Source: an uncultured Oscillospiraceae bacterium
GTDB taxonomy: Bacteria; Bacillota; Clostridia; Oscillospirales; Oscillospiraceae
Direction of reading: 5' to 3'
DNA: 64,000 bases
NCBI GenBank assembly: GCA_947625045.1
Contig: CANQMW010000015.1
Location: 1,429 to 65,428 of the forward strand
Shown here: one piece after another, positions 1-64,000 of the stretch
How positions within the stretch are numbered: the first letter of the stretch is position 1
How the letters are laid out: every line of letters starts with the position of its first letter
The notes under the pieces: model-generated
Seen by the model: only the letters and a program-made list of their open reading frames with translations
What the model was told of the DNA's origin: nothing
The model's database searches: none
Made by a program: the position numbers and the translations under genes

Positions 1-1275
1 GGCCTTGCGCCCCTGTGGCAGTACAAGGATGGGGTCAACCGGGTCCTCTTTACCCCCAAGCGGAAAAAGCGCTCCCTCATGGCCTCCCTGGTCGTCGCCC
101 TGGTGCTGGCGGTGGTGCTGGGCCATCTGTGCCGTTTCCTGCCGGAGACGGTCCGGCTGGGGCTTTTGGATAAGCTGGTCACACCCGTATTTGACACCTT
201 CATGGGCCTTCTCACCGCCATATCCGGCCCCATGATATTCCTGTCGGTGACATGGGGCATCTGCTGCATCGGCGACGTGGCCTCCTTCGGCCGCATCGGC
301 AAGCGGATGATCACTATGTTCATCCTGCTCACCGTCATATTGTCGGTCGTCGGAGGGGCGGCCGTGCTGCCCTTCTTCCCCGTGACCGCGGGGGGCGGAC
401 AGGCCTTTGACCCATCGGAGCTGCTGGACATGGTGCTGGACATCGTGCCGGCCAACTTCTTCACCCCCTTCACGGAGGGCAACCCCCTGCAGATCATCTT
501 CGTGGCGGTGCTCATCGGCATAGCGCTGCTGCTTTTGGGGGAAAAGGTCTCTGTGGCGGCCACCTTCGTGGAGCAGTCCAACTACGTGGTCCAGCTCATC
601 ATGGAGGCGGTCAGCTCCCTGGTCCCCTTGTTCGTGTTCGGCAGCGTATTCAAGATGTTCCTGGGCAACGAGTTCCGGCTCCTGGCCCGGTCCTATAAGA
701 TCATCCCCGTCGTAGTCCTGGCCACGGCGGTGGTGATGGTATGCAGCCTGGCGATCGTGTGCGTCCGGCGGAAGGTCGGGCCCATGATCATTCTCAGGAA
801 GACCATGCCCACCTTCCTCATTGGCCTGAGCACCGCGTCCTCCGTGGCGGCCTACCCCACCAACCAGGAGTGCTGCGAAAGGAAACTGGGTATAGACGAG
901 AAGATCACCCGCTTCGGCATCCCTCTGGGGCAGGTCATCTACATGCCCGGCGCGTCGGTGCTGTTTCTGGTTGCGGGCTTTTGTATGGCGGAGACATACG
1001 GCGTGGCCATCACGCCGGCGTGGCTGCTGACGGCACTTTTCATCTGCGTGATGCTGGCCATCGCGGCGCCGCCGGTGCCGGGGTCGACGCTCACCTGCTA
1101 CACGCTGCTGTTCACCCAGCTGGGCATGCCCATGGAGGCCGTAGCCATCATGACGGCTCTGAACGTGATTTTGGAGTTCCTCGCCACGGCGTCGGACCTT
1201 TTCTGCCTGCAGCTGGCACTGACGGACCTGGGCGGCTCGCTGGATATGCTGGATATTGACACCTTGAGAAATTAG
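1..1275 (+). CDS. Dicarboxylate/amino acid:cation symporter (DAACS/SDF-type) transporter, 5'-truncated by window edge; paralog A of a tandem pair
   Basis: Frame 1 is open from nt 1 (GLAPLWQYKDGVNRVLFTPKRKKRS...). It aligns colinearly with roughly residues 103-526 of the downstream paralog. The body is polytopic and hydrophobic with shared blocks (GICCIGDVASFGRIGKRMI, FGIPLGQVIYMPG, LTCYTLLFTQLG). Confidence 0.8.
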   Translation, partial: GLAPLWQYKDGVNRVLFTPKRKKRSLMASLVVALVLAVVLGHLCRFLPETVRLGLLDKLVTPVFDTFMGLLTAISGPMIFLSVTWGICCIGDVASFGRIGKRMITMFILLTVILSVVGGAAVLPFFPVTAGGGQAFDPSELLDMVLDIVPANFFTPFTEGNPLQIIFVAVLIGIALLLLGEKVSVAATFVEQSNYVVQLIMEAVSSLVPLFVFGSVFKMFLGNEFRLLARSYKIIPVVVLATAVVMVCSLAIVCVRRKVGPMIILRKTMPTFLIGLSTASSVAAYPTNQECCERKLGIDEKITRFGIPLGQVIYMPGASVLFLVAGFCMAETYGVAITPAWLLTALFICVMLAIAAPPVPGSTLTCYTLLFTQLGMPMEAVAIMTALNVILEFLATASDLFCLQLALTDLGGSLDMLDIDTLRN

Positions 1276-1357
1276 ATATGGCAAGGAGAACGGACATGAA
1301 AAGAGGGCGAGGCCGCGCAGGCCCCGCCCTCTCCCTATGCATCCGGGCGGCTGGATG

Positions 1358-1412
1358 GCTTAAACGGCAGGTTTGACTGCGTAAACGTCAGATTTGACTG
1401 CGTAAACGTCAG
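1358..1412 (+). repeat. About 2.6 tandem copies of a 21-bp unit (TTTGACTGCGTAAACGTCAG), each with TGAC-N9-GTCA dyad symmetry; candidate operator upstream of paralog B
   Basis: Read directly: full copies at 1372-1391 and 1393-1412, plus a partial degenerate copy (GCTTAAACGGCAG) at 1358-1370. The repeats lie in the 215-bp gap between the two transporter genes. Confidence 0.6.
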
Positions 1413-1490
1413 CCGCCATGCGTTGAAGACGCCTTCGCAACATGATAAAGTTGAAAAAATTAAAAGATTATATGAGGGGAGGGCTGCTCA

Positions 1491-3071
1491 ATGGAGAGTG
1501 TGGACGAGAGATATGACCTGACAGGACCCGGCATCGACGCCGCCGGGGAGGCCGCCTATGGCTTCCTCACGGCGGACAAGGTGGAGCGAAAGAACGCCCT
1601 GCGGGTCTGCCTGGCCATGGAGGAGGCGCTGCTGCGCTATCGGGACAAGGGGACGGCAGAGGGGTTCACCCTGCGCTGCCGCCGGCGTTTTCGTGCCCCG
1701 CGGGTGGAGCTGGCCGTGCCCGGCCAGTCCCTGGACCCCCTGGCGGAGGAGGACGAGCCCAACAGCGGCGCGCTGACAGGCTTGATGGCCCATATGGGCC
1801 TGGCGCCCCTGTGGCAGTACAAGAACGGGGTGAACCGCGTCCTCTTCACCCCCAAGCGGAAAAAGCGCCCCCTTATGGGCTCCATGCTCACTGCTCTGGT
1901 GCTGGCGGTGGTACTAGGCCATCTGTGCAGGCTTCTGCCGGAGGCGGCACGGCTCATGCTTGCGGATAAGCTGGTCTCGCCGGTATTCGACACCTTCATG
2001 GGTTTTCTCACCGCCATATCCGGGCCCATGATATTCCTCTCGGTGACATGGGGCATCTGCTGCATCGGCGACGTGGCCTCCTTCGGCCGCATCGGCAAGC
2101 GGATGATCGCCAAGTTCATCCTGCTCACTGTCATCCTCGCGACCCTGTCGGGGGCGGCCATACTGCCCTTCTTCCCCTTGGCCGCGGGGGGCAGCCACAC
2201 CTTCGACCCGTCAGAGCTGTTGGACATGGTGCTGGATATCGTGCCCGCCAACTTCTTCACCCCCTTTACGGAGGGCAATCCCCTGCAGATCATATTCGTG
2301 GCGGTGCTCATTGGCGTGACCCTGCTGGTTTTGGGGGAGAAGGCCTCCGTGGCGGCTGCGTTCGTGGAGCAGTCCAACTACATGGTCCAGCTCATCATGG
2401 AGGCGGTCAGCTCTCTGGTCCCTGTGTTCGTGTTCGGCAGCGTCTTCAGGATGTTCCTGGGGGACGGATTCCGGCTCCTGGCCCGGTCCTATGAGATCAT
2501 CCCCATCATGGCTCTGGGGTTGGCGGTGGTGATGGCGTGCAGCCTTGCGCTGGTGTGTGTCCGGTGGAAGGCTGGGCCCATGACGGTTCTGAAAAAGACC
2601 ATGCCCACCTTCCTCGTAGGCCTGAGCACCGCGTCCTCCGTTGCGGCCTATCCCGCCAACCAGGAGTGCTGCGAAAACGGGTTGGGCATACATGAAAAAA
2701 TAACCCGCTTCGGCATCCCCCTGGGGCAGGTCATATACATGCCCGGCGGGGCGGTGCAGCTTCTGGTCTCCTGTCTCTGCATGGCGGAGATATACGATGT
2801 GACCATCACGCCGGCGTGGCTGCTGACGGCGCTTTTCATCTGCGTGATGCTGGCCATCGCGGCGCCGCCGGTGCCAGGGGCGCCGCTCACCTGCTACACG
2901 CTGCTGTTCACCCAGCTGGGCGTGCCCATGGAGGCCGTGGCCATCATGACGGCCCTGAACGTGATATTGGAGTTCCTCTCCACGGCAGCGAACCTGTTCT
3001 GTCTGCAGATGGCGCTGACGGACCTGGGCGGCTCGCTGGAGATGCTGGATATTGACACATTGAGAAACTGA
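1491..3071 (+). CDS. DAACS/SDF-type symporter with a ~125-aa cytoplasmic N-terminal extension; paralog B
   Basis: 526-aa ORF. A purine-rich GGGGAGGG lies 9 nt upstream of the ATG. The C-terminal ~400 aa is nearly colinear with 1..1275. The N-terminal soluble domain is MESVDERYDL...RVCLAMEEALLRYRDKG...VELAVPGQSLDPL. Confidence 0.85.
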   Translation: MESVDERYDLTGPGIDAAGEAAYGFLTADKVERKNALRVCLAMEEALLRYRDKGTAEGFTLRCRRRFRAPRVELAVPGQSLDPLAEEDEPNSGALTGLMAHMGLAPLWQYKNGVNRVLFTPKRKKRPLMGSMLTALVLAVVLGHLCRLLPEAARLMLADKLVSPVFDTFMGFLTAISGPMIFLSVTWGICCIGDVASFGRIGKRMIAKFILLTVILATLSGAAILPFFPLAAGGSHTFDPSELLDMVLDIVPANFFTPFTEGNPLQIIFVAVLIGVTLLVLGEKASVAAAFVEQSNYMVQLIMEAVSSLVPVFVFGSVFRMFLGDGFRLLARSYEIIPIMALGLAVVMACSLALVCVRWKAGPMTVLKKTMPTFLVGLSTASSVAAYPANQECCENGLGIHEKITRFGIPLGQVIYMPGGAVQLLVSCLCMAEIYDVTITPAWLLTALFICVMLAIAAPPVPGAPLTCYTLLFTQLGVPMEAVAIMTALNVILEFLSTAANLFCLQMALTDLGGSLEMLDIDTLRN

Positions 3072-3092
3072 CAAAGGGAAAGGAGAACAGAC

Positions 3093-4346
3093 ATGGATAA
3101 CGAAAAAGAACTGCGGGAACGGACAAATCCGGTGTTCAACACCGCCAAGGCGACGGTGATGAACATCTGCCTCTCCGGCGACAGAGACGCCCGCCTGCTG
3201 GCCCAACGGCTTGGTATCGACACCGACTCTGTCATGCACGGCAGCGAGCAGGAGGCCATGTTCGGCCTGGCCAACCGGGCCGTCATCGAGACCCGCTACC
3301 GGACCATGAACGCCCTTATAAGCGCCCTGGGCATGGGCACGGTCCTGGATATCCCCTGCGGCTATACGCCCCGGGCCCTGAACGAGGCCTTCCGGGATAC
3401 GCATTACATAGGCTGCGACCTGCCCGCGGTCATCGACGAGGTGGGCCCGGCCATAGGGGCCATGCTGGAAGAGCGGGGCGTGAAGAACAAGGAGTTCCGC
3501 AGCGCCGACGCCACCAACTACGCCTCCCTGCGCAGCGCCCTGGACACGGTGGAGGGGGAGCTGTGCATCACCACCGAGGGGCTGGTCATGTACCTGAGCG
3601 GCAATGAGCTTTCGGAGCTGTGCGCCAATATCCGGAGCCTTCTCAAAGAATTCGGCGGCTGCTGGGTGACCTATGACCCGGAGTCCAGTTCCATCACCAT
3701 GGCGACCATGAAGAGCATCGTGGGCGAGGAGGCTCTGAAGACCATGCTGGCCTCCTGGAAGGCCCTGTCCGACAAGTCCGACCTGGCCATGAGCACGGAT
3801 CTGAACGTGATGAACGTCAGCGCCTTCGACTACCAAAACGGCGTTGCCAAACTGACGGACTACCTCCGCTCCATGGGCCTCAAAGCCGAGCGCATCCCCG
3901 TGGTCCGCTATATGCCGGAGCTCAATACCACCGCCGACCTGCCTGAGGAGACGAGGGTGGGCGTCAGGAAGGCGCTGGGGCCTCTGTGCATCTGGAAGAT
4001 GACCCTGGACGAGGCGTACGCTCCCGCCCAGCCCGCCGGTGAGGGCGGCCGCTTCGCCGTGGACGTGAAGACGGAGGTTGGCGTCATGACTGTGGCATTG
4101 CGGGGCCGGGTGGACTCCATGACCGCGCCGGGGTTCCTCGCGGCCTACGAGCAGGCCGCGGCGGCAGAAACGCCGGAGAAGATCGTCGTGGACGCCTCCG
4201 CTCTGGAGTACATCTCCTCCGCGGGACTGCGGGTGCTGCTCATCATGATGAAAGCCGTGGGCGGCGGGAACCTCACCGTCACCGGGCAGAACGAGACCGT
4301 GCAGGCCATCTTTGAGCAGACCGGCTTCGCGGACATGATAGGATGA
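3093..4346 (+). CDS. Fusion protein: class I SAM-dependent methyltransferase-like N-domain plus C-terminal STAS (SpoIIAA-like) domain
   Basis: RBS AAAGGAGAA precedes the ATG. VLDIPCGYTP resembles SAM motif I. The C-terminal ~100 aa (MTVALRGRVDSMTAPGF...ALEYISSAGLRVLLIMMK...LTVTGQNETVQAIFEQTGF) reads as a STAS fold. Confidence 0.7.
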   Translation: MDNEKELRERTNPVFNTAKATVMNICLSGDRDARLLAQRLGIDTDSVMHGSEQEAMFGLANRAVIETRYRTMNALISALGMGTVLDIPCGYTPRALNEAFRDTHYIGCDLPAVIDEVGPAIGAMLEERGVKNKEFRSADATNYASLRSALDTVEGELCITTEGLVMYLSGNELSELCANIRSLLKEFGGCWVTYDPESSSITMATMKSIVGEEALKTMLASWKALSDKSDLAMSTDLNVMNVSAFDYQNGVAKLTDYLRSMGLKAERIPVVRYMPELNTTADLPEETRVGVRKALGPLCIWKMTLDEAYAPAQPAGEGGRFAVDVKTEVGVMTVALRGRVDSMTAPGFLAAYEQAAAAETPEKIVVDASALEYISSAGLRVLLIMMKAVGGGNLTVTGQNETVQAIFEQTGFADMIG

Positions 4347-4358
4347 AGAGAAAAACCG

Positions 4359-4387
4359 GGCGCGCTCAGAGCGCGCCTGTTTTTTTC
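4359..4387 (+). terminator. Rho-independent terminator
   Basis: GGCGCGC-TCAGA-GCGCGCC stem-loop followed by TGTTTTTTT, immediately after the 4346 stop. Confidence 0.8.
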
Positions 4388-4464
4388 GCCTTTGCCAGGG
4401 ATGGACGGGACGGGCGGAATGTGATATGATTGGGCGCGGATGATTTTTTTGGGGAGGCATTCCT

Positions 4465-5241
4465 ATGCTCTTAAAGCGCGACATGCTCTTCACACCAGCG
4501 GGGAAAAACCGCCCGCTACATATCTGGCTGCCGGAGGGATACGAGAGCTCCACAGAGCGCTATCCGGTCATGTACTTCTTTGACGGCCACAACCTCTTCT
4601 CCGACGCCGACGCCACCTACGGCAAGAGCTGGGGCCTGCTTGAGTTCCTGCAAGGCTGGGAAAAGCCCCTCATCGTGGTTGGCATTGAGTGCGGCCACGA
4701 GGGCAACGAGCGGCTATATGAGTACTGCCCCTACCACTTCACGGGCAAGTTCTGGGGCGACATCCAGGGCACCGGGGCGGCGACCATGGACTTCATGGCC
4801 TATGAGCTGAAGCCCATGATCGACCGGGAATACCGCACCTACCCCTTCCGGGAGGCCACGGCCATCGGCGGGTCCTCCATGGGCGGGCTGATGAGCCTCT
4901 ACGCCGCCATAAAGTACAACGATGTCTACTCCAAAGCCGCCTGCGTCTCCAGCTCCATCTCCCCCTGCATGCCCGCCCTGCGGGCGGATATCTGGGGCTC
5001 GGCCATGGACCCGGACACCCGGGTCTATCTCTCCTGGGGAACCAAAGAGGCCAACAGCCGCCGCGGCCACGTGGGAGACTACGAGACCACCACGGCGAAA
5101 AATAATCTCGCCGTCGCCAAGATGCTGGAGGAAAAGGGCGCCCGCACCCGGGTCGTCTGCCAGCAGGGCGGCAATCACAACGAGGCCAGCTGGGAGAAGC
5201 TGGTCCCGGGATTCATGGACTTTTTGTGGCTGGACAGATAA
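4465..5241 (+). CDS. Esterase family alpha/beta hydrolase (putative esterase / esterase D-like)
   Basis: 258 aa, RBS GGGGAGG. GGSSMGG matches a GxSxG nucleophile elbow. N-terminal PVMYFFDGHNLF is typical of the putative-esterase family. Confidence 0.7.
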   Translation: MLLKRDMLFTPAGKNRPLHIWLPEGYESSTERYPVMYFFDGHNLFSDADATYGKSWGLLEFLQGWEKPLIVVGIECGHEGNERLYEYCPYHFTGKFWGDIQGTGAATMDFMAYELKPMIDREYRTYPFREATAIGGSSMGGLMSLYAAIKYNDVYSKAACVSSSISPCMPALRADIWGSAMDPDTRVYLSWGTKEANSRRGHVGDYETTTAKNNLAVAKMLEEKGARTRVVCQQGGNHNEASWEKLVPGFMDFLWLDR

Positions 5242-5256
5242 AGAAGGCGATCTTAC

Positions 5257-6723
5257 ATGGTCAAGGCAAAACGGCGCTATACGCTCTTCACGGCGCGGCA
5301 GCTTCTGTGGCTGGTGCTGCCCATCGTCATCGAGCAGATCTTCTCCACCTCCCTAGGCTTTTTCGACTCGCTGATGGTGTCCAACATCCACGCCGCCCAG
5401 GCGGTGCGCAGCAACGCCAGCAATGCCATCGGGAACGTGGACTACATCAACAACCTCATCATCCAGCTCTTTTCCGCCTTCGCCACCGGCGGCGCCATCG
5501 TCACCTCCCAGGCCCTGGGGGCCAAAGACCTGCCCCGGGCCAACAAGGTGGCGAAGCAGCTCTTAGCCCTGGTGGTGTGCATCTCCCTGGCCGTGGGCGG
5601 GGCCTGCCTCATCCTAAATAAGCCCATACTCCGGCTTTTCTACGGCAATGTGGACGGCTCTACCTTCGCCTACCAGCGGACCTACTTTTACGTCACCGCC
5701 GTCTCCTTCCCGTTCATCGGGCTGTTCAATGCCTGCGCGGCGCTGCTGCGGGCCCAGCGGAAGAGCTTTTCCTCCATGGCCAGCGCGGCCATCAGCTGCG
5801 TACTGAACGTGGGGCTGAACGCCCTGTTTTTATTCGTGCTGGGCATGGGCGTGCTGGGCGCGGGCCTGGCCACCCTCTTCTGCCGGGCCATCCCGGCGGT
5901 ATTCATGCTGGGTCTGCTGGCCCGGAAAGACAACCCCGTGCGGGTGCGGATATGGGAGCGGTTCCGCTTCGACGGGGCCATGATAAAGAGCATATTGAAG
6001 CTGGCCATCCCCAGCGGCGTGGAGTCGGCGCTGTTCCAGCTGGGCAAGCTCATGACCAATACCTTTGTGAACGCGGCCGTGTACGCCACCGGGGCCAAGA
6101 GCCTCACTGGCCTGGACGAGGCGGGAAGGGTCATCCACATCAACATCCAGGCCAACGGCAACACCATCGCGAACCAAATAAACAACTTCGCCTCGGTGGT
6201 GGGCGGCGGCGTGGGCACCTCCTGCCTCACGGTCATTGGCCAGGCGGTGGGCGCCGGCGACCCGGACCAGGTCAAGTACTACATGAAGCGGATGCTGGTC
6301 ATATCCTATGTGACCAACGCCCTCTGCGTGGGCACGTTCCTGGCGCTGATGCCCTTCCTCACCGGGCTCTACGGCTACGTGGCCGAGGCCAAGGCGATAG
6401 GAAAACAGTGTCTATTCTTCTGCCTGACGCTGCAGTTTTTCACCTATCCCCTCTCCTTCACCGCCCCGGGGATACTGAAGGCCACCAGCGACGTGAAATA
6501 TGTGATGTACAGCGCGGTCCTCTCCATGTTCCTCATGCGGGTGACGCTGGCGTTTTTGCTCACCACGGACCGCATCCCCGGCATGCCTCAGCTGGGCGCC
6601 ATGGGCTACTGGATCGGCATGGGCTCCGACTGGGCGCTGCGCTCCGTCCTCTTCTCCGCGCGCCTGCTCTCCGGCCGGTGGAAGAAGGCCTCCGGGCTCA
6701 TCCGGGAGAGCGGGACATCTTGA
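5257..6723 (+). CDS. MATE family efflux transporter
   Basis: 488 aa, about 12 predicted TM segments. The N-terminal LWLVLPIVIEQIFSTSLGFFDSLMV pattern is typical of MATE/DinF-like pumps. Confidence 0.75.
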   Translation: MVKAKRRYTLFTARQLLWLVLPIVIEQIFSTSLGFFDSLMVSNIHAAQAVRSNASNAIGNVDYINNLIIQLFSAFATGGAIVTSQALGAKDLPRANKVAKQLLALVVCISLAVGGACLILNKPILRLFYGNVDGSTFAYQRTYFYVTAVSFPFIGLFNACAALLRAQRKSFSSMASAAISCVLNVGLNALFLFVLGMGVLGAGLATLFCRAIPAVFMLGLLARKDNPVRVRIWERFRFDGAMIKSILKLAIPSGVESALFQLGKLMTNTFVNAAVYATGAKSLTGLDEAGRVIHINIQANGNTIANQINNFASVVGGGVGTSCLTVIGQAVGAGDPDQVKYYMKRMLVISYVTNALCVGTFLALMPFLTGLYGYVAEAKAIGKQCLFFCLTLQFFTYPLSFTAPGILKATSDVKYVMYSAVLSMFLMRVTLAFLLTTDRIPGMPQLGAMGYWIGMGSDWALRSVLFSARLLSGRWKKASGLIRESGTS

Positions 6724-6785
6724 TTTCCATAGGGCGTTGGTAGTATAATATCTGTACCACATTTTTTGGAAAAGAGGGTATTTTC

Positions 6786-7304
6786 ATGCTGGATAAAAAG
6801 ATCGCCAAGCTGCTGAACGAGCAGGTCAACAAGGAGCTCTATTCGGCCTATCTCTATCTGGACTTCGCCAACTACTACGCCGACGAGGGGCTGGACGGCT
6901 TCGCCCACTGGTACGAGGTCCAGGCCCAGGAGGAGCGGGACCACGCCTTCATGATCCGCCGCTATCTCATCAACAGCGGCGTGAAGGTGGAGTTCCTGCC
7001 CATCGCCAAGCCCGACAAGGAGTTCAAAAACCACCTGGCACCCCTGGAGGCGGGCTATGAGCACGAGCAGTACGTGACCTCCCTCATCACCGCCATCTAC
7101 CACGAGGCCTTTGAGCAGAAGGACTACAAGACCATGCAGTTCCTCGACTGGTTCATCAAGGAGCAGGGCGAGGAGGAGACCAACGCCGACGATATGGTGA
7201 AGAAGATGAAGCTCTTCGGAACCGACGCCAAGGGCCTGTACGCCCTGAACCAGGAGCTGGCCGCCCGGGTCTATACCCCCTCCGCCACCGGCCCCGCCAT
7301 GTAA
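6786..7304 (+). CDS. ftn: Non-heme ferritin
   Basis: 172 aa. Ferroxidase-centre pattern: NKELYSAYLYL...HWYEVQAQEERDHAF...EHEQYVT... Confidence 0.85.
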   Translation: MLDKKIAKLLNEQVNKELYSAYLYLDFANYYADEGLDGFAHWYEVQAQEERDHAFMIRRYLINSGVKVEFLPIAKPDKEFKNHLAPLEAGYEHEQYVTSLITAIYHEAFEQKDYKTMQFLDWFIKEQGEEETNADDMVKKMKLFGTDAKGLYALNQELAARVYTPSATGPAM

Positions 7305-7322
7305 CAACGCTCTATACGGCAC

Positions 7323-7361
7323 AAAAAACACAGGTACGGAAAAACGTACCTGTGTTTTTTA
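7323..7361. terminator. Bidirectional Rho-independent terminator between convergent genes
   Basis: AAAAAACACAGGTACG-GAAAAA-CGTACCTGTGTTTTTT: an 11-bp stem flanked by an A-run and a T-run. Confidence 0.85.
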
Positions 7362-7419
7362 TATACTTTGGTGTTGGCCGGTTTTGCGGTCCGTTCCGGG
7401 GGACCGGGGCGGGCGGTTT

Positions 7420-7800
7420 TTATTGGGCCTTCTTCAGCTCCGACACTTCCTGCATCAGAGACTTGACGACGGACTTGAGGAAAACGACGTCGTCCTCCAA
7501 GTTGTCGACCCGGCTCTTTGGGGCCAAGGTCTCCAAAAGCGTCTGATGCCCCTCTGCCAGCAGCTGGAAGTTGGGCATAACAGCGGCTTCAATGTAGGCC
7601 ATGATGCGATTCTCCGAGGCGTCGATCTTCGCCGTCATGCGCTCTTCGGAGGCGGCGATGGAGGCGTCGATCTTCGCCGTCATACGCTCTTCGGAGGCGG
7701 CGATGGAGGTGTCGATCTTCGCCGTCATGCGCTCTTCGGAGGCGGCGATAGAGGTGTCTATCAGTTCTTTGATGGCTTGCAGGTCTTGCTTGTCTAACAT
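7420..7800 (-). CDS. Small coiled-coil protein of unknown function with in-frame 15-aa tandem repeats
   Basis: ATG at 7800 preceded by GGAGGT (MLDKQDLQAIKELID...). The unit IDxSIAASEERMTAK occurs three times with partial copies either side. Confidence 0.65.
   Translation of the reverse strand: MLDKQDLQAIKELIDTSIAASEERMTAKIDTSIAASEERMTAKIDASIAASEERMTAKIDASENRIMAYIEAAVMPNFQLLAEGHQTLLETLAPKSRVDNLEDDVVFLKSVVKSLMQEVSELKKAQ
7600..7764 (-). repeat. 45-bp in-frame tandem repeat, about 3.6 copies
   Basis: Units at 7618-7662, 7663-7707 and 7708-7752 are near-identical (GGCGTCGATCTTCGCCGTCATGCGCTCTTCGGAGGCGGCGATGGA). Degenerate partial copies flank them. Confidence 0.9.
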
Positions 7801-7944
7801 GGTATACCTCCAGAAGTGACCACCTGCTCTCTGACAAGAACAGCGATCATTTCGCAAAATCGAGTTAGGCTGGCCGGGACCGGCAGCGCTTTTTGCGCTT
7901 ATAGTATAATCGCCATATCTAAAATCGTCAAGTCCGTTCCGCCT

Positions 7945-8832
7945 TTACGGCAATAGCGCCACCGCCGCCCGGACCGCCGGGCGCAGGGGCTCGGCGCGCC
8001 AATAGATGACGTCGTCGAAGTAGAGGTCGTCCACCGGGATGAGCCGCACGTTGGGGTCGGAAACGATGCGGTTATTCTCCGAGATGACGGAGATGCCGAT
8101 GCCCGCCTCTACGTACAGGAGCAGCGTCTCGATGGAGGCGGCCTCCCGGATGATGCGGGGCTCGAACCCCGCCCGGCGGCACACCTCCTGGAGGGTGCGG
8201 AAGCCCTGGGGCGTCTCCTCCTGGGAAAGGGCGATGAAGCTCTCGTCCCGGAGCATGGGCAATGTCACCGTGTCGTGCTGGGCCATGGGGTCCCGGGCGT
8301 TGATGGCGATGACGCCCCGGCAGGTGCTCATGATGCGCCGGACCATGGACGCGGGGATGGGCGGGGTTATGCCGCTGACCTCGCTGGTGACGATCATGTC
8401 CAGGCGGCCCGCGCCGAACTCCTGCCACAGCTTATGCATGCTGCACCGCTCCAGGCGCAGGAGGATATCCGGGTGCTCATCCTGGAAGCTTCTCAGCTGC
8501 TGAGGCACCATGGAGGACACGTTCACGCCCTCCAGCACCCCCAGAGACAGGACGCTGTCCTGCTCCTGCTGCAGGGCCCGGGCCTCCAGCAGGGACTGGT
8601 CTATCTTGTCCAGGGCCTCGGCCCACTCCTGGCTCAAAAGCCTGCCCGCCTCCGTGAGGCGCACCTGCTTGCCCACCCGGTGGAAAAGCCGCACCCCGGT
8701 GGTGTGCTCCAGCTCCGCGATGCGCTTGCTCAAATTGGGCTGGGCCGTATAGAGCTCGTTGGCTGCCCGGGAGAAGTTCTCATACCGGGCCGCCGTGATG
8801 AAATACCGGATGGCGTTCAGGGAAATGTTCAT
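7945..8832 (-). CDS. LysR family transcriptional regulator
   Basis: 295 aa. The N-terminal wHTH (IRYFITAARYENFSRAANELYTAQPNLSKRIAELE) and a LysR substrate-binding C-domain are both present. The gene is divergent from the glycosidase operon. Confidence 0.9.
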   Translation of the reverse strand: MNISLNAIRYFITAARYENFSRAANELYTAQPNLSKRIAELEHTTGVRLFHRVGKQVRLTEAGRLLSQEWAEALDKIDQSLLEARALQQEQDSVLSLGVLEGVNVSSMVPQQLRSFQDEHPDILLRLERCSMHKLWQEFGAGRLDMIVTSEVSGITPPIPASMVRRIMSTCRGVIAINARDPMAQHDTVTLPMLRDESFIALSQEETPQGFRTLQEVCRRAGFEPRIIREAASIETLLLYVEAGIGISVISENNRIVSDPNVRLIPVDDLYFDDVIYWRAEPLRPAVRAAVALLP

Positions 8833-8913
8833 GCCTTACACATCCTCTCGGGGAGAGTATAGCATATTTATTCCCTTTTGTATATATAAAAATGGAAAAC
8901 AGATATTTCTTAT

Positions 8914-8928
8914 TTGTTTAATGAACAA
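8914..8928. promoter_or_regulatory. Candidate LysR-type box (TTGTT-N5-AACAA dyad) in the divergent promoter region
   Basis: TTGTTTAATGAACAA is read directly in the AT-rich 173-bp region between the LysR gene and the HAD gene. The assignment is by analogy to T-N11-A boxes only. Confidence 0.3.
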
Positions 8929-9005
8929 TTATAATAAGAGAATACGAAGCGTTTTTATGCAATTCTGATATTTTACGGGGCGCTTTTCATCGAAAGGAGG
9001 AGGCT

Positions 9006-9848
9006 ATGGGCGCGTTCAAGGATTTTAAGAGGAAAAAGGACTTTCTGGTGTGCGTGGACTCGGACGGCTGCGCCATGGACACCATGGACTGCAAGCACAT
9101 CCACTGCTTCGGCCCGAAGATCATCGACGAGTGGGGCCTGGAGGCCTGGAAGGACGACATCCTGACCCGCTGGAACGAGATAAACCTCTACTCCATGACC
9201 CGGGGCATCAACCGTTTCAAGGGTCTGAACATGATGCTCACGGAGATCAACGAGAAATATACCCCCATCGAGGGTCTGGCCGACCTGACCGCCTGGGTGA
9301 ATTCCGGCGCGGCCCCCAGCAACGACGCCCTGCAAAAGGCCATCGACGAGACGGGAAGCCTCATCCTCAAAAAGGCGCTGAGCTGGTCCAAGGCGGTGAA
9401 CGAGGCCATCAACGCCCTGCCCGACAGCATGAAGCTGCCCTACCCCGGGGTGCAGGAGGCCCTGGCCCTGGCCCATGAAAAGGCAGACGTGGCCATCGTG
9501 TCCAGCGCCAACCCCGGCGCGGTGCTGGAGGAATGGGAAAAGTACGGCCTGCTGCCCCATACGGACGTGGTCTGCGCCCAGGACGTGGGCAGCAAGGCGT
9601 TCTGCATCGCGGAGCTGTTGAAACAGGGGTACGACCCCGACCACGTGCTCATGTGCGGCGACGCGCCGGGGGACATGGACGCGGCAACGAAAAACGGCGT
9701 GCTCTACTACCCCATCCGGGTCCGGCAGGAGAAGGAGTGCTGGGAAGAGTTCGTGTCCGAGGGCTTCGGCCATCTTCTGGACGGCACATACGCCGGCGCA
9801 TACCAGCAGGCAAAGATAGACGCATTCCTGAAAAATCTGGGGGGCTGA
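9006..9848 (+). CDS. HAD superfamily hydrolase (phosphatase-like)
   Basis: RBS AGGAGGAGG. The N-terminal VCVDSDGCAMDT matches the HAD DxD motif I. A late GDAPGDMD matches motif IV. Confidence 0.7.
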   Translation: MGAFKDFKRKKDFLVCVDSDGCAMDTMDCKHIHCFGPKIIDEWGLEAWKDDILTRWNEINLYSMTRGINRFKGLNMMLTEINEKYTPIEGLADLTAWVNSGAAPSNDALQKAIDETGSLILKKALSWSKAVNEAINALPDSMKLPYPGVQEALALAHEKADVAIVSSANPGAVLEEWEKYGLLPHTDVVCAQDVGSKAFCIAELLKQGYDPDHVLMCGDAPGDMDAATKNGVLYYPIRVRQEKECWEEFVSEGFGHLLDGTYAGAYQQAKIDAFLKNLGG

Positions 9849-9887
9849 GGCCCTGTCATAAGCATTATATAAAAGGAGGAGAAAGCC

Positions 9888-11663
9888 ATGGTAGACATGA
9901 AAGCGAAGCCCTTTTTCCTGACGGATGAGGACTGCAAGTGGGTGGAGGACACCATCGCCGGGATGAGCCTGGACGAGAAGATAGGCCAGCTCTTCTTCAA
10001 CATGGGCGATAGCCGGGACGAGGAATATCTGAAGATGACGGTCAATAAGTACCACATCGGCGGCATCCGCTATAACCCCGGCAAGGCCGACGAGATATAC
10101 GAGCAGAACCGCATCCTCCAGGAGAACAGCAAGATCCCTCTCATCATCGCCTGCAACACCGAAAACGGCGGCAACGGCGCCTGCGTGGACGGCACGCCCA
10201 TCGGCTGCCAGACGAAGATCGGCGCCACCCGGGACCCCAAGTACGCCCACGACCTGGGCTACATGTCCAACAAGGAGGCCGCGGCCATCGGCTGCAATTT
10301 GTCCTTCGCCCCGGTCAGCGACATCTTCCTGAACTGGGAGAACCCGGTCATCGGCCTGCGCACCTACGGCAACGACACCGACCAGGTGGCGGCCATGGCC
10401 AAGGCGTATTTGGAGGGCGCCCATGAGAATCCCGGCTTCGCCTGCGCCGCCAAGCACTTCCCCGGCGACGGCCTGGACTTCCGGGACCAGCACGTGGCAA
10501 ACTCCGTGAACTCCTATTCCTGCGAGGAATGGGACGCCACCTTCGGCAAGGTCTATGAGACGCTGATCGACGCGGGCCTGGAGGCCATCATGGCCGGGCA
10601 CATCATGCAGCCGGCCTATACCCGCCACTTCAATCCCACCATCGCCGACGACGACATCATGCCCGCCACCCTGTCCCCGGAACTGATCACCGGCCTTCTG
10701 CGGGGCAAGCTGGGCTTCAACGGCATGGTCCTCACCGACGCCAGCCACATGGTGGGCCTCACCTGCCGCATGCAGCGCAAGGACCTGATGCCCGCCGCCA
10801 TCGCCGCGGGCGTGGACATGTTCCTGTTCTTCAACGACATGGAGGAGGACTTCAACGCCATGAAGGCGGGCTATCTGGACGGGCGCATCACGGAAGAGCG
10901 CCTCAGCGACGCCCTGCACCGCATCCTGGCCCTCAAGGCCCACATGGGCCTGCACAAAAAGGCCAAGACCGAGATCATGCCCCCCAGGGCGCAGGTCCAT
11001 GAGATCGTGGGTTGCGCGGAGCACAAGGCGGCCCAGAAGGAGATCGCCGACAAGGCCATCACCCTGGTGAAGTACAAGGACGCCGACGTGCTGCCCATGA
11101 TACCGGAGCGCTATAAGCGCATCATGATCGTGTACGTGAAGGGCCTGGAGGCCCCCGGCCTGGGCGCGCTCTTTAACCAGAACGCCGTGTCTCCCGCCGA
11201 CAAGCTGCGGGACCGGCTGAACGCCCGCGGCTTCGACGCCTTTGTGTACGAGAGCCCCATCCAGAAGCTGATGCAGCAGATACAGCGGGGCGAGAAGGCG
11301 GACCTGAACCTCTACTTCGCCGGGAAGTCCGCCATCAAGGACTTCGTGGCCGGCCAGGACCTGATCATCACCATGGTGGACATCGCCGGCGGCTTCCAGC
11401 CGGTGGCCCGGCCCGCCTTCGGCATGACCAAGGGCGGCGGCGAGATCCCCTGGTACGTCCACGAGCTGCCCGTCATTGTTGTGGGCACCCAGCAGCCCTT
11501 CGTCCTGGCGGACATCCCCCAGGCCCGGACCTATATCAACACCTACGACAGCCTGGACACTACCCTGGACGCCCTGGTGGAAAAGCTCATGACCGGCCCG
11601 GAGGCTTTCCACGGCCAGGACCCGGTGGACGCGTTCTGCGGCGTGTGGGACACGCACCTGTAA
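9888..11663 (+). CDS. Glycoside hydrolase family 3 protein (paralog 1)
   Basis: 591 aa, RBS AGGAGGAG. GH3 N-domain signatures are present: KIGQLFF, AKHFPGDG and VLTDASHM. Confidence 0.85.
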   Translation: MVDMKAKPFFLTDEDCKWVEDTIAGMSLDEKIGQLFFNMGDSRDEEYLKMTVNKYHIGGIRYNPGKADEIYEQNRILQENSKIPLIIACNTENGGNGACVDGTPIGCQTKIGATRDPKYAHDLGYMSNKEAAAIGCNLSFAPVSDIFLNWENPVIGLRTYGNDTDQVAAMAKAYLEGAHENPGFACAAKHFPGDGLDFRDQHVANSVNSYSCEEWDATFGKVYETLIDAGLEAIMAGHIMQPAYTRHFNPTIADDDIMPATLSPELITGLLRGKLGFNGMVLTDASHMVGLTCRMQRKDLMPAAIAAGVDMFLFFNDMEEDFNAMKAGYLDGRITEERLSDALHRILALKAHMGLHKKAKTEIMPPRAQVHEIVGCAEHKAAQKEIADKAITLVKYKDADVLPMIPERYKRIMIVYVKGLEAPGLGALFNQNAVSPADKLRDRLNARGFDAFVYESPIQKLMQQIQRGEKADLNLYFAGKSAIKDFVAGQDLIITMVDIAGGFQPVARPAFGMTKGGGEIPWYVHELPVIVVGTQQPFVLADIPQARTYINTYDSLDTTLDALVEKLMTGPEAFHGQDPVDAFCGVWDTHL

Positions 11664-11675
11664 GGAGGATACCCT

Positions 11676-13451
11676 ATGGTCGATCTAAAAGCCAATCCCT
11701 ATTTCCTGTCCGACGAGGACATCGCCTGGGTGGAGAAGACCATCGCGGCCATGACCGACGAGGAGAAGGTGGGCCAGCTCTTCTTCCAGCTCACCTCCAG
11801 CCAGGAGGAGGGCTATCTCAAAGAGCTCATGGAGAAATACCACCTGGGCGGCTGCCGGTATAACGGCATGCCCGGGGCGAAGGTGCTGGAGCAGAACCGC
11901 ATTTTGCAGAAATACGCCAAGGTGCCCCTCATCATCGCCTGCAACACCGAGGCCGGCGGCGACGGCGCCTGCTCCGACGGCGTGAACATCGGCTCCGGCA
12001 TCAAGATAGGCGCCACCGGCAATGCCCAATACGCCCACGACCTGGGCCGCATGGCGAACGAGCAGGCCGCGGCCATCGGCTGCAACATGGCCTTCGCGCC
12101 GGTGTGCGACATCCACTACAACTGGCAGAATGAGGAGATCATCTCCCGGGGCTTCGGCAATGACCCGGAGCGGGTCGCCGCCATGAGCCGGGCCTATCTG
12201 GACGGGGCCCACACCATCCCCGGCTTTGCCTGCGCCGCCAAGCACTTTCCCGGCAACGGCCAGGACTACCGGGACGCCCACATGGCCAACAACGTGAACG
12301 AATTCGACCGGGACCAGTGGATGGCCACCTACGGCATGGTCTACAAGACCCTCATCGACGGCGGCCTGGACGCCATCATGGGCGGGCACATCATGCTGCC
12401 GAAGTACATGCGTGAGGTAAAGCCCGGTATCACCGACGACGAGATGCTGCCCGCCACATTGTGCCCCGAGATCATGACCGGGCTATTGCGGGAGGAACTG
12501 GGCTTCAACGGCATGGTGGTCACCGACGCCAGCCACATGGTGGGCATGACGGACCGTATGAAGCGCCGGGACATGCTGCCCGCCGCCATCAACGCCGGGT
12601 GCGACATGTTCCTGTTCTTCAACGACCCGGATGAGGACTTCTCCACCATGCTGGACGCCTATAAGACCGGCGTCATCAGCGAAGCGCGCATGACCGAGGC
12701 GCTGACCCGCATCCTGGGCCTCAAGGCCCACATGGAGCTGAACAAAAAGGCCAAGGAAGAGCTTGTCCCCTCCCCCGAGGCCCTGCCTGGGGTGCTTTCA
12801 GACCCCAGCTACAAGAAGACCGCCGAGGCCATCAGCCGGGAGGCCCTGACCCTGGTGAAGTACAAGGACGAGGGCGTGCTGCCCCTGGATCCCAGGAAGA
12901 CCCGCCGAGTCATGATCGTGTACGTGAAGGGCGCGGACGGGCCCATGGCGGCCCTGATGGCCATGGCCATGGGCGCCGGCGGCAAGCGGAAAAACCCCGC
13001 CGAGGACCTGCGGGACCGGCTCATCGAAAAGGGCTTCGACGCCTTCATCTATGAGAGCCCCCTGGAGAAGATCAAAAAGCAGATCGCCGCGGGCGAGGCC
13101 CCCAGCCTGAACCTGTACTTCGCCGGGAAGAACGCCATCGCGGACTTCGTCTCCCAGATGGACCTGGTCATCACCCTCTGCGACGTGGCCAATGGGCACC
13201 CCGCCTTCGGCATGAGCAAGGGCGGCGGCGAGATACCCTGGTACGTATTCGAGGTGCCCGTGGTGGCGATAAGCGTGAACCTGCCCACCATGCTGGCGGA
13301 CATCCCCGCCGTGCGCACCTACATCAACGCCTACGACGCCAAGCCCTACACCATGGACGCGCTGGTGGAGGCGCTGGTGACCGGGCCGGAGGCATTCCAC
13401 GGGAAGGACCCCATCGACAGCTTCTGCGGTCTTTGGGATACCCGCATCTAA
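11676..13451 (+). CDS. Glycoside hydrolase family 3 protein (paralog 2)
   Basis: 591 aa, colinear with 9888..11663. Same KVGQLFF, AKHFPGNG and VVTDASHM motifs. Confidence 0.85.
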   Translation: MVDLKANPYFLSDEDIAWVEKTIAAMTDEEKVGQLFFQLTSSQEEGYLKELMEKYHLGGCRYNGMPGAKVLEQNRILQKYAKVPLIIACNTEAGGDGACSDGVNIGSGIKIGATGNAQYAHDLGRMANEQAAAIGCNMAFAPVCDIHYNWQNEEIISRGFGNDPERVAAMSRAYLDGAHTIPGFACAAKHFPGNGQDYRDAHMANNVNEFDRDQWMATYGMVYKTLIDGGLDAIMGGHIMLPKYMREVKPGITDDEMLPATLCPEIMTGLLREELGFNGMVVTDASHMVGMTDRMKRRDMLPAAINAGCDMFLFFNDPDEDFSTMLDAYKTGVISEARMTEALTRILGLKAHMELNKKAKEELVPSPEALPGVLSDPSYKKTAEAISREALTLVKYKDEGVLPLDPRKTRRVMIVYVKGADGPMAALMAMAMGAGGKRKNPAEDLRDRLIEKGFDAFIYESPLEKIKKQIAAGEAPSLNLYFAGKNAIADFVSQMDLVITLCDVANGHPAFGMSKGGGEIPWYVFEVPVVAISVNLPTMLADIPAVRTYINAYDAKPYTMDALVEALVTGPEAFHGKDPIDSFCGLWDTRI

Positions 13452-13468
13452 AGAAAAGGAGGAGAGAA

Positions 13469-15736
13469 ATGCGTCAAGTTATCAACATCGACAAAGGCTG
13501 GAAGTTCATCAAAGCCGATGCGGGCCTGCCCGATAAACTGCCCGCGGACTGGGAGAGCATCGACCTGCCCCACACCTGGAACGCGGTGGACGGCTGCGAC
13601 GGCAACGGCAGCTACTATCGCGGCAAGTGCTGGTACGCCCGCACCTTTGCCACCCCGAAGCAGCCCCTGGCCGGGGACCGGGTATTCGTGGAGGTGCTGG
13701 CCGCGGGCCAGCAGGCCACGGTGTATGTGAACGGAACCGAGGTCATCTACCACGAGGGCGGCTACTCCACCTTCCGGGCGGACGTGACCGACCTTTGCAA
13801 AGAGGGCGAAGAAAACCTGCTGGTGATCGCCTGCTCCAACGAGGAGAAGAGCAGCGTCTATCCCCAGTCCGCCGACTTCACCTTCTACGGCGGCCTCTAT
13901 CGGGGCGTGAACATCATCTCTGTCCCCGACGCCCACTTCGACCTGGAGTACTTCGGCGGGCCGGGCCTGGCCGTGACCCCCAAGCCCCAGCCCTGCGGCG
14001 GCGCCACCTTTGAGCTGAACGCCTGGGTGAAGAACGCCGACGAGAACTTCACGGTCCTGTGGTCCATCGAGGACGAGGAGGGCAACGAGGTGGCCGCGGC
14101 CTGCCGCCCGGCGGCGAGCCCCGCCGTGACCGTATCCGTGCCGGACGCCAACCTCTGGAGCATCGACGAGCCCTACCTCTACACCGTCACCGCCACGCTG
14201 CAGCGGCGGAACGAGGCCTATGACGAGATCGCCTGCCGGGCGGGCGTGCGGAGCTTCTCCGTCACCCCCGACGAGGGCTTCATCTTAAACGGCGTCCAGA
14301 CCCCCCTCCGGGGCGTCAGCCGCCACCAGGACCGGCTCTACAAGGGCAACGCCCTCACCGCCGACGACCACTACGAGGACGCTTACCTCATCAAGGAGCT
14401 GGGGGCCAACACCATCCGCCTGGCCCACTATCAGCATTCCCAGGACTTCTACGACGCCTGCGACGAACTGGGCTTCATCATCTGGGCGGAAATCCCCTTC
14501 ATCAGCGTGTTCAATAAAGACCCCGCCGCCCACGAAAACTGCGTCAGCCAGATGACGGAGCTCATCATCCAGAACTACAACCACCCCTCCATCTGCTTCT
14601 GGGGCGTGTCCAACGAGATACTGATCGGCGGCATCAGTGAGAAGCTTGTGGAAAATCACAAGGAGCTCAATGAGCTCTGCCACAAGCTGGACCCGACGCG
14701 CCTGACCACCATCGCCCACGTGTCCATGACCCCGGTGGAGAGCCCCATGCACCACATCACCGACGTGGAGAGCTACAACCACTACTTCGGCTGGTACGGC
14801 GGCAAGATGGAGGACAACGGGCCTTGGCTGGATAACTTCCACAAAGTCCACCCGGACATCTGCTTGGGCATGAGCGAGTACGGCTGCGAGGGCATCATCA
14901 CCTACCACGGGCCGAACCCCGCCTGCAAGGACTATTCCGAGGAGTATCAGGCCCTGTACCATGAGCACCTGGCGAAGGTCTTCGATGAGCGGCCTTGGAT
15001 ATGGTCCACCCACGTGTGGAACATGTTCGACTTCGGGTGCGCTGCCCGGAACGAGGGCGGCGTGGCCGGCCGGAACAACAAGGGCCTCATGACCATGGAC
15101 CGGAAGACCAAGAAGGACAGTTATTATGTCTACCAGGCCTATTGGACGAAGGAGCCCATGGTGCATATCTGCGGCAAGCGGTACGCCCAGCGGGCCGGGG
15201 AGACCACCCTTGTAAAGGTCTACTCCAACCAGCCCACCGTGGAGCTCTACCTCGACGGGGAGAAGATCGCCGAACAGAGCGGGGAGAAGGTCTTTGAATT
15301 CACCGTCGCCCTCAAGGACGGCTTCAACACCCTCCTGGCCGTGGCGGGGCCCGTGAAGGACACCGCGACCATCGAGAAGGTAGAAAAGGAGCCGGCCATC
15401 TACGTGCTGCCCGAGGTCAACGAGCGGGCCGAGGGTGTGGCCAACTGGTTCAAGATGGTGGGCGACCTGGACCTGACCGCCCCCATGGAGTTCCCCGAGG
15501 GTTACTACAGCGTCAAGGATACCATGGAGGAGCTCTTTAAGAACGAAGAGGTGGGCGCCGTTGTCCGCAAGGCCGTAAAGATGGCCACCAACTTCGACGT
15601 GGCCCCCGGCGAGGGCATGTGGGGCATGATGAAGGGCATGACCCCCGAGGCCATGATGAGCCTTGGCGGCGGCATGCTGCCGGAGGGCTTCCTGGAGAGC
15701 CTGAACGCTCAGCTCATCAAGATCAAAAAGGCGTAA
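13469..15736 (+). CDS. Glycoside hydrolase family 2 protein (beta-galactosidase/glucuronidase-like)
   Basis: Start chosen at MRQVINIDKGW, with AAAGGAGGAG 6 nt upstream. GH2 blocks are present: NTIRLAHYQHS, WGVSNEI (acid/base Glu) and MSEYGCEG (nucleophile Glu). Confidence 0.85.
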   Translation: MRQVINIDKGWKFIKADAGLPDKLPADWESIDLPHTWNAVDGCDGNGSYYRGKCWYARTFATPKQPLAGDRVFVEVLAAGQQATVYVNGTEVIYHEGGYSTFRADVTDLCKEGEENLLVIACSNEEKSSVYPQSADFTFYGGLYRGVNIISVPDAHFDLEYFGGPGLAVTPKPQPCGGATFELNAWVKNADENFTVLWSIEDEEGNEVAAACRPAASPAVTVSVPDANLWSIDEPYLYTVTATLQRRNEAYDEIACRAGVRSFSVTPDEGFILNGVQTPLRGVSRHQDRLYKGNALTADDHYEDAYLIKELGANTIRLAHYQHSQDFYDACDELGFIIWAEIPFISVFNKDPAAHENCVSQMTELIIQNYNHPSICFWGVSNEILIGGISEKLVENHKELNELCHKLDPTRLTTIAHVSMTPVESPMHHITDVESYNHYFGWYGGKMEDNGPWLDNFHKVHPDICLGMSEYGCEGIITYHGPNPACKDYSEEYQALYHEHLAKVFDERPWIWSTHVWNMFDFGCAARNEGGVAGRNNKGLMTMDRKTKKDSYYVYQAYWTKEPMVHICGKRYAQRAGETTLVKVYSNQPTVELYLDGEKIAEQSGEKVFEFTVALKDGFNTLLAVAGPVKDTATIEKVEKEPAIYVLPEVNERAEGVANWFKMVGDLDLTAPMEFPEGYYSVKDTMEELFKNEEVGAVVRKAVKMATNFDVAPGEGMWGMMKGMTPEAMMSLGGGMLPEGFLESLNAQLIKIKKA

Positions 15737-15793
15737 AAAATGTATTTTTGCTCCCGGGGGGAGCTGAAATAAACAAGAAAAGGAGTAAAAACA

Positions 15794-17179
15794 ATGGCAA
15801 ACGAAAACCCCACCCTGCGCCCCTTCGGCATAAGGGATAAGCTGGGCTACATGTTCGGTGACTTCGGCAACGACTTCACCTTCATTTTGTCCTCCTCCCT
15901 GCTGATGAAGTTCTACACGGACGTTATGGGCGTCAGCGCCGGCCTTGTCGGCGTCATGATGATGCTGGCCCGTTTCGTGGACGCGTTCACCGACGTGACC
16001 ATGGGCCAGATCGTGGACCGGTCCAAGCCAACCAAGGACGGCAAGTTCAAGCCCTGGCTCCGCCGGATGTGCGGCCCCGTGGCGGTGGCCTCCTTCCTGC
16101 TGTACGCCACATGGTTCAAGGACATGGCCATGGGCTTCAAGATCTTCTGGATGTTCTTCACCTACCTCCTCTGGGGCAGCGTGTTCTACACCTCCATCAA
16201 CATCCCCTACGGCTCCATGGCGTCCGCCATCTCCGCCGAGCCCAAGGACCGCGCTGAGCTGTCCACCTTCCGTACCATCGGCGCGACCCTGGCCGGCACC
16301 TGCATCGGCGTGATCATGCCCCTCATCATCTACTACACCAACGAAGCCGGTCAGCAGGTCATGGCTCCCAACAAGGTCATCATCTTCTCCCTGATCTGCT
16401 CCGTCGGCGCGGTGGTGTGCTATCTGCTCTGCTTCCACATGACCACCGAGCGTGTGAAGGTCGAGCAGAAGACCGAGAAGTTCAATCTCGGCAAACTGCT
16501 GAAGGGCTTGGTCACCAACAAGGCCCTCATCGGCATCGTGGTGGCCTCCATCTGCCAGCTGTTGGTCCAGCTGACCAGCCAGGGCATGATGGCCTATGTG
16601 TACCCCAACTACTTCGGCAACATCCAGGCGCAGTCCATGGCCGGTCTCGTGGGCACCGCCATCACCCTGATCTGCTCCGTGTTCGTGGTGAAGCTGTCCA
16701 CCATGTTCGGCCGCAAGGAGCTGGGCATCTATGCCTCCATCCTGGGCACCGTGGTGTTCGTCATCGCCTTCATCATGCACACCCATAACGCCTGGGTGTT
16801 CCTGGGCCTGTACTCCGTCAGCTACATAGGCCTGGCCATCTTCTCCCTGATCTGCTGGGCCATGATCACCGACGTCATCGACGACACCGAGGTGCGCACC
16901 GGCTCCCGCTCCGACGGCGAGATCTATTCCGTGTACTCCTTCGCCCGGAAGCTGGGCCAGGCGGCCTCCTCCGGCGTCACCGGCCTGCTGCTGACCATGA
17001 TCGGCTACACCGCCGAGACCCAGTTCGAAGAGAGCGTCACCAACGGCATCTACAACATCACCTGCCTGGTGCCCGCCATCGGCTACGCCTTGCTCGCGGT
17101 GGTGCTGATTTTCCTGTACCCCCTGAACAAGAAGCGCGTGGAGTCCAACGTGGCCACCCTCGCGGAGCGCCGCAAGTAA
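15794..17179 (+). CDS. GPH-family (glycoside-pentoside-hexuronide):cation symporter, MFS superfamily
   Basis: 461 aa, 12 TM. The N-terminal KLGYMFGDFGNDF signature is typical of MelB/YicJ-type transporters. Confidence 0.8.
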   Translation: MANENPTLRPFGIRDKLGYMFGDFGNDFTFILSSSLLMKFYTDVMGVSAGLVGVMMMLARFVDAFTDVTMGQIVDRSKPTKDGKFKPWLRRMCGPVAVASFLLYATWFKDMAMGFKIFWMFFTYLLWGSVFYTSINIPYGSMASAISAEPKDRAELSTFRTIGATLAGTCIGVIMPLIIYYTNEAGQQVMAPNKVIIFSLICSVGAVVCYLLCFHMTTERVKVEQKTEKFNLGKLLKGLVTNKALIGIVVASICQLLVQLTSQGMMAYVYPNYFGNIQAQSMAGLVGTAITLICSVFVVKLSTMFGRKELGIYASILGTVVFVIAFIMHTHNAWVFLGLYSVSYIGLAIFSLICWAMITDVIDDTEVRTGSRSDGEIYSVYSFARKLGQAASSGVTGLLLTMIGYTAETQFEESVTNGIYNITCLVPAIGYALLAVVLIFLYPLNKKRVESNVATLAERRK

Positions 17180-17241
17180 GTCCTGTCCCCGCCGGCGGGT
17201 CCTCCAGGCCCACCGGCGTGAGCGAAAGAAACTCTCCCAAC

Positions 17242-17273
17242 AAAAAAGCTCCGGTAAAAACCGGAGCTTTTTT
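17242..17273. terminator. Bidirectional Rho-independent terminator
   Basis: AAAAAAGCTCCGG-TAAAAA-CCGGAGCTTTTTT. Confidence 0.85.
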
Positions 17274-17343
17274 GTATGGGGTCATCCGTACTCATGCCGA
17301 CCGCCTCTGCGGAAACGCCTGGAAAGATCCGGCCGGACCTATT

Positions 17344-18792
17344 TCACTGTCCCGCCAGCGCGTCCAGACGCGCTTTTACGCCATCCCCCTCTTTCGGGAA
17401 CGGGTATTCATTTCTGTTGCCGAGCTGGAGGGGAAAATCAAACACATAGGTCTCCCCGCCCGGCTGTACAGAGTATTTTCTCTGGGTGTAAGGGATCATC
17501 GGGACCGTATCAAGCGCCCCCATCCATCCATGGGAGACAGAAACGAAGGTGTTCTGCGACGCGATCCTGAAAGAGCTCTCAAACATGCCAAGCATCTCGC
17601 TGACCTTGTATCTGAACTCGCCGTCCGCTTCTCTCATGGAAGTGATCACATAGAGCAGACCGTCGCTCCCCAGGCAGTAATCCCAGGCGGCAGAACAGCC
17701 ATCTTCCTCGATCCGCTCAAAATGCTCCAGCAGCCAGCCATTAAAACGAACGGTGACCTGCTCAAAGGAAGTTACCGTTTTCCTCTCTTTCCGATAACGG
17801 GTCTCCTTTTTGAAAAGCCCCACCTTCACTTCATAAGGCACATCTTCTTCGACTGTTTTTTCCCTCTTTATCCTTCCGCTGACAGATACATCAAACGGTT
17901 TGCTGCATGTCTCTGCGGCATGATGGGCTTTCTTGTACACCGATACTGCTATATCCCGCATCTGCCCAAAGGTCTCGCCGTCTCCGCCCAGCGCGGGAAT
18001 GACCGCGTTATTTCCATAATGAATGATATCCCAAAGCGAGACGGTGATCTGCGTGCACCACATCATCCCGCTGTCTCCCAGCCATTGGAGCCATGACTGA
18101 ACGCCGTTTTTCTGGTACCAATCCAGCATGCTCCCCTCGGGATGCACCGCATGATCCATCTCGTAATCCACGCGGCCGCATTCATCGGCAAGGAGCGTGC
18201 AGCCGGACAGATCCCGCACGCGCTGGACCGGGGTCTTTTTCACATCCTCGAGGCTTTCGCCGAATCCCTCCGCTTTGAGCCGGAAGTAATGCTGGTCCAC
18301 CAGATTGCAGAAGTCGCCCTCATAATTGAGCCCGTACAACGCGGTGGCCAGGACTGTTTGTTCAAACAGGCCCGTTATATCCCCGCCGTTTTCAATGCCC
18401 TGAACAAACGACTCAGCGATGGATCTTTCTGACTCGGAGTAAGTATGTATCAGGATCGCTGCCGCCGCTATCTTGAAGCGTGGTTCCTGTGAAAACGCGG
18501 GGTCCTGAAGCAACCCGTTGTCGGTAACGCCATTGATTATGGCGCTGTACGCAGAAGGATAGGCGTTCGGACCTTTGCTGAGGTCCATGAAGTGATTATA
18601 GATCGGCATAAAATTGGGGTGATCCTGCGCCAGTTTTTCCAAAACAGGCGGAAGCATCAGGACGAACATCACACGGGTCACACCATCCTTATCGTCCTCA
18701 TAGCGCAGCCCGGCATTCTTAAGGTCCCGATTGGCCAAAAGCATTTTTGCGAGCAGGATCGCCTCATTTTCTTTATAGATCTTACCAGCCAT
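17344..18792 (-). CDS. Hypothetical protein, 482 aa, no family recognised
   Basis: Strong RBS AGGAGGT 8 nt upstream of the ATG. Soluble, Trp/Cys-rich, with no motif I can assign. Composition is visibly less GC-rich than the flanks. Confidence 0.6.
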   Translation of the reverse strand: MAGKIYKENEAILLAKMLLANRDLKNAGLRYEDDKDGVTRVMFVLMLPPVLEKLAQDHPNFMPIYNHFMDLSKGPNAYPSAYSAIINGVTDNGLLQDPAFSQEPRFKIAAAAILIHTYSESERSIAESFVQGIENGGDITGLFEQTVLATALYGLNYEGDFCNLVDQHYFRLKAEGFGESLEDVKKTPVQRVRDLSGCTLLADECGRVDYEMDHAVHPEGSMLDWYQKNGVQSWLQWLGDSGMMWCTQITVSLWDIIHYGNNAVIPALGGDGETFGQMRDIAVSVYKKAHHAAETCSKPFDVSVSGRIKREKTVEEDVPYEVKVGLFKKETRYRKERKTVTSFEQVTVRFNGWLLEHFERIEEDGCSAAWDYCLGSDGLLYVITSMREADGEFRYKVSEMLGMFESSFRIASQNTFVSVSHGWMGALDTVPMIPYTQRKYSVQPGGETYVFDFPLQLGNRNEYPFPKEGDGVKARLDALAGQ

Positions 18793-18875
18793 TATCTTTT
18801 ACCTCCTGTCATTCATGCCTCATGAATACGCAGGCAGGGAACAGGCCCTCCGGGCCCGTTCCCTGCCTTTGCCTT

Positions 18876-19028
18876 TCAGCAATACTTGTTAAACTCGTCG
18901 ATAGCGGCGCTCAGAGAGGAGAAGGGACCGTACTTGGACCTGCCGTCCATAACATACACCCAAAAAGTCACACCGTCTCCCTCGATCCAGCAATGGCCAT
19001 AGGAACTATTGCCTTCTCTGTAAACCAT
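18876..19028 (-). CDS. Hypothetical 50-aa protein (below the ORF-track cutoff)
   Basis: Hand translation gives MVYREGNSSYGHCWIEGDGVTFWVYVMDGRSKYGPFSSLSAAIDEFNKYC. RBS GAAGGAGGAG lies 6 nt upstream. The gene is upstream of and co-oriented with the 482-aa gene. Confidence 0.5.
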   Translation of the reverse strand: MVYREGNSSYGHCWIEGDGVTFWVYVMDGRSKYGPFSSLSAAIDEFNKYC

Positions 19029-19162
19029 GATATGCTCCTCCTTCTTTATGATCCTGTTGCAGAGTGTTTCCCCCGCATACTTACATTTATTATCTTATTA
19101 GATGAAAGTACGTTTGTCAAGATGACAATACGTGCAAAAAGCAGGTGGACCGCAGTCCCATG

Positions 19163-19241
19163 CCGCGCCGACAAAAAGCGGTTTTTATGATCGGGCGAAA
19201 ATTGCAGAACATATGGCCGACAAGCCAATAGGGCGGCATTG
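19163..19241 (+). repeat. Copy A of a 79-nt dispersed direct repeat (partner at 41535..41613)
   Basis: An ungapped hand alignment gives 70 of 79 identical positions, same orientation. Both copies lie in non-coding DNA. Confidence 0.8.
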
Positions 19242-19429
19242 TAAAGATGCTCCATCCCATCCCCGGTACCGTGCGCTTCTATTTTTTAACTCCCGCTTTA
19301 CCAGCTCCTCAAAAAGGAACCCGCTGCGGAGCAGCTTTTGGAATATAGTGTCTCTCCGATTTCATCTACAAACATGCTGCTGCATAGTGCCCAACATGCT
19401 GCGATCCAAAGCCGAAGGATCCTGATCGT

Positions 19430-20020
19430 TCAGCACCACTTGCAGATGTTGTACGCCTTGGTGCATACGGCATCCATAATAATGCCGTCTCTCTGCAGCT
19501 GCTGTTTATAGTCCTCCAGTTTCTCCTGCTGACCTTCCAACTCCGGCGACACCATGCACAGCTTATATCCCATGCTTTTCAGTTCCCGGTATATATCGCC
19601 CGTGATCGGAAGGTATGTAAGGCAGTCCACCCACACCCAATCGACGCGTCCAGCCATGTTACGGATGGTATCCAGGCCCTCCAGCTCGGAGAACCTGAGC
19701 GCTATGTTCCTCTCGCCCATATCGGACAGCAGCTTTATCATCGGGAAGCTGCTGTCCAGAAAGAAATACTTTGTAACGCTGTACTTTTTCAGCAGCTCCA
19801 GCGCCCGGTGTTCGATGCGCTCGCTCTTGATATTCAGTATCATTGTTCCGTGATGATACTCTTTCAGATACTCCTCAAAATCTTCTCCAGGCTCGAAGGG
19901 GTTATGAGAGATATATATTCGCCCATTCAGATCGTCCCGCAGGTCCAGTTCCACGCCGTATCGGGCATCCAGCATCCTCAGTTCTTCGACTGTATTTATC
20001 CTGTGCGCGATATACTCCAT
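19430..20020 (-). CDS. GDPD/PI-PLC-like phosphodiesterase domain protein
   Basis: Start MEYIAHRINTVEEL at 20020 shares one nt with the upstream stop (TGATG). HRINT...GVELDLRD resembles the glycerophosphodiester phosphodiesterase active-site region. Confidence 0.6.
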   Translation of the reverse strand: MEYIAHRINTVEELRMLDARYGVELDLRDDLNGRIYISHNPFEPGEDFEEYLKEYHHGTMILNIKSERIEHRALELLKKYSVTKYFFLDSSFPMIKLLSDMGERNIALRFSELEGLDTIRNMAGRVDWVWVDCLTYLPITGDIYRELKSMGYKLCMVSPELEGQQEKLEDYKQQLQRDGIIMDAVCTKAYNICKWC

Positions 20021-20724
20021 CACTCGATCCCCGCTTTTTTCATATTTCTGCTGAATGACAGCGTCCTCTTGATGAACTTCCACTTGGACTTGAGCCCCGT
20101 GTTCCAGTGGGAGCTGCCGTAAAGACGCGGCGGGAAGCGCACGTCGAACCGGATCACGTCCAGCCCCTTTACCTTGGCCATATACAGCACGTACAGGTCC
20201 AGCGCGAAATCATAGGGCGGGTTCTTCCAGCTGTCAAAAAACGCCTTGGAGAAGATATTGGGCTGTGCGTTCACGTCATACAGCCGCTTTCCCAGATAAA
20301 TCGTCTCAAAAACGCCCATGCCGAACGTGAAGAACTCATCCCCCAGACCCCGGCCCTTCCGGTTTCCTTTCACATAGGTATTTGCGTCCCAGTGCCGCTC
20401 CTCCAGGATGTGGTACGCCTTGACCACATCCCCGGGGTCCGTCTGCATATCCGCGTGGGTCCAGCCGATGAAATCGCCCTTTGCCGCTTTCAATCCTTGC
20501 AATATCCCGTAGCCATACCCCTGATTGACCGGCACGAGCACTGTCCGGGCAAAGGGGTATCGGGGCAAAAGCTCTTCCAGCACGGCGGCGCTCCCATCCG
20601 TAGAGCCGTTGTTGACCAGCACCACTTCCATGTCCTCACCGGCGATGCAGGCCTGGAACTTCTCCAAGATCAGCGGTATGTTCTTCTCCTCGTTATAGCA
20701 AGGGATAACGATCGACATCTTCAT
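20020..20724 (-). CDS. GT2 family glycosyltransferase (polyprenol-phosphate sugar synthase, CsbB/GtrB-like)
   Basis: Start MKMSIVIPCYNEEKNI, with RBS GAAGGGAGAA. NNGSTDGS and HADMQTD motifs are present. The gene follows a GtrA gene. Confidence 0.8.
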   Translation of the reverse strand: MKMSIVIPCYNEEKNIPLILEKFQACIAGEDMEVVLVNNGSTDGSAAVLEELLPRYPFARTVLVPVNQGYGYGILQGLKAAKGDFIGWTHADMQTDPGDVVKAYHILEERHWDANTYVKGNRKGRGLGDEFFTFGMGVFETIYLGKRLYDVNAQPNIFSKAFFDSWKNPPYDFALDLYVLYMAKVKGLDVIRFDVRFPPRLYGSSHWNTGLKSKWKFIKRTLSFSRNMKKAGIE

Positions 20725-20738
20725 AGTTCGTTCTCCCT

Positions 20739-21122
20739 TCACTTTCTGAATACAAAGTATTTCTGGCCCAGGAAATTCAATACCGTGCTCACGCCTGTGG
20801 CGCACAGGAACGCCAGCATCTCCATGGCCGTGATCTTCAGCACCAGCCGGTTCACAGCCGCATTGATGACCGCCGTGCATGCGTACAGGATCACATATCG
20901 CAGCACCTCGCCTTTGGAGAATTTGGCGCTCTCAAAGGTCCAGAGCTTATTGATGATGAAGCCCACCGCCGCGCCGCAGATGAAGGAGATGGCCTTGGAT
21001 ATGTCCTGGCTCAGCCCTGTCAGCATCAGCAGCTGATAGACGATATAGTCCACCACGACCGCGCTGCCGCCGCCAAAGAGGAACCGTATCAGTTCCTTCT
21101 TTTTGATCTTAGTGAATCTCAT
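20739..21122 (-). CDS. GtrA family membrane protein (lipid-linked sugar flippase-like)
   Basis: 127 aa, 4 TM. FLFGGGSAVVVDYIVYQLL is a typical GtrA N-terminus. Confidence 0.8.
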   Translation of the reverse strand: MRFTKIKKKELIRFLFGGGSAVVVDYIVYQLLMLTGLSQDISKAISFICGAAVGFIINKLWTFESAKFSKGEVLRYVILYACTAVINAAVNRLVLKITAMEMLAFLCATGVSTVLNFLGQKYFVFRK

Positions 21123-21789
21123 CCAGTATCCTCCTCACATCCCGCAGAGACGCCGCCGTCATGTGTGCGCCGTCATCTTCACCCTGGAACCAAACTGCGT
21201 GCATGCCCATCCGCTCCGGCCCCAGCACGTCCTTTTCCAGGCTGTCACCGATGAATACCGCTTCCTCCGGCTGAACGCGCAGTTTTTCCAGTATCATTTC
21301 GTAGATCGCCCTGCCCGGTTTCTCCACGCCGGCCTCCTCGCTGGTCACGAGCGCATCCACGAAGTCTGACAGTCCCAGCACCCTGAGCTTTCGGTGCTGG
21401 ATGTGAGTGGTCAAGTCGGTACAGATACCTATCCTCAGCCCCTGCTCCCGGCAGTACCCCAGCAGCTCTTCGGTGCCATCCCGCAGGCGCATATGTTCCA
21501 GCATATAGCCCCAGTATGTCTCGTACATATCCAGTGCCAGGCCCGCCGGCGGCTGGCCCAGATATTCCAGCGTTTTCTGGCAATACAGCAGCCGGTTGTG
21601 GCTGGCCCCCGTATGGCCGAGAACGCGCTTCGTCTCCCCGCGGCCCCGGTCAAAGGCCTCCCGGAACTGCCGCTGTGTGACACCCAGCTTTTCACAAACG
21701 AAGGCGCACAGTTTCTCTATGGCCGCCCGGTTCAGCCTCTCATATTCGTACAGGGTGTCGTCCAGATCGAAAATGACCGCCCGCAGCAT
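21109..21789 (-). CDS. HAD family hydrolase
   Basis: MLRAVIFDLDDTLY (motif I) and GDSLEKDV (motif IV). Confidence 0.75.
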   Translation of the reverse strand: MLRAVIFDLDDTLYEYERLNRAAIEKLCAFVCEKLGVTQRQFREAFDRGRGETKRVLGHTGASHNRLLYCQKTLEYLGQPPAGLALDMYETYWGYMLEHMRLRDGTEELLGYCREQGLRIGICTDLTTHIQHRKLRVLGLSDFVDALVTSEEAGVEKPGRAIYEMILEKLRVQPEEAVFIGDSLEKDVLGPERMGMHAVWFQGEDDGAHMTAASLRDVRRILDEIH

Positions 21790-21793
21790 CTTA

Positions 21794-23893
21794 TCAGCCC
21801 TCTTTCAGCTTCTGTCCCACCATCATCAGCAGCACGATCGCCATGATACCGTGAAGGGCATCGTTGGCCTGCAGAGGTCTGCTGATAAGTTCGTCCAGCC
21901 GCGGGATCGTCTCATAGGCGATCTGGGATATGGGGAGCCTCTTGCTCTCCAGGTCCTCTCCCTCAACAATAATGGACTGCTTCGTCAGGCTCTCGTCATA
22001 TTCGTACTGCACAGATATGCCATAGCGGGTCAGCTTCTGCATCAAGGGCTCCAGGTCCACGGAAAGGTCGATCGTCGCCTTCAGTCCCAGTTTTACCTCG
22101 TGCTCCTGGTCCATAGGGTCCATAAGTCCCCGGTCAAAATAGGAGAACACGACGTCGGCGTACTTTTTCTGCGGATAGATGTACTTTTCCGCGTCGCCAA
22201 GCCGACCCATGATCTGGTCCATGATCGCGGTCATGTCATAGCCTCTTTTTGCTGTATCCCGTTGGATCTTCCAATACCGCCGCAGCGTCTCGTCCACATC
22301 CATATAGATCTTCAGGTCCAGGTTATGGCGCACCTGTGGCAGGTACAGCGCGTGCAGTCCACACAGTAAAAGATACGGCTTTGGCCTTATCCTCTGCTCC
22401 GCCGTGAACCTTCCTGTGTCATGGTCATACTCCGTCCGGACCACGCTCTCGTTGTTCTTCAGCTGGGCCAGGTCCCGGGCCTGCCGGTAGAGGTAATTCG
22501 ACTTCGGGTCCAGATGGGAGACCTGCTCCCACATCGCGTTGCCCCGCTCCCACCGGTGGTCGCCGTCTCCCTCGACGACAAGCACCTTCTTTTCGCCGAA
22601 TATCTGCTTTATGAGATCTGTGAACGTGCTCTTTCCGCTGCCGCTGTCCCCCGCCACGCCGATGGCGAAGGGCATGTTCCGCCTCTTATAAAACGAATTG
22701 CTGGCCACGCCGGACTGGTACATCATATAGATGCAGTAAACCAGTACCGCGGTCATCATTGTGAACAGCCCGTTGATGACGAACGAAGAGTCTGTCTTCA
22801 GCCACATCAGGCTGTCTTCCAGGAAGTAGAGGTCCACATATTCCGTGCGGTGGGCGACAAGGAAATACAGCAGATACAGCCCGTTCAGCGCGGCGAATAT
22901 CACCACGTCACAGTACCGGTCGCTGGTCATATCGATAAAGTAGATCGTGATGAACGGGACGATCCACACATACCAGCCGGGCATGGGCGGTATCAGCACC
23001 AAAAAGACCGCGAATAGGATCCCACATAGGCTGTAAAGCAGGTCCTTGTTCAGCCGGCTGATCGTAAACGTCTTCATGTACACCAGCGCCAGGGCCAGGA
23101 TGGGAATGTAGATCTTTATGTCCAGATAGTCCATCGTGATCTTCGTCAGGACAGACTGCTCATTGTTGAGAAGGACGTTCTGACGGAATCCCTCTCCCCA
23201 GAACGGGACCACGCACAGGACTACCGCCGCCACGGGTATGGCCGTCTCCACGACAGCCTTCGTCCACCCCTCCCGTTTCGCGATGTAGACGAGCAGGATG
23301 GGCAGCACCGCGAATATATGGAACTTGCTGGCCAGCGCCAGGGCCAGGAGCAGCATGTATTTTACAGTCTTATTCTGTCTGGCGTCCGTCAGGCAGGCGA
23401 TCGCCCCCAGCAGCAGCGTGGTCGGGATGATATCCAGCTGCCCGTGCATGTAGGTGGAATAGACGATGATGGGCGAGGCAAAGTACAGCAACGCCACATA
23501 CCGCCTCTTCCGCGGGAACATCACCATAAGATAGTGCATCCCCAGGCAGTCGAAAAACAGGCTGGGCAGCTTGAACAGCACGTTCCGCAGGAAGATGGAC
23601 CCCCCCCCGAGCCCGGAAAGCGCCCCTCCCACGCATTCCACCGCCAGCATCACCGGCGGATAGGGAAACAGGCCCGGCTCCGCCTTGAAGAACTCATAGG
23701 GGTTTATCCAGTTCCCCCGCCGGACCTCATCCAGAAAACCGTTGACGAACCGCATGAACATGGCGTTCTGGTAGTCCGAGGAAAACAGGCCCATGAGCAC
23801 GATCTTGACCGCAAATACCGCCGCGATAAAAATATGAAATTTATGTATGGAACGTCTTCCGCCGCGCAGGATATCCATCAGCTCATCTGGCAC
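21794..23893 (-). CDS. Fusion: polytopic GT-C-like membrane domain plus C-terminal uridine kinase/phosphoribulokinase-family P-loop domain
   Basis: About 400 aa with at least 10 TM segments, followed by IGVAGDSGSGKST (Walker A) and a PRK/UDK-like body. An alternative start at 23878 abuts the upstream stop. Confidence 0.65.
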   Translation of the reverse strand: MPDELMDILRGGRRSIHKFHIFIAAVFAVKIVLMGLFSSDYQNAMFMRFVNGFLDEVRRGNWINPYEFFKAEPGLFPYPPVMLAVECVGGALSGLGGGSIFLRNVLFKLPSLFFDCLGMHYLMVMFPRKRRYVALLYFASPIIVYSTYMHGQLDIIPTTLLLGAIACLTDARQNKTVKYMLLLALALASKFHIFAVLPILLVYIAKREGWTKAVVETAIPVAAVVLCVVPFWGEGFRQNVLLNNEQSVLTKITMDYLDIKIYIPILALALVYMKTFTISRLNKDLLYSLCGILFAVFLVLIPPMPGWYVWIVPFITIYFIDMTSDRYCDVVIFAALNGLYLLYFLVAHRTEYVDLYFLEDSLMWLKTDSSFVINGLFTMMTAVLVYCIYMMYQSGVASNSFYKRRNMPFAIGVAGDSGSGKSTFTDLIKQIFGEKKVLVVEGDGDHRWERGNAMWEQVSHLDPKSNYLYRQARDLAQLKNNESVVRTEYDHDTGRFTAEQRIRPKPYLLLCGLHALYLPQVRHNLDLKIYMDVDETLRRYWKIQRDTAKRGYDMTAIMDQIMGRLGDAEKYIYPQKKYADVVFSYFDRGLMDPMDQEHEVKLGLKATIDLSVDLEPLMQKLTRYGISVQYEYDESLTKQSIIVEGEDLESKRLPISQIAYETIPRLDELISRPLQANDALHGIMAIVLLMMVGQKLKEG

Positions 23894-24684
23894 CTTTCAT
23901 CCCGGACGAATCTCTCCCAGTATCGGATCGTCTTCATGTAATCTTCGTAGTCCCTGGGCGTGCCCCAGCCGATATAGCGCTCTATCTCGAACACCTTTGC
24001 CCTATAACCCAGCCGGAGCACGTGCTTTATCACTTCATCCACATAAAACTCGCCGTTGACCCGGTCATTCTCCCGGATCATCTTCTCTGCCGCCTCCACG
24101 AAGATGCGGCCTTTTTTGAACCAGAACGTGGCCACCACCGCGTGGTCATGGACCGGGTCGTCCGATATGGCCTTTTTGATGGACATGCCCGTGATATTTT
24201 CTTCGCTGTCCACGATCATCCATCCGTAGGCGTTGGGGTTCGCCAGGACGGCCTCGTTGTTCCGGTAGGTGAACACCAGGCAGTCCGCCTCCTGCGTACT
24301 CCGCTCGAACCGCTCCCGGTCGAACGCCATCCCGTTATCGCACCCCGCGATCAGAAGGGCTTCGTCGTTATCGATCCTCTCCTTCGCCAGCAGGCAGGTA
24401 CAGGCCTGTCCCTCCGTCAGGTGGTCCACGGTGATGAAGCCGGCGCCGGGGAATTTCTCCCGGATGGCCTCCTCCACCCCGTCCCGCCTGTGAAAGTCCC
24501 GGTCCACAAAGATCACGTTGCTCCCGTCCGGCTCCACACCGGGCAGATCCAGCGCGGCGCACACCACCATCGGCAGCGTCTCGCCCGTGCCGCGGTATAT
24601 GGTCGGTATCGCGGGCTTGGGCGTGGTATATCCCTCGTCCTGGAAACGCTGACCGGCGCCCGCCATCGGTATAAGTATGTTCAT
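23878..24684 (-). CDS. Nucleotidyltransferase-fold (GT-A-like) sugar-phosphate nucleotidyltransferase family protein
   Basis: MNILIPMAGAGQRF...PKP is the G-rich NTP-binding loop. ATGA overlap with the upstream gene. Confidence 0.65.
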   Translation of the reverse strand: MNILIPMAGAGQRFQDEGYTTPKPAIPTIYRGTGETLPMVVCAALDLPGVEPDGSNVIFVDRDFHRRDGVEEAIREKFPGAGFITVDHLTEGQACTCLLAKERIDNDEALLIAGCDNGMAFDRERFERSTQEADCLVFTYRNNEAVLANPNAYGWMIVDSEENITGMSIKKAISDDPVHDHAVVATFWFKKGRIFVEAAEKMIRENDRVNGEFYVDEVIKHVLRLGYRAKVFEIERYIGWGTPRDYEDYMKTIRYWERFVRDERCQMS

Positions 24685-25463
24685 TTCCCCTCATACCTCC
24701 TGACCGATTCCGTCCAAAACAGGTATTCCTCCAGGTCCTCCGGTGTGCCCCACTGGCAGAACTGCTCCGCGTTGGTCGGCACCCATACCTTCAGGCCGTC
24801 CCGCACCATGAAGTTATAAGGAAGGCTCGCGTAATACTCGCCCTTCAACGTCTCCCCGCTGTCCACCAGCGCCTGACAGTATTTTTTCAGCAGCGCGCCG
24901 GTCTTGAAATAGTACACGCCAGGGGAATGTCTGCCCCTCATCTTGTCCTTCTCGAAGGAGAACTTCTCCCGTATCTCGATGAGGTCGTCGTTCTCATCCG
25001 TCAGGCAGGAGGCATACAGATTCTTCTCCGGCAGCAGGTGGGGATGGAACCCCGTATAGCAGGGCACGCAGCCCTCGCAGCCCCGGGCGATGACGTCCCT
25101 TTTGAACGCCTCCCAATCCCAGTACATGAAGAAGTCGCAGTAATTGATGATGCAGGGCTCGTCGTCCGGTATGCGCTCCGCCGCCCGGAGCACATCATAG
25201 ACCGGGCCTTTCTTCACCCAGTCGCCGATGGCGAATATCTCCGCCGTGGGCGCGATGGCCATGAGCCGCTCCCGCATGTCCGGTATCGTGTCCAGATGCT
25301 CGCCCCGGCAGACGAAGAGGATATCCTTCTCCCCGGGATACATGCCGTCCACGATCCACTGGATGATGGGTTTTCCCTGGACCCGGATAAAGGGTTTCAG
25401 CTCCTTATACCCGGCCGCCACGAACCGGGAGCCATAGCCCGTCATGGGTATGATGATCTTCAT
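24681..25463 (-). CDS. Sugar/alditol-phosphate nucleotidyltransferase family protein
   Basis: MKIIIPMTGYGSRF...LKPFI is the signature loop. RBS AGGAGA. Confidence 0.65.
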   Translation of the reverse strand: MKIIIPMTGYGSRFVAAGYKELKPFIRVQGKPIIQWIVDGMYPGEKDILFVCRGEHLDTIPDMRERLMAIAPTAEIFAIGDWVKKGPVYDVLRAAERIPDDEPCIINYCDFFMYWDWEAFKRDVIARGCEGCVPCYTGFHPHLLPEKNLYASCLTDENDDLIEIREKFSFEKDKMRGRHSPGVYYFKTGALLKKYCQALVDSGETLKGEYYASLPYNFMVRDGLKVWVPTNAEQFCQWGTPEDLEEYLFWTESVRRYEGK

Positions 25464-25472
25464 AGCCGTCTC

Positions 25473-26555
25473 CTACTGTATATTTCTTCTGTACTTTTCC
25501 GCGTCCCAGTTCAGGAGGAACCCTTGCTCCTGCTCCGTGAGCCTGTCCATGGCATGGCCGCCGTTGCATGCGGCGATGCGGGCGCTGAACGCCAGCACGC
25601 TCTCGATCTCCCGGGCCTTTTTCACGCTGTCCGCCCGGATGAACAGGTCGTCTCCGCTTTGGATAATGACCGGCTCCCCATAGGCGCTCAGAAAGCTGTC
25701 CAGCCGCTCTTCCAGTCCCTCCGGCCCCTCGTAGCAAAACGCCTTCATGCCGCAGAACACGACGCAGTCCGGGCACACCTGATGGTCCCACAGGGAGTGC
25801 CCGAGGCGTTCATAGGTATCCAGAACGGTCCTGTTTTCCGCCTTTACGATGATCTTTCCATCGTCCAGGCCGCAGGCGCCCATGGCCGCGTATATCTCAT
25901 ACGCCTTCCGATAGGCGCCGCAGTCCATGCCGATATACCGCTCCACGGTCCGGCATACCCGCTCCGTCTCTTCGATGACCTGCGCCGCGGTATCGCCGCT
26001 GACCACGAGCCCGTGGTTTTTCAGGAAGATCACCGGGAAGCCCGCCTCGGACATGCGCGCGCTCTTTTCGTGCAGATATGTACTGTGATACAGCCGCGCC
26101 AGGTCCAGCCCGGGCGTGGCATAGCCCACCGTCAGCGCCTCCGGGAACAGCTTTTGCAGCTTGTCCATCCCCCCGGCCCGCGCCGCCAGCACGTTGACCG
26201 CCACGGGATGGGTATGCAGCGTCACCCGCCCGGTGATGGCGTGCAGGAACGTCTCGATGGACGGCCGCTTTCCCTCCAGCAGCGCCTTTTCCAATATCTC
26301 GCCGGCGGTATACCGGTCCGGGTCCTCCAGCAGCTCGTCCATATACTGCCCTATCCGTGTGTAGTCCGCCACGGAATACCCCGCCGTCTCCGTCACGTCC
26401 GCCATCTGTATGCCGGAGGCCTTGATGAACATACGTCCCCCGTCCGCTTTTACAGAGCTGTTGCCTCCGCCGGCCTGGACCAGGTCCTCCCGCATCCCGG
26501 CGTATTTTGATATCTCCTTTAATTCTCTTCGGGCGCCGCCGCAGCAGTCCGCCAT
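25473..26555 (-). CDS. Class II aldolase/adducin-domain protein
   Basis: GGGNSSVK near the N-terminus and FLKNHGLVVSGDT resemble the aldolase domain of bifunctional rhamnulose-1-P aldolase-type proteins. The start is uncertain. Confidence 0.6.
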   Translation of the reverse strand: MADCCGGARRELKEISKYAGMREDLVQAGGGNSSVKADGGRMFIKASGIQMADVTETAGYSVADYTRIGQYMDELLEDPDRYTAGEILEKALLEGKRPSIETFLHAITGRVTLHTHPVAVNVLAARAGGMDKLQKLFPEALTVGYATPGLDLARLYHSTYLHEKSARMSEAGFPVIFLKNHGLVVSGDTAAQVIEETERVCRTVERYIGMDCGAYRKAYEIYAAMGACGLDDGKIIVKAENRTVLDTYERLGHSLWDHQVCPDCVVFCGMKAFCYEGPEGLEERLDSFLSAYGEPVIIQSGDDLFIRADSVKKAREIESVLAFSARIAACNGGHAMDRLTEQEQGFLLNWDAEKYRRNIQ

Positions 26556-26594
26556 CCATGAACACCTGCCTTGCTATAATGTCGTATCGCTTTC

Positions 26595-27143
26595 TCACCC
26601 GCCGGTATTGTTTTGGATCTCCTCTTTCATCTCGTTATACGTCTCCATAGAGCCCGTCAGATCGCCCAGCGGCTTTAATGTGTAATACATCAGCTTCGCC
26701 TTAAACGAGGGCGACAGGCTTCCGTCGTCGTTCACCGTCAAAAAGCCGGTTTCCGTCGCATCGTGTATCCTCTTTTCAAAGATGCTCCTTGAGAACGCCT
26801 CTTCGATATCATCGACATTGACCTTCCCCTCCTCCACGGCATAAAAAGCGATATGATAGGAGATGCTTCTGTCGATAAAGGTCGGGCCAAACACCGACAG
26901 GCCGATGACCCCGAAAAGATACACGACGCCCATGACAAAAACGGTGAACCTGTCGTACAGCCCGCGTGTCACCTTGGCGAGCAGCAGGCAAACAGCCGCC
27001 GCGACGATCAGCCCGATCACCAGAGACGCAAAGAAAACGATCGGATCCTCTGAAACGCGGGTATATATCCCGATACCCAAACAATAGAGCACGATCACAG
27101 CGATCCCGCCCAGGACAAATCCGCCTGCTTTTTTCATGTTCAT
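26595..27143 (-). CDS. Hypothetical membrane protein (4 TM plus a soluble tail)
   Basis: 182 aa, RBS GGAAGGGAGA. No family recognised. Confidence 0.55.
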   Translation of the reverse strand: MNMKKAGGFVLGGIAVIVLYCLGIGIYTRVSEDPIVFFASLVIGLIVAAAVCLLLAKVTRGLYDRFTVFVMGVVYLFGVIGLSVFGPTFIDRSISYHIAFYAVEEGKVNVDDIEEAFSRSIFEKRIHDATETGFLTVNDDGSLSPSFKAKLMYYTLKPLGDLTGSMETYNEMKEEIQNNTGG

Positions 27144-27221
27144 TCTCCCTTCCTCATCTTGGTTTGCCGCATCCCGCAGCCCCGCTTATTGAATTCTTGC
27201 CGAGGGGCAGCCGGGGCTTGT

Positions 27222-29945
27222 TTATGCATTTCCTTTTGCCCGTCTCCGTTTTTCCAGCGCGAACATGACGCCGACGGCGCACAGGCTCAGGGCCGTTATG
27301 CCTATGCCCAGCTTCAGGCCGGGGGAGCAGTAGTGGAATTCGATGTCATGGTGTCCCGCCGTCAGAGGCAGGCACATGAACATATAGTTGCCCCGGAGTA
27401 TCTCAACTTCCTCTCCGTCCACCGTGGCGGTCCAGCCCTTGCTGTAGGGCACGCTGACGCACAGGACCTTGTCCCCGGACAGGTCCACCGTGCCGGTCAG
27501 TTCATTGGTCCCCCAGTGGATGTTCTCCATGGGCTCCGCCCGCAGGGCCTCCACCTGCTCGGGATAATTGTCCATGGGCAGGGCGTAGAGTTCAATATCG
27601 TCAAGTTTGTATGTGCCCGTCTCCTGGAAGGTGATGGTCAGCTCGTGCCGCGCCTCGCCGCTGTAGCCCAGGTTGATCAAGTAGTTCTCCCGGCCGTCAA
27701 ACATGAAGTACGTCTCCGGCACGAATCTGCTCAGCTTCGATATATCGCCGGATTCATTCTTCAGATAAACATGCCGCATAACGCCGTCATAAGCTTCGTT
27801 TCCCAGCGGGACGATACCCTTCAGCCGGACGTAGCCCTCCGTTCCGGGCTCCATGTCGAACTGTAATGTCACCGTGGCTTTGGCCTTGGTGACCACGAGC
27901 TCTCCGTCCTCCCAGGTGCAGTTCTTATACTTGGCCTCATAGGGCAGGCGCTCTTCGTCAAAGGTCAAGCTCTCAGCATCCAATCGCGCCGGGCCCTTCC
28001 CTTCCTCCAGGGCCACCGCCTGGAGCATGGCCTGCTGCTTCTTCAGGCCGTTCATGGCGTCCAGGTCGTCATAGGAGATGACGGTGTCGTAGGTGTATCC
28101 CCAAGGCAGGGCATACTGGTTTTCAAAGATGATATTGCCTTTTTCGGTCGTCTCAATGGCCTCATAGCCAAAGGGGACGTAGGCCGCTTTTTTCTCCGTC
28201 TCCACCTGGTACTTGGTGGAGAGCAGGGTGTTGACCGCCGTGCGCTGGTCCGTCCTCCACACTCTGGTAGGCATGTCGTTTCCGGCGGCCTCGACCTGCC
28301 CCCAGAAGTCGATCACGTTTCCGTTGACCATGGAGCTGTAGTACAGCGGCGTAGGAATATGCCACAGGAGATCCGTACCCATCTCAAATGTGCTTCCGTC
28401 GCCCCTGCCATCCGGATCGCCCAGCAGATAGGGCTCCAGCTCCCGCTCCGTCGCATTTTCCAAGAGGGGTACCGCGCCGCCGAAGTCAACAAGGTTTTTC
28501 ATGTAGTTGCCTTTATCGGCCGCATCCTTATATATTCTGTTGACCCCTACGTTGACCGCTACCAGGAGCAGGCAGGCCAGCGCCCGGCCATTGGCGCCGC
28601 GCCGCCCCTTTTCCTCTGAAAACAGTGTCAGCACGATCACGGTCAGGGCCAGGAAGACCGCCCCCACCGGCAGATAGTTGATCCCTCTGGTGGCCGTGGG
28701 GAGCAGGACGGCAGCCGTATACACGCAGAGGATCAAAAGGCATATCCACTTCTGCCTCCTGGACAGCTCCAGCAGCTCCGGCAGCATCTCCACCACTGTG
28801 TACGCCACGACCAGGGCCACCCCAAATGCAAAACGGTTGTTGGGGTATTGGAACCCGTTCATAATCGTAGCGATCGCGCTGCTGAACAGACTGAATACCG
28901 CAATGGCGGAGAGGATCTTGAGCGTCCGCCGTTTTTTGGAGCACAGCAGCAGTACGAAGGCCGGCAGCGCGATGACCGCGAACGACATATTTCCCGCGTT
29001 GCCGATCGATAAACTGAAAGGTGGTGCGATAAATCTTAGAGCCGCGCTCACGATATCGATCAGGTTATAATGCCCCTGATAATGGCTGAACCCGCTCCTG
29101 CCGGAAGACAGGAACATGAGGGCCGCCGGGAGAAAGACCGCCGCCGAGAGGCCTACGCCCAGGAGGAAGGCTCCCGCGCTCCGTCCCACCGCGGAGAGAA
29201 ACTCCCGCCAGCGTTTTTCGTGGTAGATATCGAAAAACCGCACCAGGGCGTACAAAGCGATCATGATTGCCAGCATATACAGGATGTAGTAGCTGCACAG
29301 CGCCCCGTACATCGTGGAGAAGACGAGTAGATAGGGCCGTTTTTTGCAGAGCGTCTTGTCGACCCCCACGATCATCAGCGGCAGGATGATCATGGCGCTC
29401 ATAAGCCACGGATGGCTCAAGACGAAGAACGCATACCCGGAAAAGATATAGACCAGACTGCCGATCAGCGCGTGGAGAGCCCGCTTGTGAAAGTAGCCGC
29501 ACAGATAGGAAAAGGCAAGCCCCGTCAGATATATATGAAGCACCAATATAAAGGTATAGGTGAACTCCGCATATCTGGTTGGCACGAAGGCCTGCAGGAT
29601 ATAGAGTGGATCAAATGCACCCCAGGGGAGCAGCGACCCGATGATATCGCTGCCCTCGCCGAAGCTGATATCAAAAAGCGGGACGCCATCCCCACTGAGC
29701 AGGCTTGACGCCGCCTGCCGCAGATACCGCCCCATATAGGCCAGATACGGCAGATGCAGCCTCTTGCCATCCGTATTGTTTACAAATGCCTTGCCTCCCA
29801 GCAGAAGCGGGCTGTAGGCAATTAAAAACGCTATCAAAAAGACCAGGGTATACACGCCGATATACATGAATACCCGCTTCTTTTTCGACGCTCTGCTCCA
29901 GCGGAAAAAGAACCGGTCCCACGGCCGTGCGGCTAGACGTCTCAT
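27222..29945 (-). CDS. YfhO family membrane protein (extracytoplasmic glycopolymer glycosyltransferase-like)
   Basis: Start MRRLAARPWD at 29945 has an ATGA overlap with the upstream stop. About 907 aa, with many N-terminal TM helices, a large extracytoplasmic C-domain and a terminal TM. Confidence 0.7.
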   Translation of the reverse strand: MRRLAARPWDRFFFRWSRASKKKRVFMYIGVYTLVFLIAFLIAYSPLLLGGKAFVNNTDGKRLHLPYLAYMGRYLRQAASSLLSGDGVPLFDISFGEGSDIIGSLLPWGAFDPLYILQAFVPTRYAEFTYTFILVLHIYLTGLAFSYLCGYFHKRALHALIGSLVYIFSGYAFFVLSHPWLMSAMIILPLMIVGVDKTLCKKRPYLLVFSTMYGALCSYYILYMLAIMIALYALVRFFDIYHEKRWREFLSAVGRSAGAFLLGVGLSAAVFLPAALMFLSSGRSGFSHYQGHYNLIDIVSAALRFIAPPFSLSIGNAGNMSFAVIALPAFVLLLCSKKRRTLKILSAIAVFSLFSSAIATIMNGFQYPNNRFAFGVALVVAYTVVEMLPELLELSRRQKWICLLILCVYTAAVLLPTATRGINYLPVGAVFLALTVIVLTLFSEEKGRRGANGRALACLLLVAVNVGVNRIYKDAADKGNYMKNLVDFGGAVPLLENATERELEPYLLGDPDGRGDGSTFEMGTDLLWHIPTPLYYSSMVNGNVIDFWGQVEAAGNDMPTRVWRTDQRTAVNTLLSTKYQVETEKKAAYVPFGYEAIETTEKGNIIFENQYALPWGYTYDTVISYDDLDAMNGLKKQQAMLQAVALEEGKGPARLDAESLTFDEERLPYEAKYKNCTWEDGELVVTKAKATVTLQFDMEPGTEGYVRLKGIVPLGNEAYDGVMRHVYLKNESGDISKLSRFVPETYFMFDGRENYLINLGYSGEARHELTITFQETGTYKLDDIELYALPMDNYPEQVEALRAEPMENIHWGTNELTGTVDLSGDKVLCVSVPYSKGWTATVDGEEVEILRGNYMFMCLPLTAGHHDIEFHYCSPGLKLGIGITALSLCAVGVMFALEKRRRAKGNA

Positions 29946-31138
29946 CCGTTCTCTCCTTCTTCTCCCCGCTCTTCCTGTTCCGGCAGCGGGCTTGCTTCGT
30001 CCTGCTCCCCGTGCATGTGCAGGTCCGTCCCTTTCAGCGTCCGGTACACCCGCTTGGCCCAGGACTTCGTGGGGCTCAGGGCGGTCTTGTACGCATCCCG
30101 CTCCGACCTTTTGAACATGCTCAGCGGCGTATGCTCCCCGGTGAGCCGGTCCATCACGCCCTGATAGGCCGGCGAGGGCGAGCCCAGCGTCACGGTCGGG
30201 TCGTTCAGCGTCTTTTCCAGGCTCATTTTGAGGCACTCCTTCAGGTCGCCGAACACGAACTCCTCCCCGCACAGCTCGTTGAGCTTGGCCGTGGAGAAGC
30301 ACCGGTCATAGAACCGGTCCCGGGCGATGGGGTCATACTGGCTGGGGATGTCCCGCCAGATCAGGGAGGCGTCCGGCAGCAGATACAGCTTCATCACCTC
30401 GCCCCGCAGCTCATACAGCACCTGCTGGTAGGTCTCCACCGCCTCGGCCCAGGTCATCCACTTGTTGGACGCGATGTTCACGATCTGCCCGTAGGCCTTG
30501 GGGTTGCCCACCATCTTCCCGATGGCCCGCGCCGCGTCCCCGCCGTAGGTCAGCGAGCACTTCTTGTCCATCACCTGCTGGGGCAGGACGATCGTCCTGC
30601 CGTGCAGATACCGCCACATCCACACGCTCAGCGGCACGGTGACCAAGGGGTTTTTCCGGGCGTTATAGGTGACCCAGGGGCGGATGATCGTCCAGTTGCC
30701 CCCCTCCGACGCCATGATCAGGTCGTCGTCCTTCGACTTTTTGATGTGGTAGCGGCCGCCCTGCCGGCGCTCCTCGGTGCTGTAGGCGTCATAGAGCCTC
30801 GGCGTCTCCTCCGTGATGAGGCCGTCCACGGGCGCGTACTCCGAGGATGTGCCCATGGTGATGTACTGGCCGCAGTTGGCATAGATATGCTTCAGCCGCT
30901 TTCTCAGCACCTTGGGCGGCCAGATGATAAAGTCCACGACCACGTCATACCTTTTCCGGATGAGCTCATGGAAAAAGGCGTCGCTCTTGATATTGCCCCG
31001 GATGTAAAACACATTGCTCTCCCGGGAAAAATGCTCGTGCCGGGAGACGATGTAAACGCTGTTGTCTTTGTCCTCGCTCAGGTATTTCGTCAGGGGGCTC
31101 CCCATGGCACCGGTGCCGCCGATGATAAGAATCTTCAT
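29942..31138 (-). CDS. NAD(P)-dependent epimerase/dehydratase/reductase (SDR) family protein with C-terminal extension
   Basis: MKILIIGGTGAMGSPL is a Rossmann GxxGxxG motif. ATGA overlap with the upstream HAD gene. Confidence 0.7.
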   Translation of the reverse strand: MKILIIGGTGAMGSPLTKYLSEDKDNSVYIVSRHEHFSRESNVFYIRGNIKSDAFFHELIRKRYDVVVDFIIWPPKVLRKRLKHIYANCGQYITMGTSSEYAPVDGLITEETPRLYDAYSTEERRQGGRYHIKKSKDDDLIMASEGGNWTIIRPWVTYNARKNPLVTVPLSVWMWRYLHGRTIVLPQQVMDKKCSLTYGGDAARAIGKMVGNPKAYGQIVNIASNKWMTWAEAVETYQQVLYELRGEVMKLYLLPDASLIWRDIPSQYDPIARDRFYDRCFSTAKLNELCGEEFVFGDLKECLKMSLEKTLNDPTVTLGSPSPAYQGVMDRLTGEHTPLSMFKRSERDAYKTALSPTKSWAKRVYRTLKGTDLHMHGEQDEASPLPEQEERGEEGENG

Positions 31139-31830
31139 TTCCGCTGTCCTCTCTCTGTTCCGCTGTAATATTGAAAGCCCCGGCCGTTCCACGCCGCCAG
31201 GGCGTCTTCCCTTATGGCCTGGAGCACTGTCTCCAGGCCCGCCGGCTTTTCAAGCAAAACGCCGTCCCCGCCCAGTTCAAGCAGCGGCCGGATATCCGAC
31301 TCATACCGGTCGCCGGCGGACAGCGCCGCCCCGGCCGGGACGCCGTATCGCTCAAGGAGCATCCCCACGGCGTCCCGCTTGCTGAACGGCCCCGCCCCGG
31401 CATACGCCGTCGGGCAGACGATATCGTCGAAAAGCGCGCCGTCGATGCCCAGCCACGCCAGCGTATCCTGTATATTTTTGCGCGTATTGCTCGACAGGAG
31501 CACCAGCGGCGCGAGGGCCGCGAAGCCCCGGAGCGTCTCATTGGAGACGGCCTTCTCCCTGTCGATGTGCGCCGGCGACGTGTGCGCGTCGCAGTACGCC
31601 GTCCAGGCCGCCGGGTCGATGCCGCTGCGCAGGAAGAACTCCGTGGCCGAGCGGGCTTTTTCCGACTTGTAGGGGAGGATGCCCTCCCAGGCGAAGATGC
31701 GTTCCGTCTCCTCCCGCGTCAGGCCCTTTTCCGCCGCGAAGAAATCGGCCCGCATATCGTAATTGGCCCGGACCACGTCCTCCAGGTCATAGAACGTGCC
31801 GTCCACGTCAAAGAGTATCAGGCTATACAT
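31135..31830 (-). CDS. HAD family hydrolase/phosphatase
   Basis: MYSLILFDVDGTFYD (motif I) and GDRYESDI (motif IV). Confidence 0.75.
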   Translation of the reverse strand: MYSLILFDVDGTFYDLEDVVRANYDMRADFFAAEKGLTREETERIFAWEGILPYKSEKARSATEFFLRSGIDPAAWTAYCDAHTSPAHIDREKAVSNETLRGFAALAPLVLLSSNTRKNIQDTLAWLGIDGALFDDIVCPTAYAGAGPFSKRDAVGMLLERYGVPAGAALSAGDRYESDIRPLLELGGDGVLLEKPAGLETVLQAIREDALAAWNGRGFQYYSGTERGQRK

Positions 31831-33479
31831 CCTGTCCCTCCGTCATGGGCCGCAAGTATCGCCCGGAAGTCCGGCAGATCGGCCGGGTCGTTCATCCGCC
31901 TGCCGTCGCCGCCGAAGAATATGGAACGCACCGTGTCCAGACACCACCGGGCCAGCCTGTTGTTGTCCTCCTTCTGGAAGCAGTAGTCATTGGTCTTGTA
32001 AACGAAGAAGAAAAACAGCGCCGCCAGATATCTCTCCCCGTCCACATACTTCCTGAAGTAGTCGAACATCTCCCAAAACCGCTCTTCCGTATGGGCCTGG
32101 TCGTCCCGTATCTCGATCACGGGCTGGATGACGTACTCAAATTCCCGGGGCCCCACGGCGCCTCTGGGGTCTATCGCCCGGATGCTGTCGCCGTCCTTCA
32201 AAAGATTGCGCTTATGCAGGTCCCTGTGAAGGTAAAACAGCGGCGCGCCGTCAAAATAGGCGTGATACACCCGCCGGCATTTGTCCTCCAGTATCTTCCT
32301 GGTCTGGTAGGAAAAGGTGCGCCTGCTGGCGGAGTCCACATACTCCTCGAATTCCGACAGGACGTTGGGCAGCGCCGTGTCCCCGCAGAGCGCCGCCTCC
32401 GGGATAAGGGCGTCGTTCACGCTGTCAAAAAAGCTCCTGAGCGCGCTGTTTTCAGGGTCGAACCTGACCTGCAGGCCCGGTTTGACCGTTTTGAGGACCA
32501 GCATATGATAGCTCTCGTCATAGCCCAGCATCTCCGCCATGGTGTCCTTCGCCGCCAGCCGGTAATATGTGTACTCCTTGTGGAAGAAGAATTCCGACGG
32601 CGTGAACTTGACGATGATGCTGCCGTAGGCGCTGGACTGCGCCTCATACACGATGTTCGCTTCCGTCTGGAAGTTCATGGAATAGCTGGTGATGCCGTAC
32701 AGCGGCGCCACTTCCTCGTGCATGATGTTCTGCACGTTTCTGATCCACTGCGCCACGTTCCCGTTCTGGCTGCTGGCGGAGAGATACTTGTTTATGACCT
32801 GCAGCGCCTTTTCCTTTTCCGGCCCCCGGATGATCTTCTCATACAGCGCCTCCAGGAGGGGGATATCATGGGAATAGGTGACCTTCATCGTGTAGGGGTA
32901 ATCGAAGCAGAAATACCCCTTGGCGTCGGCCGGCATGTTATGGAATATGTACTTTTTCAGATGCCCGAAGTCATAGGACGCATACAGCAGCGGGAACCGG
33001 TAGGCGTCCGGCTCCATGACGTTGAAAAAGTCATCCCTGTCCACCCTCGTCCCGTCGAAACGGTGCAGCGCGGGCGCCAGCTTCCATGTCGTCAGCACAT
33101 AGTCGTATTCGTCCAGCAGCCCGAAATACTTGTCATACTGCTCCGTCGTGGCCAGCGGACAGACCGCGTTGGTGACGATGAGCTTTTCGCACGCATAGTT
33201 TTCATGAATATACCTGACGCCGTTGGCGACGGACTCAGGCCGGGAGCTGCCGCCCTGCACCGCCGGCGTATGATAGCGCTCTCTCAGCTCCTCCACATAG
33301 TTCCCCGACGCGACGATCACGATCTCGTCCGCGAAAACAGACTTCCTGCAGGCGTCGAATACATAGTCGATAACAGGCCGCCCATTCATATAGGTATACT
33401 GCTTGGGGCAGTCGGCGCCGAAGCGGGAGCCGATCCCCGCCGACATGATCATGATGATGTTCCTGCCGTGTTTTTTCAT
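31818..33479 (-). CDS. Fusion: IspD/TarI-like cytidylyltransferase plus APH/choline-kinase-like phosphotransferase
   Basis: The N-terminal IMSAGIGSRFGADCPKQY is the IspD signature. The C-terminal half has LHRDLHKRNLL (HxDxxxxN catalytic loop) and AIDPRG. Confidence 0.7.
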   Translation of the reverse strand: MKKHGRNIIMIMSAGIGSRFGADCPKQYTYMNGRPVIDYVFDACRKSVFADEIVIVASGNYVEELRERYHTPAVQGGSSRPESVANGVRYIHENYACEKLIVTNAVCPLATTEQYDKYFGLLDEYDYVLTTWKLAPALHRFDGTRVDRDDFFNVMEPDAYRFPLLYASYDFGHLKKYIFHNMPADAKGYFCFDYPYTMKVTYSHDIPLLEALYEKIIRGPEKEKALQVINKYLSASSQNGNVAQWIRNVQNIMHEEVAPLYGITSYSMNFQTEANIVYEAQSSAYGSIIVKFTPSEFFFHKEYTYYRLAAKDTMAEMLGYDESYHMLVLKTVKPGLQVRFDPENSALRSFFDSVNDALIPEAALCGDTALPNVLSEFEEYVDSASRRTFSYQTRKILEDKCRRVYHAYFDGAPLFYLHRDLHKRNLLKDGDSIRAIDPRGAVGPREFEYVIQPVIEIRDDQAHTEERFWEMFDYFRKYVDGERYLAALFFFFVYKTNDYCFQKEDNNRLARWCLDTVRSIFFGGDGRRMNDPADLPDFRAILAAHDGGTGCIA

Positions 33480-34945
33480 AAGGAGTCCGTCCCTCCCGTG
33501 GGAAGGACGCCCGTCATCCGGTCCATTCGCCCGTAGTAGTCCTTCTTCAAAAACGCGATGATCCGCTCGCCGCTCTTCCCGTCATGCTTCATGTGCTCCC
33601 GGACATATTTCACCCGCTCTTCCCGCTTGGGGTCCTGCCCCGCCAGCAGCGACTCCAGCTGCGAGATCAGTCCCTGTTTGTTCCGCACCGGATACATGTG
33701 ACGCGCCCACTGCTTGGCATCGGTATCAAAGTGCCACATGACCCCGCAGAAGATGATCGGCTTACCGGTAATAAATTCCTCGACCAGGAGCGACGTCGTA
33801 TCAGAAATAAAAACATCCGCCTCTTCAAAAGAGGGAAGATAGTCGCTATACTCGTCCAAATGTAAATTGTCCGTCTCTTCAAACAGTTTTTTGAATGCCG
33901 CGACATCATCCTCGGTCATCTCACCGGTCGCTATAAAATTGCCAAACATTTTAGGATGAGGACGGCATATCAGCTTATATTCCGGGTGATGGAGGAAGAA
34001 ATCGATCAAGGTATCCTTATACTTGAAAAAAGTACTTGCCTCCAGCCTTCCCTCCGTCAGCCACCGGGGAAGCCAAAGGACTGTCGGCTTTTCTTTGTTT
34101 ACTGCTTTCGTCTCTGTCTCATACAGATCAAACCGCGGATATCCGACGAACTCGATCTTTTTCCATTTTGCGCCGTACAGATCATGGTAGATCTTTTTGA
34201 GCATGTTTTGATACATCTCATTCTCAGTAAAAACAGCATAGGTATAGTCGGTCAGATTTTCCCTGTACACGGCCCGGCTGTCCCAATTCATTTTGCAATA
34301 CGCGTAAGGGATATGGACGACTTTCGTATAGGTAGAGAGCACTTCAGAACGGTACTGCGGCGGAAGATAGTTTTGATTCGACCTGGAGATCACAACATAG
34401 TCTGGATGCAATGCCCGCAGATCAAACCACGTATCCGTTTCGGCGTCATATCCGTTGATCGTCTCAGGATAAAAGCTCTTGCAGTACTCGTACGCGACAT
34501 TTTCTTCGCCATATATATTTGCTGTTATATCCGAAACATGTTTACTTTTACCCGTCTGCATCACCTTCTCCGGCAGCGCCAACAGGGTAACGTCAAAATC
34601 AGCATCCTTTACAGCCGCACGGAAGGCTGACATGCAGGCATTCCATGCCGCATGAAACTGGCAGATGAATACAATAGATACTTTTTTATCCCTATCTTTC
34701 TCCTTGTCGATCTTATCAACATACCAAAACATGCGGTTGCTTACTGCCGTGCGCATTCTCCTGTACGCAGGACGACGCCTGCACTTGAGTTCTTTCTCGT
34801 ATGCAAGCGTGGTAAATCTGCGGAAATAATGATTATTGATAAATGCGCTGACCTTTGCTCTTAGCCTTTTGATAGGTTTCCTTATAAACTTGTCAAAACA
34901 CCGTTTCAACGGAAGAACGATATGGTTCTTTATAAGCGCTTTCAA
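33476..34945 (-). CDS. CDP-glycerol/alditol-phosphate glycerophosphotransferase (TagB/TagF/TarL family), paralog 1
   Basis: 489 aa. VLWLPRW, ICRPHP and ISDTSSLLVEF blocks are present. The probable TTG start overlaps the upstream stop (TTGA). Confidence 0.75.
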   Translation of the reverse strand: MKALIKNHIVLPLKRCFDKFIRKPIKRLRAKVSAFINNHYFRRFTTLAYEKELKCRRRPAYRRMRTAVSNRMFWYVDKIDKEKDRDKKVSIVFICQFHAAWNACMSAFRAAVKDADFDVTLLALPEKVMQTGKSKHVSDITANIYGEENVAYEYCKSFYPETINGYDAETDTWFDLRALHPDYVVISRSNQNYLPPQYRSEVLSTYTKVVHIPYAYCKMNWDSRAVYRENLTDYTYAVFTENEMYQNMLKKIYHDLYGAKWKKIEFVGYPRFDLYETETKAVNKEKPTVLWLPRWLTEGRLEASTFFKYKDTLIDFFLHHPEYKLICRPHPKMFGNFIATGEMTEDDVAAFKKLFEETDNLHLDEYSDYLPSFEEADVFISDTTSLLVEEFITGKPIIFCGVMWHFDTDAKQWARHMYPVRNKQGLISQLESLLAGQDPKREERVKYVREHMKHDGKSGERIIAFLKKDYYGRMDRMTGVLPTGGTDSL

Positions 34946-36261
34946 GTGTTGGCCTCCTGTTTACTATTTAAATAATCTTTTTTGATATAATCGATAACCC
35001 TTTTTCCACTCATACCGTCAAAGTTTATCGAAGTATGTATATACGCGCCGCGGGCGGTCTTTTTGGGGTCGTCCCCCTCCAGCAGGCGGCAGAGACAGCT
35101 TTCTGCCTCATCCCAGCTCCCCGCCTGATACATCAGCCGGGCCCATTTCCGGGCCGCCCGGTCAAAATGGGATATCCTCCCGCAGTAAATGACCGGCTTT
35201 CCCGTGACAAAGGCCTCTATCAGCAGAGAGGACGTGTCGGACACGAAGATATCCGCCGCCGCGAACGCCGGCAGATAGTCGCCGGACTCGTCCAGCTCCA
35301 GCCCCGGCGTCTCGGAAAACAGCTTTCTGAACGCGGCCTCGTCCGCCGGGCTCATCTCGCCGGTGGATATGAAATTCTGGAACATCAGCGGGTGCGGCCG
35401 GCATATGAGCCGCGTCCCGGGATGGCCCCGGACGAACCGGACCAGCGCGTCCCTGTACCGGAAAAACGTGGACGGCTCCAGCAGGTCCCTGGTCGTCCAC
35501 CGGGGCAGCCACAGGATGGTCTTCTGCCCCGTATCCGGCGCCTTTTCCAGACCCTGGCACAGGTCCAGCCGCGGGTATCCCACGCATTGCACCTGCTTCC
35601 AGCCAGCTTTGAACATGCCCCGGAATATCCGTTCCACCATGGCCCGGTACGTCTCGTTTTCCGTGAACACGGCGTAGACGCTGTCCATGAAGTCGCAGCC
35701 GTACACCATCCTGCTGTCCCAGTTCATCTTGCAGTAGGAATAGGGGACATAGCATATCTTCGCGTAGGACGCGATGACCGCGCTGGCATAGCCCGGCTGC
35801 ACCTCTTTGTCATAGGGCCGGGACAGCACCACATAGTCCGGCGCCAGGCTCTCCAGGTCGAACCAGCGCCCCGACGACTCGTCATAGGCGTTGATCGTAT
35901 CCGGGTAAAACGCCCGGCAGAACTCATAGGCCAGGTTCTCCCCGAAGCCCTCCGCGGCCATGCCGTCCTTCGTCACCGCGCCGGCCGGGAGCGCCAGGAG
36001 GTATACCTCCAGCGCCGGGTCCTTCACCGCCGCCTCGAATACCGGCCTGCTGGCATTCCAATAGGCCGGAGAATAGCAGAAGAACGCCACCCGTATCCTC
36101 CGGCCGTCCCGGGGCCGCTGTTCGAGCCGGGCGACATGTTGGGCGGTCTGTGCCGCCCGGGCGATGTGCCGCCTCTTAAACCCCGGCTGCAGCATGCACC
36201 GCAGGCGTATCTCCCCGTCGTAGGGCACGAGCCGCCAGAAGATCCCCTTCAGTCTCTCCAT
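34942..36261 (-). CDS. TagB/TagF/TarL-family polyol-phosphate transferase, paralog 2
   Basis: 439 aa, colinear with paralog 1 (ILWLPRW, ICRPHP, VSDTSSLLIEAF). Confidence 0.75.
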   Translation of the reverse strand: MERLKGIFWRLVPYDGEIRLRCMLQPGFKRRHIARAAQTAQHVARLEQRPRDGRRIRVAFFCYSPAYWNASRPVFEAAVKDPALEVYLLALPAGAVTKDGMAAEGFGENLAYEFCRAFYPDTINAYDESSGRWFDLESLAPDYVVLSRPYDKEVQPGYASAVIASYAKICYVPYSYCKMNWDSRMVYGCDFMDSVYAVFTENETYRAMVERIFRGMFKAGWKQVQCVGYPRLDLCQGLEKAPDTGQKTILWLPRWTTRDLLEPSTFFRYRDALVRFVRGHPGTRLICRPHPLMFQNFISTGEMSPADEAAFRKLFSETPGLELDESGDYLPAFAAADIFVSDTSSLLIEAFVTGKPVIYCGRISHFDRAARKWARLMYQAGSWDEAESCLCRLLEGDDPKKTARGAYIHTSINFDGMSGKRVIDYIKKDYLNSKQEANT

Positions 36262-37364
36262 GAACGCCCATCCCCTCGCTCCGCTCCGTATCCCGCGGCG
36301 ACCTGCTCCGCCACGGCGGCCAGCTCAAAACCCGCCAGGGCCGCGGCGGCGCTCCCGGGCGCTCCCGAGAGGGCCGTTATCTCCGCCGCCCAGGTGCCCG
36401 CGTCCAGCGGCAGCAGCCTGCATCCGGCGACGCGGGCTTCCTCCGGCACATGCTCTGAGCAGACAACAGGCAGCCCCGCCGCCCGGGCCTCGATGACCGC
36501 GATGCCGAAGCCCTCAAAGAGGCTGGGGAACGCGAACGCGTCCATGGCCCAGTAGAGCCGCTCTATATGCTCCGAAACGCCGGCAAACAGCACCCGGTCC
36601 GCTATCCCCAGGCGCCGGGCCTTTTCCTCCAGCGCGGGCTTGTCCTCGCCCTCGCCCGCCAGCAGCAGAACAGCCTCCGGCTTATGCTTCACCGCCTCTG
36701 CCAGCACGTCCAGCAGGAAGCCCTGGTTCTTCTGGCAGCACAGCCGTCCCACATGGCCAATGACGAATCTTCCGTCCAGGCCCAGCTCCCGGCGCACCTC
36801 TTCCCGCGCCGCCGGGTCGAATCGGAATCTGTCCACATCTATCCCGTTGGGGATGAACTGAAAGCCACGTTTATCCAACTCATGAGCAGCAAACAGGAAC
36901 GCCGCCGCGTCCCCAGAGCAGGCCCAGAGGGCCGTTGCGTCCTTCGTATACCGCTCTCGCGCCCAGCTATGTATGGCCAGCTTTATTGGCCGGGTGGCAC
37001 TTTTCCGCAATGCCGTGTTGTGGCTATGGGCGATGCGCACCGGCACGCCTTCTTCCCTCGCGATGCGAAGGTAGGCAAGGGATAAGCCCTGAAAGGCGTT
37101 CAGGTGCAGCACGTCATAATGCCGCTCCCGCAGGAGCGCCCGGAACCGCCGGTGGTTCTCCCCTACATTTCGCATATTTCCGGACAGCTCATAAAACCGC
37201 ACGCCCCGGGCCTTGAGCCTGTCCGTGAACACACTGTCACAAAGCTGCGCCGCCGCGATATCCACTTCCAGCGCCGGCACATCCAGCCGCGTCAGCACGC
37301 TGCAGAGGAACGACTCTATCCCCCCGGACGCCCAGTTCTCGCACAGGCAGCATACCCGTCTCAT
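36249..37364 (-). CDS. GT4 (GT-B fold) glycosyltransferase
   Basis: The FPSLFEGFGIAVIEARAAGLPVVCS block contains the E-x7-E motif. The ATG directly follows the upstream stop (TGAATG). Confidence 0.8.
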   Translation of the reverse strand: MRRVCCLCENWASGGIESFLCSVLTRLDVPALEVDIAAAQLCDSVFTDRLKARGVRFYELSGNMRNVGENHRRFRALLRERHYDVLHLNAFQGLSLAYLRIAREEGVPVRIAHSHNTALRKSATRPIKLAIHSWARERYTKDATALWACSGDAAAFLFAAHELDKRGFQFIPNGIDVDRFRFDPAAREEVRRELGLDGRFVIGHVGRLCCQKNQGFLLDVLAEAVKHKPEAVLLLAGEGEDKPALEEKARRLGIADRVLFAGVSEHIERLYWAMDAFAFPSLFEGFGIAVIEARAAGLPVVCSEHVPEEARVAGCRLLPLDAGTWAAEITALSGAPGSAAAALAGFELAAVAEQVAAGYGAERGDGRSWRD

Positions 37365-37928
37365 TCAGCTCTCCCAGCCGTGTTCCGTCTGCTCCGCGTC
37401 CAGCTGCTCCTGCATGAGCCGCTGTACGGTCTTCTCCATCAGCTCGGCACGGGTGGTCTCATACAGCTTTTGCAGCGCACGAGCGCTTGTCACGCCGCCG
37501 TCTATGCCCGCGGCCCTGCTCACGGCCTTTATCTGCTCCCGGACCGTCGACAAGCCCGTGATCGCGCCCGTTTTTCCCACAAATATGGCCCCGCTGGAAA
37601 CGCCGTTCCGCCGGGCATAGGCCAAAAGCTCCTCCCGCAGACTCTCCGGCAGATGGATGACCCGCTCCGCTGTCCTGATCTCGCCGGAATTGACCTCCTC
37701 CACCGTCAGCGCCAAAAGCTCCTGCGGCCGGATGCCCGCAGAGACCGTCGCCCGCATAGCGAGATAGGCCAGTACTTTGCGCATCCTCCTCGCCGTCTTC
37801 AAAAGCGCAAGATACTGATCCCGCGTGAGCTCGTTTTGCTCCGGCGCCTGCGCGTCGGCCGGTTTCTGAAGTCTTTCCCTGGAAAGGCGCCTTGCCGTTT
37901 GCTTTTGTACCTGAAGTATCTCCTGCAT
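37365..37928 (-). CDS. Integrase-fold protein lacking the HxxR box and the Tyr-bearing C-terminal segment (single module)
   Basis: Start MQEILQ at 37928, with GGGAGG 7 nt upstream. LTRDQYLALLKTA...SAGIRPQELLALTVEEV matches box I of tyrosine recombinases. The HxLRH position reads SARALQK, and the protein ends in LMQEQLDAEQTEHGWES with no LGH...Y segment. Confidence 0.6.
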   Translation of the reverse strand: MQEILQVQKQTARRLSRERLQKPADAQAPEQNELTRDQYLALLKTARRMRKVLAYLAMRATVSAGIRPQELLALTVEEVNSGEIRTAERVIHLPESLREELLAYARRNGVSSGAIFVGKTGAITGLSTVREQIKAVSRAAGIDGGVTSARALQKLYETTRAELMEKTVQRLMQEQLDAEQTEHGWES

Positions 37929-37930
37929 CC

Positions 37931-39430
37931 TCAAACCTCCCAGCCCGCTGTGAGCTGCTCCTGCTCCGCCTGCCGGTCCATCGTCTGCTCCACCAGCAGG
38001 GCAAAATTGGCCTCCACCGCCGCTTTCGTGGACTTATAAAGCCGCCGCAGACACTGGGGATTGCACTTCTCGCCGGGCAGTCCCGCCTCCTCGCCCAGTT
38101 TCGCGATGGACTGCACGATGCCAGCACGGCACATGGGCCTGTTCTGGTTCGACAAAAAGATGGGCCCCGCGCCGATGTCCTGCCGCTCCGCGTAGGCCAG
38201 AAGCTCCCGGCACAGACACCCGGGCAGATGCAGCATGCTGCGCGTGCCGCTGGAGACCACCGTCATGCCGCCGGCCTTCGCCGCCTCCACCGTCACCTTA
38301 TCCAGCTGCTGCACCGGCAGGTCGCAGGAGGCGAACAGCTTCACCAGCAGATACTCCCGCTCCTTGTCCAGCCGCTTCGCCGTTTGCAGCAGCTGTAAAT
38401 ATTCGTTCCGGGTCAGCTCCGGCTGGGGGTTGTCCTCCTGCTTTGGCAGTTCCGAAAGCTGATACTCCCGGTGGCCCATATAGTCCAGAAACCCATTCGC
38501 CACGATGGCAAAGCCGTTGATCGTGTTGGGGGCATAGCCTTTTTCCCGCAGCAATTCGACCCACTGGGCAAGGGTCCCCCGGCGGATACGCTTATCCGCC
38601 GGCAGATCCTGATAGAACTGCTTCAGAATGCCGCTGTACTGCTGGGGAGCAGATATACGTCCTTTGGCTTGCAGCCCGGCCATGTATCCCTCAATGTCCT
38701 CGTGGGTCATCCGGACGCCGGGATCATCTATGACTGCCCCGCGCTCGGTCTTTTGCGCCGGAAGCGGTTTCCCGCGCCGTTTTGGGAGAACAGGCAGGCG
38801 CTCGGCCTCCGCCTGCCGATCCATGAGCTGTACCGCCATATCGACGGCCCGGGCCTCCGCATCCGCCTGCCGGTTCATGAGCCGTTCCACCATGCCGGGA
38901 GCCTGAGCCTCCGCATCCGCCTGCCGGGCCATGAGTCGTTCCACTGTATCGGCGGCCCGGGCCTCCGCGTCCGCCTGCCGATTCATGATCTGTTCCATCA
39001 TATCGGCAGCCCGGGCCTCCGCATCCGCCTTCGCGGCCCGATACAGCTTCCGCAGCGCGCTGGGACGGCACTTCTCTTCGTCCAGCTCTGCCGAACAGCA
39101 TAGGTTATGCAGGAACCTGGATACCTGCGTCGCGTTGTAAGGCCGCCCGCTTCGCGTGATGAACACAGGTCCGGACCGGACGCTCTTCCACGCGGCATAC
39201 TCCTCCAGTTCCTCCCGCAGGCCCGCTGCCAGCGGCACCACGTCATGTTCCACTTTCAGCTTGCCCGCCCGGACGGCTTCCACCGTCAGCTCCGGCAATC
39301 CCAGTATGGACACGCCGGTGGTCGCCATCACCTTCACCAGCAGGTAAGCACGCTCATCATTCGATCCCTTTGCCGTGTCCAGAAGATGCAGATACTCCTC
39401 CCGGGTGATATCCGCGCCCACAGTCCACAT
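37931..39430 (-). CDS. Integrase-fold protein with two nucleophile-less modules, a SAM-like N-domain insert and an 18-aa repeat linker
   Basis: Start MWTVGADITREEY at 39430, with GGAGAAAGGAGA upstream. The modules start at ITREEYLHLLDTAK and LTRNEYLQLLQTAK. The middle has an integrase N-terminal-like segment (HEDIEGYMAGLQAKG...NTINGFAIVANGFLDYM). The HxxR positions read SALRK and QCLRR, and no catalytic Tyr helix is present. Confidence 0.6.
   Translation of the reverse strand: MWTVGADITREEYLHLLDTAKGSNDERAYLLVKVMATTGVSILGLPELTVEAVRAGKLKVEHDVVPLAAGLREELEEYAAWKSVRSGPVFITRSGRPYNATQVSRFLHNLCCSAELDEEKCRPSALRKLYRAAKADAEARAADMMEQIMNRQADAEARAADTVERLMARQADAEAQAPGMVERLMNRQADAEARAVDMAVQLMDRQAEAERLPVLPKRRGKPLPAQKTERGAVIDDPGVRMTHEDIEGYMAGLQAKGRISAPQQYSGILKQFYQDLPADKRIRRGTLAQWVELLREKGYAPNTINGFAIVANGFLDYMGHREYQLSELPKQEDNPQPELTRNEYLQLLQTAKRLDKEREYLLVKLFASCDLPVQQLDKVTVEAAKAGGMTVVSSGTRSMLHLPGCLCRELLAYAERQDIGAGPIFLSNQNRPMCRAGIVQSIAKLGEEAGLPGEKCNPQCLRRLYKSTKAAVEANFALLVEQTMDRQAEQEQLTAGWEV
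38798..39031 (-). repeat. 54-bp in-frame tandem repeat, about 4.3 copies (18-aa unit, consensus like hhERLMNRQADAEARAxD)
   Basis: Read directly in both DNA and protein: MMEQIMNRQADAEARAAD / TVERLMARQADAEAQAPG / MVERLMNRQADAEARAVD / MAVQLMDRQAEAE. Confidence 0.85.
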
Positions 39431-39513
39431 CTTCTTGGATCTCCTTTCTCCGCCCGCGGAAGGATAGGTCAGAATTGCACTACCGTTCCCCATGACAGAG
39501 GTCTGACCCCTCC

Positions 39514-39553
39514 AAAATGAAAAACCATCCTGCATGTGGACCATGCAGGATGG
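39514..39553 (-). terminator. Rho-independent terminator (minus strand)
   Basis: Perfect 12-bp stem CCATCCTGCATG-TGGAC-CATGCAGGATGG, followed on the minus strand by TTTTTCATTTT. Confidence 0.8.
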
Positions 39554-39575
39554 AAAAATGAGACGCCATGGGTAT

Positions 39576-39613
39576 AGAAAAGCAGGCCGTTGAAGGGCAT
39601 TGTTTCAACGGCC
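39576..39613 (-). terminator. Rho-independent terminator (minus strand), first of two in tandem after the recombinase gene
   Basis: 10-bp stem GGCCGTTGAA...TTCAACGGCC, followed on the minus strand by TGCTTTTCT. Confidence 0.65.
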
Positions 39614-39782
39614 TCAATGCGTATGCCAAGTTTGCTTGATTTGGATGTTTTTTACCGCCGTATACAGAGCATACCACTTGATTAATCTGTAGGGATGTGG
39701 TAATATTCTCTCAACTGTTAGGGCGGATTATCAGATATAATTATAATGTTTGTCGCTTAAGTGCAATTTTGTTGATGCTTCG

Positions 39783-40622
39783 CTAACTGACAAGTCCCAG
39801 CCGCTCCAGCGTCCTGGCATGCTCCGCACCGGTGGTGATGAGGTATATCCGCGTGGTGTTGATGGATGAGTGCCCCAGCACGTCCGCCAGCTTTACGATA
39901 TCGTGACAGGCCCGGTAGAACGTAGTGGCAAACAGGTGCCGCAGGTTGTGGGGAAACACCTTCCCCGGCTCCACCCCCGCCAGCGCGCACACCGCCTTCA
40001 TCTCCGCCCATATCTGCCGCCGGCTCAGACTCTTCCCGCTTCTGGTGAGAAATATCTCGCCGGAGGCGATTTTTCGTTTCCGGGCATATTTCAGCAGCTT
40101 CCGGCATAGCTTCCCCGGCAGCATGATGGTCCGTATCTTCCCCTTCAGCGCTATCTCCGCCCGGCCCATCTGAGCCGCCTCCACCGTTATGTACCGTACC
40201 TCGGAGACACGGATGCCTGTTCCGCATATGGTCTCCATGAGCAGGGCAAGCCTGGGTCTTCCGCTGTCTCGGGCCGCTGTCACCAGCTTTTCATATTCCG
40301 CCTTGGTGAGGTCCTTTCCCGGATCCCGGAAGGCCCGGCGCTGGAGGCGCAGGGCCCTGACGCAGCAGTCCTGCCGGCCGCAGAACTTAAAGAACGCGTT
40401 CACCGCCGCCACCTTCACGTTCACTGTGGCCGGCGTATAGTCCTGGGTGAGCAGATGTTCCTTCCAGGCCACAGCGGCCTCCTTCGTCACCTCACGGCCG
40501 GCCAGCCAGGCCATGAACTCCCCTATGATCCGCACATACATCTTCACCGTGGCCGGCGCCCGCTCCTCTTCCGCCAAAAAGCAAGTAAACTCTTTGACCC
40601 GTCTCTCTGTGATGGTGTGCAT
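39783..40622 (-). CDS. Tyrosine site-specific recombinase (XerC/XerD-like), apparently catalytically intact
   Basis: Start MHTITERRVKEF. TGIRVSE (Arg), KGK, PHNLRHLF (HxxR) and LGHSSINTTRIYL (His/Tyr) are all present. Confidence 0.85.
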   Translation of the reverse strand: MHTITERRVKEFTCFLAEEERAPATVKMYVRIIGEFMAWLAGREVTKEAAVAWKEHLLTQDYTPATVNVKVAAVNAFFKFCGRQDCCVRALRLQRRAFRDPGKDLTKAEYEKLVTAARDSGRPRLALLMETICGTGIRVSEVRYITVEAAQMGRAEIALKGKIRTIMLPGKLCRKLLKYARKRKIASGEIFLTRSGKSLSRRQIWAEMKAVCALAGVEPGKVFPHNLRHLFATTFYRACHDIVKLADVLGHSSINTTRIYLITTGAEHARTLERLGLVS

Positions 40623-40802
40623 ACCAACACCCCCGTTTCTTGTAGTAGCTCTCATTTTACACAAGCCGGGGGCACTTTCCCAAGCCCATCTCACGGGGAC
40701 AACCATCAAAATCGCCGAAATTCCGGCCCATTAAACCGAAAAATCGTCCATCCATAATCCATATTTTCCCTTATCCTCTTATGTGCAAAGGGGGAGGATC
40801 AT

Positions 40803-41144
40803 GTGGAAAAGACCAATCACCTGTCAGATAATCTGAGGGCCTATCAATACACCCAGGGCAAGTCCCTGGCAGAGCTTTCTCTGGAATTCGGCATTGCCAG
40901 ATCCACCATCCAGTCGGTCATGGCAGATGGAAATACCACTCTCGATACCCTGATCCGTATAGCATGCGCCATGCACTGCTCGCTGGATGAATTGGTCTTT
41001 GGCGGCCGGCCTGCCAAACAGATGGACGGCATCCATTCCTTCATGGGCCGGTTGGAGTGGTTCGCCGGTCTCCCGGCTGAAAAGCAGGAAAAGTTCGTGT
41101 TCCATCTGCTGGAAATGCTCAAGCTGCTGGAACATGATGAATGA
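40803..41144 (+). CDS. XRE-family helix-turn-helix transcriptional regulator
   Basis: GTG start, with GGGGGAGGA upstream. QGKSLAELSLEFGIARSTIQSVMADGNTTLDTLIRIACAM is an HTH_3 pattern. The gene is divergent from the recombinase. Confidence 0.75.
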   Translation: MEKTNHLSDNLRAYQYTQGKSLAELSLEFGIARSTIQSVMADGNTTLDTLIRIACAMHCSLDELVFGGRPAKQMDGIHSFMGRLEWFAGLPAEKQEKFVFHLLEMLKLLEHDE

Positions 41145-41496
41145 CGTATCCATCCCGGTGGAAGATATCGTTCAGATATATGATCTGTTGTACCGCCTTG
41201 GCATCACCGCCAGCCATACCGGTTTCTTCCATACCGTTTATGCCGTTTACCTCGCCGCAAAGCAGCCTGACCGTTTGCTGCTGGCCGCAAAGTGGCTCTA
41301 TCCTGAAGTGGCCCGGCACTACGGCATCACCTGTTACTGCGCGGTGCGCAGTATCTACATTGCCTCCAGGACCGCCTGGCTTACGAACCGGGACCTTCTG
41401 GAGGAGCTGGCTGCGCGCCCATTGCCTCACAGGCCGGCCGCCGCGGAGTTTCTCGCCATTCTGGCCTCCTATTTCAACTGCCGCTTCGCCGCATAG
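41134..41496 (+). CDS. Spo0A C-terminal (DNA-binding) domain-like protein without receiver domain
   Basis: Start MMNDV overlaps the XRE gene's 3' end. LGITASHTGFFHTVYAVYL...AKWLYPEVARHYGIT...AVRSIYIASRTAW parallels the Spo0A_C helix pattern (GY.YL..AI ... LYP.VA..Y.TT...VERAIRHAI). Confidence 0.6.
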   Translation: MMNDVSIPVEDIVQIYDLLYRLGITASHTGFFHTVYAVYLAAKQPDRLLLAAKWLYPEVARHYGITCYCAVRSIYIASRTAWLTNRDLLEELAARPLPHRPAAAEFLAILASYFNCRFAA

Positions 41497-41534
41497 AGGC
41501 TGTACTCCCCAGCCTCAGCTCTGCTGCGCCTTTC

Positions 41535-41613
41535 CCGCGCCGACAAAAATTGGTTTTTATAATCGGATGAAAAATGCAGAACATATAGCCGACAAGCAAA
41601 CAGGGCGGCATTG
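41535..41613 (+). repeat. Copy B of the 79-nt dispersed direct repeat (partner at 19163..19241)
   Basis: See copy A. Located between the Spo0A_C-like and SASP-like genes. Confidence 0.8.
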
Positions 41614-41687
41614 CGAAATGGCCGCGAGACCGTTTTGGACAGCCGATCCTCTGCCTGTCAATGCAGCGGAAAGGAGTAGAAACGAAA

Positions 41688-41948
41688 ATGGCTAAGAATT
41701 CCAATCAGCTTGTGAACCCCAATGCCCGTGACGCGATGGACCGCTTTAAGATGGAAGCCGCCACCGAGGTGGGCGTCAACCTGAAGCAGGGCTACAACGG
41801 CGACCTGACCAGCAAGCAGGCCGGTTCCGTCGGCGGCCAGATGGTCAAAAAGATGTGTCCCGTACGAACTGTGAAATTTAGGAGGAACGACAGAAATGCG
41901 ATGGGGCATGAAGTGGAGATAAAGTACATAACAGGGATCACGATTTAG
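41688..41948 (+). CDS. Alpha/beta-type small acid-soluble spore protein (SASP)-like protein with a non-canonical C-terminus
   Basis: RBS AAAGGAG. NPNARDAMDRFKMEAATEVGVNL...TSKQAGSVGGQMVKKM matches both SASP signature blocks. After MVKKM the sequence (CPVRTVKFRRNDRN...) no longer resembles SASPs. Confidence 0.6.
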   Translation: MAKNSNQLVNPNARDAMDRFKMEAATEVGVNLKQGYNGDLTSKQAGSVGGQMVKKMCPVRTVKFRRNDRNAMGHEVEIKYITGITI

Positions 41949-41960
41949 GAGGGCTTTGAG

Positions 41961-42206
41961 ATGCGAAAACTGGTCAAGTGTGCGTTCAATATGGACACTG
42001 CCTGCGTGGAACTGCGCTTCTCTGATGGCAGCCGGATCGACATCGACACCGTTGGCGTGGAGAACGAGATTGCCGACAATCTGTATCAGCGCAGCGATCT
42101 GGACTGGCTGATCGATAACAAGCCGCTGGAATACGCCAGGCTCGTCCTTGGAGGCAAGTTGGAGGGATATGTACAAGGGACAGCGGAACATAGGTTGGAA
42201 GATTGA
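41961..42206 (+). CDS. Small conserved hypothetical protein, MGE-associated type
   Basis: 81 aa, RBS TAGGAGGG. From memory MRKLVKCAFNMDTACVELRFSDGS...NLYQRSDLDWLI resembles a small family common on clostridial elements. This is unverified. Confidence 0.5.
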   Translation: MRKLVKCAFNMDTACVELRFSDGSRIDIDTVGVENEIADNLYQRSDLDWLIDNKPLEYARLVLGGKLEGYVQGTAEHRLED

Positions 42207-42222
42207 GCAACGCAAAGAACAC

Positions 42223-42252
42223 GCCCTGCCAGTTGAGCTTGATTGGCAGGGC
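42223..42252. terminator. Hairpin between convergent genes; marks the left edge of the AT-richer cassette
   Basis: GCCCTGCCA-12 nt-TGGCAGGGC, followed by ATTGTTTC. Confidence 0.5.
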
Positions 42253-42273
42253 ATTGTTTCATACTCTTCTTAT

Positions 42274-43239
42274 TCACTCAGTCCGTTCCGAATTTTGAAC
42301 GATTTGCTTTTTCATTTCGTCAACATCCGCCTCTGTCAAACTTGCGCGATAGTCAATGTGCTTTGGATTGATTTGCTCCGATAAATCATTTACATTGCAA
42401 CAATCATAGACCACATTTTGTACTCTAATTATTCTTTCTGGCTTTTTTTGCAGTTCTAAATCGTCCTGAGAAAAAATAACGAAGTTCATCCCCACATGAC
42501 TTTGGAAGCTCGGATACGATATCCCCTGAACTGAAGCATCTTTATCCCTAAGAGCATTAACCAAATATTGTGTTGGTAGATACTCCAAATCTGCGTCTCC
42601 TCTACGAATGGGACGCGAGAACTGGAATGACAACTCTCTTGCGGTTGCATTTAAGTAAATGTTTATATCCTCGTCATCTATGAGCATCGCCTTTAAGTCT
42701 TGCCCGGTGCGTGGTAACTTAATTATCTTAATTGGCGACGGGTTTACATACTCTACTACATTCACAAGCTCTAAGATTGACGGACGAACCTCCGAGACTG
42801 CTGTGTATATGTTATCTGTTACATATAAGTCGGGAATTCCCTTTGGACTGGCTCGGTTTGGACCGGCCTTCTCTACGGGTGGCACGCCAACATCAGAAGG
42901 ATCAGAATACCCTCTGATTAGGCTCTTTCTAGGTATCCAAACCGGCATTTTCTCATTATCATGTCCCAAATAATCTATGTGCTTTTGAACTGTTAATTTC
43001 CACCCTGGGATAATCCTTGCTCTATAGAATACCGATCCCACAGGAACTTCAACTGTGAAGTACTTTGCTAGCAAGTCCGTAACTTCATCAATGAACTCTC
43101 TGTCTTCCTTTCGGGGAATAAAACGTGCATTGTGAATCAGGTTATAACAAAACATGTTCCATCGATGATGGAAATATGTACTTTTTGCCGCAAATTCAAA
43201 GTTCTTCATTCTCTTTTTTAGTTCTTGCTCTTCCTTCAT
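42274..43239 (-). CDS. RES domain protein with helical N-terminal extension; no adjacent Xre/DUF2384-type antitoxin
   Basis: The R-E-S triad is in context: SVFYRARI, NRASPKGIPDLYVTDNIYTAVSEV and QGISYPS. The start is either ATG 43239 (RBS AGAGGAAG) or GTG 43266, which overlaps the hsdR stop (GTGA). Confidence 0.7.
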   Translation of the reverse strand: MKEEQELKKRMKNFEFAAKSTYFHHRWNMFCYNLIHNARFIPRKEDREFIDEVTDLLAKYFTVEVPVGSVFYRARIIPGWKLTVQKHIDYLGHDNEKMPVWIPRKSLIRGYSDPSDVGVPPVEKAGPNRASPKGIPDLYVTDNIYTAVSEVRPSILELVNVVEYVNPSPIKIIKLPRTGQDLKAMLIDDEDINIYLNATARELSFQFSRPIRRGDADLEYLPTQYLVNALRDKDASVQGISYPSFQSHVGMNFVIFSQDDLELQKKPERIIRVQNVVYDCCNVNDLSEQINPKHIDYRASLTEADVDEMKKQIVQNSERTE

Positions 43240-43262
43240 TTCATCTTCCTCTAAAGCAAAAA

Positions 43263-46232
43263 TCACTGCGCTTCTCTCAAGCTTTTATAAATCTCTTCCG
43301 TAAATATTCCCAGCACCTGGCGTTTGAGTTCCTCGTCACTCAGGAGCAGCGAGAAGAAATCCTGGTTTTGTGAGAGACCCTCAATCAGCGCGTCATCGAT
43401 GTCATCGAAATAGGAAAACTCAAAATCCTTAACGGTATTGCTCTTGGCGCTGGCCCGCAGTTTTTCCGACTTCAAGAGAATATCCCGTATCTGGAGCATC
43501 GCCTTGACCGCCACATCCGTGTCATAGGCCCTGCCGGTGCGGCTGTTTATCTCAGCAATAATTTCGGACAGGCGCTCTTCCTTTGCTTCTGTGAGGCCGA
43601 ATGTCTCCGCCGTCGGGAGTTTCACCACCGGCTGTGCGACGAGCTTCGGCTCGACGTGTTCCGCTTCTTTCTTCTGCACAAAGTTGGTTGCCCTGATTTT
43701 ACCGTCCAGATCATAGCCGCCGCCCGGATGCTTGATATTGATATACGCCAGCAGATATGTAATGAAATTGTACTTTTTATGCAGGTCAGTGTCTTCAAAA
43801 CAGGATACCTGCAGCAAAAACTCATAGAACCGAACAAAGTGCCGCAGCTGGGCAACGATCTCCTGCTGGGTAAGCGGCTCATATTGCTCGATCATGTTCT
43901 TTGCCCGTTTGAAATAGAACGTGAGTTTCTGCTTGTCCCTGGGCGTTATATTCGCCTTATAGAGCAGTCCGTTTGCCCTATCAATATCATCGGGATCGAG
44001 TACGGCATAGGCGTCGATCCTAGCTTCCAGATCATAGATCGCTGTCGGCGTTACGGAATTGGACAGCAACGTGGTCGTATAATACGGCGCAAAGGCAGTC
44101 TTGATTTCCTCATAGCTGTTCACAAAATCCAGCACAAAAGTCTTTTTCTCAAAGGGCGGACAGATACGGTTCAGCCTGGAGAGTGTCTGTACCGCCGACA
44201 CTCCTTTGAGTTTTTTCAGCACATACATCGCGCAGAGTTTCGGCTGGTCGAACCCGGTCTGATACTTGTTCGCTACCAGCAGAACCTGATACTCATTCTC
44301 GTCAAACTCTCTCGGAAGCCGATTCTCCGGGAACCCGTTCATGGACGCCTCGGTGTACTCCGTCTCGTCGTCCGGCAGGGTCACCTTGCCAGAGAATGCC
44401 ACCAGTGCCTTAATATCGGTATAACCCTTCTTCTTGGTGTAATCCTCAAAAGCCTGCCGGTACTTCACTGCTCCCTGCCGGGAGGCAGTTATCACCATGG
44501 CCTTTGCCATGCCGCCAAGTTCCGGCATTACCGTGGTACGGAAATGCTCAACTATGACTTCCACTCGCTGGGCGATATTTGTCTCATGCAGTTCTACGAA
44601 ACGTGCAATCTGCCGCTTGGCGTCCGATGTTTTGCAGCGAGGGTCCTCCTCGATCTCCTTGTTGATTTGATAAAAAGTCTTATACGTCGTGTAATTCTGG
44701 AGCACATCAAGTATAAAACCTTCCTCAATAGCCTGCTTCATAGAATAGATGTGGAAAGCCTCCCGCTGCCCCTTTTTGTTCAACCGACCGAAAAGCTGGA
44801 TAGTCGTAGGCTTAGGCGTGGCCGTGAAAGCGAACATGGACACGTTCGCCTGTTTGCCATTCCTGCGAATCTCATCGGTAATCATGTCCTCGACATCGCC
44901 GTAATCCGGTTCGCCAGCACCAAGAGACTTGGTTACGGCGGCCATATCCTTGCCAGCCGTGGAGGAGTGCGCCTCGTCAATGATCACAGCAAACCGTTTT
45001 TCTTTCAGCCCCTTTACGCTGTCCACAATATAGGGGAATTTCTGAATGGTGGTAGCGATGATCTTCGTGTTGCCATTGAGTGCATTCGCCAGATCGTTGG
45101 AATTACACTTGTCATCCATCACTCGAATCAGGCCAGCCTTGTGTTCCATGCCCATGATCGCCTTTTGCAGCTGCCGATCCACTACTACCCGGTCAGTGAC
45201 TATGATAATATTATCAAATATAATATGGTTGTTCGCGTCATGCAACGATGTCAATCGGTGCGCCAGCCAGGCGATGGAGTTGGTCTTGCCGGAACCGGCG
45301 CTGTGCTGGATCAGGTAATTCTGTGTGGTGCCGTTCGTGCGCACATCCGCCAGAAGCTGGCGGATAACGTCAAGCTGGTGGTAACGGGGGAATATGATGT
45401 TCTCCGACTTCTTCGTCTTGCCAGTCAGTTCGTCGCGGCTCTCGTTCGCGTCAATGAAGATGAACTTGCTGACAAGGTCGAGAATCGTATCCTTTTTCAG
45501 GATGTCCTCCCACATATAAGAGACGCTGTACTTATCCTCAAAAACAGGGTTGCCCGCACCGGCATTCACGCCCTCGTCGCGGCCCATGTTGAACGGCAGA
45601 AAGAATGTGGCATTTCCGGCCAGTTTGGTGGTCATATAGACCTGCTCAAGGTCCAGAGCGAAGCAGACAAGGCACCCAGCTTTAAAGCGGAACAAGCGGG
45701 TCCCAGGATCACGATCCGTGCGGAACTGATAAATCGCGTCCTGATAAGATTGCCCGGCGAGGTTGCATTTCAGTTCAAAGGACATAATGGCAAGGCCGTT
45801 GAGGAAGATTACAAGGTCGATGCGTTCCTCATCGCTTGCCCATACTTCCTCCATTACAGAGAATATATTCTTTTCGTACTTAGCCAACAGTTCCTTGTTG
45901 AAAGTGGTCGCCGGTTTTGTGTACATTAGTTCCAACTGCATATTGGAGATCTCGACGCCATGCTTCAATATATCCAGCAGACTGCCGTGCGCCTTCGTCG
46001 CCTCAGCATTGATGAAGCTGACGATTGTTTCCTCCAAATCGGCCTTGTATATCTTCCGCAGGGCGTCCATCGTCTCTGCCTGGGTATCCCATAGGAACCG
46101 AAACAGCATCTCCCGGTCCATGGCGAAGCGATGGTCATAGTCCGTTTGGCTGCGGATGATATATCCATTATCCTGGGAGAGGCGCTCCATTATGTAGTGC
46201 TGATATTCTTTTTCGGATAGGATGTAATTCAT
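43263..46232 (-). CDS. hsdR: Type I restriction enzyme R subunit
   Basis: 989 aa. N-terminal PD-(D/E)xK (IDLVIFLNGLAIMSFELK), SF2 helicase motifs (QHSAGSGKT, VIIDEAHSS) and a C-terminal helical domain are present. Confidence 0.9.
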   Translation of the reverse strand: MNYILSEKEYQHYIMERLSQDNGYIIRSQTDYDHRFAMDREMLFRFLWDTQAETMDALRKIYKADLEETIVSFINAEATKAHGSLLDILKHGVEISNMQLELMYTKPATTFNKELLAKYEKNIFSVMEEVWASDEERIDLVIFLNGLAIMSFELKCNLAGQSYQDAIYQFRTDRDPGTRLFRFKAGCLVCFALDLEQVYMTTKLAGNATFFLPFNMGRDEGVNAGAGNPVFEDKYSVSYMWEDILKKDTILDLVSKFIFIDANESRDELTGKTKKSENIIFPRYHQLDVIRQLLADVRTNGTTQNYLIQHSAGSGKTNSIAWLAHRLTSLHDANNHIIFDNIIIVTDRVVVDRQLQKAIMGMEHKAGLIRVMDDKCNSNDLANALNGNTKIIATTIQKFPYIVDSVKGLKEKRFAVIIDEAHSSTAGKDMAAVTKSLGAGEPDYGDVEDMITDEIRRNGKQANVSMFAFTATPKPTTIQLFGRLNKKGQREAFHIYSMKQAIEEGFILDVLQNYTTYKTFYQINKEIEEDPRCKTSDAKRQIARFVELHETNIAQRVEVIVEHFRTTVMPELGGMAKAMVITASRQGAVKYRQAFEDYTKKKGYTDIKALVAFSGKVTLPDDETEYTEASMNGFPENRLPREFDENEYQVLLVANKYQTGFDQPKLCAMYVLKKLKGVSAVQTLSRLNRICPPFEKKTFVLDFVNSYEEIKTAFAPYYTTTLLSNSVTPTAIYDLEARIDAYAVLDPDDIDRANGLLYKANITPRDKQKLTFYFKRAKNMIEQYEPLTQQEIVAQLRHFVRFYEFLLQVSCFEDTDLHKKYNFITYLLAYINIKHPGGGYDLDGKIRATNFVQKKEAEHVEPKLVAQPVVKLPTAETFGLTEAKEERLSEIIAEINSRTGRAYDTDVAVKAMLQIRDILLKSEKLRASAKSNTVKDFEFSYFDDIDDALIEGLSQNQDFFSLLLSDEELKRQVLGIFTEEIYKSLREAQ

Positions 46233-46275
46233 AATCCGTACCCCTTCTCATATGTTACGCTATGTTCAAAATAAA

Positions 46276-47316
46276 TTATTGATCTCTAAGCCTCTTAATT
46301 AGTTGCCTTGCAAAGAGAATTGCGATTTGGTCACAGGTATAATCGTTGGATTTTATGCCTTGGATATCCACTATGGATGGATAGTGGTTCTGTAAGTCTG
46401 TTCTTGTAATGTTATGCAGTATTGGCAATATCACCTTTTGCCCATTCTTGTTCTGTCTTCCAAGAAACTCTGTCAGTTCGCGCTCAGTCCATTCCCTTCC
46501 GAAGAAGTTTTCAGATATTACGATAATAGCAAACTCGGACTTCTCTGTCCCCTCAAGTATGCGCTCCTTCCAGTTATCTCCCCATTCGAGCGATTCTTTG
46601 TCATAAAAAATCTTAATGTCAAGCATATTCAAAGATTGATACAGTTTATCAACTAGTTCAACCTTATCTTTACTAGCATGAGAAATGAAAACGTCATATT
46701 TACTCAACTGCATTCCTATATTATCAGATGCAAGGTTTTCTTGATTAATATGTTTACGTTTTCTATATTCTGTGTCACCACATATACTCTCCAAGACAGA
46801 GACCAAATCATTATAAGTACTCAATTTACGATGAAACAAAATGGATTCAATTCGTTTTGCAAGAGGATGATCCGTCAAATACCTATGGTAGAATATTTCA
46901 AAATCATTGATCCAAATATTACTTGGACGGTTGTATTCGTTCATATCAGTGCCAATCGGAGCAGCATTAATCGGAGAATTAATCATCTTGGTTCTGTGAA
47001 GAAGTTCAAACAGTTCCCTCTCAAAAGGGGAAAAATGAGCTTCCGTTTTCAATTTATCTAATTCAGCCCTGTAAATGCGTTCTTCATATGTATAACCATC
47101 TTTCAGGACTTGAATGTGATATGGAATATCATCGGCCCAAAGCACGGAAATTAGGTTATTATTCTTTAGTTCTCCAAAACAGCCACGTACAATTATTTCT
47201 TCCTTATATTGCATTTTTTCAAATCGTTTCCGCCAATAGTCCGGCTCCGTCTCATGCTCTATTATTTCTGCAAGAAGTTTTCTTGCCTCGTCTGAGATAT
47301 ACGTAGCCTCTTTCAT
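46276..47316 (-). CDS. TIR-domain protein with an unassigned ~200-aa N-terminal domain
   Basis: The C-terminal region is YDVFISHASKDKVELVDKLYQSLNMLDIKIFYDKESLEWGDNW...FAIIVISENFFGREWTERELTEF, matching the TIR beta-A/BB-loop/alpha-C pattern. The ATG overlaps the hsdS stop (ATGA). Confidence 0.75.
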   Translation of the reverse strand: MKEATYISDEARKLLAEIIEHETEPDYWRKRFEKMQYKEEIIVRGCFGELKNNNLISVLWADDIPYHIQVLKDGYTYEERIYRAELDKLKTEAHFSPFERELFELLHRTKMINSPINAAPIGTDMNEYNRPSNIWINDFEIFYHRYLTDHPLAKRIESILFHRKLSTYNDLVSVLESICGDTEYRKRKHINQENLASDNIGMQLSKYDVFISHASKDKVELVDKLYQSLNMLDIKIFYDKESLEWGDNWKERILEGTEKSEFAIIVISENFFGREWTERELTEFLGRQNKNGQKVILPILHNITRTDLQNHYPSIVDIQGIKSNDYTCDQIAILFARQLIKRLRDQ

Positions 47317-47969
47317 TGCTCAATTCCCTTCTTCCCTGTGACACATTCAAAAACAATAGACTGTCTATATTTCTCAAGAGCATCAAGTTGTCTCTGCAAA
47401 CTAGATGATAATTCCGCAATCTTACTACAACGACTATCTAAAAAGTCAGCTATTGATTCTTGCTCGTCTAAGGGGGGATAAGGAATGTATGTATTTCCAA
47501 AATCTTCAAAAGCAATGTTTTTCCCATCACGTAAACTCATAGTATGAGAATTCATTTCACTAATAAAACACTTGTCCTTAAACAGGTACTTGTAGAATCG
47601 ATCACAGATCTGTCGAACCGGATAAAACACCTGATAAGCAGGTGAAACTACACCTTCATATTTTGAGTACTCAAAGCCACCTTGAAAACTTCTAAGGCTA
47701 ATACAAAAATCGCCTTTATGAATTGTTTTGAAGGCCGAGAGGTCTGTGTCATCTTTCACTTTAACGACATTAGCACTTGTCAGTTCTTCAAGTAATGCCT
47801 GCGGAATAACGCCAAAATGTTGTGTTGGCGAAAGAAGCTGCAATTCAATATTATTTCCCTTTTCATTTCGCTGAGTAAATATGTACTTTCCTTTGTAGAA
47901 TTCCCAATAGTCAGGGACTTCACCAAGCCACTCAGCAAGAGGATTAACTGTCAGTGCCATAATCATCAC
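47313..47969 (-). CDS. hsdS: Type I R-M specificity subunit, half-size (single target-recognition domain)
   Basis: About 215 aa with one TRD plus a conserved helix (PPLDEQESIADFLDSRCSKIAEL...IVFECVTGKKGI). The best-spaced start is ATG 47960, 8 nt after AAGGAG. Confidence 0.8.
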   Translation of the reverse strand: MMIMALTVNPLAEWLGEVPDYWEFYKGKYIFTQRNEKGNNIELQLLSPTQHFGVIPQALLEELTSANVVKVKDDTDLSAFKTIHKGDFCISLRSFQGGFEYSKYEGVVSPAYQVFYPVRQICDRFYKYLFKDKCFISEMNSHTMSLRDGKNIAFEDFGNTYIPYPPLDEQESIADFLDSRCSKIAELSSSLQRQLDALEKYRQSIVFECVTGKKGIEQ

Positions 47970-47981
47970 TCCTTATACGCC

Positions 47982-50084
47982 TTATACGAACAAATCCCTT
48001 GTCTGCATTATTATATCTTGTGCTAAACTCTCAAGTTCATTTTTTAAGAGATCACTGTTCTCTGGGAATTTAGGTTTATAAAATTTCCGGGTAAAAATAA
48101 TTTCGGCTCCCGTTTTAATAATTTGATTCTTTGCCGTTAAGTTTTCCTCAAAGAAAGCTGCTGCATCAGGGATATATGGAAGTACTTCCCGACGCATATA
48201 GGTCTCTATATCGATCTTTACTGGAACTTTCTCCGTATCTTTCGATTCTTTGTCATATAATGTATATCCTTTTCGATCACGCTGTATCTCAGCCCGCTTG
48301 TCCATCGCGGAAAGCCCATCCGCAATTTTTTCAAGCAGCTTCTTATCGCTTGTTACCTGTGTAAGGGCAGCCGTCAGCACCGGCATAAAGGCAGCCGGAG
48401 AATAGTAGATGCTCTCGGAAACTGCATCCTGCAACGCGGCAAGGATAGCATCATAAACCGATTTGTTGTCTTGGTACTTCTCCAGTTTTCTCTGATTCTT
48501 TCCGGACAGTTCCTCGACGTTTTCCAATTCACTGACCTTCGCTTCGTCATAAAGCGAAGACAGTGACCCTTTTGAGAGCATGGAAGCAATGCGCCCTTCT
48601 GTGATAGCATAGCTACGCTGGAGAGGCTGCATCACCGTGTACTCTCGATAGATGAACTCCTCATTGTCATAGATTTTACAGTATTCATTCTCTACAAAAT
48701 TAGCATATAGTTTAGTAATGACAGAACGATCCATAGGGGTAATTTCATTTTTCTTGTCGCCAAGTCCACGTCTCAACTTGTGAAAACAGGACGACGCATC
48801 AATCAATTGTATCTTTCCTTTGCGTTCCTTTCGCTTGTTTTTTGAAAGAACCCAAATATATGTTGCTATTCCCGTATTGTAGAACAAATCACTTGGTAGC
48901 TGTATTATTGATTCAATAAAATCGTTTTCCAAAAACCATTTTCTTATCTGGCTCTCACCAGAAGACGCTCCACCGGTAAACAGCGGGCTACTGTTCTCTA
49001 TTATGGCGGCGCGGCCAAATTCATCGTCCATTTTGTCGATAGCGGATTGCAGAAACAGCATCTGCATATCGCCCGCACTGGGCAACCCTGCGCCCCAACG
49101 ACCAGAAAAACCCTTCTGATGCTCAGCCCTAACCGCTTCCTCTACGCCGTCGGCAGCATCGCTGCCGCCCCACGCCTGTCCAAACGGCGGGTTCTCCAGA
49201 ACAAAGCGCATTTTGGTGTCTTTGAATCGGTCTGCAACCATAGTGTCCTGATAACAAATTCTATCTGCACTCTGCCCCTTAATGAGCATCTCCGCCAAAC
49301 ACATAGCATAAGATTCAGGATTGTTTTCCTGCCCAAATAGGCGCACGTCGGCGGTCGGATTATATCGCTTTATAAAGTTATATCCTGTGGACAGCATGCC
49401 GCCCGTGCCGCAAGCCTGATCCAAGATGGTAATGACCTTACCATCGTCAAAAATGTCGTCACAGCCCTCGGCCAGCAGGATGTTGACCATCAGTTTGATG
49501 ATGTCGCGGCCGGTGTAGTGGTCGCCAGCTTCGGCGTTTTCAGAGAACTTCCGGATCAGTTCCTCAAAGATATACCCCATCTTTACGTTGTCGATGGTGC
49601 GCGGATCTAAATCCAATTCAGAGAATGCTTTCACGACAGATAGCAGACGGTTGTTCTTGTCCATCTTGTCGATCTCTTCACCAAAGTTCAGTCCTCGCTC
49701 CTTAGACAACAATATTTCCAGCACATTGGCAGAGAACCCTTCCAGGTAGCTTTTGAAGTTAGCGGCAATATGATCCGCATCGTTCACAAGCTCGGCAAGG
49801 TCATACTCGCTGGTATTGTAGAACGGGAAGCCGGAAACACGGTACATTGCCTTTGCCGGGTAATTTGGATTGGCCTTATACTGAGCCACGACAGCCTGCT
49901 TTGTCGGCGCAAGGGCACACTCGAACCGTCGAATGATCGTCATAGGGATGATGACGTCCTTATACTTGTCGCTCCGGTACGGCCCGCGCAGTTTGTTGGC
50001 GATGGACCAGATGAAGTTTACCTCGGTAGAGACATCTATGGGAGAATCATCCCACATCGCGTCAATGATTTTTCTGTCAGCCAT
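47982..50084 (-). CDS. hsdM: Type I R-M DNA methyltransferase subunit (N6-adenine), long form
   Basis: 700 aa. LDQACGTGGML (motif I) and VLENPPFGQAWGG (motif IV, NPPF) are present. The HsdM N-domain includes IWSIANKLRG. A ~200-aa C-terminal extension follows. Confidence 0.9.
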   Translation of the reverse strand: MADRKIIDAMWDDSPIDVSTEVNFIWSIANKLRGPYRSDKYKDVIIPMTIIRRFECALAPTKQAVVAQYKANPNYPAKAMYRVSGFPFYNTSEYDLAELVNDADHIAANFKSYLEGFSANVLEILLSKERGLNFGEEIDKMDKNNRLLSVVKAFSELDLDPRTIDNVKMGYIFEELIRKFSENAEAGDHYTGRDIIKLMVNILLAEGCDDIFDDGKVITILDQACGTGGMLSTGYNFIKRYNPTADVRLFGQENNPESYAMCLAEMLIKGQSADRICYQDTMVADRFKDTKMRFVLENPPFGQAWGGSDAADGVEEAVRAEHQKGFSGRWGAGLPSAGDMQMLFLQSAIDKMDDEFGRAAIIENSSPLFTGGASSGESQIRKWFLENDFIESIIQLPSDLFYNTGIATYIWVLSKNKRKERKGKIQLIDASSCFHKLRRGLGDKKNEITPMDRSVITKLYANFVENEYCKIYDNEEFIYREYTVMQPLQRSYAITEGRIASMLSKGSLSSLYDEAKVSELENVEELSGKNQRKLEKYQDNKSVYDAILAALQDAVSESIYYSPAAFMPVLTAALTQVTSDKKLLEKIADGLSAMDKRAEIQRDRKGYTLYDKESKDTEKVPVKIDIETYMRREVLPYIPDAAAFFEENLTAKNQIIKTGAEIIFTRKFYKPKFPENSDLLKNELESLAQDIIMQTRDLFV

Positions 50085-50193
50085 TACTTTGTCCTCTTTT
50101 TATTCTTACAGTATCAAGATTAATCATTGCAACCCCAATCAGCCTGTCCACCTGCTTACCATGACCATGTGGGTGTTCAAAACAAAGAATCAG

Positions 50194-51204
50194 TCAAAAG
50201 GGGAGAGCTTCCTCCTCGTCTGGTTCGTCATCTCCTTCGAGGCCAAGCAACTGTCTTGCGCGAAGAAGGAGTTGATCATAAGTCATAATATGAAGCTGGT
50301 GATATGAGGCATTAAGTATTCTCAACGCTTTTGATTTGTCCTCTCCCCAGTCGTTTGATCGTCCATACACAAGTAAGCATTGCGGTTTAACCGTCTTTGT
50401 GCCTCCAACGCGCTCTAAGAACTCGACTGAATTCGACTGAAGTTCAATCTTATATAAATAGTTTAGACACTGCATTATTGCACCTGAGAGTGTTGCCGAT
50501 GGACAATAGTTACCGTGTGAATCGGGACCAACCCAGAAAGGAATCGTTGGTTTTTTTATCTCTACAACATCCAAAAAACCGTCGAGTGAACGCATAAGAT
50601 AGTCCGCAATATCATCAACATCAATATCTCTTTCCGGAAGTATATTTAGGAACTCAGATCCCAGAATCCATTTATTATGCTCAAACCATTCCTGCCAATA
50701 TGATTCAGGGTAGTTTTGCTCAATGGCATTCCTGAACTCTTGTATGGCATAGTTTCTTCTTGCAGCCGTAATTGCAACACTCAGGTTTTCGGTAAGTACG
50801 CCCGATTCCAACAGCTTGTCCACTACTTCGTCATCTGAAATCCCAAGTTCGCGTACTTTGGAGAATAACTTTGCTGCATCCTCATCAGCTGCAATGAATT
50901 CGGTCATTCCCACATTCAACGGCACATAATAATCCTGAATATAGTCAATCAAATTATCTAGCTCAGGTGTTGTAAGTGTAATCGATTTATCAACTTTCTC
51001 TTTGAATCCTTCAGCGATTTTACTCATTCTTGCAATTTTCAGAGATACGATTTTCTCCCCTGTTGAGTTGTGCGTATTTCTAAAAAACACAGCCCGGCAA
51101 GAACTTCTCACTCCGGAACTCAATTCTTTTGCTTCAACATATTCTTGCCCACTCCTAGATGTTTTAACTATTTTCCACTCCTGCATAACAACTCTCTCTT
51201 TCAA
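50194..51204 (-). CDS. Shedu-like DUF4263 (PD-(D/E)xK nuclease) defence protein
   Basis: The C-terminal half is WQEWFEHNKWILGSEF...DGFLDVVEIKKP...QCLNYLY...PQCLLVYGRS...IMTYDQLL, which follows the SduA/DUF4263 layout. The start is either TTG 51204 or ATG 51186. Confidence 0.65.
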   Translation of the reverse strand: MKERVVMQEWKIVKTSRSGQEYVEAKELSSGVRSSCRAVFFRNTHNSTGEKIVSLKIARMSKIAEGFKEKVDKSITLTTPELDNLIDYIQDYYVPLNVGMTEFIAADEDAAKLFSKVRELGISDDEVVDKLLESGVLTENLSVAITAARRNYAIQEFRNAIEQNYPESYWQEWFEHNKWILGSEFLNILPERDIDVDDIADYLMRSLDGFLDVVEIKKPTIPFWVGPDSHGNYCPSATLSGAIMQCLNYLYKIELQSNSVEFLERVGGTKTVKPQCLLVYGRSNDWGEDKSKALRILNASYHQLHIMTYDQLLLRARQLLGLEGDDEPDEEEALPF

Positions 51205-51259
51205 AGATTAGGTTCATGTCGATACAATATGATTGACCAACCCCAAGCTTAGACTATAT

Positions 51260-52609
51260 CTATAACCTTTGTTTCTTCAACCCCACCCCGATCAATCTGT
51301 CCGCCTGATCCGCCATAAACAACGGGATATTCAGCACGTCATCGTCCAGCTTCAGGTTGTCCAGAGAAAACCGAATACGGAGCTTAACTTCCTCCGGGAA
51401 CAGTTCCTTGAACTTCCGCAGGCTTCGGCTGGCGGTATTGGCCTCGGACTTGACCTCCACCGGGAAAATGTCGTTCTCCCGTTGGATCAGGAAATCCACC
51501 TCATATGGCGGGTTGGTCTGGCTCCAATAGCGGGGCATGACCTCGAACTGGGTGATGAGCGTTTGCAGCACATAGTTTTCCGTCAGCGCGCCTTTAAACT
51601 CCGTGAACAAGCGGTTCCCCTCGCCAAAGGCGGTCGGCGCCAGCTGTGCCAGCCGCCGCAAGACGCCCACATCCGCCAGGTAGATCTTGAACGCGGACAA
51701 ATCATCATAGGCCGACACGGGCAGCCGTGGCGCGGAACTGCGGTAGACCTTATGCACCAAGCGGGCGTCCACCAGCCATTGCAGGGCGTCTTCGTACTCC
51801 CTGGCCCGGGCCCCCTCCTTCACGACCTTGTAGATGAACTTTTTATTCTCGCGCGCAAGCTGCGAGGGAATGGACTTCCATACCATGGATATTTTCGGGA
51901 ATTCTTTCACGTCCGGGTGCTTGCCGAAATCCCGCTCATAGGCCCCGATGATGTTGGACAGCGCCTCCTGCATGGCCTCCACGTCCCGCTCCTGGGTCCA
52001 CATAGCCACCGGCTCCGGCATGCCGCCCGTGACGTAATACATCTTCAACCGCTCATAAAGCGGGTTGAAAAAGGCGTCCGGTATCGGCTCAATGGCATCC
52101 ACGCGGTCCATATACTCCACAAGATTCCCGTCCCCGTTGGCCAGCAGAAATTCTGTGAACGTCATGGGGTCGATCTGCATGAAGTTGACCTTGCCCACCG
52201 GGAAGGAGGCCGGCTTCGCCAGCGCGATGCCCAGCAGGGACCCGGCGCAGGCGACGTGATACTGCGGCGCGTTCTCACAAAAATACTTCATGGAATTGAT
52301 GACCTTCGGGCAGTCCTGCACCTCGTCGAAGATGATCAGGGTCTTCTCCGGGACGATTTTCTGCCCGCTGGCCAGCATCAAATTTTGCAGGATGCGCTCC
52401 ACGTCCTTGGTGGTCTCGAAAAACTGCTTATATTCCTCGTTCTCGTCAAAGTTGAAGTAGGCAGTGTTGTCATAGTACCGCCGCCCGAACTCTTTGAGCA
52501 CCCAGGTCTTGCCCACTTGCCGTACGCCTTTCAGGATCAGCGGCTTGCGGTGCTTGGAATTTTTCCACTTCAACAGGTCATTTAAGATCGATCGCTCCAC
52601 AAAAGACAC
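51260..52609 (-). CDS. AAA-type ATPase with DUF4143-like C-terminal domain
   Basis: GTG start. ILKGVRQVGKTW (Walker A) and LIIFDEVQ (Walker B) are present. The architecture is typical of the AAA_14/DUF4143 ATP-binding proteins. Confidence 0.7.
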   Translation of the reverse strand: MSFVERSILNDLLKWKNSKHRKPLILKGVRQVGKTWVLKEFGRRYYDNTAYFNFDENEEYKQFFETTKDVERILQNLMLASGQKIVPEKTLIIFDEVQDCPKVINSMKYFCENAPQYHVACAGSLLGIALAKPASFPVGKVNFMQIDPMTFTEFLLANGDGNLVEYMDRVDAIEPIPDAFFNPLYERLKMYYVTGGMPEPVAMWTQERDVEAMQEALSNIIGAYERDFGKHPDVKEFPKISMVWKSIPSQLARENKKFIYKVVKEGARAREYEDALQWLVDARLVHKVYRSSAPRLPVSAYDDLSAFKIYLADVGVLRRLAQLAPTAFGEGNRLFTEFKGALTENYVLQTLITQFEVMPRYWSQTNPPYEVDFLIQRENDIFPVEVKSEANTASRSLRKFKELFPEEVKLRIRFSLDNLKLDDDVLNIPLFMADQADRLIGVGLKKQRL

Positions 52610-52700
52610 CTCATCACACTTTTATACCAGAATTAGCGCTTTATAATCACACTTTTATAGAATTATACGCCGGGACAGCTAAAAAAGCAAGTAAGAATGC

Positions 52701-52729
52701 AAAAAATAAGGGCACGGTTTCCCGTGCCC
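52701..52729 (-). terminator. Rho-independent terminator (minus strand) ending the mobilisation operon
   Basis: GGGCACGG-TTTC-CCGTGCCC, followed on the minus strand by TTATTTTTT. Confidence 0.8.
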
Positions 52730-52733
52730 CTAT

Positions 52734-52901
52734 TCATGCTGTCGGTTTGCCAGGCCCTGTCCAGGCGTTGATCTTCAAGGCCATCTTATTGCGCTCGCGT
52801 TCTGTGATCAGTCCGCGCTCAAACAGGACCTGATTATAATAATGAAGCCATGTGCGTGATGCAACGATCTCCTTGGTTTTTAGTGCGCTCTGCTTTGCCA
52901 C
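52734..52901 (-). CDS. Small hypothetical protein (55 aa) downstream of the relaxase
   Basis: Hand translation from a GTG start gives AKQSALKTKEIVASRTWLHYYNQVLFERGLITERERNKMALKINAWTGPGKPTA. RBS GAGGGTGAGG. Confidence 0.45.
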   Translation of the reverse strand: MAKQSALKTKEIVASRTWLHYYNQVLFERGLITERERNKMALKINAWTGPGKPTA

Positions 52902-52980
52902 ACGGCCTCACCCTCTTTGATCATTCCCACTTTGCGGATCAAGAATCCCTCCTTTTGCCAAAAAAGTTTGATCTACTCAT

Positions 52981-54450
52981 TCAACGTTCTCTTTTGTCAT
53001 TTTGTCTTTCCTGCTCGATTATCGGCTGGCCGCGCTGATCCAGCGCTACATTGACGTGGTGCCGGACCTGCAGCAGCTTCGTGAGATCATCCCGCAGGGG
53101 CTTGTACTTGGCGTAGGCCGCCTCATGCTCCCGCGCCAGCCTTTCCATCTCCCGCTGCCAAGCGGAGATGGGCAGCTTGCCGTCCGGCGTGAGGACATCC
53201 TTCAACTTGCGCCTGGTCATATAGAACAGCCGCAGCTCGCGTTCATGCTCCTGTCTGTATTTCTCCCGCTGGCCCTTCCAGCGGATGCTGTTCATCTCGT
53301 CAAAGACAGGCTTTAGCCGGGCGTAGTTCTCCGCCTGCTGGAGCAGGTCCTTCAGCTCCTTCTGGCGTTTGTTGGAATCATCAAGCTCCGCCTTCAGCGC
53401 GGCGACCTGACCGCTGATGAAATCGACCCGCTCCGTCAGCGCCTCCACCGTGAACAGTTTGTTCTCCATGATGTAGTTATAGGCTTCCACAAACTGCTTC
53501 AGATTGCCCAGCTTTGCCTTCTGGCTCCACGCTCCGGCGTTTCTCATGGCAATGTAATCGCCCAGAAGCTGGCCCAGGTTGGGCTGCTGGGGCTGGGACA
53601 GCTCACGTCTGACATCTTTCAGCCAGTCCAGCAACATGGTGATCTTCTTCCGCAGGCTGCGGATGGCCGCGTTGGCAGAGCGAATCCAGCGGTTGAGATC
53701 GCCCTTGTCGGTAGGGATGCCCTTTGCCTCCATCTGGCGGACGGCGGGACCCTCATGGACCGTCGGTATCTGGTCGATGCCTTGACGTTCATAGGAGCGG
53801 TGGTCTATCCGGCAGTCCAGGCCCTTTTCCTCAAACTTGGCGTTGCACAGCGCGGCCCACGCCTCCCGCCAGGATCCCAGCCGCTCCGGGCTGCCCCAAT
53901 CAGTGGTAGGCACAGCGTCAAAGGTCGCCTTGCCGTTCTCGTCAAGAATGCGGTCGCCGTTCTCGTCCAAGTGATACACGCGGCGCTGCTTGTATCCCCA
54001 CTTCCCGTTCTCTTTCAACGGCCGGATTGGACAGAGGATGTGGAAGTGGGGATTTTGTATCTCTTTGTCCGGCTTATGGATGGAGAAGTCTGCGATCATA
54101 CCCCGGCTGACAAGCTGCTCCGATACAAATTGCCTTGCAAGAGCGATGTTCTCCTCCAGGGAAAACTCGTTCTGCAAGGCAACGTCAAAGCTGTATGCAA
54201 GCTGGGCGTCTTTGTTCCGCTCTGCCTGCTCCAAGGCGTTCCATAGGGTCTGCCGGTCCGCGTATTCCAGCGGCGCATTTGTCGGGAGAAGTATCTCGGA
54301 ACAGATCACGCCTTTCTTGTGGCTGTAATCGCTGGTCTCGCCGTAGTATTCGCTGTAAAGTTTCTCTCCGGCGCGGTAGGCGGCGGAAGCGATGGCGGAC
54401 TGACCGGCGCTGCGCTGGATCTGGGTGACGTGGAAATGATAGAGGACCAT
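52981..54450 (-). CDS. MobA/MobL-family (MOBQ-type) relaxase
   Basis: The N-terminus MVLYHFHVTQIQRSAGQSAIASAAYRAGEKL and the HxH-type block (NPHFHIL) are present, followed by a coiled-coil C-terminus. Confidence 0.85.
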   Translation of the reverse strand: MVLYHFHVTQIQRSAGQSAIASAAYRAGEKLYSEYYGETSDYSHKKGVICSEILLPTNAPLEYADRQTLWNALEQAERNKDAQLAYSFDVALQNEFSLEENIALARQFVSEQLVSRGMIADFSIHKPDKEIQNPHFHILCPIRPLKENGKWGYKQRRVYHLDENGDRILDENGKATFDAVPTTDWGSPERLGSWREAWAALCNAKFEEKGLDCRIDHRSYERQGIDQIPTVHEGPAVRQMEAKGIPTDKGDLNRWIRSANAAIRSLRKKITMLLDWLKDVRRELSQPQQPNLGQLLGDYIAMRNAGAWSQKAKLGNLKQFVEAYNYIMENKLFTVEALTERVDFISGQVAALKAELDDSNKRQKELKDLLQQAENYARLKPVFDEMNSIRWKGQREKYRQEHERELRLFYMTRRKLKDVLTPDGKLPISAWQREMERLAREHEAAYAKYKPLRDDLTKLLQVRHHVNVALDQRGQPIIEQERQNDKRER

Positions 54451-54741
54451 TTACAAATCCTCCCCTTGCAGCGTCCTACGGATAACGGCCTGGGCTTCCG
54501 GCAGGGATAGTATCTGCTCCATGAGGCCATAGAATGGCACTTCCTCCATGCTCTTGACCTCCGGGACGATGCTCTCCACGGCGGCCCCACGGGTGATGAG
54601 CCGGTGCGCCCGTGCGGTCCGCTCGGCATGGTTCAGATACTTCGCCCGATTCTCCAGCCGCTGGATGCGGTGTTGGTACTGTTCCAACAGAGCCTTGTCT
54701 CTGGCCTGTTCCGCTCTCAGCTGCTCCAGCGTCTTGCTCAT
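54451..54741 (-). CDS. Relaxase-associated coiled-coil protein (DUF3847-like)
   Basis: 96 aa. Its stop directly abuts the relaxase ATG (TAAATG). The family name is from memory of similar clostridial Mob modules. Confidence 0.55.
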   Translation of the reverse strand: MSKTLEQLRAEQARDKALLEQYQHRIQRLENRAKYLNHAERTARAHRLITRGAAVESIVPEVKSMEEVPFYGLMEQILSLPEAQAVIRRTLQGEDL

Positions 54742-55001
54742 CTGCGTTCCTCCCGGGGCTTCCAGCGTTTGGACCAGTAACGATCACAGACGACGATGCC
54801 CATGCGGAAGCTCTGCTTGCAGTCCTGGGTGCAGCCTCTACAGATAGGGCATAACAGCCGCTTTGCGCTGTTATGCCCAAGTAATACCAGTCGTACTCCC
54901 GGCTCGCGCCGGAACCGCACGACATGGTACTGCATGATACGATTACGGCGGTTGAGGAAAAAAGACCATTCCTCCCGCCGTTTCTTGCTCATACGCGGCA
55001 T
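54738..55001 (-). CDS. Small basic Cys-containing hypothetical protein
   Basis: 87 aa, RBS AAAGGAG 7 nt upstream. Contains CPICRGCTQDC. ATGA-type overlap with the next gene. Confidence 0.45.
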   Translation of the reverse strand: MPRMSKKRREEWSFFLNRRNRIMQYHVVRFRREPGVRLVLLGHNSAKRLLCPICRGCTQDCKQSFRMGIVVCDRYWSKRWKPREERR

Positions 55002-55262
55002 TGTTACTCCTTTTCATACGATAATTGAGATTTGGTGGACCGGGAAGATTTCTGTATGTTCCCGGTGTCATTTTGGCGATTTTTCGGCGCTGTGAGCGCG
55101 TTTTCGCCTTCCCGCCGTGCCGGGACAGCGGGGCGGCGAAAAGCGGCATTTTGTATCTTGTTGGGAACATTGTGATCCCTCCTTCAGAATGGATTTCCGA
55201 CATGGGGATAGAAAAAGCAGCCACGAGCTGTCTCGTGACTGCAATTTGCATCTCTGTCTGAT

Positions 55263-55715
55263 TTAGTGTTCGCTTAGAAAATCGTTATACTGGCTATGGG
55301 CAAACACCTCATACCCGGCGGCGATCTTGGCGATCCGTTTGGAGATGGCCCCGGTAGTCTTAAAGCCTAGCTTGTCCGCGATCTGCTGCTGGGTGAAGCC
55401 CTCCATCCTCATCCGCAGGATCGTCTGATCGTCCGGGGACAGGCTGGCGAAAAACGAATCCACCGCATCCCGCGACATGACCTTCTTCTCATACTCCGCC
55501 CGCGGGTCCTCAATGTCATACAGCATGTCGCCATCCAGCTTGGTCCCGTTCTGTGCGATGTCCTCCAGGGAAAGGTGCGTGGCCGTCCGGTCATGATACC
55601 AGGAGCGGAGGAAATCCCGTTTCTTTGAGTTTTTCCCGCGGTTGTAATCCTCCGCTTGCCGATCAAGCCATATCTCGTCGATGATGGGCTGCCAGTTTTC
55701 CTCAGCGACGATCAT
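55263..55715 (-). CDS. Sigma-70 region-4-like / LuxR-type HTH protein (MGE sigma-like factor)
   Basis: LSPDDQTILRMRMEGFTQQQIADKLGFKTTGAISKRIAKI is a region-4 HTH pattern. Confidence 0.55.
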   Translation of the reverse strand: MIVAEENWQPIIDEIWLDRQAEDYNRGKNSKKRDFLRSWYHDRTATHLSLEDIAQNGTKLDGDMLYDIEDPRAEYEKKVMSRDAVDSFFASLSPDDQTILRMRMEGFTQQQIADKLGFKTTGAISKRIAKIAAGYEVFAHSQYNDFLSEH

Positions 55716-56211
55716 ATCCGTGAGATTCCCGATAAGGTTGCTGAACTGCTGCCAGTTCAGCCAGGGGGACCTCTACGTTCTCCGGCATGAGGAACAGCCG
55801 CTGGAAGCTCCAATCCATCTCCGTCTCAAACTTCTTGCGGAAGTGCCGGATGATGTCATAGGACATTCGCCAGAGCGGGAAGTCGCCGGAGTAGTCCTGC
55901 CACTCGCCGGGGATGTCGTGATACGTTCCGCCTTTGAAGGGAACTAGGAAAAACTGCCACGCCGCCCATGCGTAACAGTCCCAAACCAGCTCCAAAAACG
56001 AATCGTCCTCGATGAGCTTTCTGGCCGCCTCATCCGACAGGAGTTTTACGATGTTCCGAGGGAGAGTGAGAAAGACCGGCCGCTTCTCCACAAGCTCTCT
56101 GGGCAAAGCGTAAAACAGTGTCATCCACGACAGATAGCTGTCCTGGGGTATCTCCATGATCCCATCTGCCAGCATAACGATGAAACCGGAAGGGCCGTTC
56201 TGGTCTGCCAT
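55702..56211 (-). CDS. Hypothetical protein, first gene of the mobilisation operon
   Basis: 169 aa, RBS GAAGGAGG upstream of the ATG. 14-nt overlap with the sigma-like gene. Confidence 0.55.
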   Translation of the reverse strand: MADQNGPSGFIVMLADGIMEIPQDSYLSWMTLFYALPRELVEKRPVFLTLPRNIVKLLSDEAARKLIEDDSFLELVWDCYAWAAWQFFLVPFKGGTYHDIPGEWQDYSGDFPLWRMSYDIIRHFRKKFETEMDWSFQRLFLMPENVEVPLAELAAVQQPYRESHGYDRR

Positions 56212-56318
56212 ATGCTCACCTCCTTCGGCTCAGGGAATGGCCCCTCCATAATAAATGGGCATGAGAAGGGCCAAATTGTTCCGGGAACGCGAAAAAATTT
56301 TTGAAAAATTTCAAAAAC

Positions 56319-56347
56319 ATTATAACTGTCTCTCTGTTGCTTGTCCA
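56319..56347 (-). promoter_or_regulatory. Sigma-A-type promoter for the minus-strand mobilisation operon
   Basis: On the minus strand: TGGACA, 17 nt, TATAAT. A TTGAAA-AA-TTTCAA palindrome lies just downstream in the leader. Confidence 0.6.
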
Positions 56348-56668
56348 GCCGCCTCTTTCACGGCTCATCAGGAAGCAGGCAGCAGGGGGGATAGCCTCAT
56401 GGGGTCCCCGCAAAACATGGTTTTGTGGGGAGAGGAGGAGCAAGGGAGCGTGTGCAGTTTTCGCTTTAGCGGAAACGGAACAGAGCGGACTTTGCGACGA
56501 CGAGGCGCAAGGGGGCCGCCCCTTGAACGGAGCAGCAGCGACGCAAAACAGCCCGGACATTCGCCTGTCCGGGCTGTGCCTCGCAGAGCGCACATGCATG
56601 GTCGTCAGACCATGTATAGAAGTGCGCCCTTTGTTCCAAAGGGACTTTCCCTGCGTTTCAGTTTGCAG

Positions 56669-56697
56669 TTGACCTATTCGCCAATATCTGATATAAT
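56669..56697 (+). promoter_or_regulatory. Sigma-A-type promoter for the serine recombinase gene
   Basis: TTGACC, 17 nt, TATAAT, about 50 nt upstream of the ATG at 56748. Confidence 0.7.
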
Positions 56698-56747
56698 CTT
56701 TGTAGTAATGATAATATGACTAACAAAAATAAAATGGAGGAATTGCG

Positions 56748-58487
56748 ATGGACATACATACCATACGCCAGCAGCTGCGGACGAAGTCGCTCTATGACAT
56801 CAGACTGCGGGTGACGTACTATGCCCGCGTGTCCTCCGAGTCGGATGAGCAGCTCAACTCCCTTGGCAACCAGATCACCTACTACGAAGACCTGATCCGG
56901 AAAAACAAGGCATGGACTTTTGTTCCCGGCTACATCGACGAGGGCATCTCCGGCATCAGCACCCGGCATCGGAAAAACTTCAACCTGATGATCCAGGACG
57001 CGGCGGAGGACAAATTCGACCTCATCATCACAAAGGAGATCTCCCGTTTTGCCCGCAACACCCTGGACTCCATCCAGTACACCCGCCAGCTTTTGGACTG
57101 CGGCGTGGGGGTGTTCTTCCAAAACGACAACATCAACACTTTGGACGAGGACTCCGAACTTCGGCTGGCCATTATGAGCTCCATCGCCCAGGACGAGCTG
57201 CGCAAGCTGTCCAGCCGTATCAAGTTCGGCCACCAGCAGGCCATCAAATCCAAGGTCGTGCTGGGCAACAACCGCATCTTCGGCTACCGGAAGGACAACA
57301 AGCGCCTGGTCATCGACGAGACCCAGGCGCCCATGGTGCGGGAGCTGTTCGAGCTATACGCCACCGGCGAGTACAGCATGAAGCAGTTGGAGCGGATATT
57401 CTGGGACAAGGGCTATCGGAACAGCAACGGCAACAAGATCGCCCACACCACCATGAGCGGCATCATCTCCAACCCCAAGTACAAGGGGTACTATGTGGGC
57501 AACAAAGTCAAAGTCGTGGACATGTTTACGAAAAAGCAGAAGTTCCTCCCGCCTGACGAGTGGGTCATGTTCAAGGACGAGACGGGCCAGATCGTGCCCG
57601 CCATCGTGCCCGAGGAACTGTGGGAACAGGCCAACACTGTCCTGCGCCGGCGCAGCGAGGATGTGAAGTCCCGGCAGGGCATCTGCAATCACGCAAACCT
57701 CCTCACTGGCAAACTTATATGCACCCAGTGCGGAAAGCCTTATTACCGCCGGGAGTCCAGAGACCGGAAGGGCAACGTCAACAGCCGCTGGGTCTGCGCC
57801 GGGAAGATCAACAACGGGGCCGACTCCTGCGACAGCTTCGCCATCTACGAGGACGAGATCAAGCCCCTGCTTTTTGAGGTGTTCCGGGACACGGAGGTAG
57901 ACGCCGAGGCCATGATCGGAGAGTACGTCCGGATGTATCAGGAGATCACCGACGACGACCGGCTGCCGGAGCAGATCAAGACCCTGCGGCAGACCATCGA
58001 CCTGGCGGAGAAGAAGAAATCCAAGCTGCTGGATTACAACGTCACCGGCCAGATCAGCGACAACGACTTTGTGACCATGACCCGCGCCTGCAACGAGGAC
58101 ATCGACGCAGCCCAGGAGCAGCTGGAAGAACTGGAGAACAGAGAGCAGACCGGGCGGGAATTTCAGAAGCACATCGCCTCTATCCGCGCCACGCTGGAAT
58201 CCGCCCGCCGGGACGCCGCCAAGGGCATCATCACAAAAAATTATGTAAACCAATATATTGATAAAATCTTCGTCACACCGGTGGACGAGCACACCATGAA
58301 ATTGGAGATCAAGATCTTTACCGGAGAGACCACGGCAAAATTCCTGCAAAAGCTCCGTCAGCACGAACAAAGTCTAAAAGCCGCAAACCCGCCTGTACCA
58401 ACGGTTTCCGGCTCTGACGATGAATTCTGTCATGTGGGTCACACGTCTAAAAAGATGATCGAGGCCTACGAGAACGGCATGAAGTGA
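56748..58487 (+). CDS. Large serine recombinase (resolvase domain, recombinase domain and zinc ribbon)
   Basis: RVTYYARVSSESDEQLNSLGNQ carries the catalytic Ser. A Cys cluster (CTQCGKPYYRR...WVCAG...CDS) and a coiled-coil C-terminus are present. Confidence 0.9.
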   Translation: MDIHTIRQQLRTKSLYDIRLRVTYYARVSSESDEQLNSLGNQITYYEDLIRKNKAWTFVPGYIDEGISGISTRHRKNFNLMIQDAAEDKFDLIITKEISRFARNTLDSIQYTRQLLDCGVGVFFQNDNINTLDEDSELRLAIMSSIAQDELRKLSSRIKFGHQQAIKSKVVLGNNRIFGYRKDNKRLVIDETQAPMVRELFELYATGEYSMKQLERIFWDKGYRNSNGNKIAHTTMSGIISNPKYKGYYVGNKVKVVDMFTKKQKFLPPDEWVMFKDETGQIVPAIVPEELWEQANTVLRRRSEDVKSRQGICNHANLLTGKLICTQCGKPYYRRESRDRKGNVNSRWVCAGKINNGADSCDSFAIYEDEIKPLLFEVFRDTEVDAEAMIGEYVRMYQEITDDDRLPEQIKTLRQTIDLAEKKKSKLLDYNVTGQISDNDFVTMTRACNEDIDAAQEQLEELENREQTGREFQKHIASIRATLESARRDAAKGIITKNYVNQYIDKIFVTPVDEHTMKLEIKIFTGETTAKFLQKLRQHEQSLKAANPPVPTVSGSDDEFCHVGHTSKKMIEAYENGMK

Positions 58488-58507
58488 GTTCCTCTGTAAC
58501 AAGAGGG

Positions 58508-58539
58508 GCGGCGCGGCAGAAATGCCGCGCCGCTTTTTT
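58508..58539. terminator. Rho-independent terminator overlapping the stop codon of the convergent peptidase gene
   Basis: GCGGCGCGGCA-GAAA-TGCCGCGCCGC followed by TTTTTT. Confidence 0.8.
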
Positions 58540-59158
58540 ACTTATTAGGGTATCGCACACTCACGGCCATGGCCCGCTGGGCCAAGTGCCGCTGCTCCGT
58601 GAGTTCTTTTGGATAATGTATGAGCCCGTGGTCCTCCCAGGGGTCGTTGAACCAGTACCCCTCCTTATCATATCCCACCAGGAGCATGCAGTGCTCGTTG
58701 GAGGTCCATTCAAACGTCTCCCCGCTGTCCCAAAGCCGCCAGAAAGGCCCCTTGACCGGCGGGCGCATGTCGATGCAGGCCCAGAATACCACGGGGACAT
58801 CATGGTTTACATAATTTTCTATCAGTGCCTCCATAGATGTTCCCGTTTCGTCCACCACAAGGGGCGGGTCGGCCATGCGGTCCGCCAGGACCTTTTCCAG
58901 GGCCGCGCGGATCACAGGGGCATAGCAGCCCATGCCGTCTTCGTCATAGGGACTGCCGCAAAATACCTTTCGGGGGTCCGGGCCCCAAAGCTCTCCGTCC
59001 CGGGTCTCAAAGCTGCCCATAGGCAGGTAATTTTGGATGAACGCATCCACCGTGATATCCACCCCCAGATGGCGCAGCAGCATCACCGCGCTGACGCTCT
59101 CGCAGCCGGTGGGAAAAGTCCCCTTTTGCCCGATATACGGGGCGTGTATCAGTTTCAC
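58538..59158 (-). CDS. C39-like cysteine peptidase (YvpB-like)
   Basis: TGCESVSAVMLL holds the candidate Cys and NEHCMLLVGYD holds the candidate His. Confidence 0.6.
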   Translation of the reverse strand: MKLIHAPYIGQKGTFPTGCESVSAVMLLRHLGVDITVDAFIQNYLPMGSFETRDGELWGPDPRKVFCGSPYDEDGMGCYAPVIRAALEKVLADRMADPPLVVDETGTSMEALIENYVNHDVPVVFWACIDMRPPVKGPFWRLWDSGETFEWTSNEHCMLLVGYDKEGYWFNDPWEDHGLIHYPKELTEQRHLAQRAMAVSVRYPNK

Positions 59159-59160
59159 GC

Positions 59161-60852
59161 TCAGTCCGCCGCAACGGCGTAGGCCTCCAGGATGGCGGGG
59201 TCGGTCCCCTCCTCCGGCAGGGCGTGGGAGATGGTCACCTCATCGCCCTCGCTGAGGACGATGACGTTCCTGTCCTGGGCGGCGGAGACGGCGTAGAACA
59301 CGTCCTCGCCCTTGAGACGGATATAGTACCAGCTTGTGCCCTCCAGCACCGCCGTGCGTATCTCCTCAACGACGCCCTTTGCCTCGCCCTGCTCCTCGGG
59401 CAGGCCGCCGCCGGTGACCACACTGCGCTCGTTGAGAAGGTTTACATAAGTTCTCTCGCAGGCGGACACCGTGGAGCCGGTGGCCACGATCTGATACTGG
59501 GCCACGTTCACCATGGCGTAGCTCTTCACCAGGTTGGTGGCGTCCATGAGGGGAATGAAGTAGGTGGGCTGGCCGGAGATGTTGAGCAGCAGCGGGAACG
59601 TGGCCGTGTAGCCCAGGTCCTGGACCACGCCCATGGCGGAGGCCCGGGCGGCCGCCTCGGTGGCGCCGGGGGCCACGTAGTACTTCGTCTCCTTAGTGCG
59701 CATATTGCATAGCAGGAACCCCAGGTTGGACTGGTCCGCGTTGGCGCTGGTGACGCCGGTATAGACGTACACGTCGTCGTTCATGGCGATATAGTTATAC
59801 CCGTCCGTGGTCATGGTCACGTCCCGCTGGCCCAGGATGGAGTTGATGAAGCCCCGGACCAGGGTGCCGTGGTAGTCATACTGCTCCATGATGAGCTGGG
59901 GGGTGTAGAGGGTGTCCACCCAGGTGGGCACGGTCTCATAATACTCGCTCTCGCCGGTGACCGCGTCCATGAGCACCGCGCCCTGGATGTCCCGGCCGCC
60001 GAAGAGGCCGATGGTCTTCACCAGCCGCGGCGCGATCCACCAGGGATGACCTTCCTCGTCGATCTCGAATTCCGGCGTGGAGAACATCATTGTGGGATAC
60101 TGGAACCGCAGATGGCGCAGCACGTTCCGGTTCAGAGGTTCGGAGAAGGAGTACTTCATCCCCTCTCCCGCCGGCAGGCGCACCACGCTGGCCTCCTGGG
60201 TCACCATGTCCACCACCACATAGGCGGGCAGGCCAGTGCCCCGGTTGGTGAACCATTTGAACAGGTCCGCATACCCAATAGGGGCCACCCGCACGGGCCG
60301 GCCCTGGTAGTTTATTTGGGTGGAATCGTTGGAGTACTCGAATTGGCTCACCATGTCGGACAGCGTGCCCATCTGCCGGTCGCCCAGGTAGTTGGCGCTG
60401 GTCCTGTCCAGGGTGGGTATCTCGTTGAAGGAGATCTGGGCCACATCCTCGGCGAAGTCCCCGGTCTGCACGTCCAAGAGCTCCCGGTAGGCCCCGGCAC
60501 GGAACATGGGCAGGGATATGACCTTGCCCACGAGGGCCGCCAGCAGCACCAGCGCCAGGGCGATGCCCACGGGCAGGCAGTGGGTCTTGATGAAGGCGAA
60601 GCCGCCCTTGATCTTCCCCTTCACCGACGCGTCGTCCAAAAGCCCGGAGATGCCCGTCGTCAGCACCACGCAGGCGATATAGACCACGCACAGGAAGATG
60701 AGGAAGCCGTAGAATTCCCCGTCGTGCAGGTTGATGGCCGGCAGGGACACATAGAAGTACACGAAGCCCGCCAGGACCGTGATGAGGATGCAGAAGACCG
60801 TCCTTCCCACCCGGCCCTTGGGCAGATGGAACCCGTGCTTTTTCCCGTCCAT
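59161..60852 (-). CDS. Membrane protein of unknown function (3-4 N-terminal TM plus a large extracytoplasmic domain)
   Basis: Start MDGKKHGF, with GGGAGGAAA upstream. Co-oriented with and adjacent to the peptidase gene. Confidence 0.6.
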   Translation of the reverse strand: MDGKKHGFHLPKGRVGRTVFCILITVLAGFVYFYVSLPAINLHDGEFYGFLIFLCVVYIACVVLTTGISGLLDDASVKGKIKGGFAFIKTHCLPVGIALALVLLAALVGKVISLPMFRAGAYRELLDVQTGDFAEDVAQISFNEIPTLDRTSANYLGDRQMGTLSDMVSQFEYSNDSTQINYQGRPVRVAPIGYADLFKWFTNRGTGLPAYVVVDMVTQEASVVRLPAGEGMKYSFSEPLNRNVLRHLRFQYPTMMFSTPEFEIDEEGHPWWIAPRLVKTIGLFGGRDIQGAVLMDAVTGESEYYETVPTWVDTLYTPQLIMEQYDYHGTLVRGFINSILGQRDVTMTTDGYNYIAMNDDVYVYTGVTSANADQSNLGFLLCNMRTKETKYYVAPGATEAAARASAMGVVQDLGYTATFPLLLNISGQPTYFIPLMDATNLVKSYAMVNVAQYQIVATGSTVSACERTYVNLLNERSVVTGGGLPEEQGEAKGVVEEIRTAVLEGTSWYYIRLKGEDVFYAVSAAQDRNVIVLSEGDEVTISHALPEEGTDPAILEAYAVAAD

Positions 60853-61042
60853 AAGCGTTTCCTCCCGTATCAGCTGTCTTTTTCTGTATTTCACCACATC
60901 TTTCTGTATTTTACCACATCCGGCCTCTTCTTACAACCGGCAGGGCCCGCGCATTTTATGTTGCAATCCGCCGTACATATATGTTAATATATAAGTTAAA
61001 GGTCCGGCGGACCGGACCCATAAAAAAGCAATTGGGAGTCCT

Positions 61043-63604
61043 ATGAAAGCTAAACAGCAGAAAAAGAATCGTATCAGCCCCTGGGACGCGGCGGTCATCG
61101 GCGTACTGCTGGCGTTCGTGTTCGTGTCCTTTTACCTGTTCATCCGGGACAACCGGGCGCGCATCCTGGCCCAGAACGACAGCTTCATCCAGGCCGCCAC
61201 AAGGCAGAAGGCGGACAGGCTGGACGATCTGGTGGACACAGCGATGATGGACGCCCAGGCCATGGCCCACCTCTATGGCCAGACGCTGACGGAGCCCAAG
61301 GTGGAGCCCGGCATGCTGGAGGACCTCACGGCCCGGACCAACTTCGACTACGCCGAGTTCATCGGCAAAAACGGCATGGACCTCACCGCCGACGGCAAGA
61401 GCGTGGACCTTTCCGACCGGGATTACTTCCAGGACGGCATGAAGGGAAATTCCGCCCAGATCATCCTCTACCACTCCCGCGTCACCGATGAGACCCTTCT
61501 CATCTCCTACGCCCCGTTCTACTATGAGGATGAGATCATCGGCGTGCTCAGCTGCATCATGAAGGAGAGCACCGTCATGGACGTGCTGGGCGCCAACTAT
61601 CTGGGCGTGCAGGGCGACACCTATCTGCTGGACCGGGAGGGCCGCATCCTCTTCACCACCAGCGCCGGCACGCCGGGCGTCGACCTTATCCAGTCCATGG
61701 CCCGGGGCGGGTATATCAACAGCGAGACCATGCGGGCCTTTAAGTCGGTGCTGAGCACGGACAACGACATCGATGAGGTCAGCATCAACTATGAGGGCAC
61801 CAGCGGCGCCGGCAACGCCTATATCACCACGCTCCATGACGGCCGGTGGGTGCTGATGCAGACCCTGTCCTCCACCGCGACCACCGATATGGCCCGGGGA
61901 GCCAACACCCTCGCCTTCCGGCTGGCGATATCCCTTGCGGCCGCGTTTTTGGTCTATGTCATCTACCTGATCGTGAAAAACTGGCTGCAAAGGCGGCAGC
62001 TGGAAGAGGAAAAGCAGGCCGTGACCCAGATCGTGGACGCGGTCACCTCCCTATTCGCCCGGTTCATCCTGGTGGACTACGAGAAGGATACATACGAGTA
62101 CTTGAAGCAGGACGACGTCCTGACCATCCCGGACAAGGGTTCGTTTAAGAAGCTGATGGCCCACCTCTCCCCCATGTACGTGGAGGACGGGGAGCGGATG
62201 ACCGCTTTCGTGTCCCCGGACTATGTGCGGGAGCACCTCACCGAGGACGTGCCCTACCTGCAGACCGAGTACCAGCTGGACGCCGGCGGCGCCCGCCGGT
62301 GGGAGAACCTGTCCATCCTGTGCCTGCGCCGGGAGGACGGCGTGCCCGTGGGCGTGCTGTACGCCATCCAGGACGTGACCGTGCTGAAGGAGCGGGAGCT
62401 GGAGATCCGGGCCGCCATGCAGGAGGCCTCCGACGCGGCCCAGGCCGCCAACCGGGCCAAGAGCGACTTCCTCGCCCGCATGAGCCACGATATCCGCACC
62501 CCTATGAACGCCATCATGGGCATGACGGCGGTTGCCGCCATGCACCTGGACGAGCCGGAGCGGCTCAAGGACTGCCTGAACAAGATCACCATCGCCAGCC
62601 GCCATCTTCTGGCGCTCATCAACGACGTGCTGGACATGTCCAAGATCGAGAGCGGCAAGGCCACCTTGGACGAGGCGCCCTTCACCGTGCCCGACGTGGT
62701 CCGGAGCGTGCAGACCATCATCCAGCCCCAGGCGGACAGGAAGGACCAGCAGCTGGAGGTCATCACCGAGGCGCTGGAGCACCCCGCCGTGGTGGGCGAC
62801 GCCCCCCGCATCCAGCAGGTGCTGGTGAATATCCTGGGCAATGCCGTGAAGTTCACCCCCGAGGGCGGGCATATCACCTTCTCCGTCCGGGAGCTCAGCT
62901 CCACGGTCCATGGCATGGGCTGTTACCGGTTCGTCTGCAGGGACAACGGCATGGGCATGGACGAGCAGTTCATCAAGACCATCTTCGAGCCCTTCACCCG
63001 GGCCGATAACTCCGCCACCCGGAATATCGAGGGCACGGGCCTGGGCATGAGCATCACCCGCAGCATCGTGCAGATGATGGAGGGCGACATCCGGGTGGAG
63101 AGCAAGCCCGGCCAGGGCTCCACCTTCACCGTGGAGATACACTTAAAGCTCCAGGACAGCGGCCGGCAGACCGCCCCCGCCGGGGAGGAGCCGGAGCTGG
63201 GAGAGGACCTTTCCGAACCCTCCTTCGAGGGCAAGCGGGTGCTGCTGGTGGAGGACAACGAGCTCAACCGGGAGATCGCCGAGGAGCTCCTCACCGCCAT
63301 GGGCGTCACGGTGGAGCAGGCGGAGGACGGCAAACAGGCCGTGGACATGGTGTCCCAGGCCCCGCCTCACTATTACGACCTGGTGCTCATGGACGTGCAG
63401 ATGCCCGTCATGAACGGCTACGAGGCCGCCCGGGCCATCCGGGCTCTGGACCGGCCCGACGCCGGGGAGCTTCCTATGGTGGCCATGACCGCCAACGCCT
63501 TCGCCACGGACATCCGCGCGGCCCTGGACGCGGGCATGAACGGCCACCTGGCCAAGCCCGTGGAGGTGGCGAAGCTGGCCCAGACGCTGAAGCGCTGGCT
63601 GTGA
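61043..63604 (+). CDS. Hybrid sensor histidine kinase/response regulator with a periplasmic Cache-like sensor
   Basis: Two TM segments flank a ~270-aa sensor. H-box FLARMSHDIRTPMNAIMG, G-box GTGLGMSI and a C-terminal REC domain (LVLMDVQMPVMNG) are present. Confidence 0.85.
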   Translation: MKAKQQKKNRISPWDAAVIGVLLAFVFVSFYLFIRDNRARILAQNDSFIQAATRQKADRLDDLVDTAMMDAQAMAHLYGQTLTEPKVEPGMLEDLTARTNFDYAEFIGKNGMDLTADGKSVDLSDRDYFQDGMKGNSAQIILYHSRVTDETLLISYAPFYYEDEIIGVLSCIMKESTVMDVLGANYLGVQGDTYLLDREGRILFTTSAGTPGVDLIQSMARGGYINSETMRAFKSVLSTDNDIDEVSINYEGTSGAGNAYITTLHDGRWVLMQTLSSTATTDMARGANTLAFRLAISLAAAFLVYVIYLIVKNWLQRRQLEEEKQAVTQIVDAVTSLFARFILVDYEKDTYEYLKQDDVLTIPDKGSFKKLMAHLSPMYVEDGERMTAFVSPDYVREHLTEDVPYLQTEYQLDAGGARRWENLSILCLRREDGVPVGVLYAIQDVTVLKERELEIRAAMQEASDAAQAANRAKSDFLARMSHDIRTPMNAIMGMTAVAAMHLDEPERLKDCLNKITIASRHLLALINDVLDMSKIESGKATLDEAPFTVPDVVRSVQTIIQPQADRKDQQLEVITEALEHPAVVGDAPRIQQVLVNILGNAVKFTPEGGHITFSVRELSSTVHGMGCYRFVCRDNGMGMDEQFIKTIFEPFTRADNSATRNIEGTGLGMSITRSIVQMMEGDIRVESKPGQGSTFTVEIHLKLQDSGRQTAPAGEEPELGEDLSEPSFEGKRVLLVEDNELNREIAEELLTAMGVTVEQAEDGKQAVDMVSQAPPHYYDLVLMDVQMPVMNGYEAARAIRALDRPDAGELPMVAMTANAFATDIRAALDAGMNGHLAKPVEVAKLAQTLKRWL

Positions 63605-63617
63605 CCGGGAGGGCGCT

Positions 63618-64000
63618 ATGTTCAACAAGGGAAAGATCCTGATCGTCGACGACTCCGAGATGAACCGCTCCATCCTGGCGGACATGCTGGAGGAGGAGTA
63701 CGTCATCCTGGAGGCGGAGGACGGAGAGCAGGCCGTCTCCGTCCTGGAGGAGCGCCACGAGGAGATAGCCCTGGTGCTCCTGGACATCGTCATGCCCCGG
63801 ATGGACGGCTTCGGCGTCCTGGAGACCATGAACCGGCGGGACTGGATCGAGGACGTGCCCGTCATCATGATATCCGCCGAGAGCGGCTCCGCCTCCGTGG
63901 CCCGGGCCTACGACATGGGCGTCACCGACTTCATCGCCCGGCCCTTCGACGCGCTCATTGTGCGAAAGCGCGTGGTCAACACCCTGCTTCTCTACGCCAA
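63618..64000 (+). CDS. Response regulator receiver domain protein, 3'-truncated by window edge
   Basis: KILIVDDSEMNR...LVLLDIVMPRMDG...VIMISA is a REC pattern. The output domain lies beyond the window. Confidence 0.8.
   Translation, partial: MFNKGKILIVDDSEMNRSILADMLEEEYVILEAEDGEQAVSVLEERHEEIALVLLDIVMPRMDGFGVLETMNRRDWIEDVPVIMISAESGSASVARAYDMGVTDFIARPFDALIVRKRVVNTLLLYA

Follow-up and report, generated by a model that had tools for sequence, protein, structure and literature searches.

A TIR-domain gene was found inside an intact type I restriction-modification (R-M) operon in the window, as the whole 64,000-nucleotide stretch of bacterial DNA analysed here is termed. The favored explanation, to which a probability of about 0.5 is given, is that its product is an autonomous abortive-infection module co-expressed with the R-M enzyme. 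This ranks above the explanation that the R-M complex itself holds the TIR protein in check. The gene product would be an abortive-infection protein that unites sensor and effector in one self-contained polypeptide, in which acidic winged-helix and helical N-terminal modules would form the regulatory or sensing part, and in which a TIR domain of the AbTir clade, once switched on, would consume NAD+. Switching on would probably proceed via oligomerization, as in other TIR enzymes. The gene would be cargo in the variable region 3′ of hsdS, co-transcribed and translationally coupled with the R-M operon. First-line DNA restriction and second-line NAD+ depletion would then be made together and transferred as one unit, and the TIR activity would not strictly depend on the Hsd proteins.

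The TIR gene and its operon

The operon lies on the minus strand and contains intact copies of hsdM, hsdS and hsdR, with hsdS naturally half-size. The hsdM gene (47982..50084) encodes a type I methyltransferase of 700 amino acids with a long C-terminal extension (Pfam N6_Mtase 1.3e-56 and HsdM_N 1.7e-21; PADLOC MTase_I 8.8e-230). It is followed by hsdS (47313..47969), which encodes a specificity subunit with a single target-recognition domain (Pfam Methylase_S 1.6e-10). This subunit is 218 residues long if read from a GTG start and 215 residues if read from an ATG start, and its PADLOC Specificity_I match (5.4e-49) covers one half of the 436-position profile. At the distal side, hsdR (43263..46232) encodes a restriction and translocase subunit of 989 amino acids, which was recognized through Pfam HSDR_N, ResIII, SWI2_SNF2 and T1R_D3-like matches and through TIGR00348 (4.6e-58).

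The original prediction, made from the sequence alone, had placed a 346-aa ORF in the X position of an hsdM-hsdS-X-hsdR operon, the place held by PrrC elsewhere, and had proposed that it is coupled to hsdS and co-expressed with the R-M subunits. The TIR gene does fill that slot. Its ORF runs from an ATG start over 46276..47316 (minus strand) and encodes 346 residues that make up a winged-helix, helical and TIR protein. The predicted ATGA overlap with hsdS is present at 47313..47316, where the junction reads “gag caA TGA aag” and the TIR start (ATG, 47316-47314) lies inside the hsdS stop (TGA, 47315-47313). The TIR stop codon occupies 46276-46278, and the predicted gap of 43 nucleotides (46233..46275, minus strand) separates it from the hsdR ATG at 46232. 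This spacer carries a Shine-Dalgarno-like, that is, ribosome-binding-like, run, GAGAAGGGG. The tight packing of the genes agrees with co-expression. Moreover, no strong terminator-like site was found on the coding strand from hsdM to the end of a RES gene, so co-transcription fits. This RES gene, which is NAD-related, is located downstream of hsdR in the same operon.

Base composition sets two genes of the operon apart. The GC content is 36.9% in the TIR gene and 37.7% in hsdS, compared to 46% in hsdM, 51% in hsdR and about 59% in the host. Such a low-GC block (37-38%) between hsdM and hsdR is expected for a swapped cassette. An identical TIR protein is found on nine metagenome contigs.

The TIR domain and its catalytic glutamate

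The TIR domain spans residues 205-346 (46279..46704, minus strand) and is recognized by Pfam, PDB, Foldseek and PADLOC comparisons. Profile searches thereby confirm the C-terminal TIR domain that had been proposed, with Pfam TIR_2 at 1e-19 (71.7 bits against a 28-bit cutoff, residues 209-309) and Pfam TIR at 3.9e-15 (56.5 bits against a cutoff of 21.3). The closest solved TIR structures are those of AbTir, BtTir, TcpB (BtpA) and PdTIR, with 30-36% identity and E-values of 1e-19 to 1e-24; among the PDB sequence matches, AbTir reaches 1.1e-24 at 34-36% identity and BtTir 5e-23. In Foldseek, the flavodoxin-like TIR fold is matched to BtTir, PdTIR and AbTir at TM-scores of 0.79-0.84 and a probability of 1.00, with the TIR part of the structure model having only moderate pLDDT values of 55-82.

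The catalytic glutamate on which the original prediction depended is present as a putative active-site residue, E280, encoded by the GAA codon at 46477..46479 (minus strand). Located in “REWTERELTEF”, E280 aligns with the glutamate of “DWTNYEL” in AbTir and is invariant across 24 homologs. The aligned AbTir residue, E208, is the catalytic glutamate of that enzyme. The FISHAS.DK motif and the motif around W276 are common to the TIR protein and the AbTir NADase, and the FISHAS.DK, W-x-x-x-E-L and ILPI.H motifs are held in common with AbTir, BtTir, TcpB and PdTIR as a group. As judged from its sequence, the domain belongs to the AbTir/BtTir/TcpB clade and its catalytic glutamate is intact, and the encoded protein is probably an NAD-destroying TIR immune protein. 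AbTir, BtTir, TcpB and PdTIR are for the most part treated as virulence factors or as models of NADases, and not as R-M-embedded proteins. In domain order they resemble the window protein, with a helical region at the N-terminus that precedes a TIR domain at the C-terminus. However, the winged helix and helical module of the window protein have no detectable similarity to their N-terminal regions.

This clade also raises the question of what the TIR domain would make. AbTir and BtTir, the closest solved relatives, are TIRs that produce a cyclic ADP-ribose (cADPR) isomer, 2′cADPR, and the Thoeris ThsB TIR profiles of PADLOC match the window protein at 2.5e-23. A Thoeris-like signal synthase, whose cADPR isomer would activate an effector encoded elsewhere (RES or an unlinked gene), could therefore be imagined, with RES as a second NAD-related gene in the operon. 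This explanation is improbable, since neither the operon nor the neighborhoods of homologs contain a SLOG, SIR2, Macro or other known cADPR receptor. Membership in Thoeris itself was rejected because no ThsA-like gene (SIR2/SLOG, Macro or TM) was found in the operon or among homolog neighbors. RES was likewise rejected as a conserved partner or receptor: it accompanies only the closest relatives of the window, and RES homologs occur alone elsewhere. The neighbors of solo homologs are heterogeneous and the operon holds no Thoeris-type partner, which argues that the family has no conserved second component.

The N-terminal modules

It had been proposed that an N-terminal domain of about 200 residues matches no recognized family, and indeed about 195 residues are without a Pfam, NCBIfam or PADLOC hit. 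A fold search of this region against PDB and BFVD returned nothing significant (best E-values of 0.18 and 0.038, respectively). The AlphaFold model of the region has a mean pLDDT of 88, and its weak fold hits, with E-values of at least 0.18, are to winged-helix proteins alone (GntR, MarR, ORC2). On the basis of the model and these hits, residues 9-75 (47092..47292, minus strand) are predicted to form an acidic winged-helix module with the order H-H-H-β-β. Across the family this module has a median pI of 4.7 and a net charge of −5, and it is missing in “short-N” relatives of about 260 residues.

The second module, a helical one, comprises residues 77-194 (46735..47088, minus strand) and is delimited by model helices, invariant residues and a profile search. 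Its modelled helices span residues 77-91, 97-111, 125-147, 153-162, 167-179 and 182-194. It is retained by full-length and short-N relatives alike, and its invariant residues include F98, E99, N129, W135, N137, D138, H150, R155 and R163. The profile search identifies it as a separate module. The modules are shuffled within the family, in the orders winged helix-helical-TIR, helical-winged helix-TIR, winged helix-TIR, helical-TIR and winged helix-winged helix-TIR. Fusions with other toxic domains (a CAP12/Pycsar-type TIR and Hypoth_Ymh) occur as well. Such shuffling and fusion would be expected if a sensor module is combined with exchangeable effectors.

The family-wide acidity of the winged helix makes a DNA-binding or controller-protein role unlikely, and a protein is a more plausible ligand than DNA. 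The same acidity weakens the idea that the winged helix directly binds acidic DNA-mimic proteins. It also bears on the proposal that the protein serves no defense at all and is instead a regulator or accessory R-M subunit acting on hsd expression or specificity, with the TIR domain as an interaction scaffold only. The winged-helix fold and the tight inclusion of the gene in the operon would suit such a subunit. It is nevertheless very improbable, as the winged helix, at a pI of about 4.7, speaks against DNA binding, the catalytic glutamate and AbTir-type active-site motifs are invariant, the same N-terminal modules are fused to other toxin-type domains, and a gene of this kind is missing from 14 of 37 sister operons.

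Linkage of the family to restriction-modification genes

The TIR protein belongs to a family of 1,553 homolog clusters, mostly from gut Clostridia. The original prediction expected homologs of the N-terminal domain to be linked to hsd genes; this linkage recurs in many species but is not obligate. Among 19 full-length homologs, 11 lie between hsdS and hsdR, 13 lie beside hsd genes and 6 (32%) are solo. The solo fraction is 16 of 37 (43%) in short-N relatives, where solo denotes no hsd gene within 10 kb, such that R-M genes elsewhere in these genomes are possible. Of the 56 well-flanked homolog loci overall, 24 have hsdS on one side and hsdR on the other. R-M linkage is much stronger than ordinary defense-island co-location. 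Solo homologs at about 55% identity keep every invariant residue, and one of the solo copies, in Sellimonas catena, is found on a MobL element. Annotated plasmids and phages contain no full-length relative and the N-terminal domain has no phage match; the plasmid matches involve the TIR domain only, at about 35% identity.

Where the linkage exists, it is tight. In other species, the start codon of the TIR gene directly adjoins the stop codon of hsdS (−4 to +4 nucleotides) in 25 of 32 hsdS-TIR loci, and the hsdR start lies 3-51 nucleotides past the TIR stop in 24 of 25 other loci that have hsdR within 200 nucleotides. The position directly after hsdS is occupied in two unrelated type I families, that of the 700-residue HsdM and an EcoEI-like family with the gene order R-M-S. 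Relatives are also found in other R-M types, namely between type III mod and res, after type III res and after type IIG enzymes. Proteins with the N-terminal modules recur in type I, III and IIG settings, including cases in which the effector belongs to a different TIR clade; of these proteins, P0246 lies between mod and res and P0221 lies 185 nucleotides after hsdR. In addition, distance correlations (rho of 0.80 for TIR-HsdM, 0.66 for TIR-HsdR and 0.80 for HsdM-HsdR) indicate at the sequence level that the TIR protein diversifies in step with both HsdM and HsdR. The two type I families, the type III and IIG contexts and the co-diversification count as points against the autonomous reading, in that a functional tie to R-M could explain them as well.

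A functional tie of this kind was at the core of the original prediction, in which the slot of PrrC implied a guard. In such a mechanism, the N-terminal modules would dock the TIR protein on HsdM2S(R), or on Mod/Res in type III loci, and keep the TIR domains apart and silent. An Ocr, ArdA or Stp-like protein that binds or distorts the R-M complex would then cause release, oligomerization and NAD+ depletion. Besides the co-diversification and the recurrence of the N-terminal modules across type I (two families), III and IIG contexts, this mechanism draws on the shared prrC slot and the overlapping or abutting hsdS junctions, which would favor co-assembly with HsdS, on the acidic winged helix, which is more plausibly protein-binding than DNA-binding, and on the precedents of PrrC-EcoprrI and RonA-HsdMS. 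If the TIR protein is indeed gated by the R-M complex, this would be the first case of R-M integrity being guarded through NAD+ depletion, PrrC and Ronin logic would extend to TIR enzymes and type III systems, and Ocr- or ArdA-type phage proteins would be predicted to be lethal triggers in these hosts.

The site after hsdS

The inference from slot to guard is weakened by what else the slot contains. A census anchored on HsdM covered 37 sister operons of the same type I family and 20 more distant ones. In the sister operons, the slot holds the TIR gene in 10 cases, is empty in 14 and carries other, unrelated defense genes in 13 (DUF4238, FRG/PDC-S15). Of the more distant operons, none has a TIR gene there and 12 have other inserts, which include GmrSD and Schlafen-AlbA2 (Schlafen-like) genes. 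The other occupants start at the hsdS stop or a few nucleotides from it. The shared tight junction means that close coupling comes with the slot and is not specific to the TIR gene. Cargo of various kinds is thereby seen to enter the operon after hsdS, at a site of general use, and what is constant across the loci of the TIR family is the position just after hsdS, not one before hsdR. GmrSD, which has the same junction, is a family that works autonomously.

These observations speak against a guard, as do the sister operons without any occupant and the solo loci (about a third of full-length and more than 40% of short-N relatives), given that PrrC is nearly always found within type I R-M. The occurrence of relatives in type III loci and beside type IIG systems points the same way, as one docking module is unlikely to suit two unrelated HsdMS families, type III Mod/Res and type IIG enzymes. 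A guard is therefore possible but doubtful, and control of the TIR protein by the restriction enzyme is not specifically indicated. Slightly more doubtful still is the broader proposal that the winged-helix and helical modules are a general “R-M adaptor”, which would make TIR guards that deplete NAD+ upon anti-restriction widespread and common in gut Clostridia, with the logic of PrrC and Ronin applied to a TIR effector of innate immunity. Should the TIR protein instead act autonomously, a large uncharacterized family (about 1,500 clusters) with new N-terminal sensor modules would join the bacterial TIR repertoire, and the 3′ side of hsdS would be a portable slot for backup defenses.

Comparison with known systems

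The nearest catalogued relative is PDC-S66, a single-gene phage defense candidate in PADLOC that derives from a guilt-by-embedding screen, in which PDC models were built from genes lying inside BREX, DISARM or type I R-M systems (Payne et al., bioRxiv 10.1101/2024.01.29.577857). PDC-S66 represents the same TIR subfamily (2e-43 for the window protein and 1e-41 to 1e-45 for eight relatives), and embedding in type I R-M is common to it and the window operon. However, the match is confined to profile positions 138-274 of 282 (about 49%, the TIR half; approximately 136-277 in the relatives), while the N-terminal 135 or so positions have no match in the window protein or in the eight relatives tested. 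Full membership in PDC-S66 was ruled out on this ground, and the TIR-half-only match places the window protein in a sister group with other N-terminal modules. The text and supplements of Payne et al. that were examined contain no description of PDC-S66, and these supplements do not mention TIR. The original claim of novelty was overstated, in that R-M-embedded TIR genes were already catalogued as this candidate. A literature search, with most subscription journals outside its reach, found no published and tested TIR-in-hsd guard.

Embedding in type I R-M is nearly universal for PrrC (Payne et al., bioRxiv 10.1101/2024.01.29.577857), compared to roughly 35-58% of loci in the TIR family. At the E. 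coli prr locus, PrrC occupies the same hsdM-hsdS-X-hsdR slot beside EcoprrI and is likewise an embedded second-line suicide effector by type I R-M. The two proteins have no sequence or domain relationship: PrrC combines an ABC-ATPase with an anticodon nuclease, whereas the window protein is a TIR protein in which Pfam, PADLOC and NCBIfam gave no hit to ABC-ATPase or anticodon-nuclease domains. Masking by Hsd proteins is a feature of PrrC and, for the TIR protein, an analogy only.

SpbK, from the ICEBs1 element of Bacillus subtilis, is a single-gene TIR abortive-infection defense that is carried on a mobile element and joins a sensor at the N-terminus to a TIR domain at the C-terminus, and it is a model for an autonomous TIR that directly senses a phage protein. 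The window protein is not a member of the SpbK family, having only a marginal PADLOC hit (E-value of 0.0026, residues 158-235). We know of no report that SpbK is R-M-embedded.

Ronin consists of RonA and an HsdMS decoy (Silas et al., bioRxiv 10.1101/2023.04.06.535777). As in the window operon, hsdS and hsdM are accompanied by a closely linked effector gene, and Ronin is a conceptual precedent for R-M-like complexes that sense Ocr and ArdA. However, RonA is a 61-residue membrane protein and most of its loci are without hsdR, whereas here hsdR is intact and the TIR protein is a cytosolic (soluble) one of 346 residues. Four M-S-TIR loci (L047, L050, L062 and L063) were considered as Ronin-like candidates without hsdR. 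Two of them (L047 and L062) were rejected when an EcoEI-type hsdR was found upstream of hsdM in each, and the other two (L050 and L063) have a similarly sized ORF at the same place.

Domain organization of the TIR protein

The TIR gene of the window belongs to a real, widespread and uncharacterised family of R-M-embedded TIR genes with new N-terminal modules. The gene (46276-47316, minus strand) is an ORF of 346 aa with an ATG start. Its C-terminal 140 aa form a TIR domain (Pfam TIR_2 1e-19, TIR 3.9e-15), for which the nearest solved structures by sequence are AbTir, BtTir, TcpB/BtpA and PdTIR (E 1e-24 to 1e-19, 30–36% identity). Fold comparison agrees, with TM scores of 0.79–0.84 to solved TIR structures. 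E280, in the motif REWTERELTEF, lines up with the Glu in WTNYEL of AbTir, the catalytic E208 of that enzyme. This residue is invariant across 24 homologs, as are S212, H213, A214, D217, K218 and W276, and the C-terminal TIR domain of the original prediction is thereby borne out.

The N-terminal half had been described as matching no recognised family, and residues 1-195 indeed have no match in Pfam, NCBIfam or PADLOC. AlphaFold models these 195 aa confidently (mean pLDDT 88), with aa 9-75 as a winged helix (helix-helix-helix-beta-hairpin) and aa 77-194 as six helices. Foldseek searches of this model against the PDB and viral structures return nothing significant (best E 0.18 and 0.038), and the weak matches are all winged-helix proteins (GntR, MarR, ORC2 and Rio2). 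A non-defence regulatory role for the protein is considered very improbable. The winged helix is acidic family-wide (median pI 4.7, net charge -5), and is more likely to be a protein-binding than a DNA-binding module.

When 1.84 billion representative proteins were searched by profile, just 365 relatives of the N-domain emerged at E<=0.001. Among these, the winged-helix (wH) and helical (hel) parts are separate modules that have been shuffled, giving the architectures wH-hel-TIR, hel-wH-TIR, wH-TIR, hel-TIR and wH-wH-TIR, as well as numerous stand-alone winged helices of ~120 aa. The modules are also joined to other domains of effector type: a CAP12/Pycsar-type TIR (proteins P0162 and P0246), divergent TIR_2 domains and Hypoth_Ymh (P0144 and P0257). 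Such shuffling and varied fusion is typically seen where a sensor or regulatory module is combined with interchangeable toxic domains, and the domain evidence supports a putative TIR NADase effector under the control of its N-terminal modules. Fusions of the modules to other effectors occur at loci L176 (8001-9122), L182 (1324-2334) and L174 (1724-2716). One Hypoth_Ymh fusion has Mrr and MmeI as neighbours in a defence island, and another is on a phage- or plasmid-like contig, adjoining a DUF2513 protein.

The host operon

Pfam, PADLOC and NCBIfam profiles identify the flanking genes, all on the minus strand, as a type I R-M set. Upstream of the TIR gene lie hsdM (700 aa; Pfam N6_Mtase 1.3e-56, HsdM_N) and then hsdS (47313-47969, 218 aa; Methylase_S, PADLOC Specificity_I 5e-49). 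Downstream is hsdR (989 aa; HSDR_N, ResIII, SWI2_SNF2 and T1R_D3-like; TIGR00348 4.6e-58). As read from the sequence, the ATG of the TIR gene overlaps the TGA of hsdS in the ATGA at 47313-47316, and hsdR starts 43 nt past the TIR stop, preceded by a ribosome-binding-like run, GAGAAGGGG. All factual statements of the original prediction (the ORF, this overlap, the 43-nt gap and the R-M flanks) hold. No strong terminator-like hairpin was found on the coding strand from hsdM to the operon end.

GC content is 46.3% in hsdM, 37.7% in hsdS, 36.9% in the TIR gene and 50.6% in hsdR, with a host value of ~59%; in the same region (42274-51204), the RES and Shedu genes have 40.7% and 41.3%. The low-GC hsdS and TIR block between hsdM and hsdR looks like a swapped hsdS-plus-cargo cassette, and this mosaic suggests that the donors of hsdS, the TIR gene and other cargo were lower in GC than those of hsdM and hsdR. 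The half-size hsdS has a single target-recognition domain, a form shared by a 96%-identical Oscillospiraceae locus (L011); L029 carries a similar 201-aa hsdS ORF, and the hsdS of most relatives is 400–500 aa. A half-size specificity subunit would be expected to dimerise and to recognise a symmetric target.

Distribution of the family and linkage to R-M systems

At E<=1e-3 the family comprises 1,553 clusters (90% identity). Many are full-length at 55–70% identity, and one variant reaches 415 aa through an insert of ~75 aa. A census covered 80 loci in species-level reference genomes, mainly of gut and rumen Clostridia plus a small number of Streptococcus, Bacteroides, Elusimicrobia and Coriobacteriia, and was annotated by iterated profile searches seeded with the window's own Hsd proteins; counts refer to adequately flanked loci. 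The expected hsd linkage of N-domain homologs was found in part: 11/19 full-length homologs lie between hsdS and hsdR and 13/19 adjoin hsd genes, but 6/19 lack any hsd gene within 10 kb. For the ~260-aa forms without the winged helix, the corresponding numbers are 13/37, 21/37 and 16/37. Solo copies occupy mobile elements or defence islands, and no common partner was found among their neighbours.

The TIR gene starts -4 to +4 nt from the hsdS stop in 25/32 loci with an upstream hsdS, and hsdR starts 3–51 nt past the TIR stop in 24 of the 25 loci where it lies within 200 nt. In 17 complete-gene loci, TIR distances correlate with those of HsdM (rho 0.80) and HsdR (0.66) to about the same extent as HsdM and HsdR with each other (0.80); all have p<=5e-4, with independence overstated since several loci are close relatives. 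In operons of an unrelated, EcoEI-like type I family, arranged hsdR-hsdM-hsdS (L047, L062), the TIR gene again lies 3′ of hsdS, directly or behind other cargo, so the constant feature is a position just downstream of hsdS rather than in front of hsdR. A distant 415-aa homolog (P0059) is directly 3′ of hsdS, with extra uncharacterised genes on either side. The operon with the 415-aa TIR variant at L005 contains a 275-aa gene between hsdM and hsdS (7914-8741) and a 434-aa gene between the TIR gene and hsdR (11365-12669), neither product matching Pfam, NCBIfam or PADLOC; it is flanked by GmrSD upstream and by an OLD-like ATPase and a UvrD-like helicase downstream.

[quoted passage not shown] That the N-modules cluster around R-M systems of several types, and with several effector clades, is the strongest argument for a PrrC/Ronin-like guard in which the R-M complex would gate the TIR protein. 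PrrC and Ronin are precedents for such Hsd-gated suicide effectors, but the TIR protein has the domains of neither, and the near-exclusive Hsd linkage of PrrC is absent from its family. Non-obligate linkage argues against gating, as does the generic character of the slot, and a single adaptor would be hard to fit to several unrelated R-M enzymes.

The site downstream of hsdS

A second census was anchored on HsdM. The S-R junction of 37 closely related metagenome hsdMSR operons holds the TIR gene in 10, is empty in 14 and holds other genes in 13; in 20 more distant operons it holds the TIR gene in none and other inserts in 12. Other occupants include DUF4238, FRG/PDC-S15, GmrSD, a Schlafen-AlbA2/HATPase protein and small uncharacterised proteins. 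Their ORFs likewise start at the hsdS stop or a few nt away, so the tight coupling to hsdS belongs to the site, and the slot is not special to the TIR gene. The GmrSD family comprises type IV restriction enzymes that act autonomously.

The proposal of an R-M-guarded TIR is partly supported: hsd-embedded TIR genes recur across species, but the linkage is not obligate and the slot is generic. The guard mechanism is a hypothesis, not a finding, and less likely than autonomous action. The best reading, to which we assign a probability of about 0.5, is that the TIR protein would act autonomously as a sensor and effector of the abortive-infection type, carried and co-expressed as R-M operon cargo, a second line of defence travelling with the first. 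The family is well suited to experimental study.

Payne et al. (bioRxiv 10.1101/2024.01.29.577857) showed that genes are frequently embedded in BREX, DISARM and type I R-M systems, and derived from such genes 145 untested "phage defence candidates" that PADLOC now includes. Among these candidates, PDC-S66 aligns with the TIR half of the TIR protein (2e-43) and not the N-terminal half, as in eight relatives. R-M-embedded TIR genes of this subfamily have thus already been catalogued, without description or test, and the TIR protein is a sister form of PDC-S66 with different N-modules. A literature search of incomplete coverage found no paper on a tested TIR-in-hsd system.

A small ORF of ~131–147 aa recurs in the S-R slot of several sister operons (L100, L101, L103, L104, L105, L131 and L142), two examples of which (L100, L104) have no Pfam or PADLOC match. 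It may represent another uncharacterised embedded gene family.

Neighbouring genes and the mobile element

A RES-domain gene (42274-43266, minus strand) abuts the hsdR stop and encodes 330 aa if translation begins at a GTG, or 321 aa if at an ATG further on. Its product has a ~130-aa N-terminal extension without a Pfam match, no Xre-type antitoxin adjoins it, and it is a second putative NAD+-targeting enzyme of the operon. A signalling role for the TIR protein is unlikely, as neither the operon nor the homolog neighbourhoods contain a Thoeris-type receptor or other conserved partner. Signalling through RES is disfavoured by its presence 3′ of hsdR only in the closest relatives of the operon and by its own homologs: it has about 16 close relatives, and the two examined are solo, one being an orphan on the chromosome and the other located next to NikA and a relaxase on a conjugative element.

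Directly upstream of hsdM, Shedu SduA (PADLOC 3e-121) and an AAA_14/DUF4143 ATPase (PDC-S01 4e-184) occupy 50194-52609 on the minus strand, followed by a MobA_MobL relaxase at 52981-54450. The whole region from 42 to 54.5 kb resembles defence cargo borne by a mobilisable element, and contigs encoding an identical TIR protein carry recombinase genes outside this gene block on either side.
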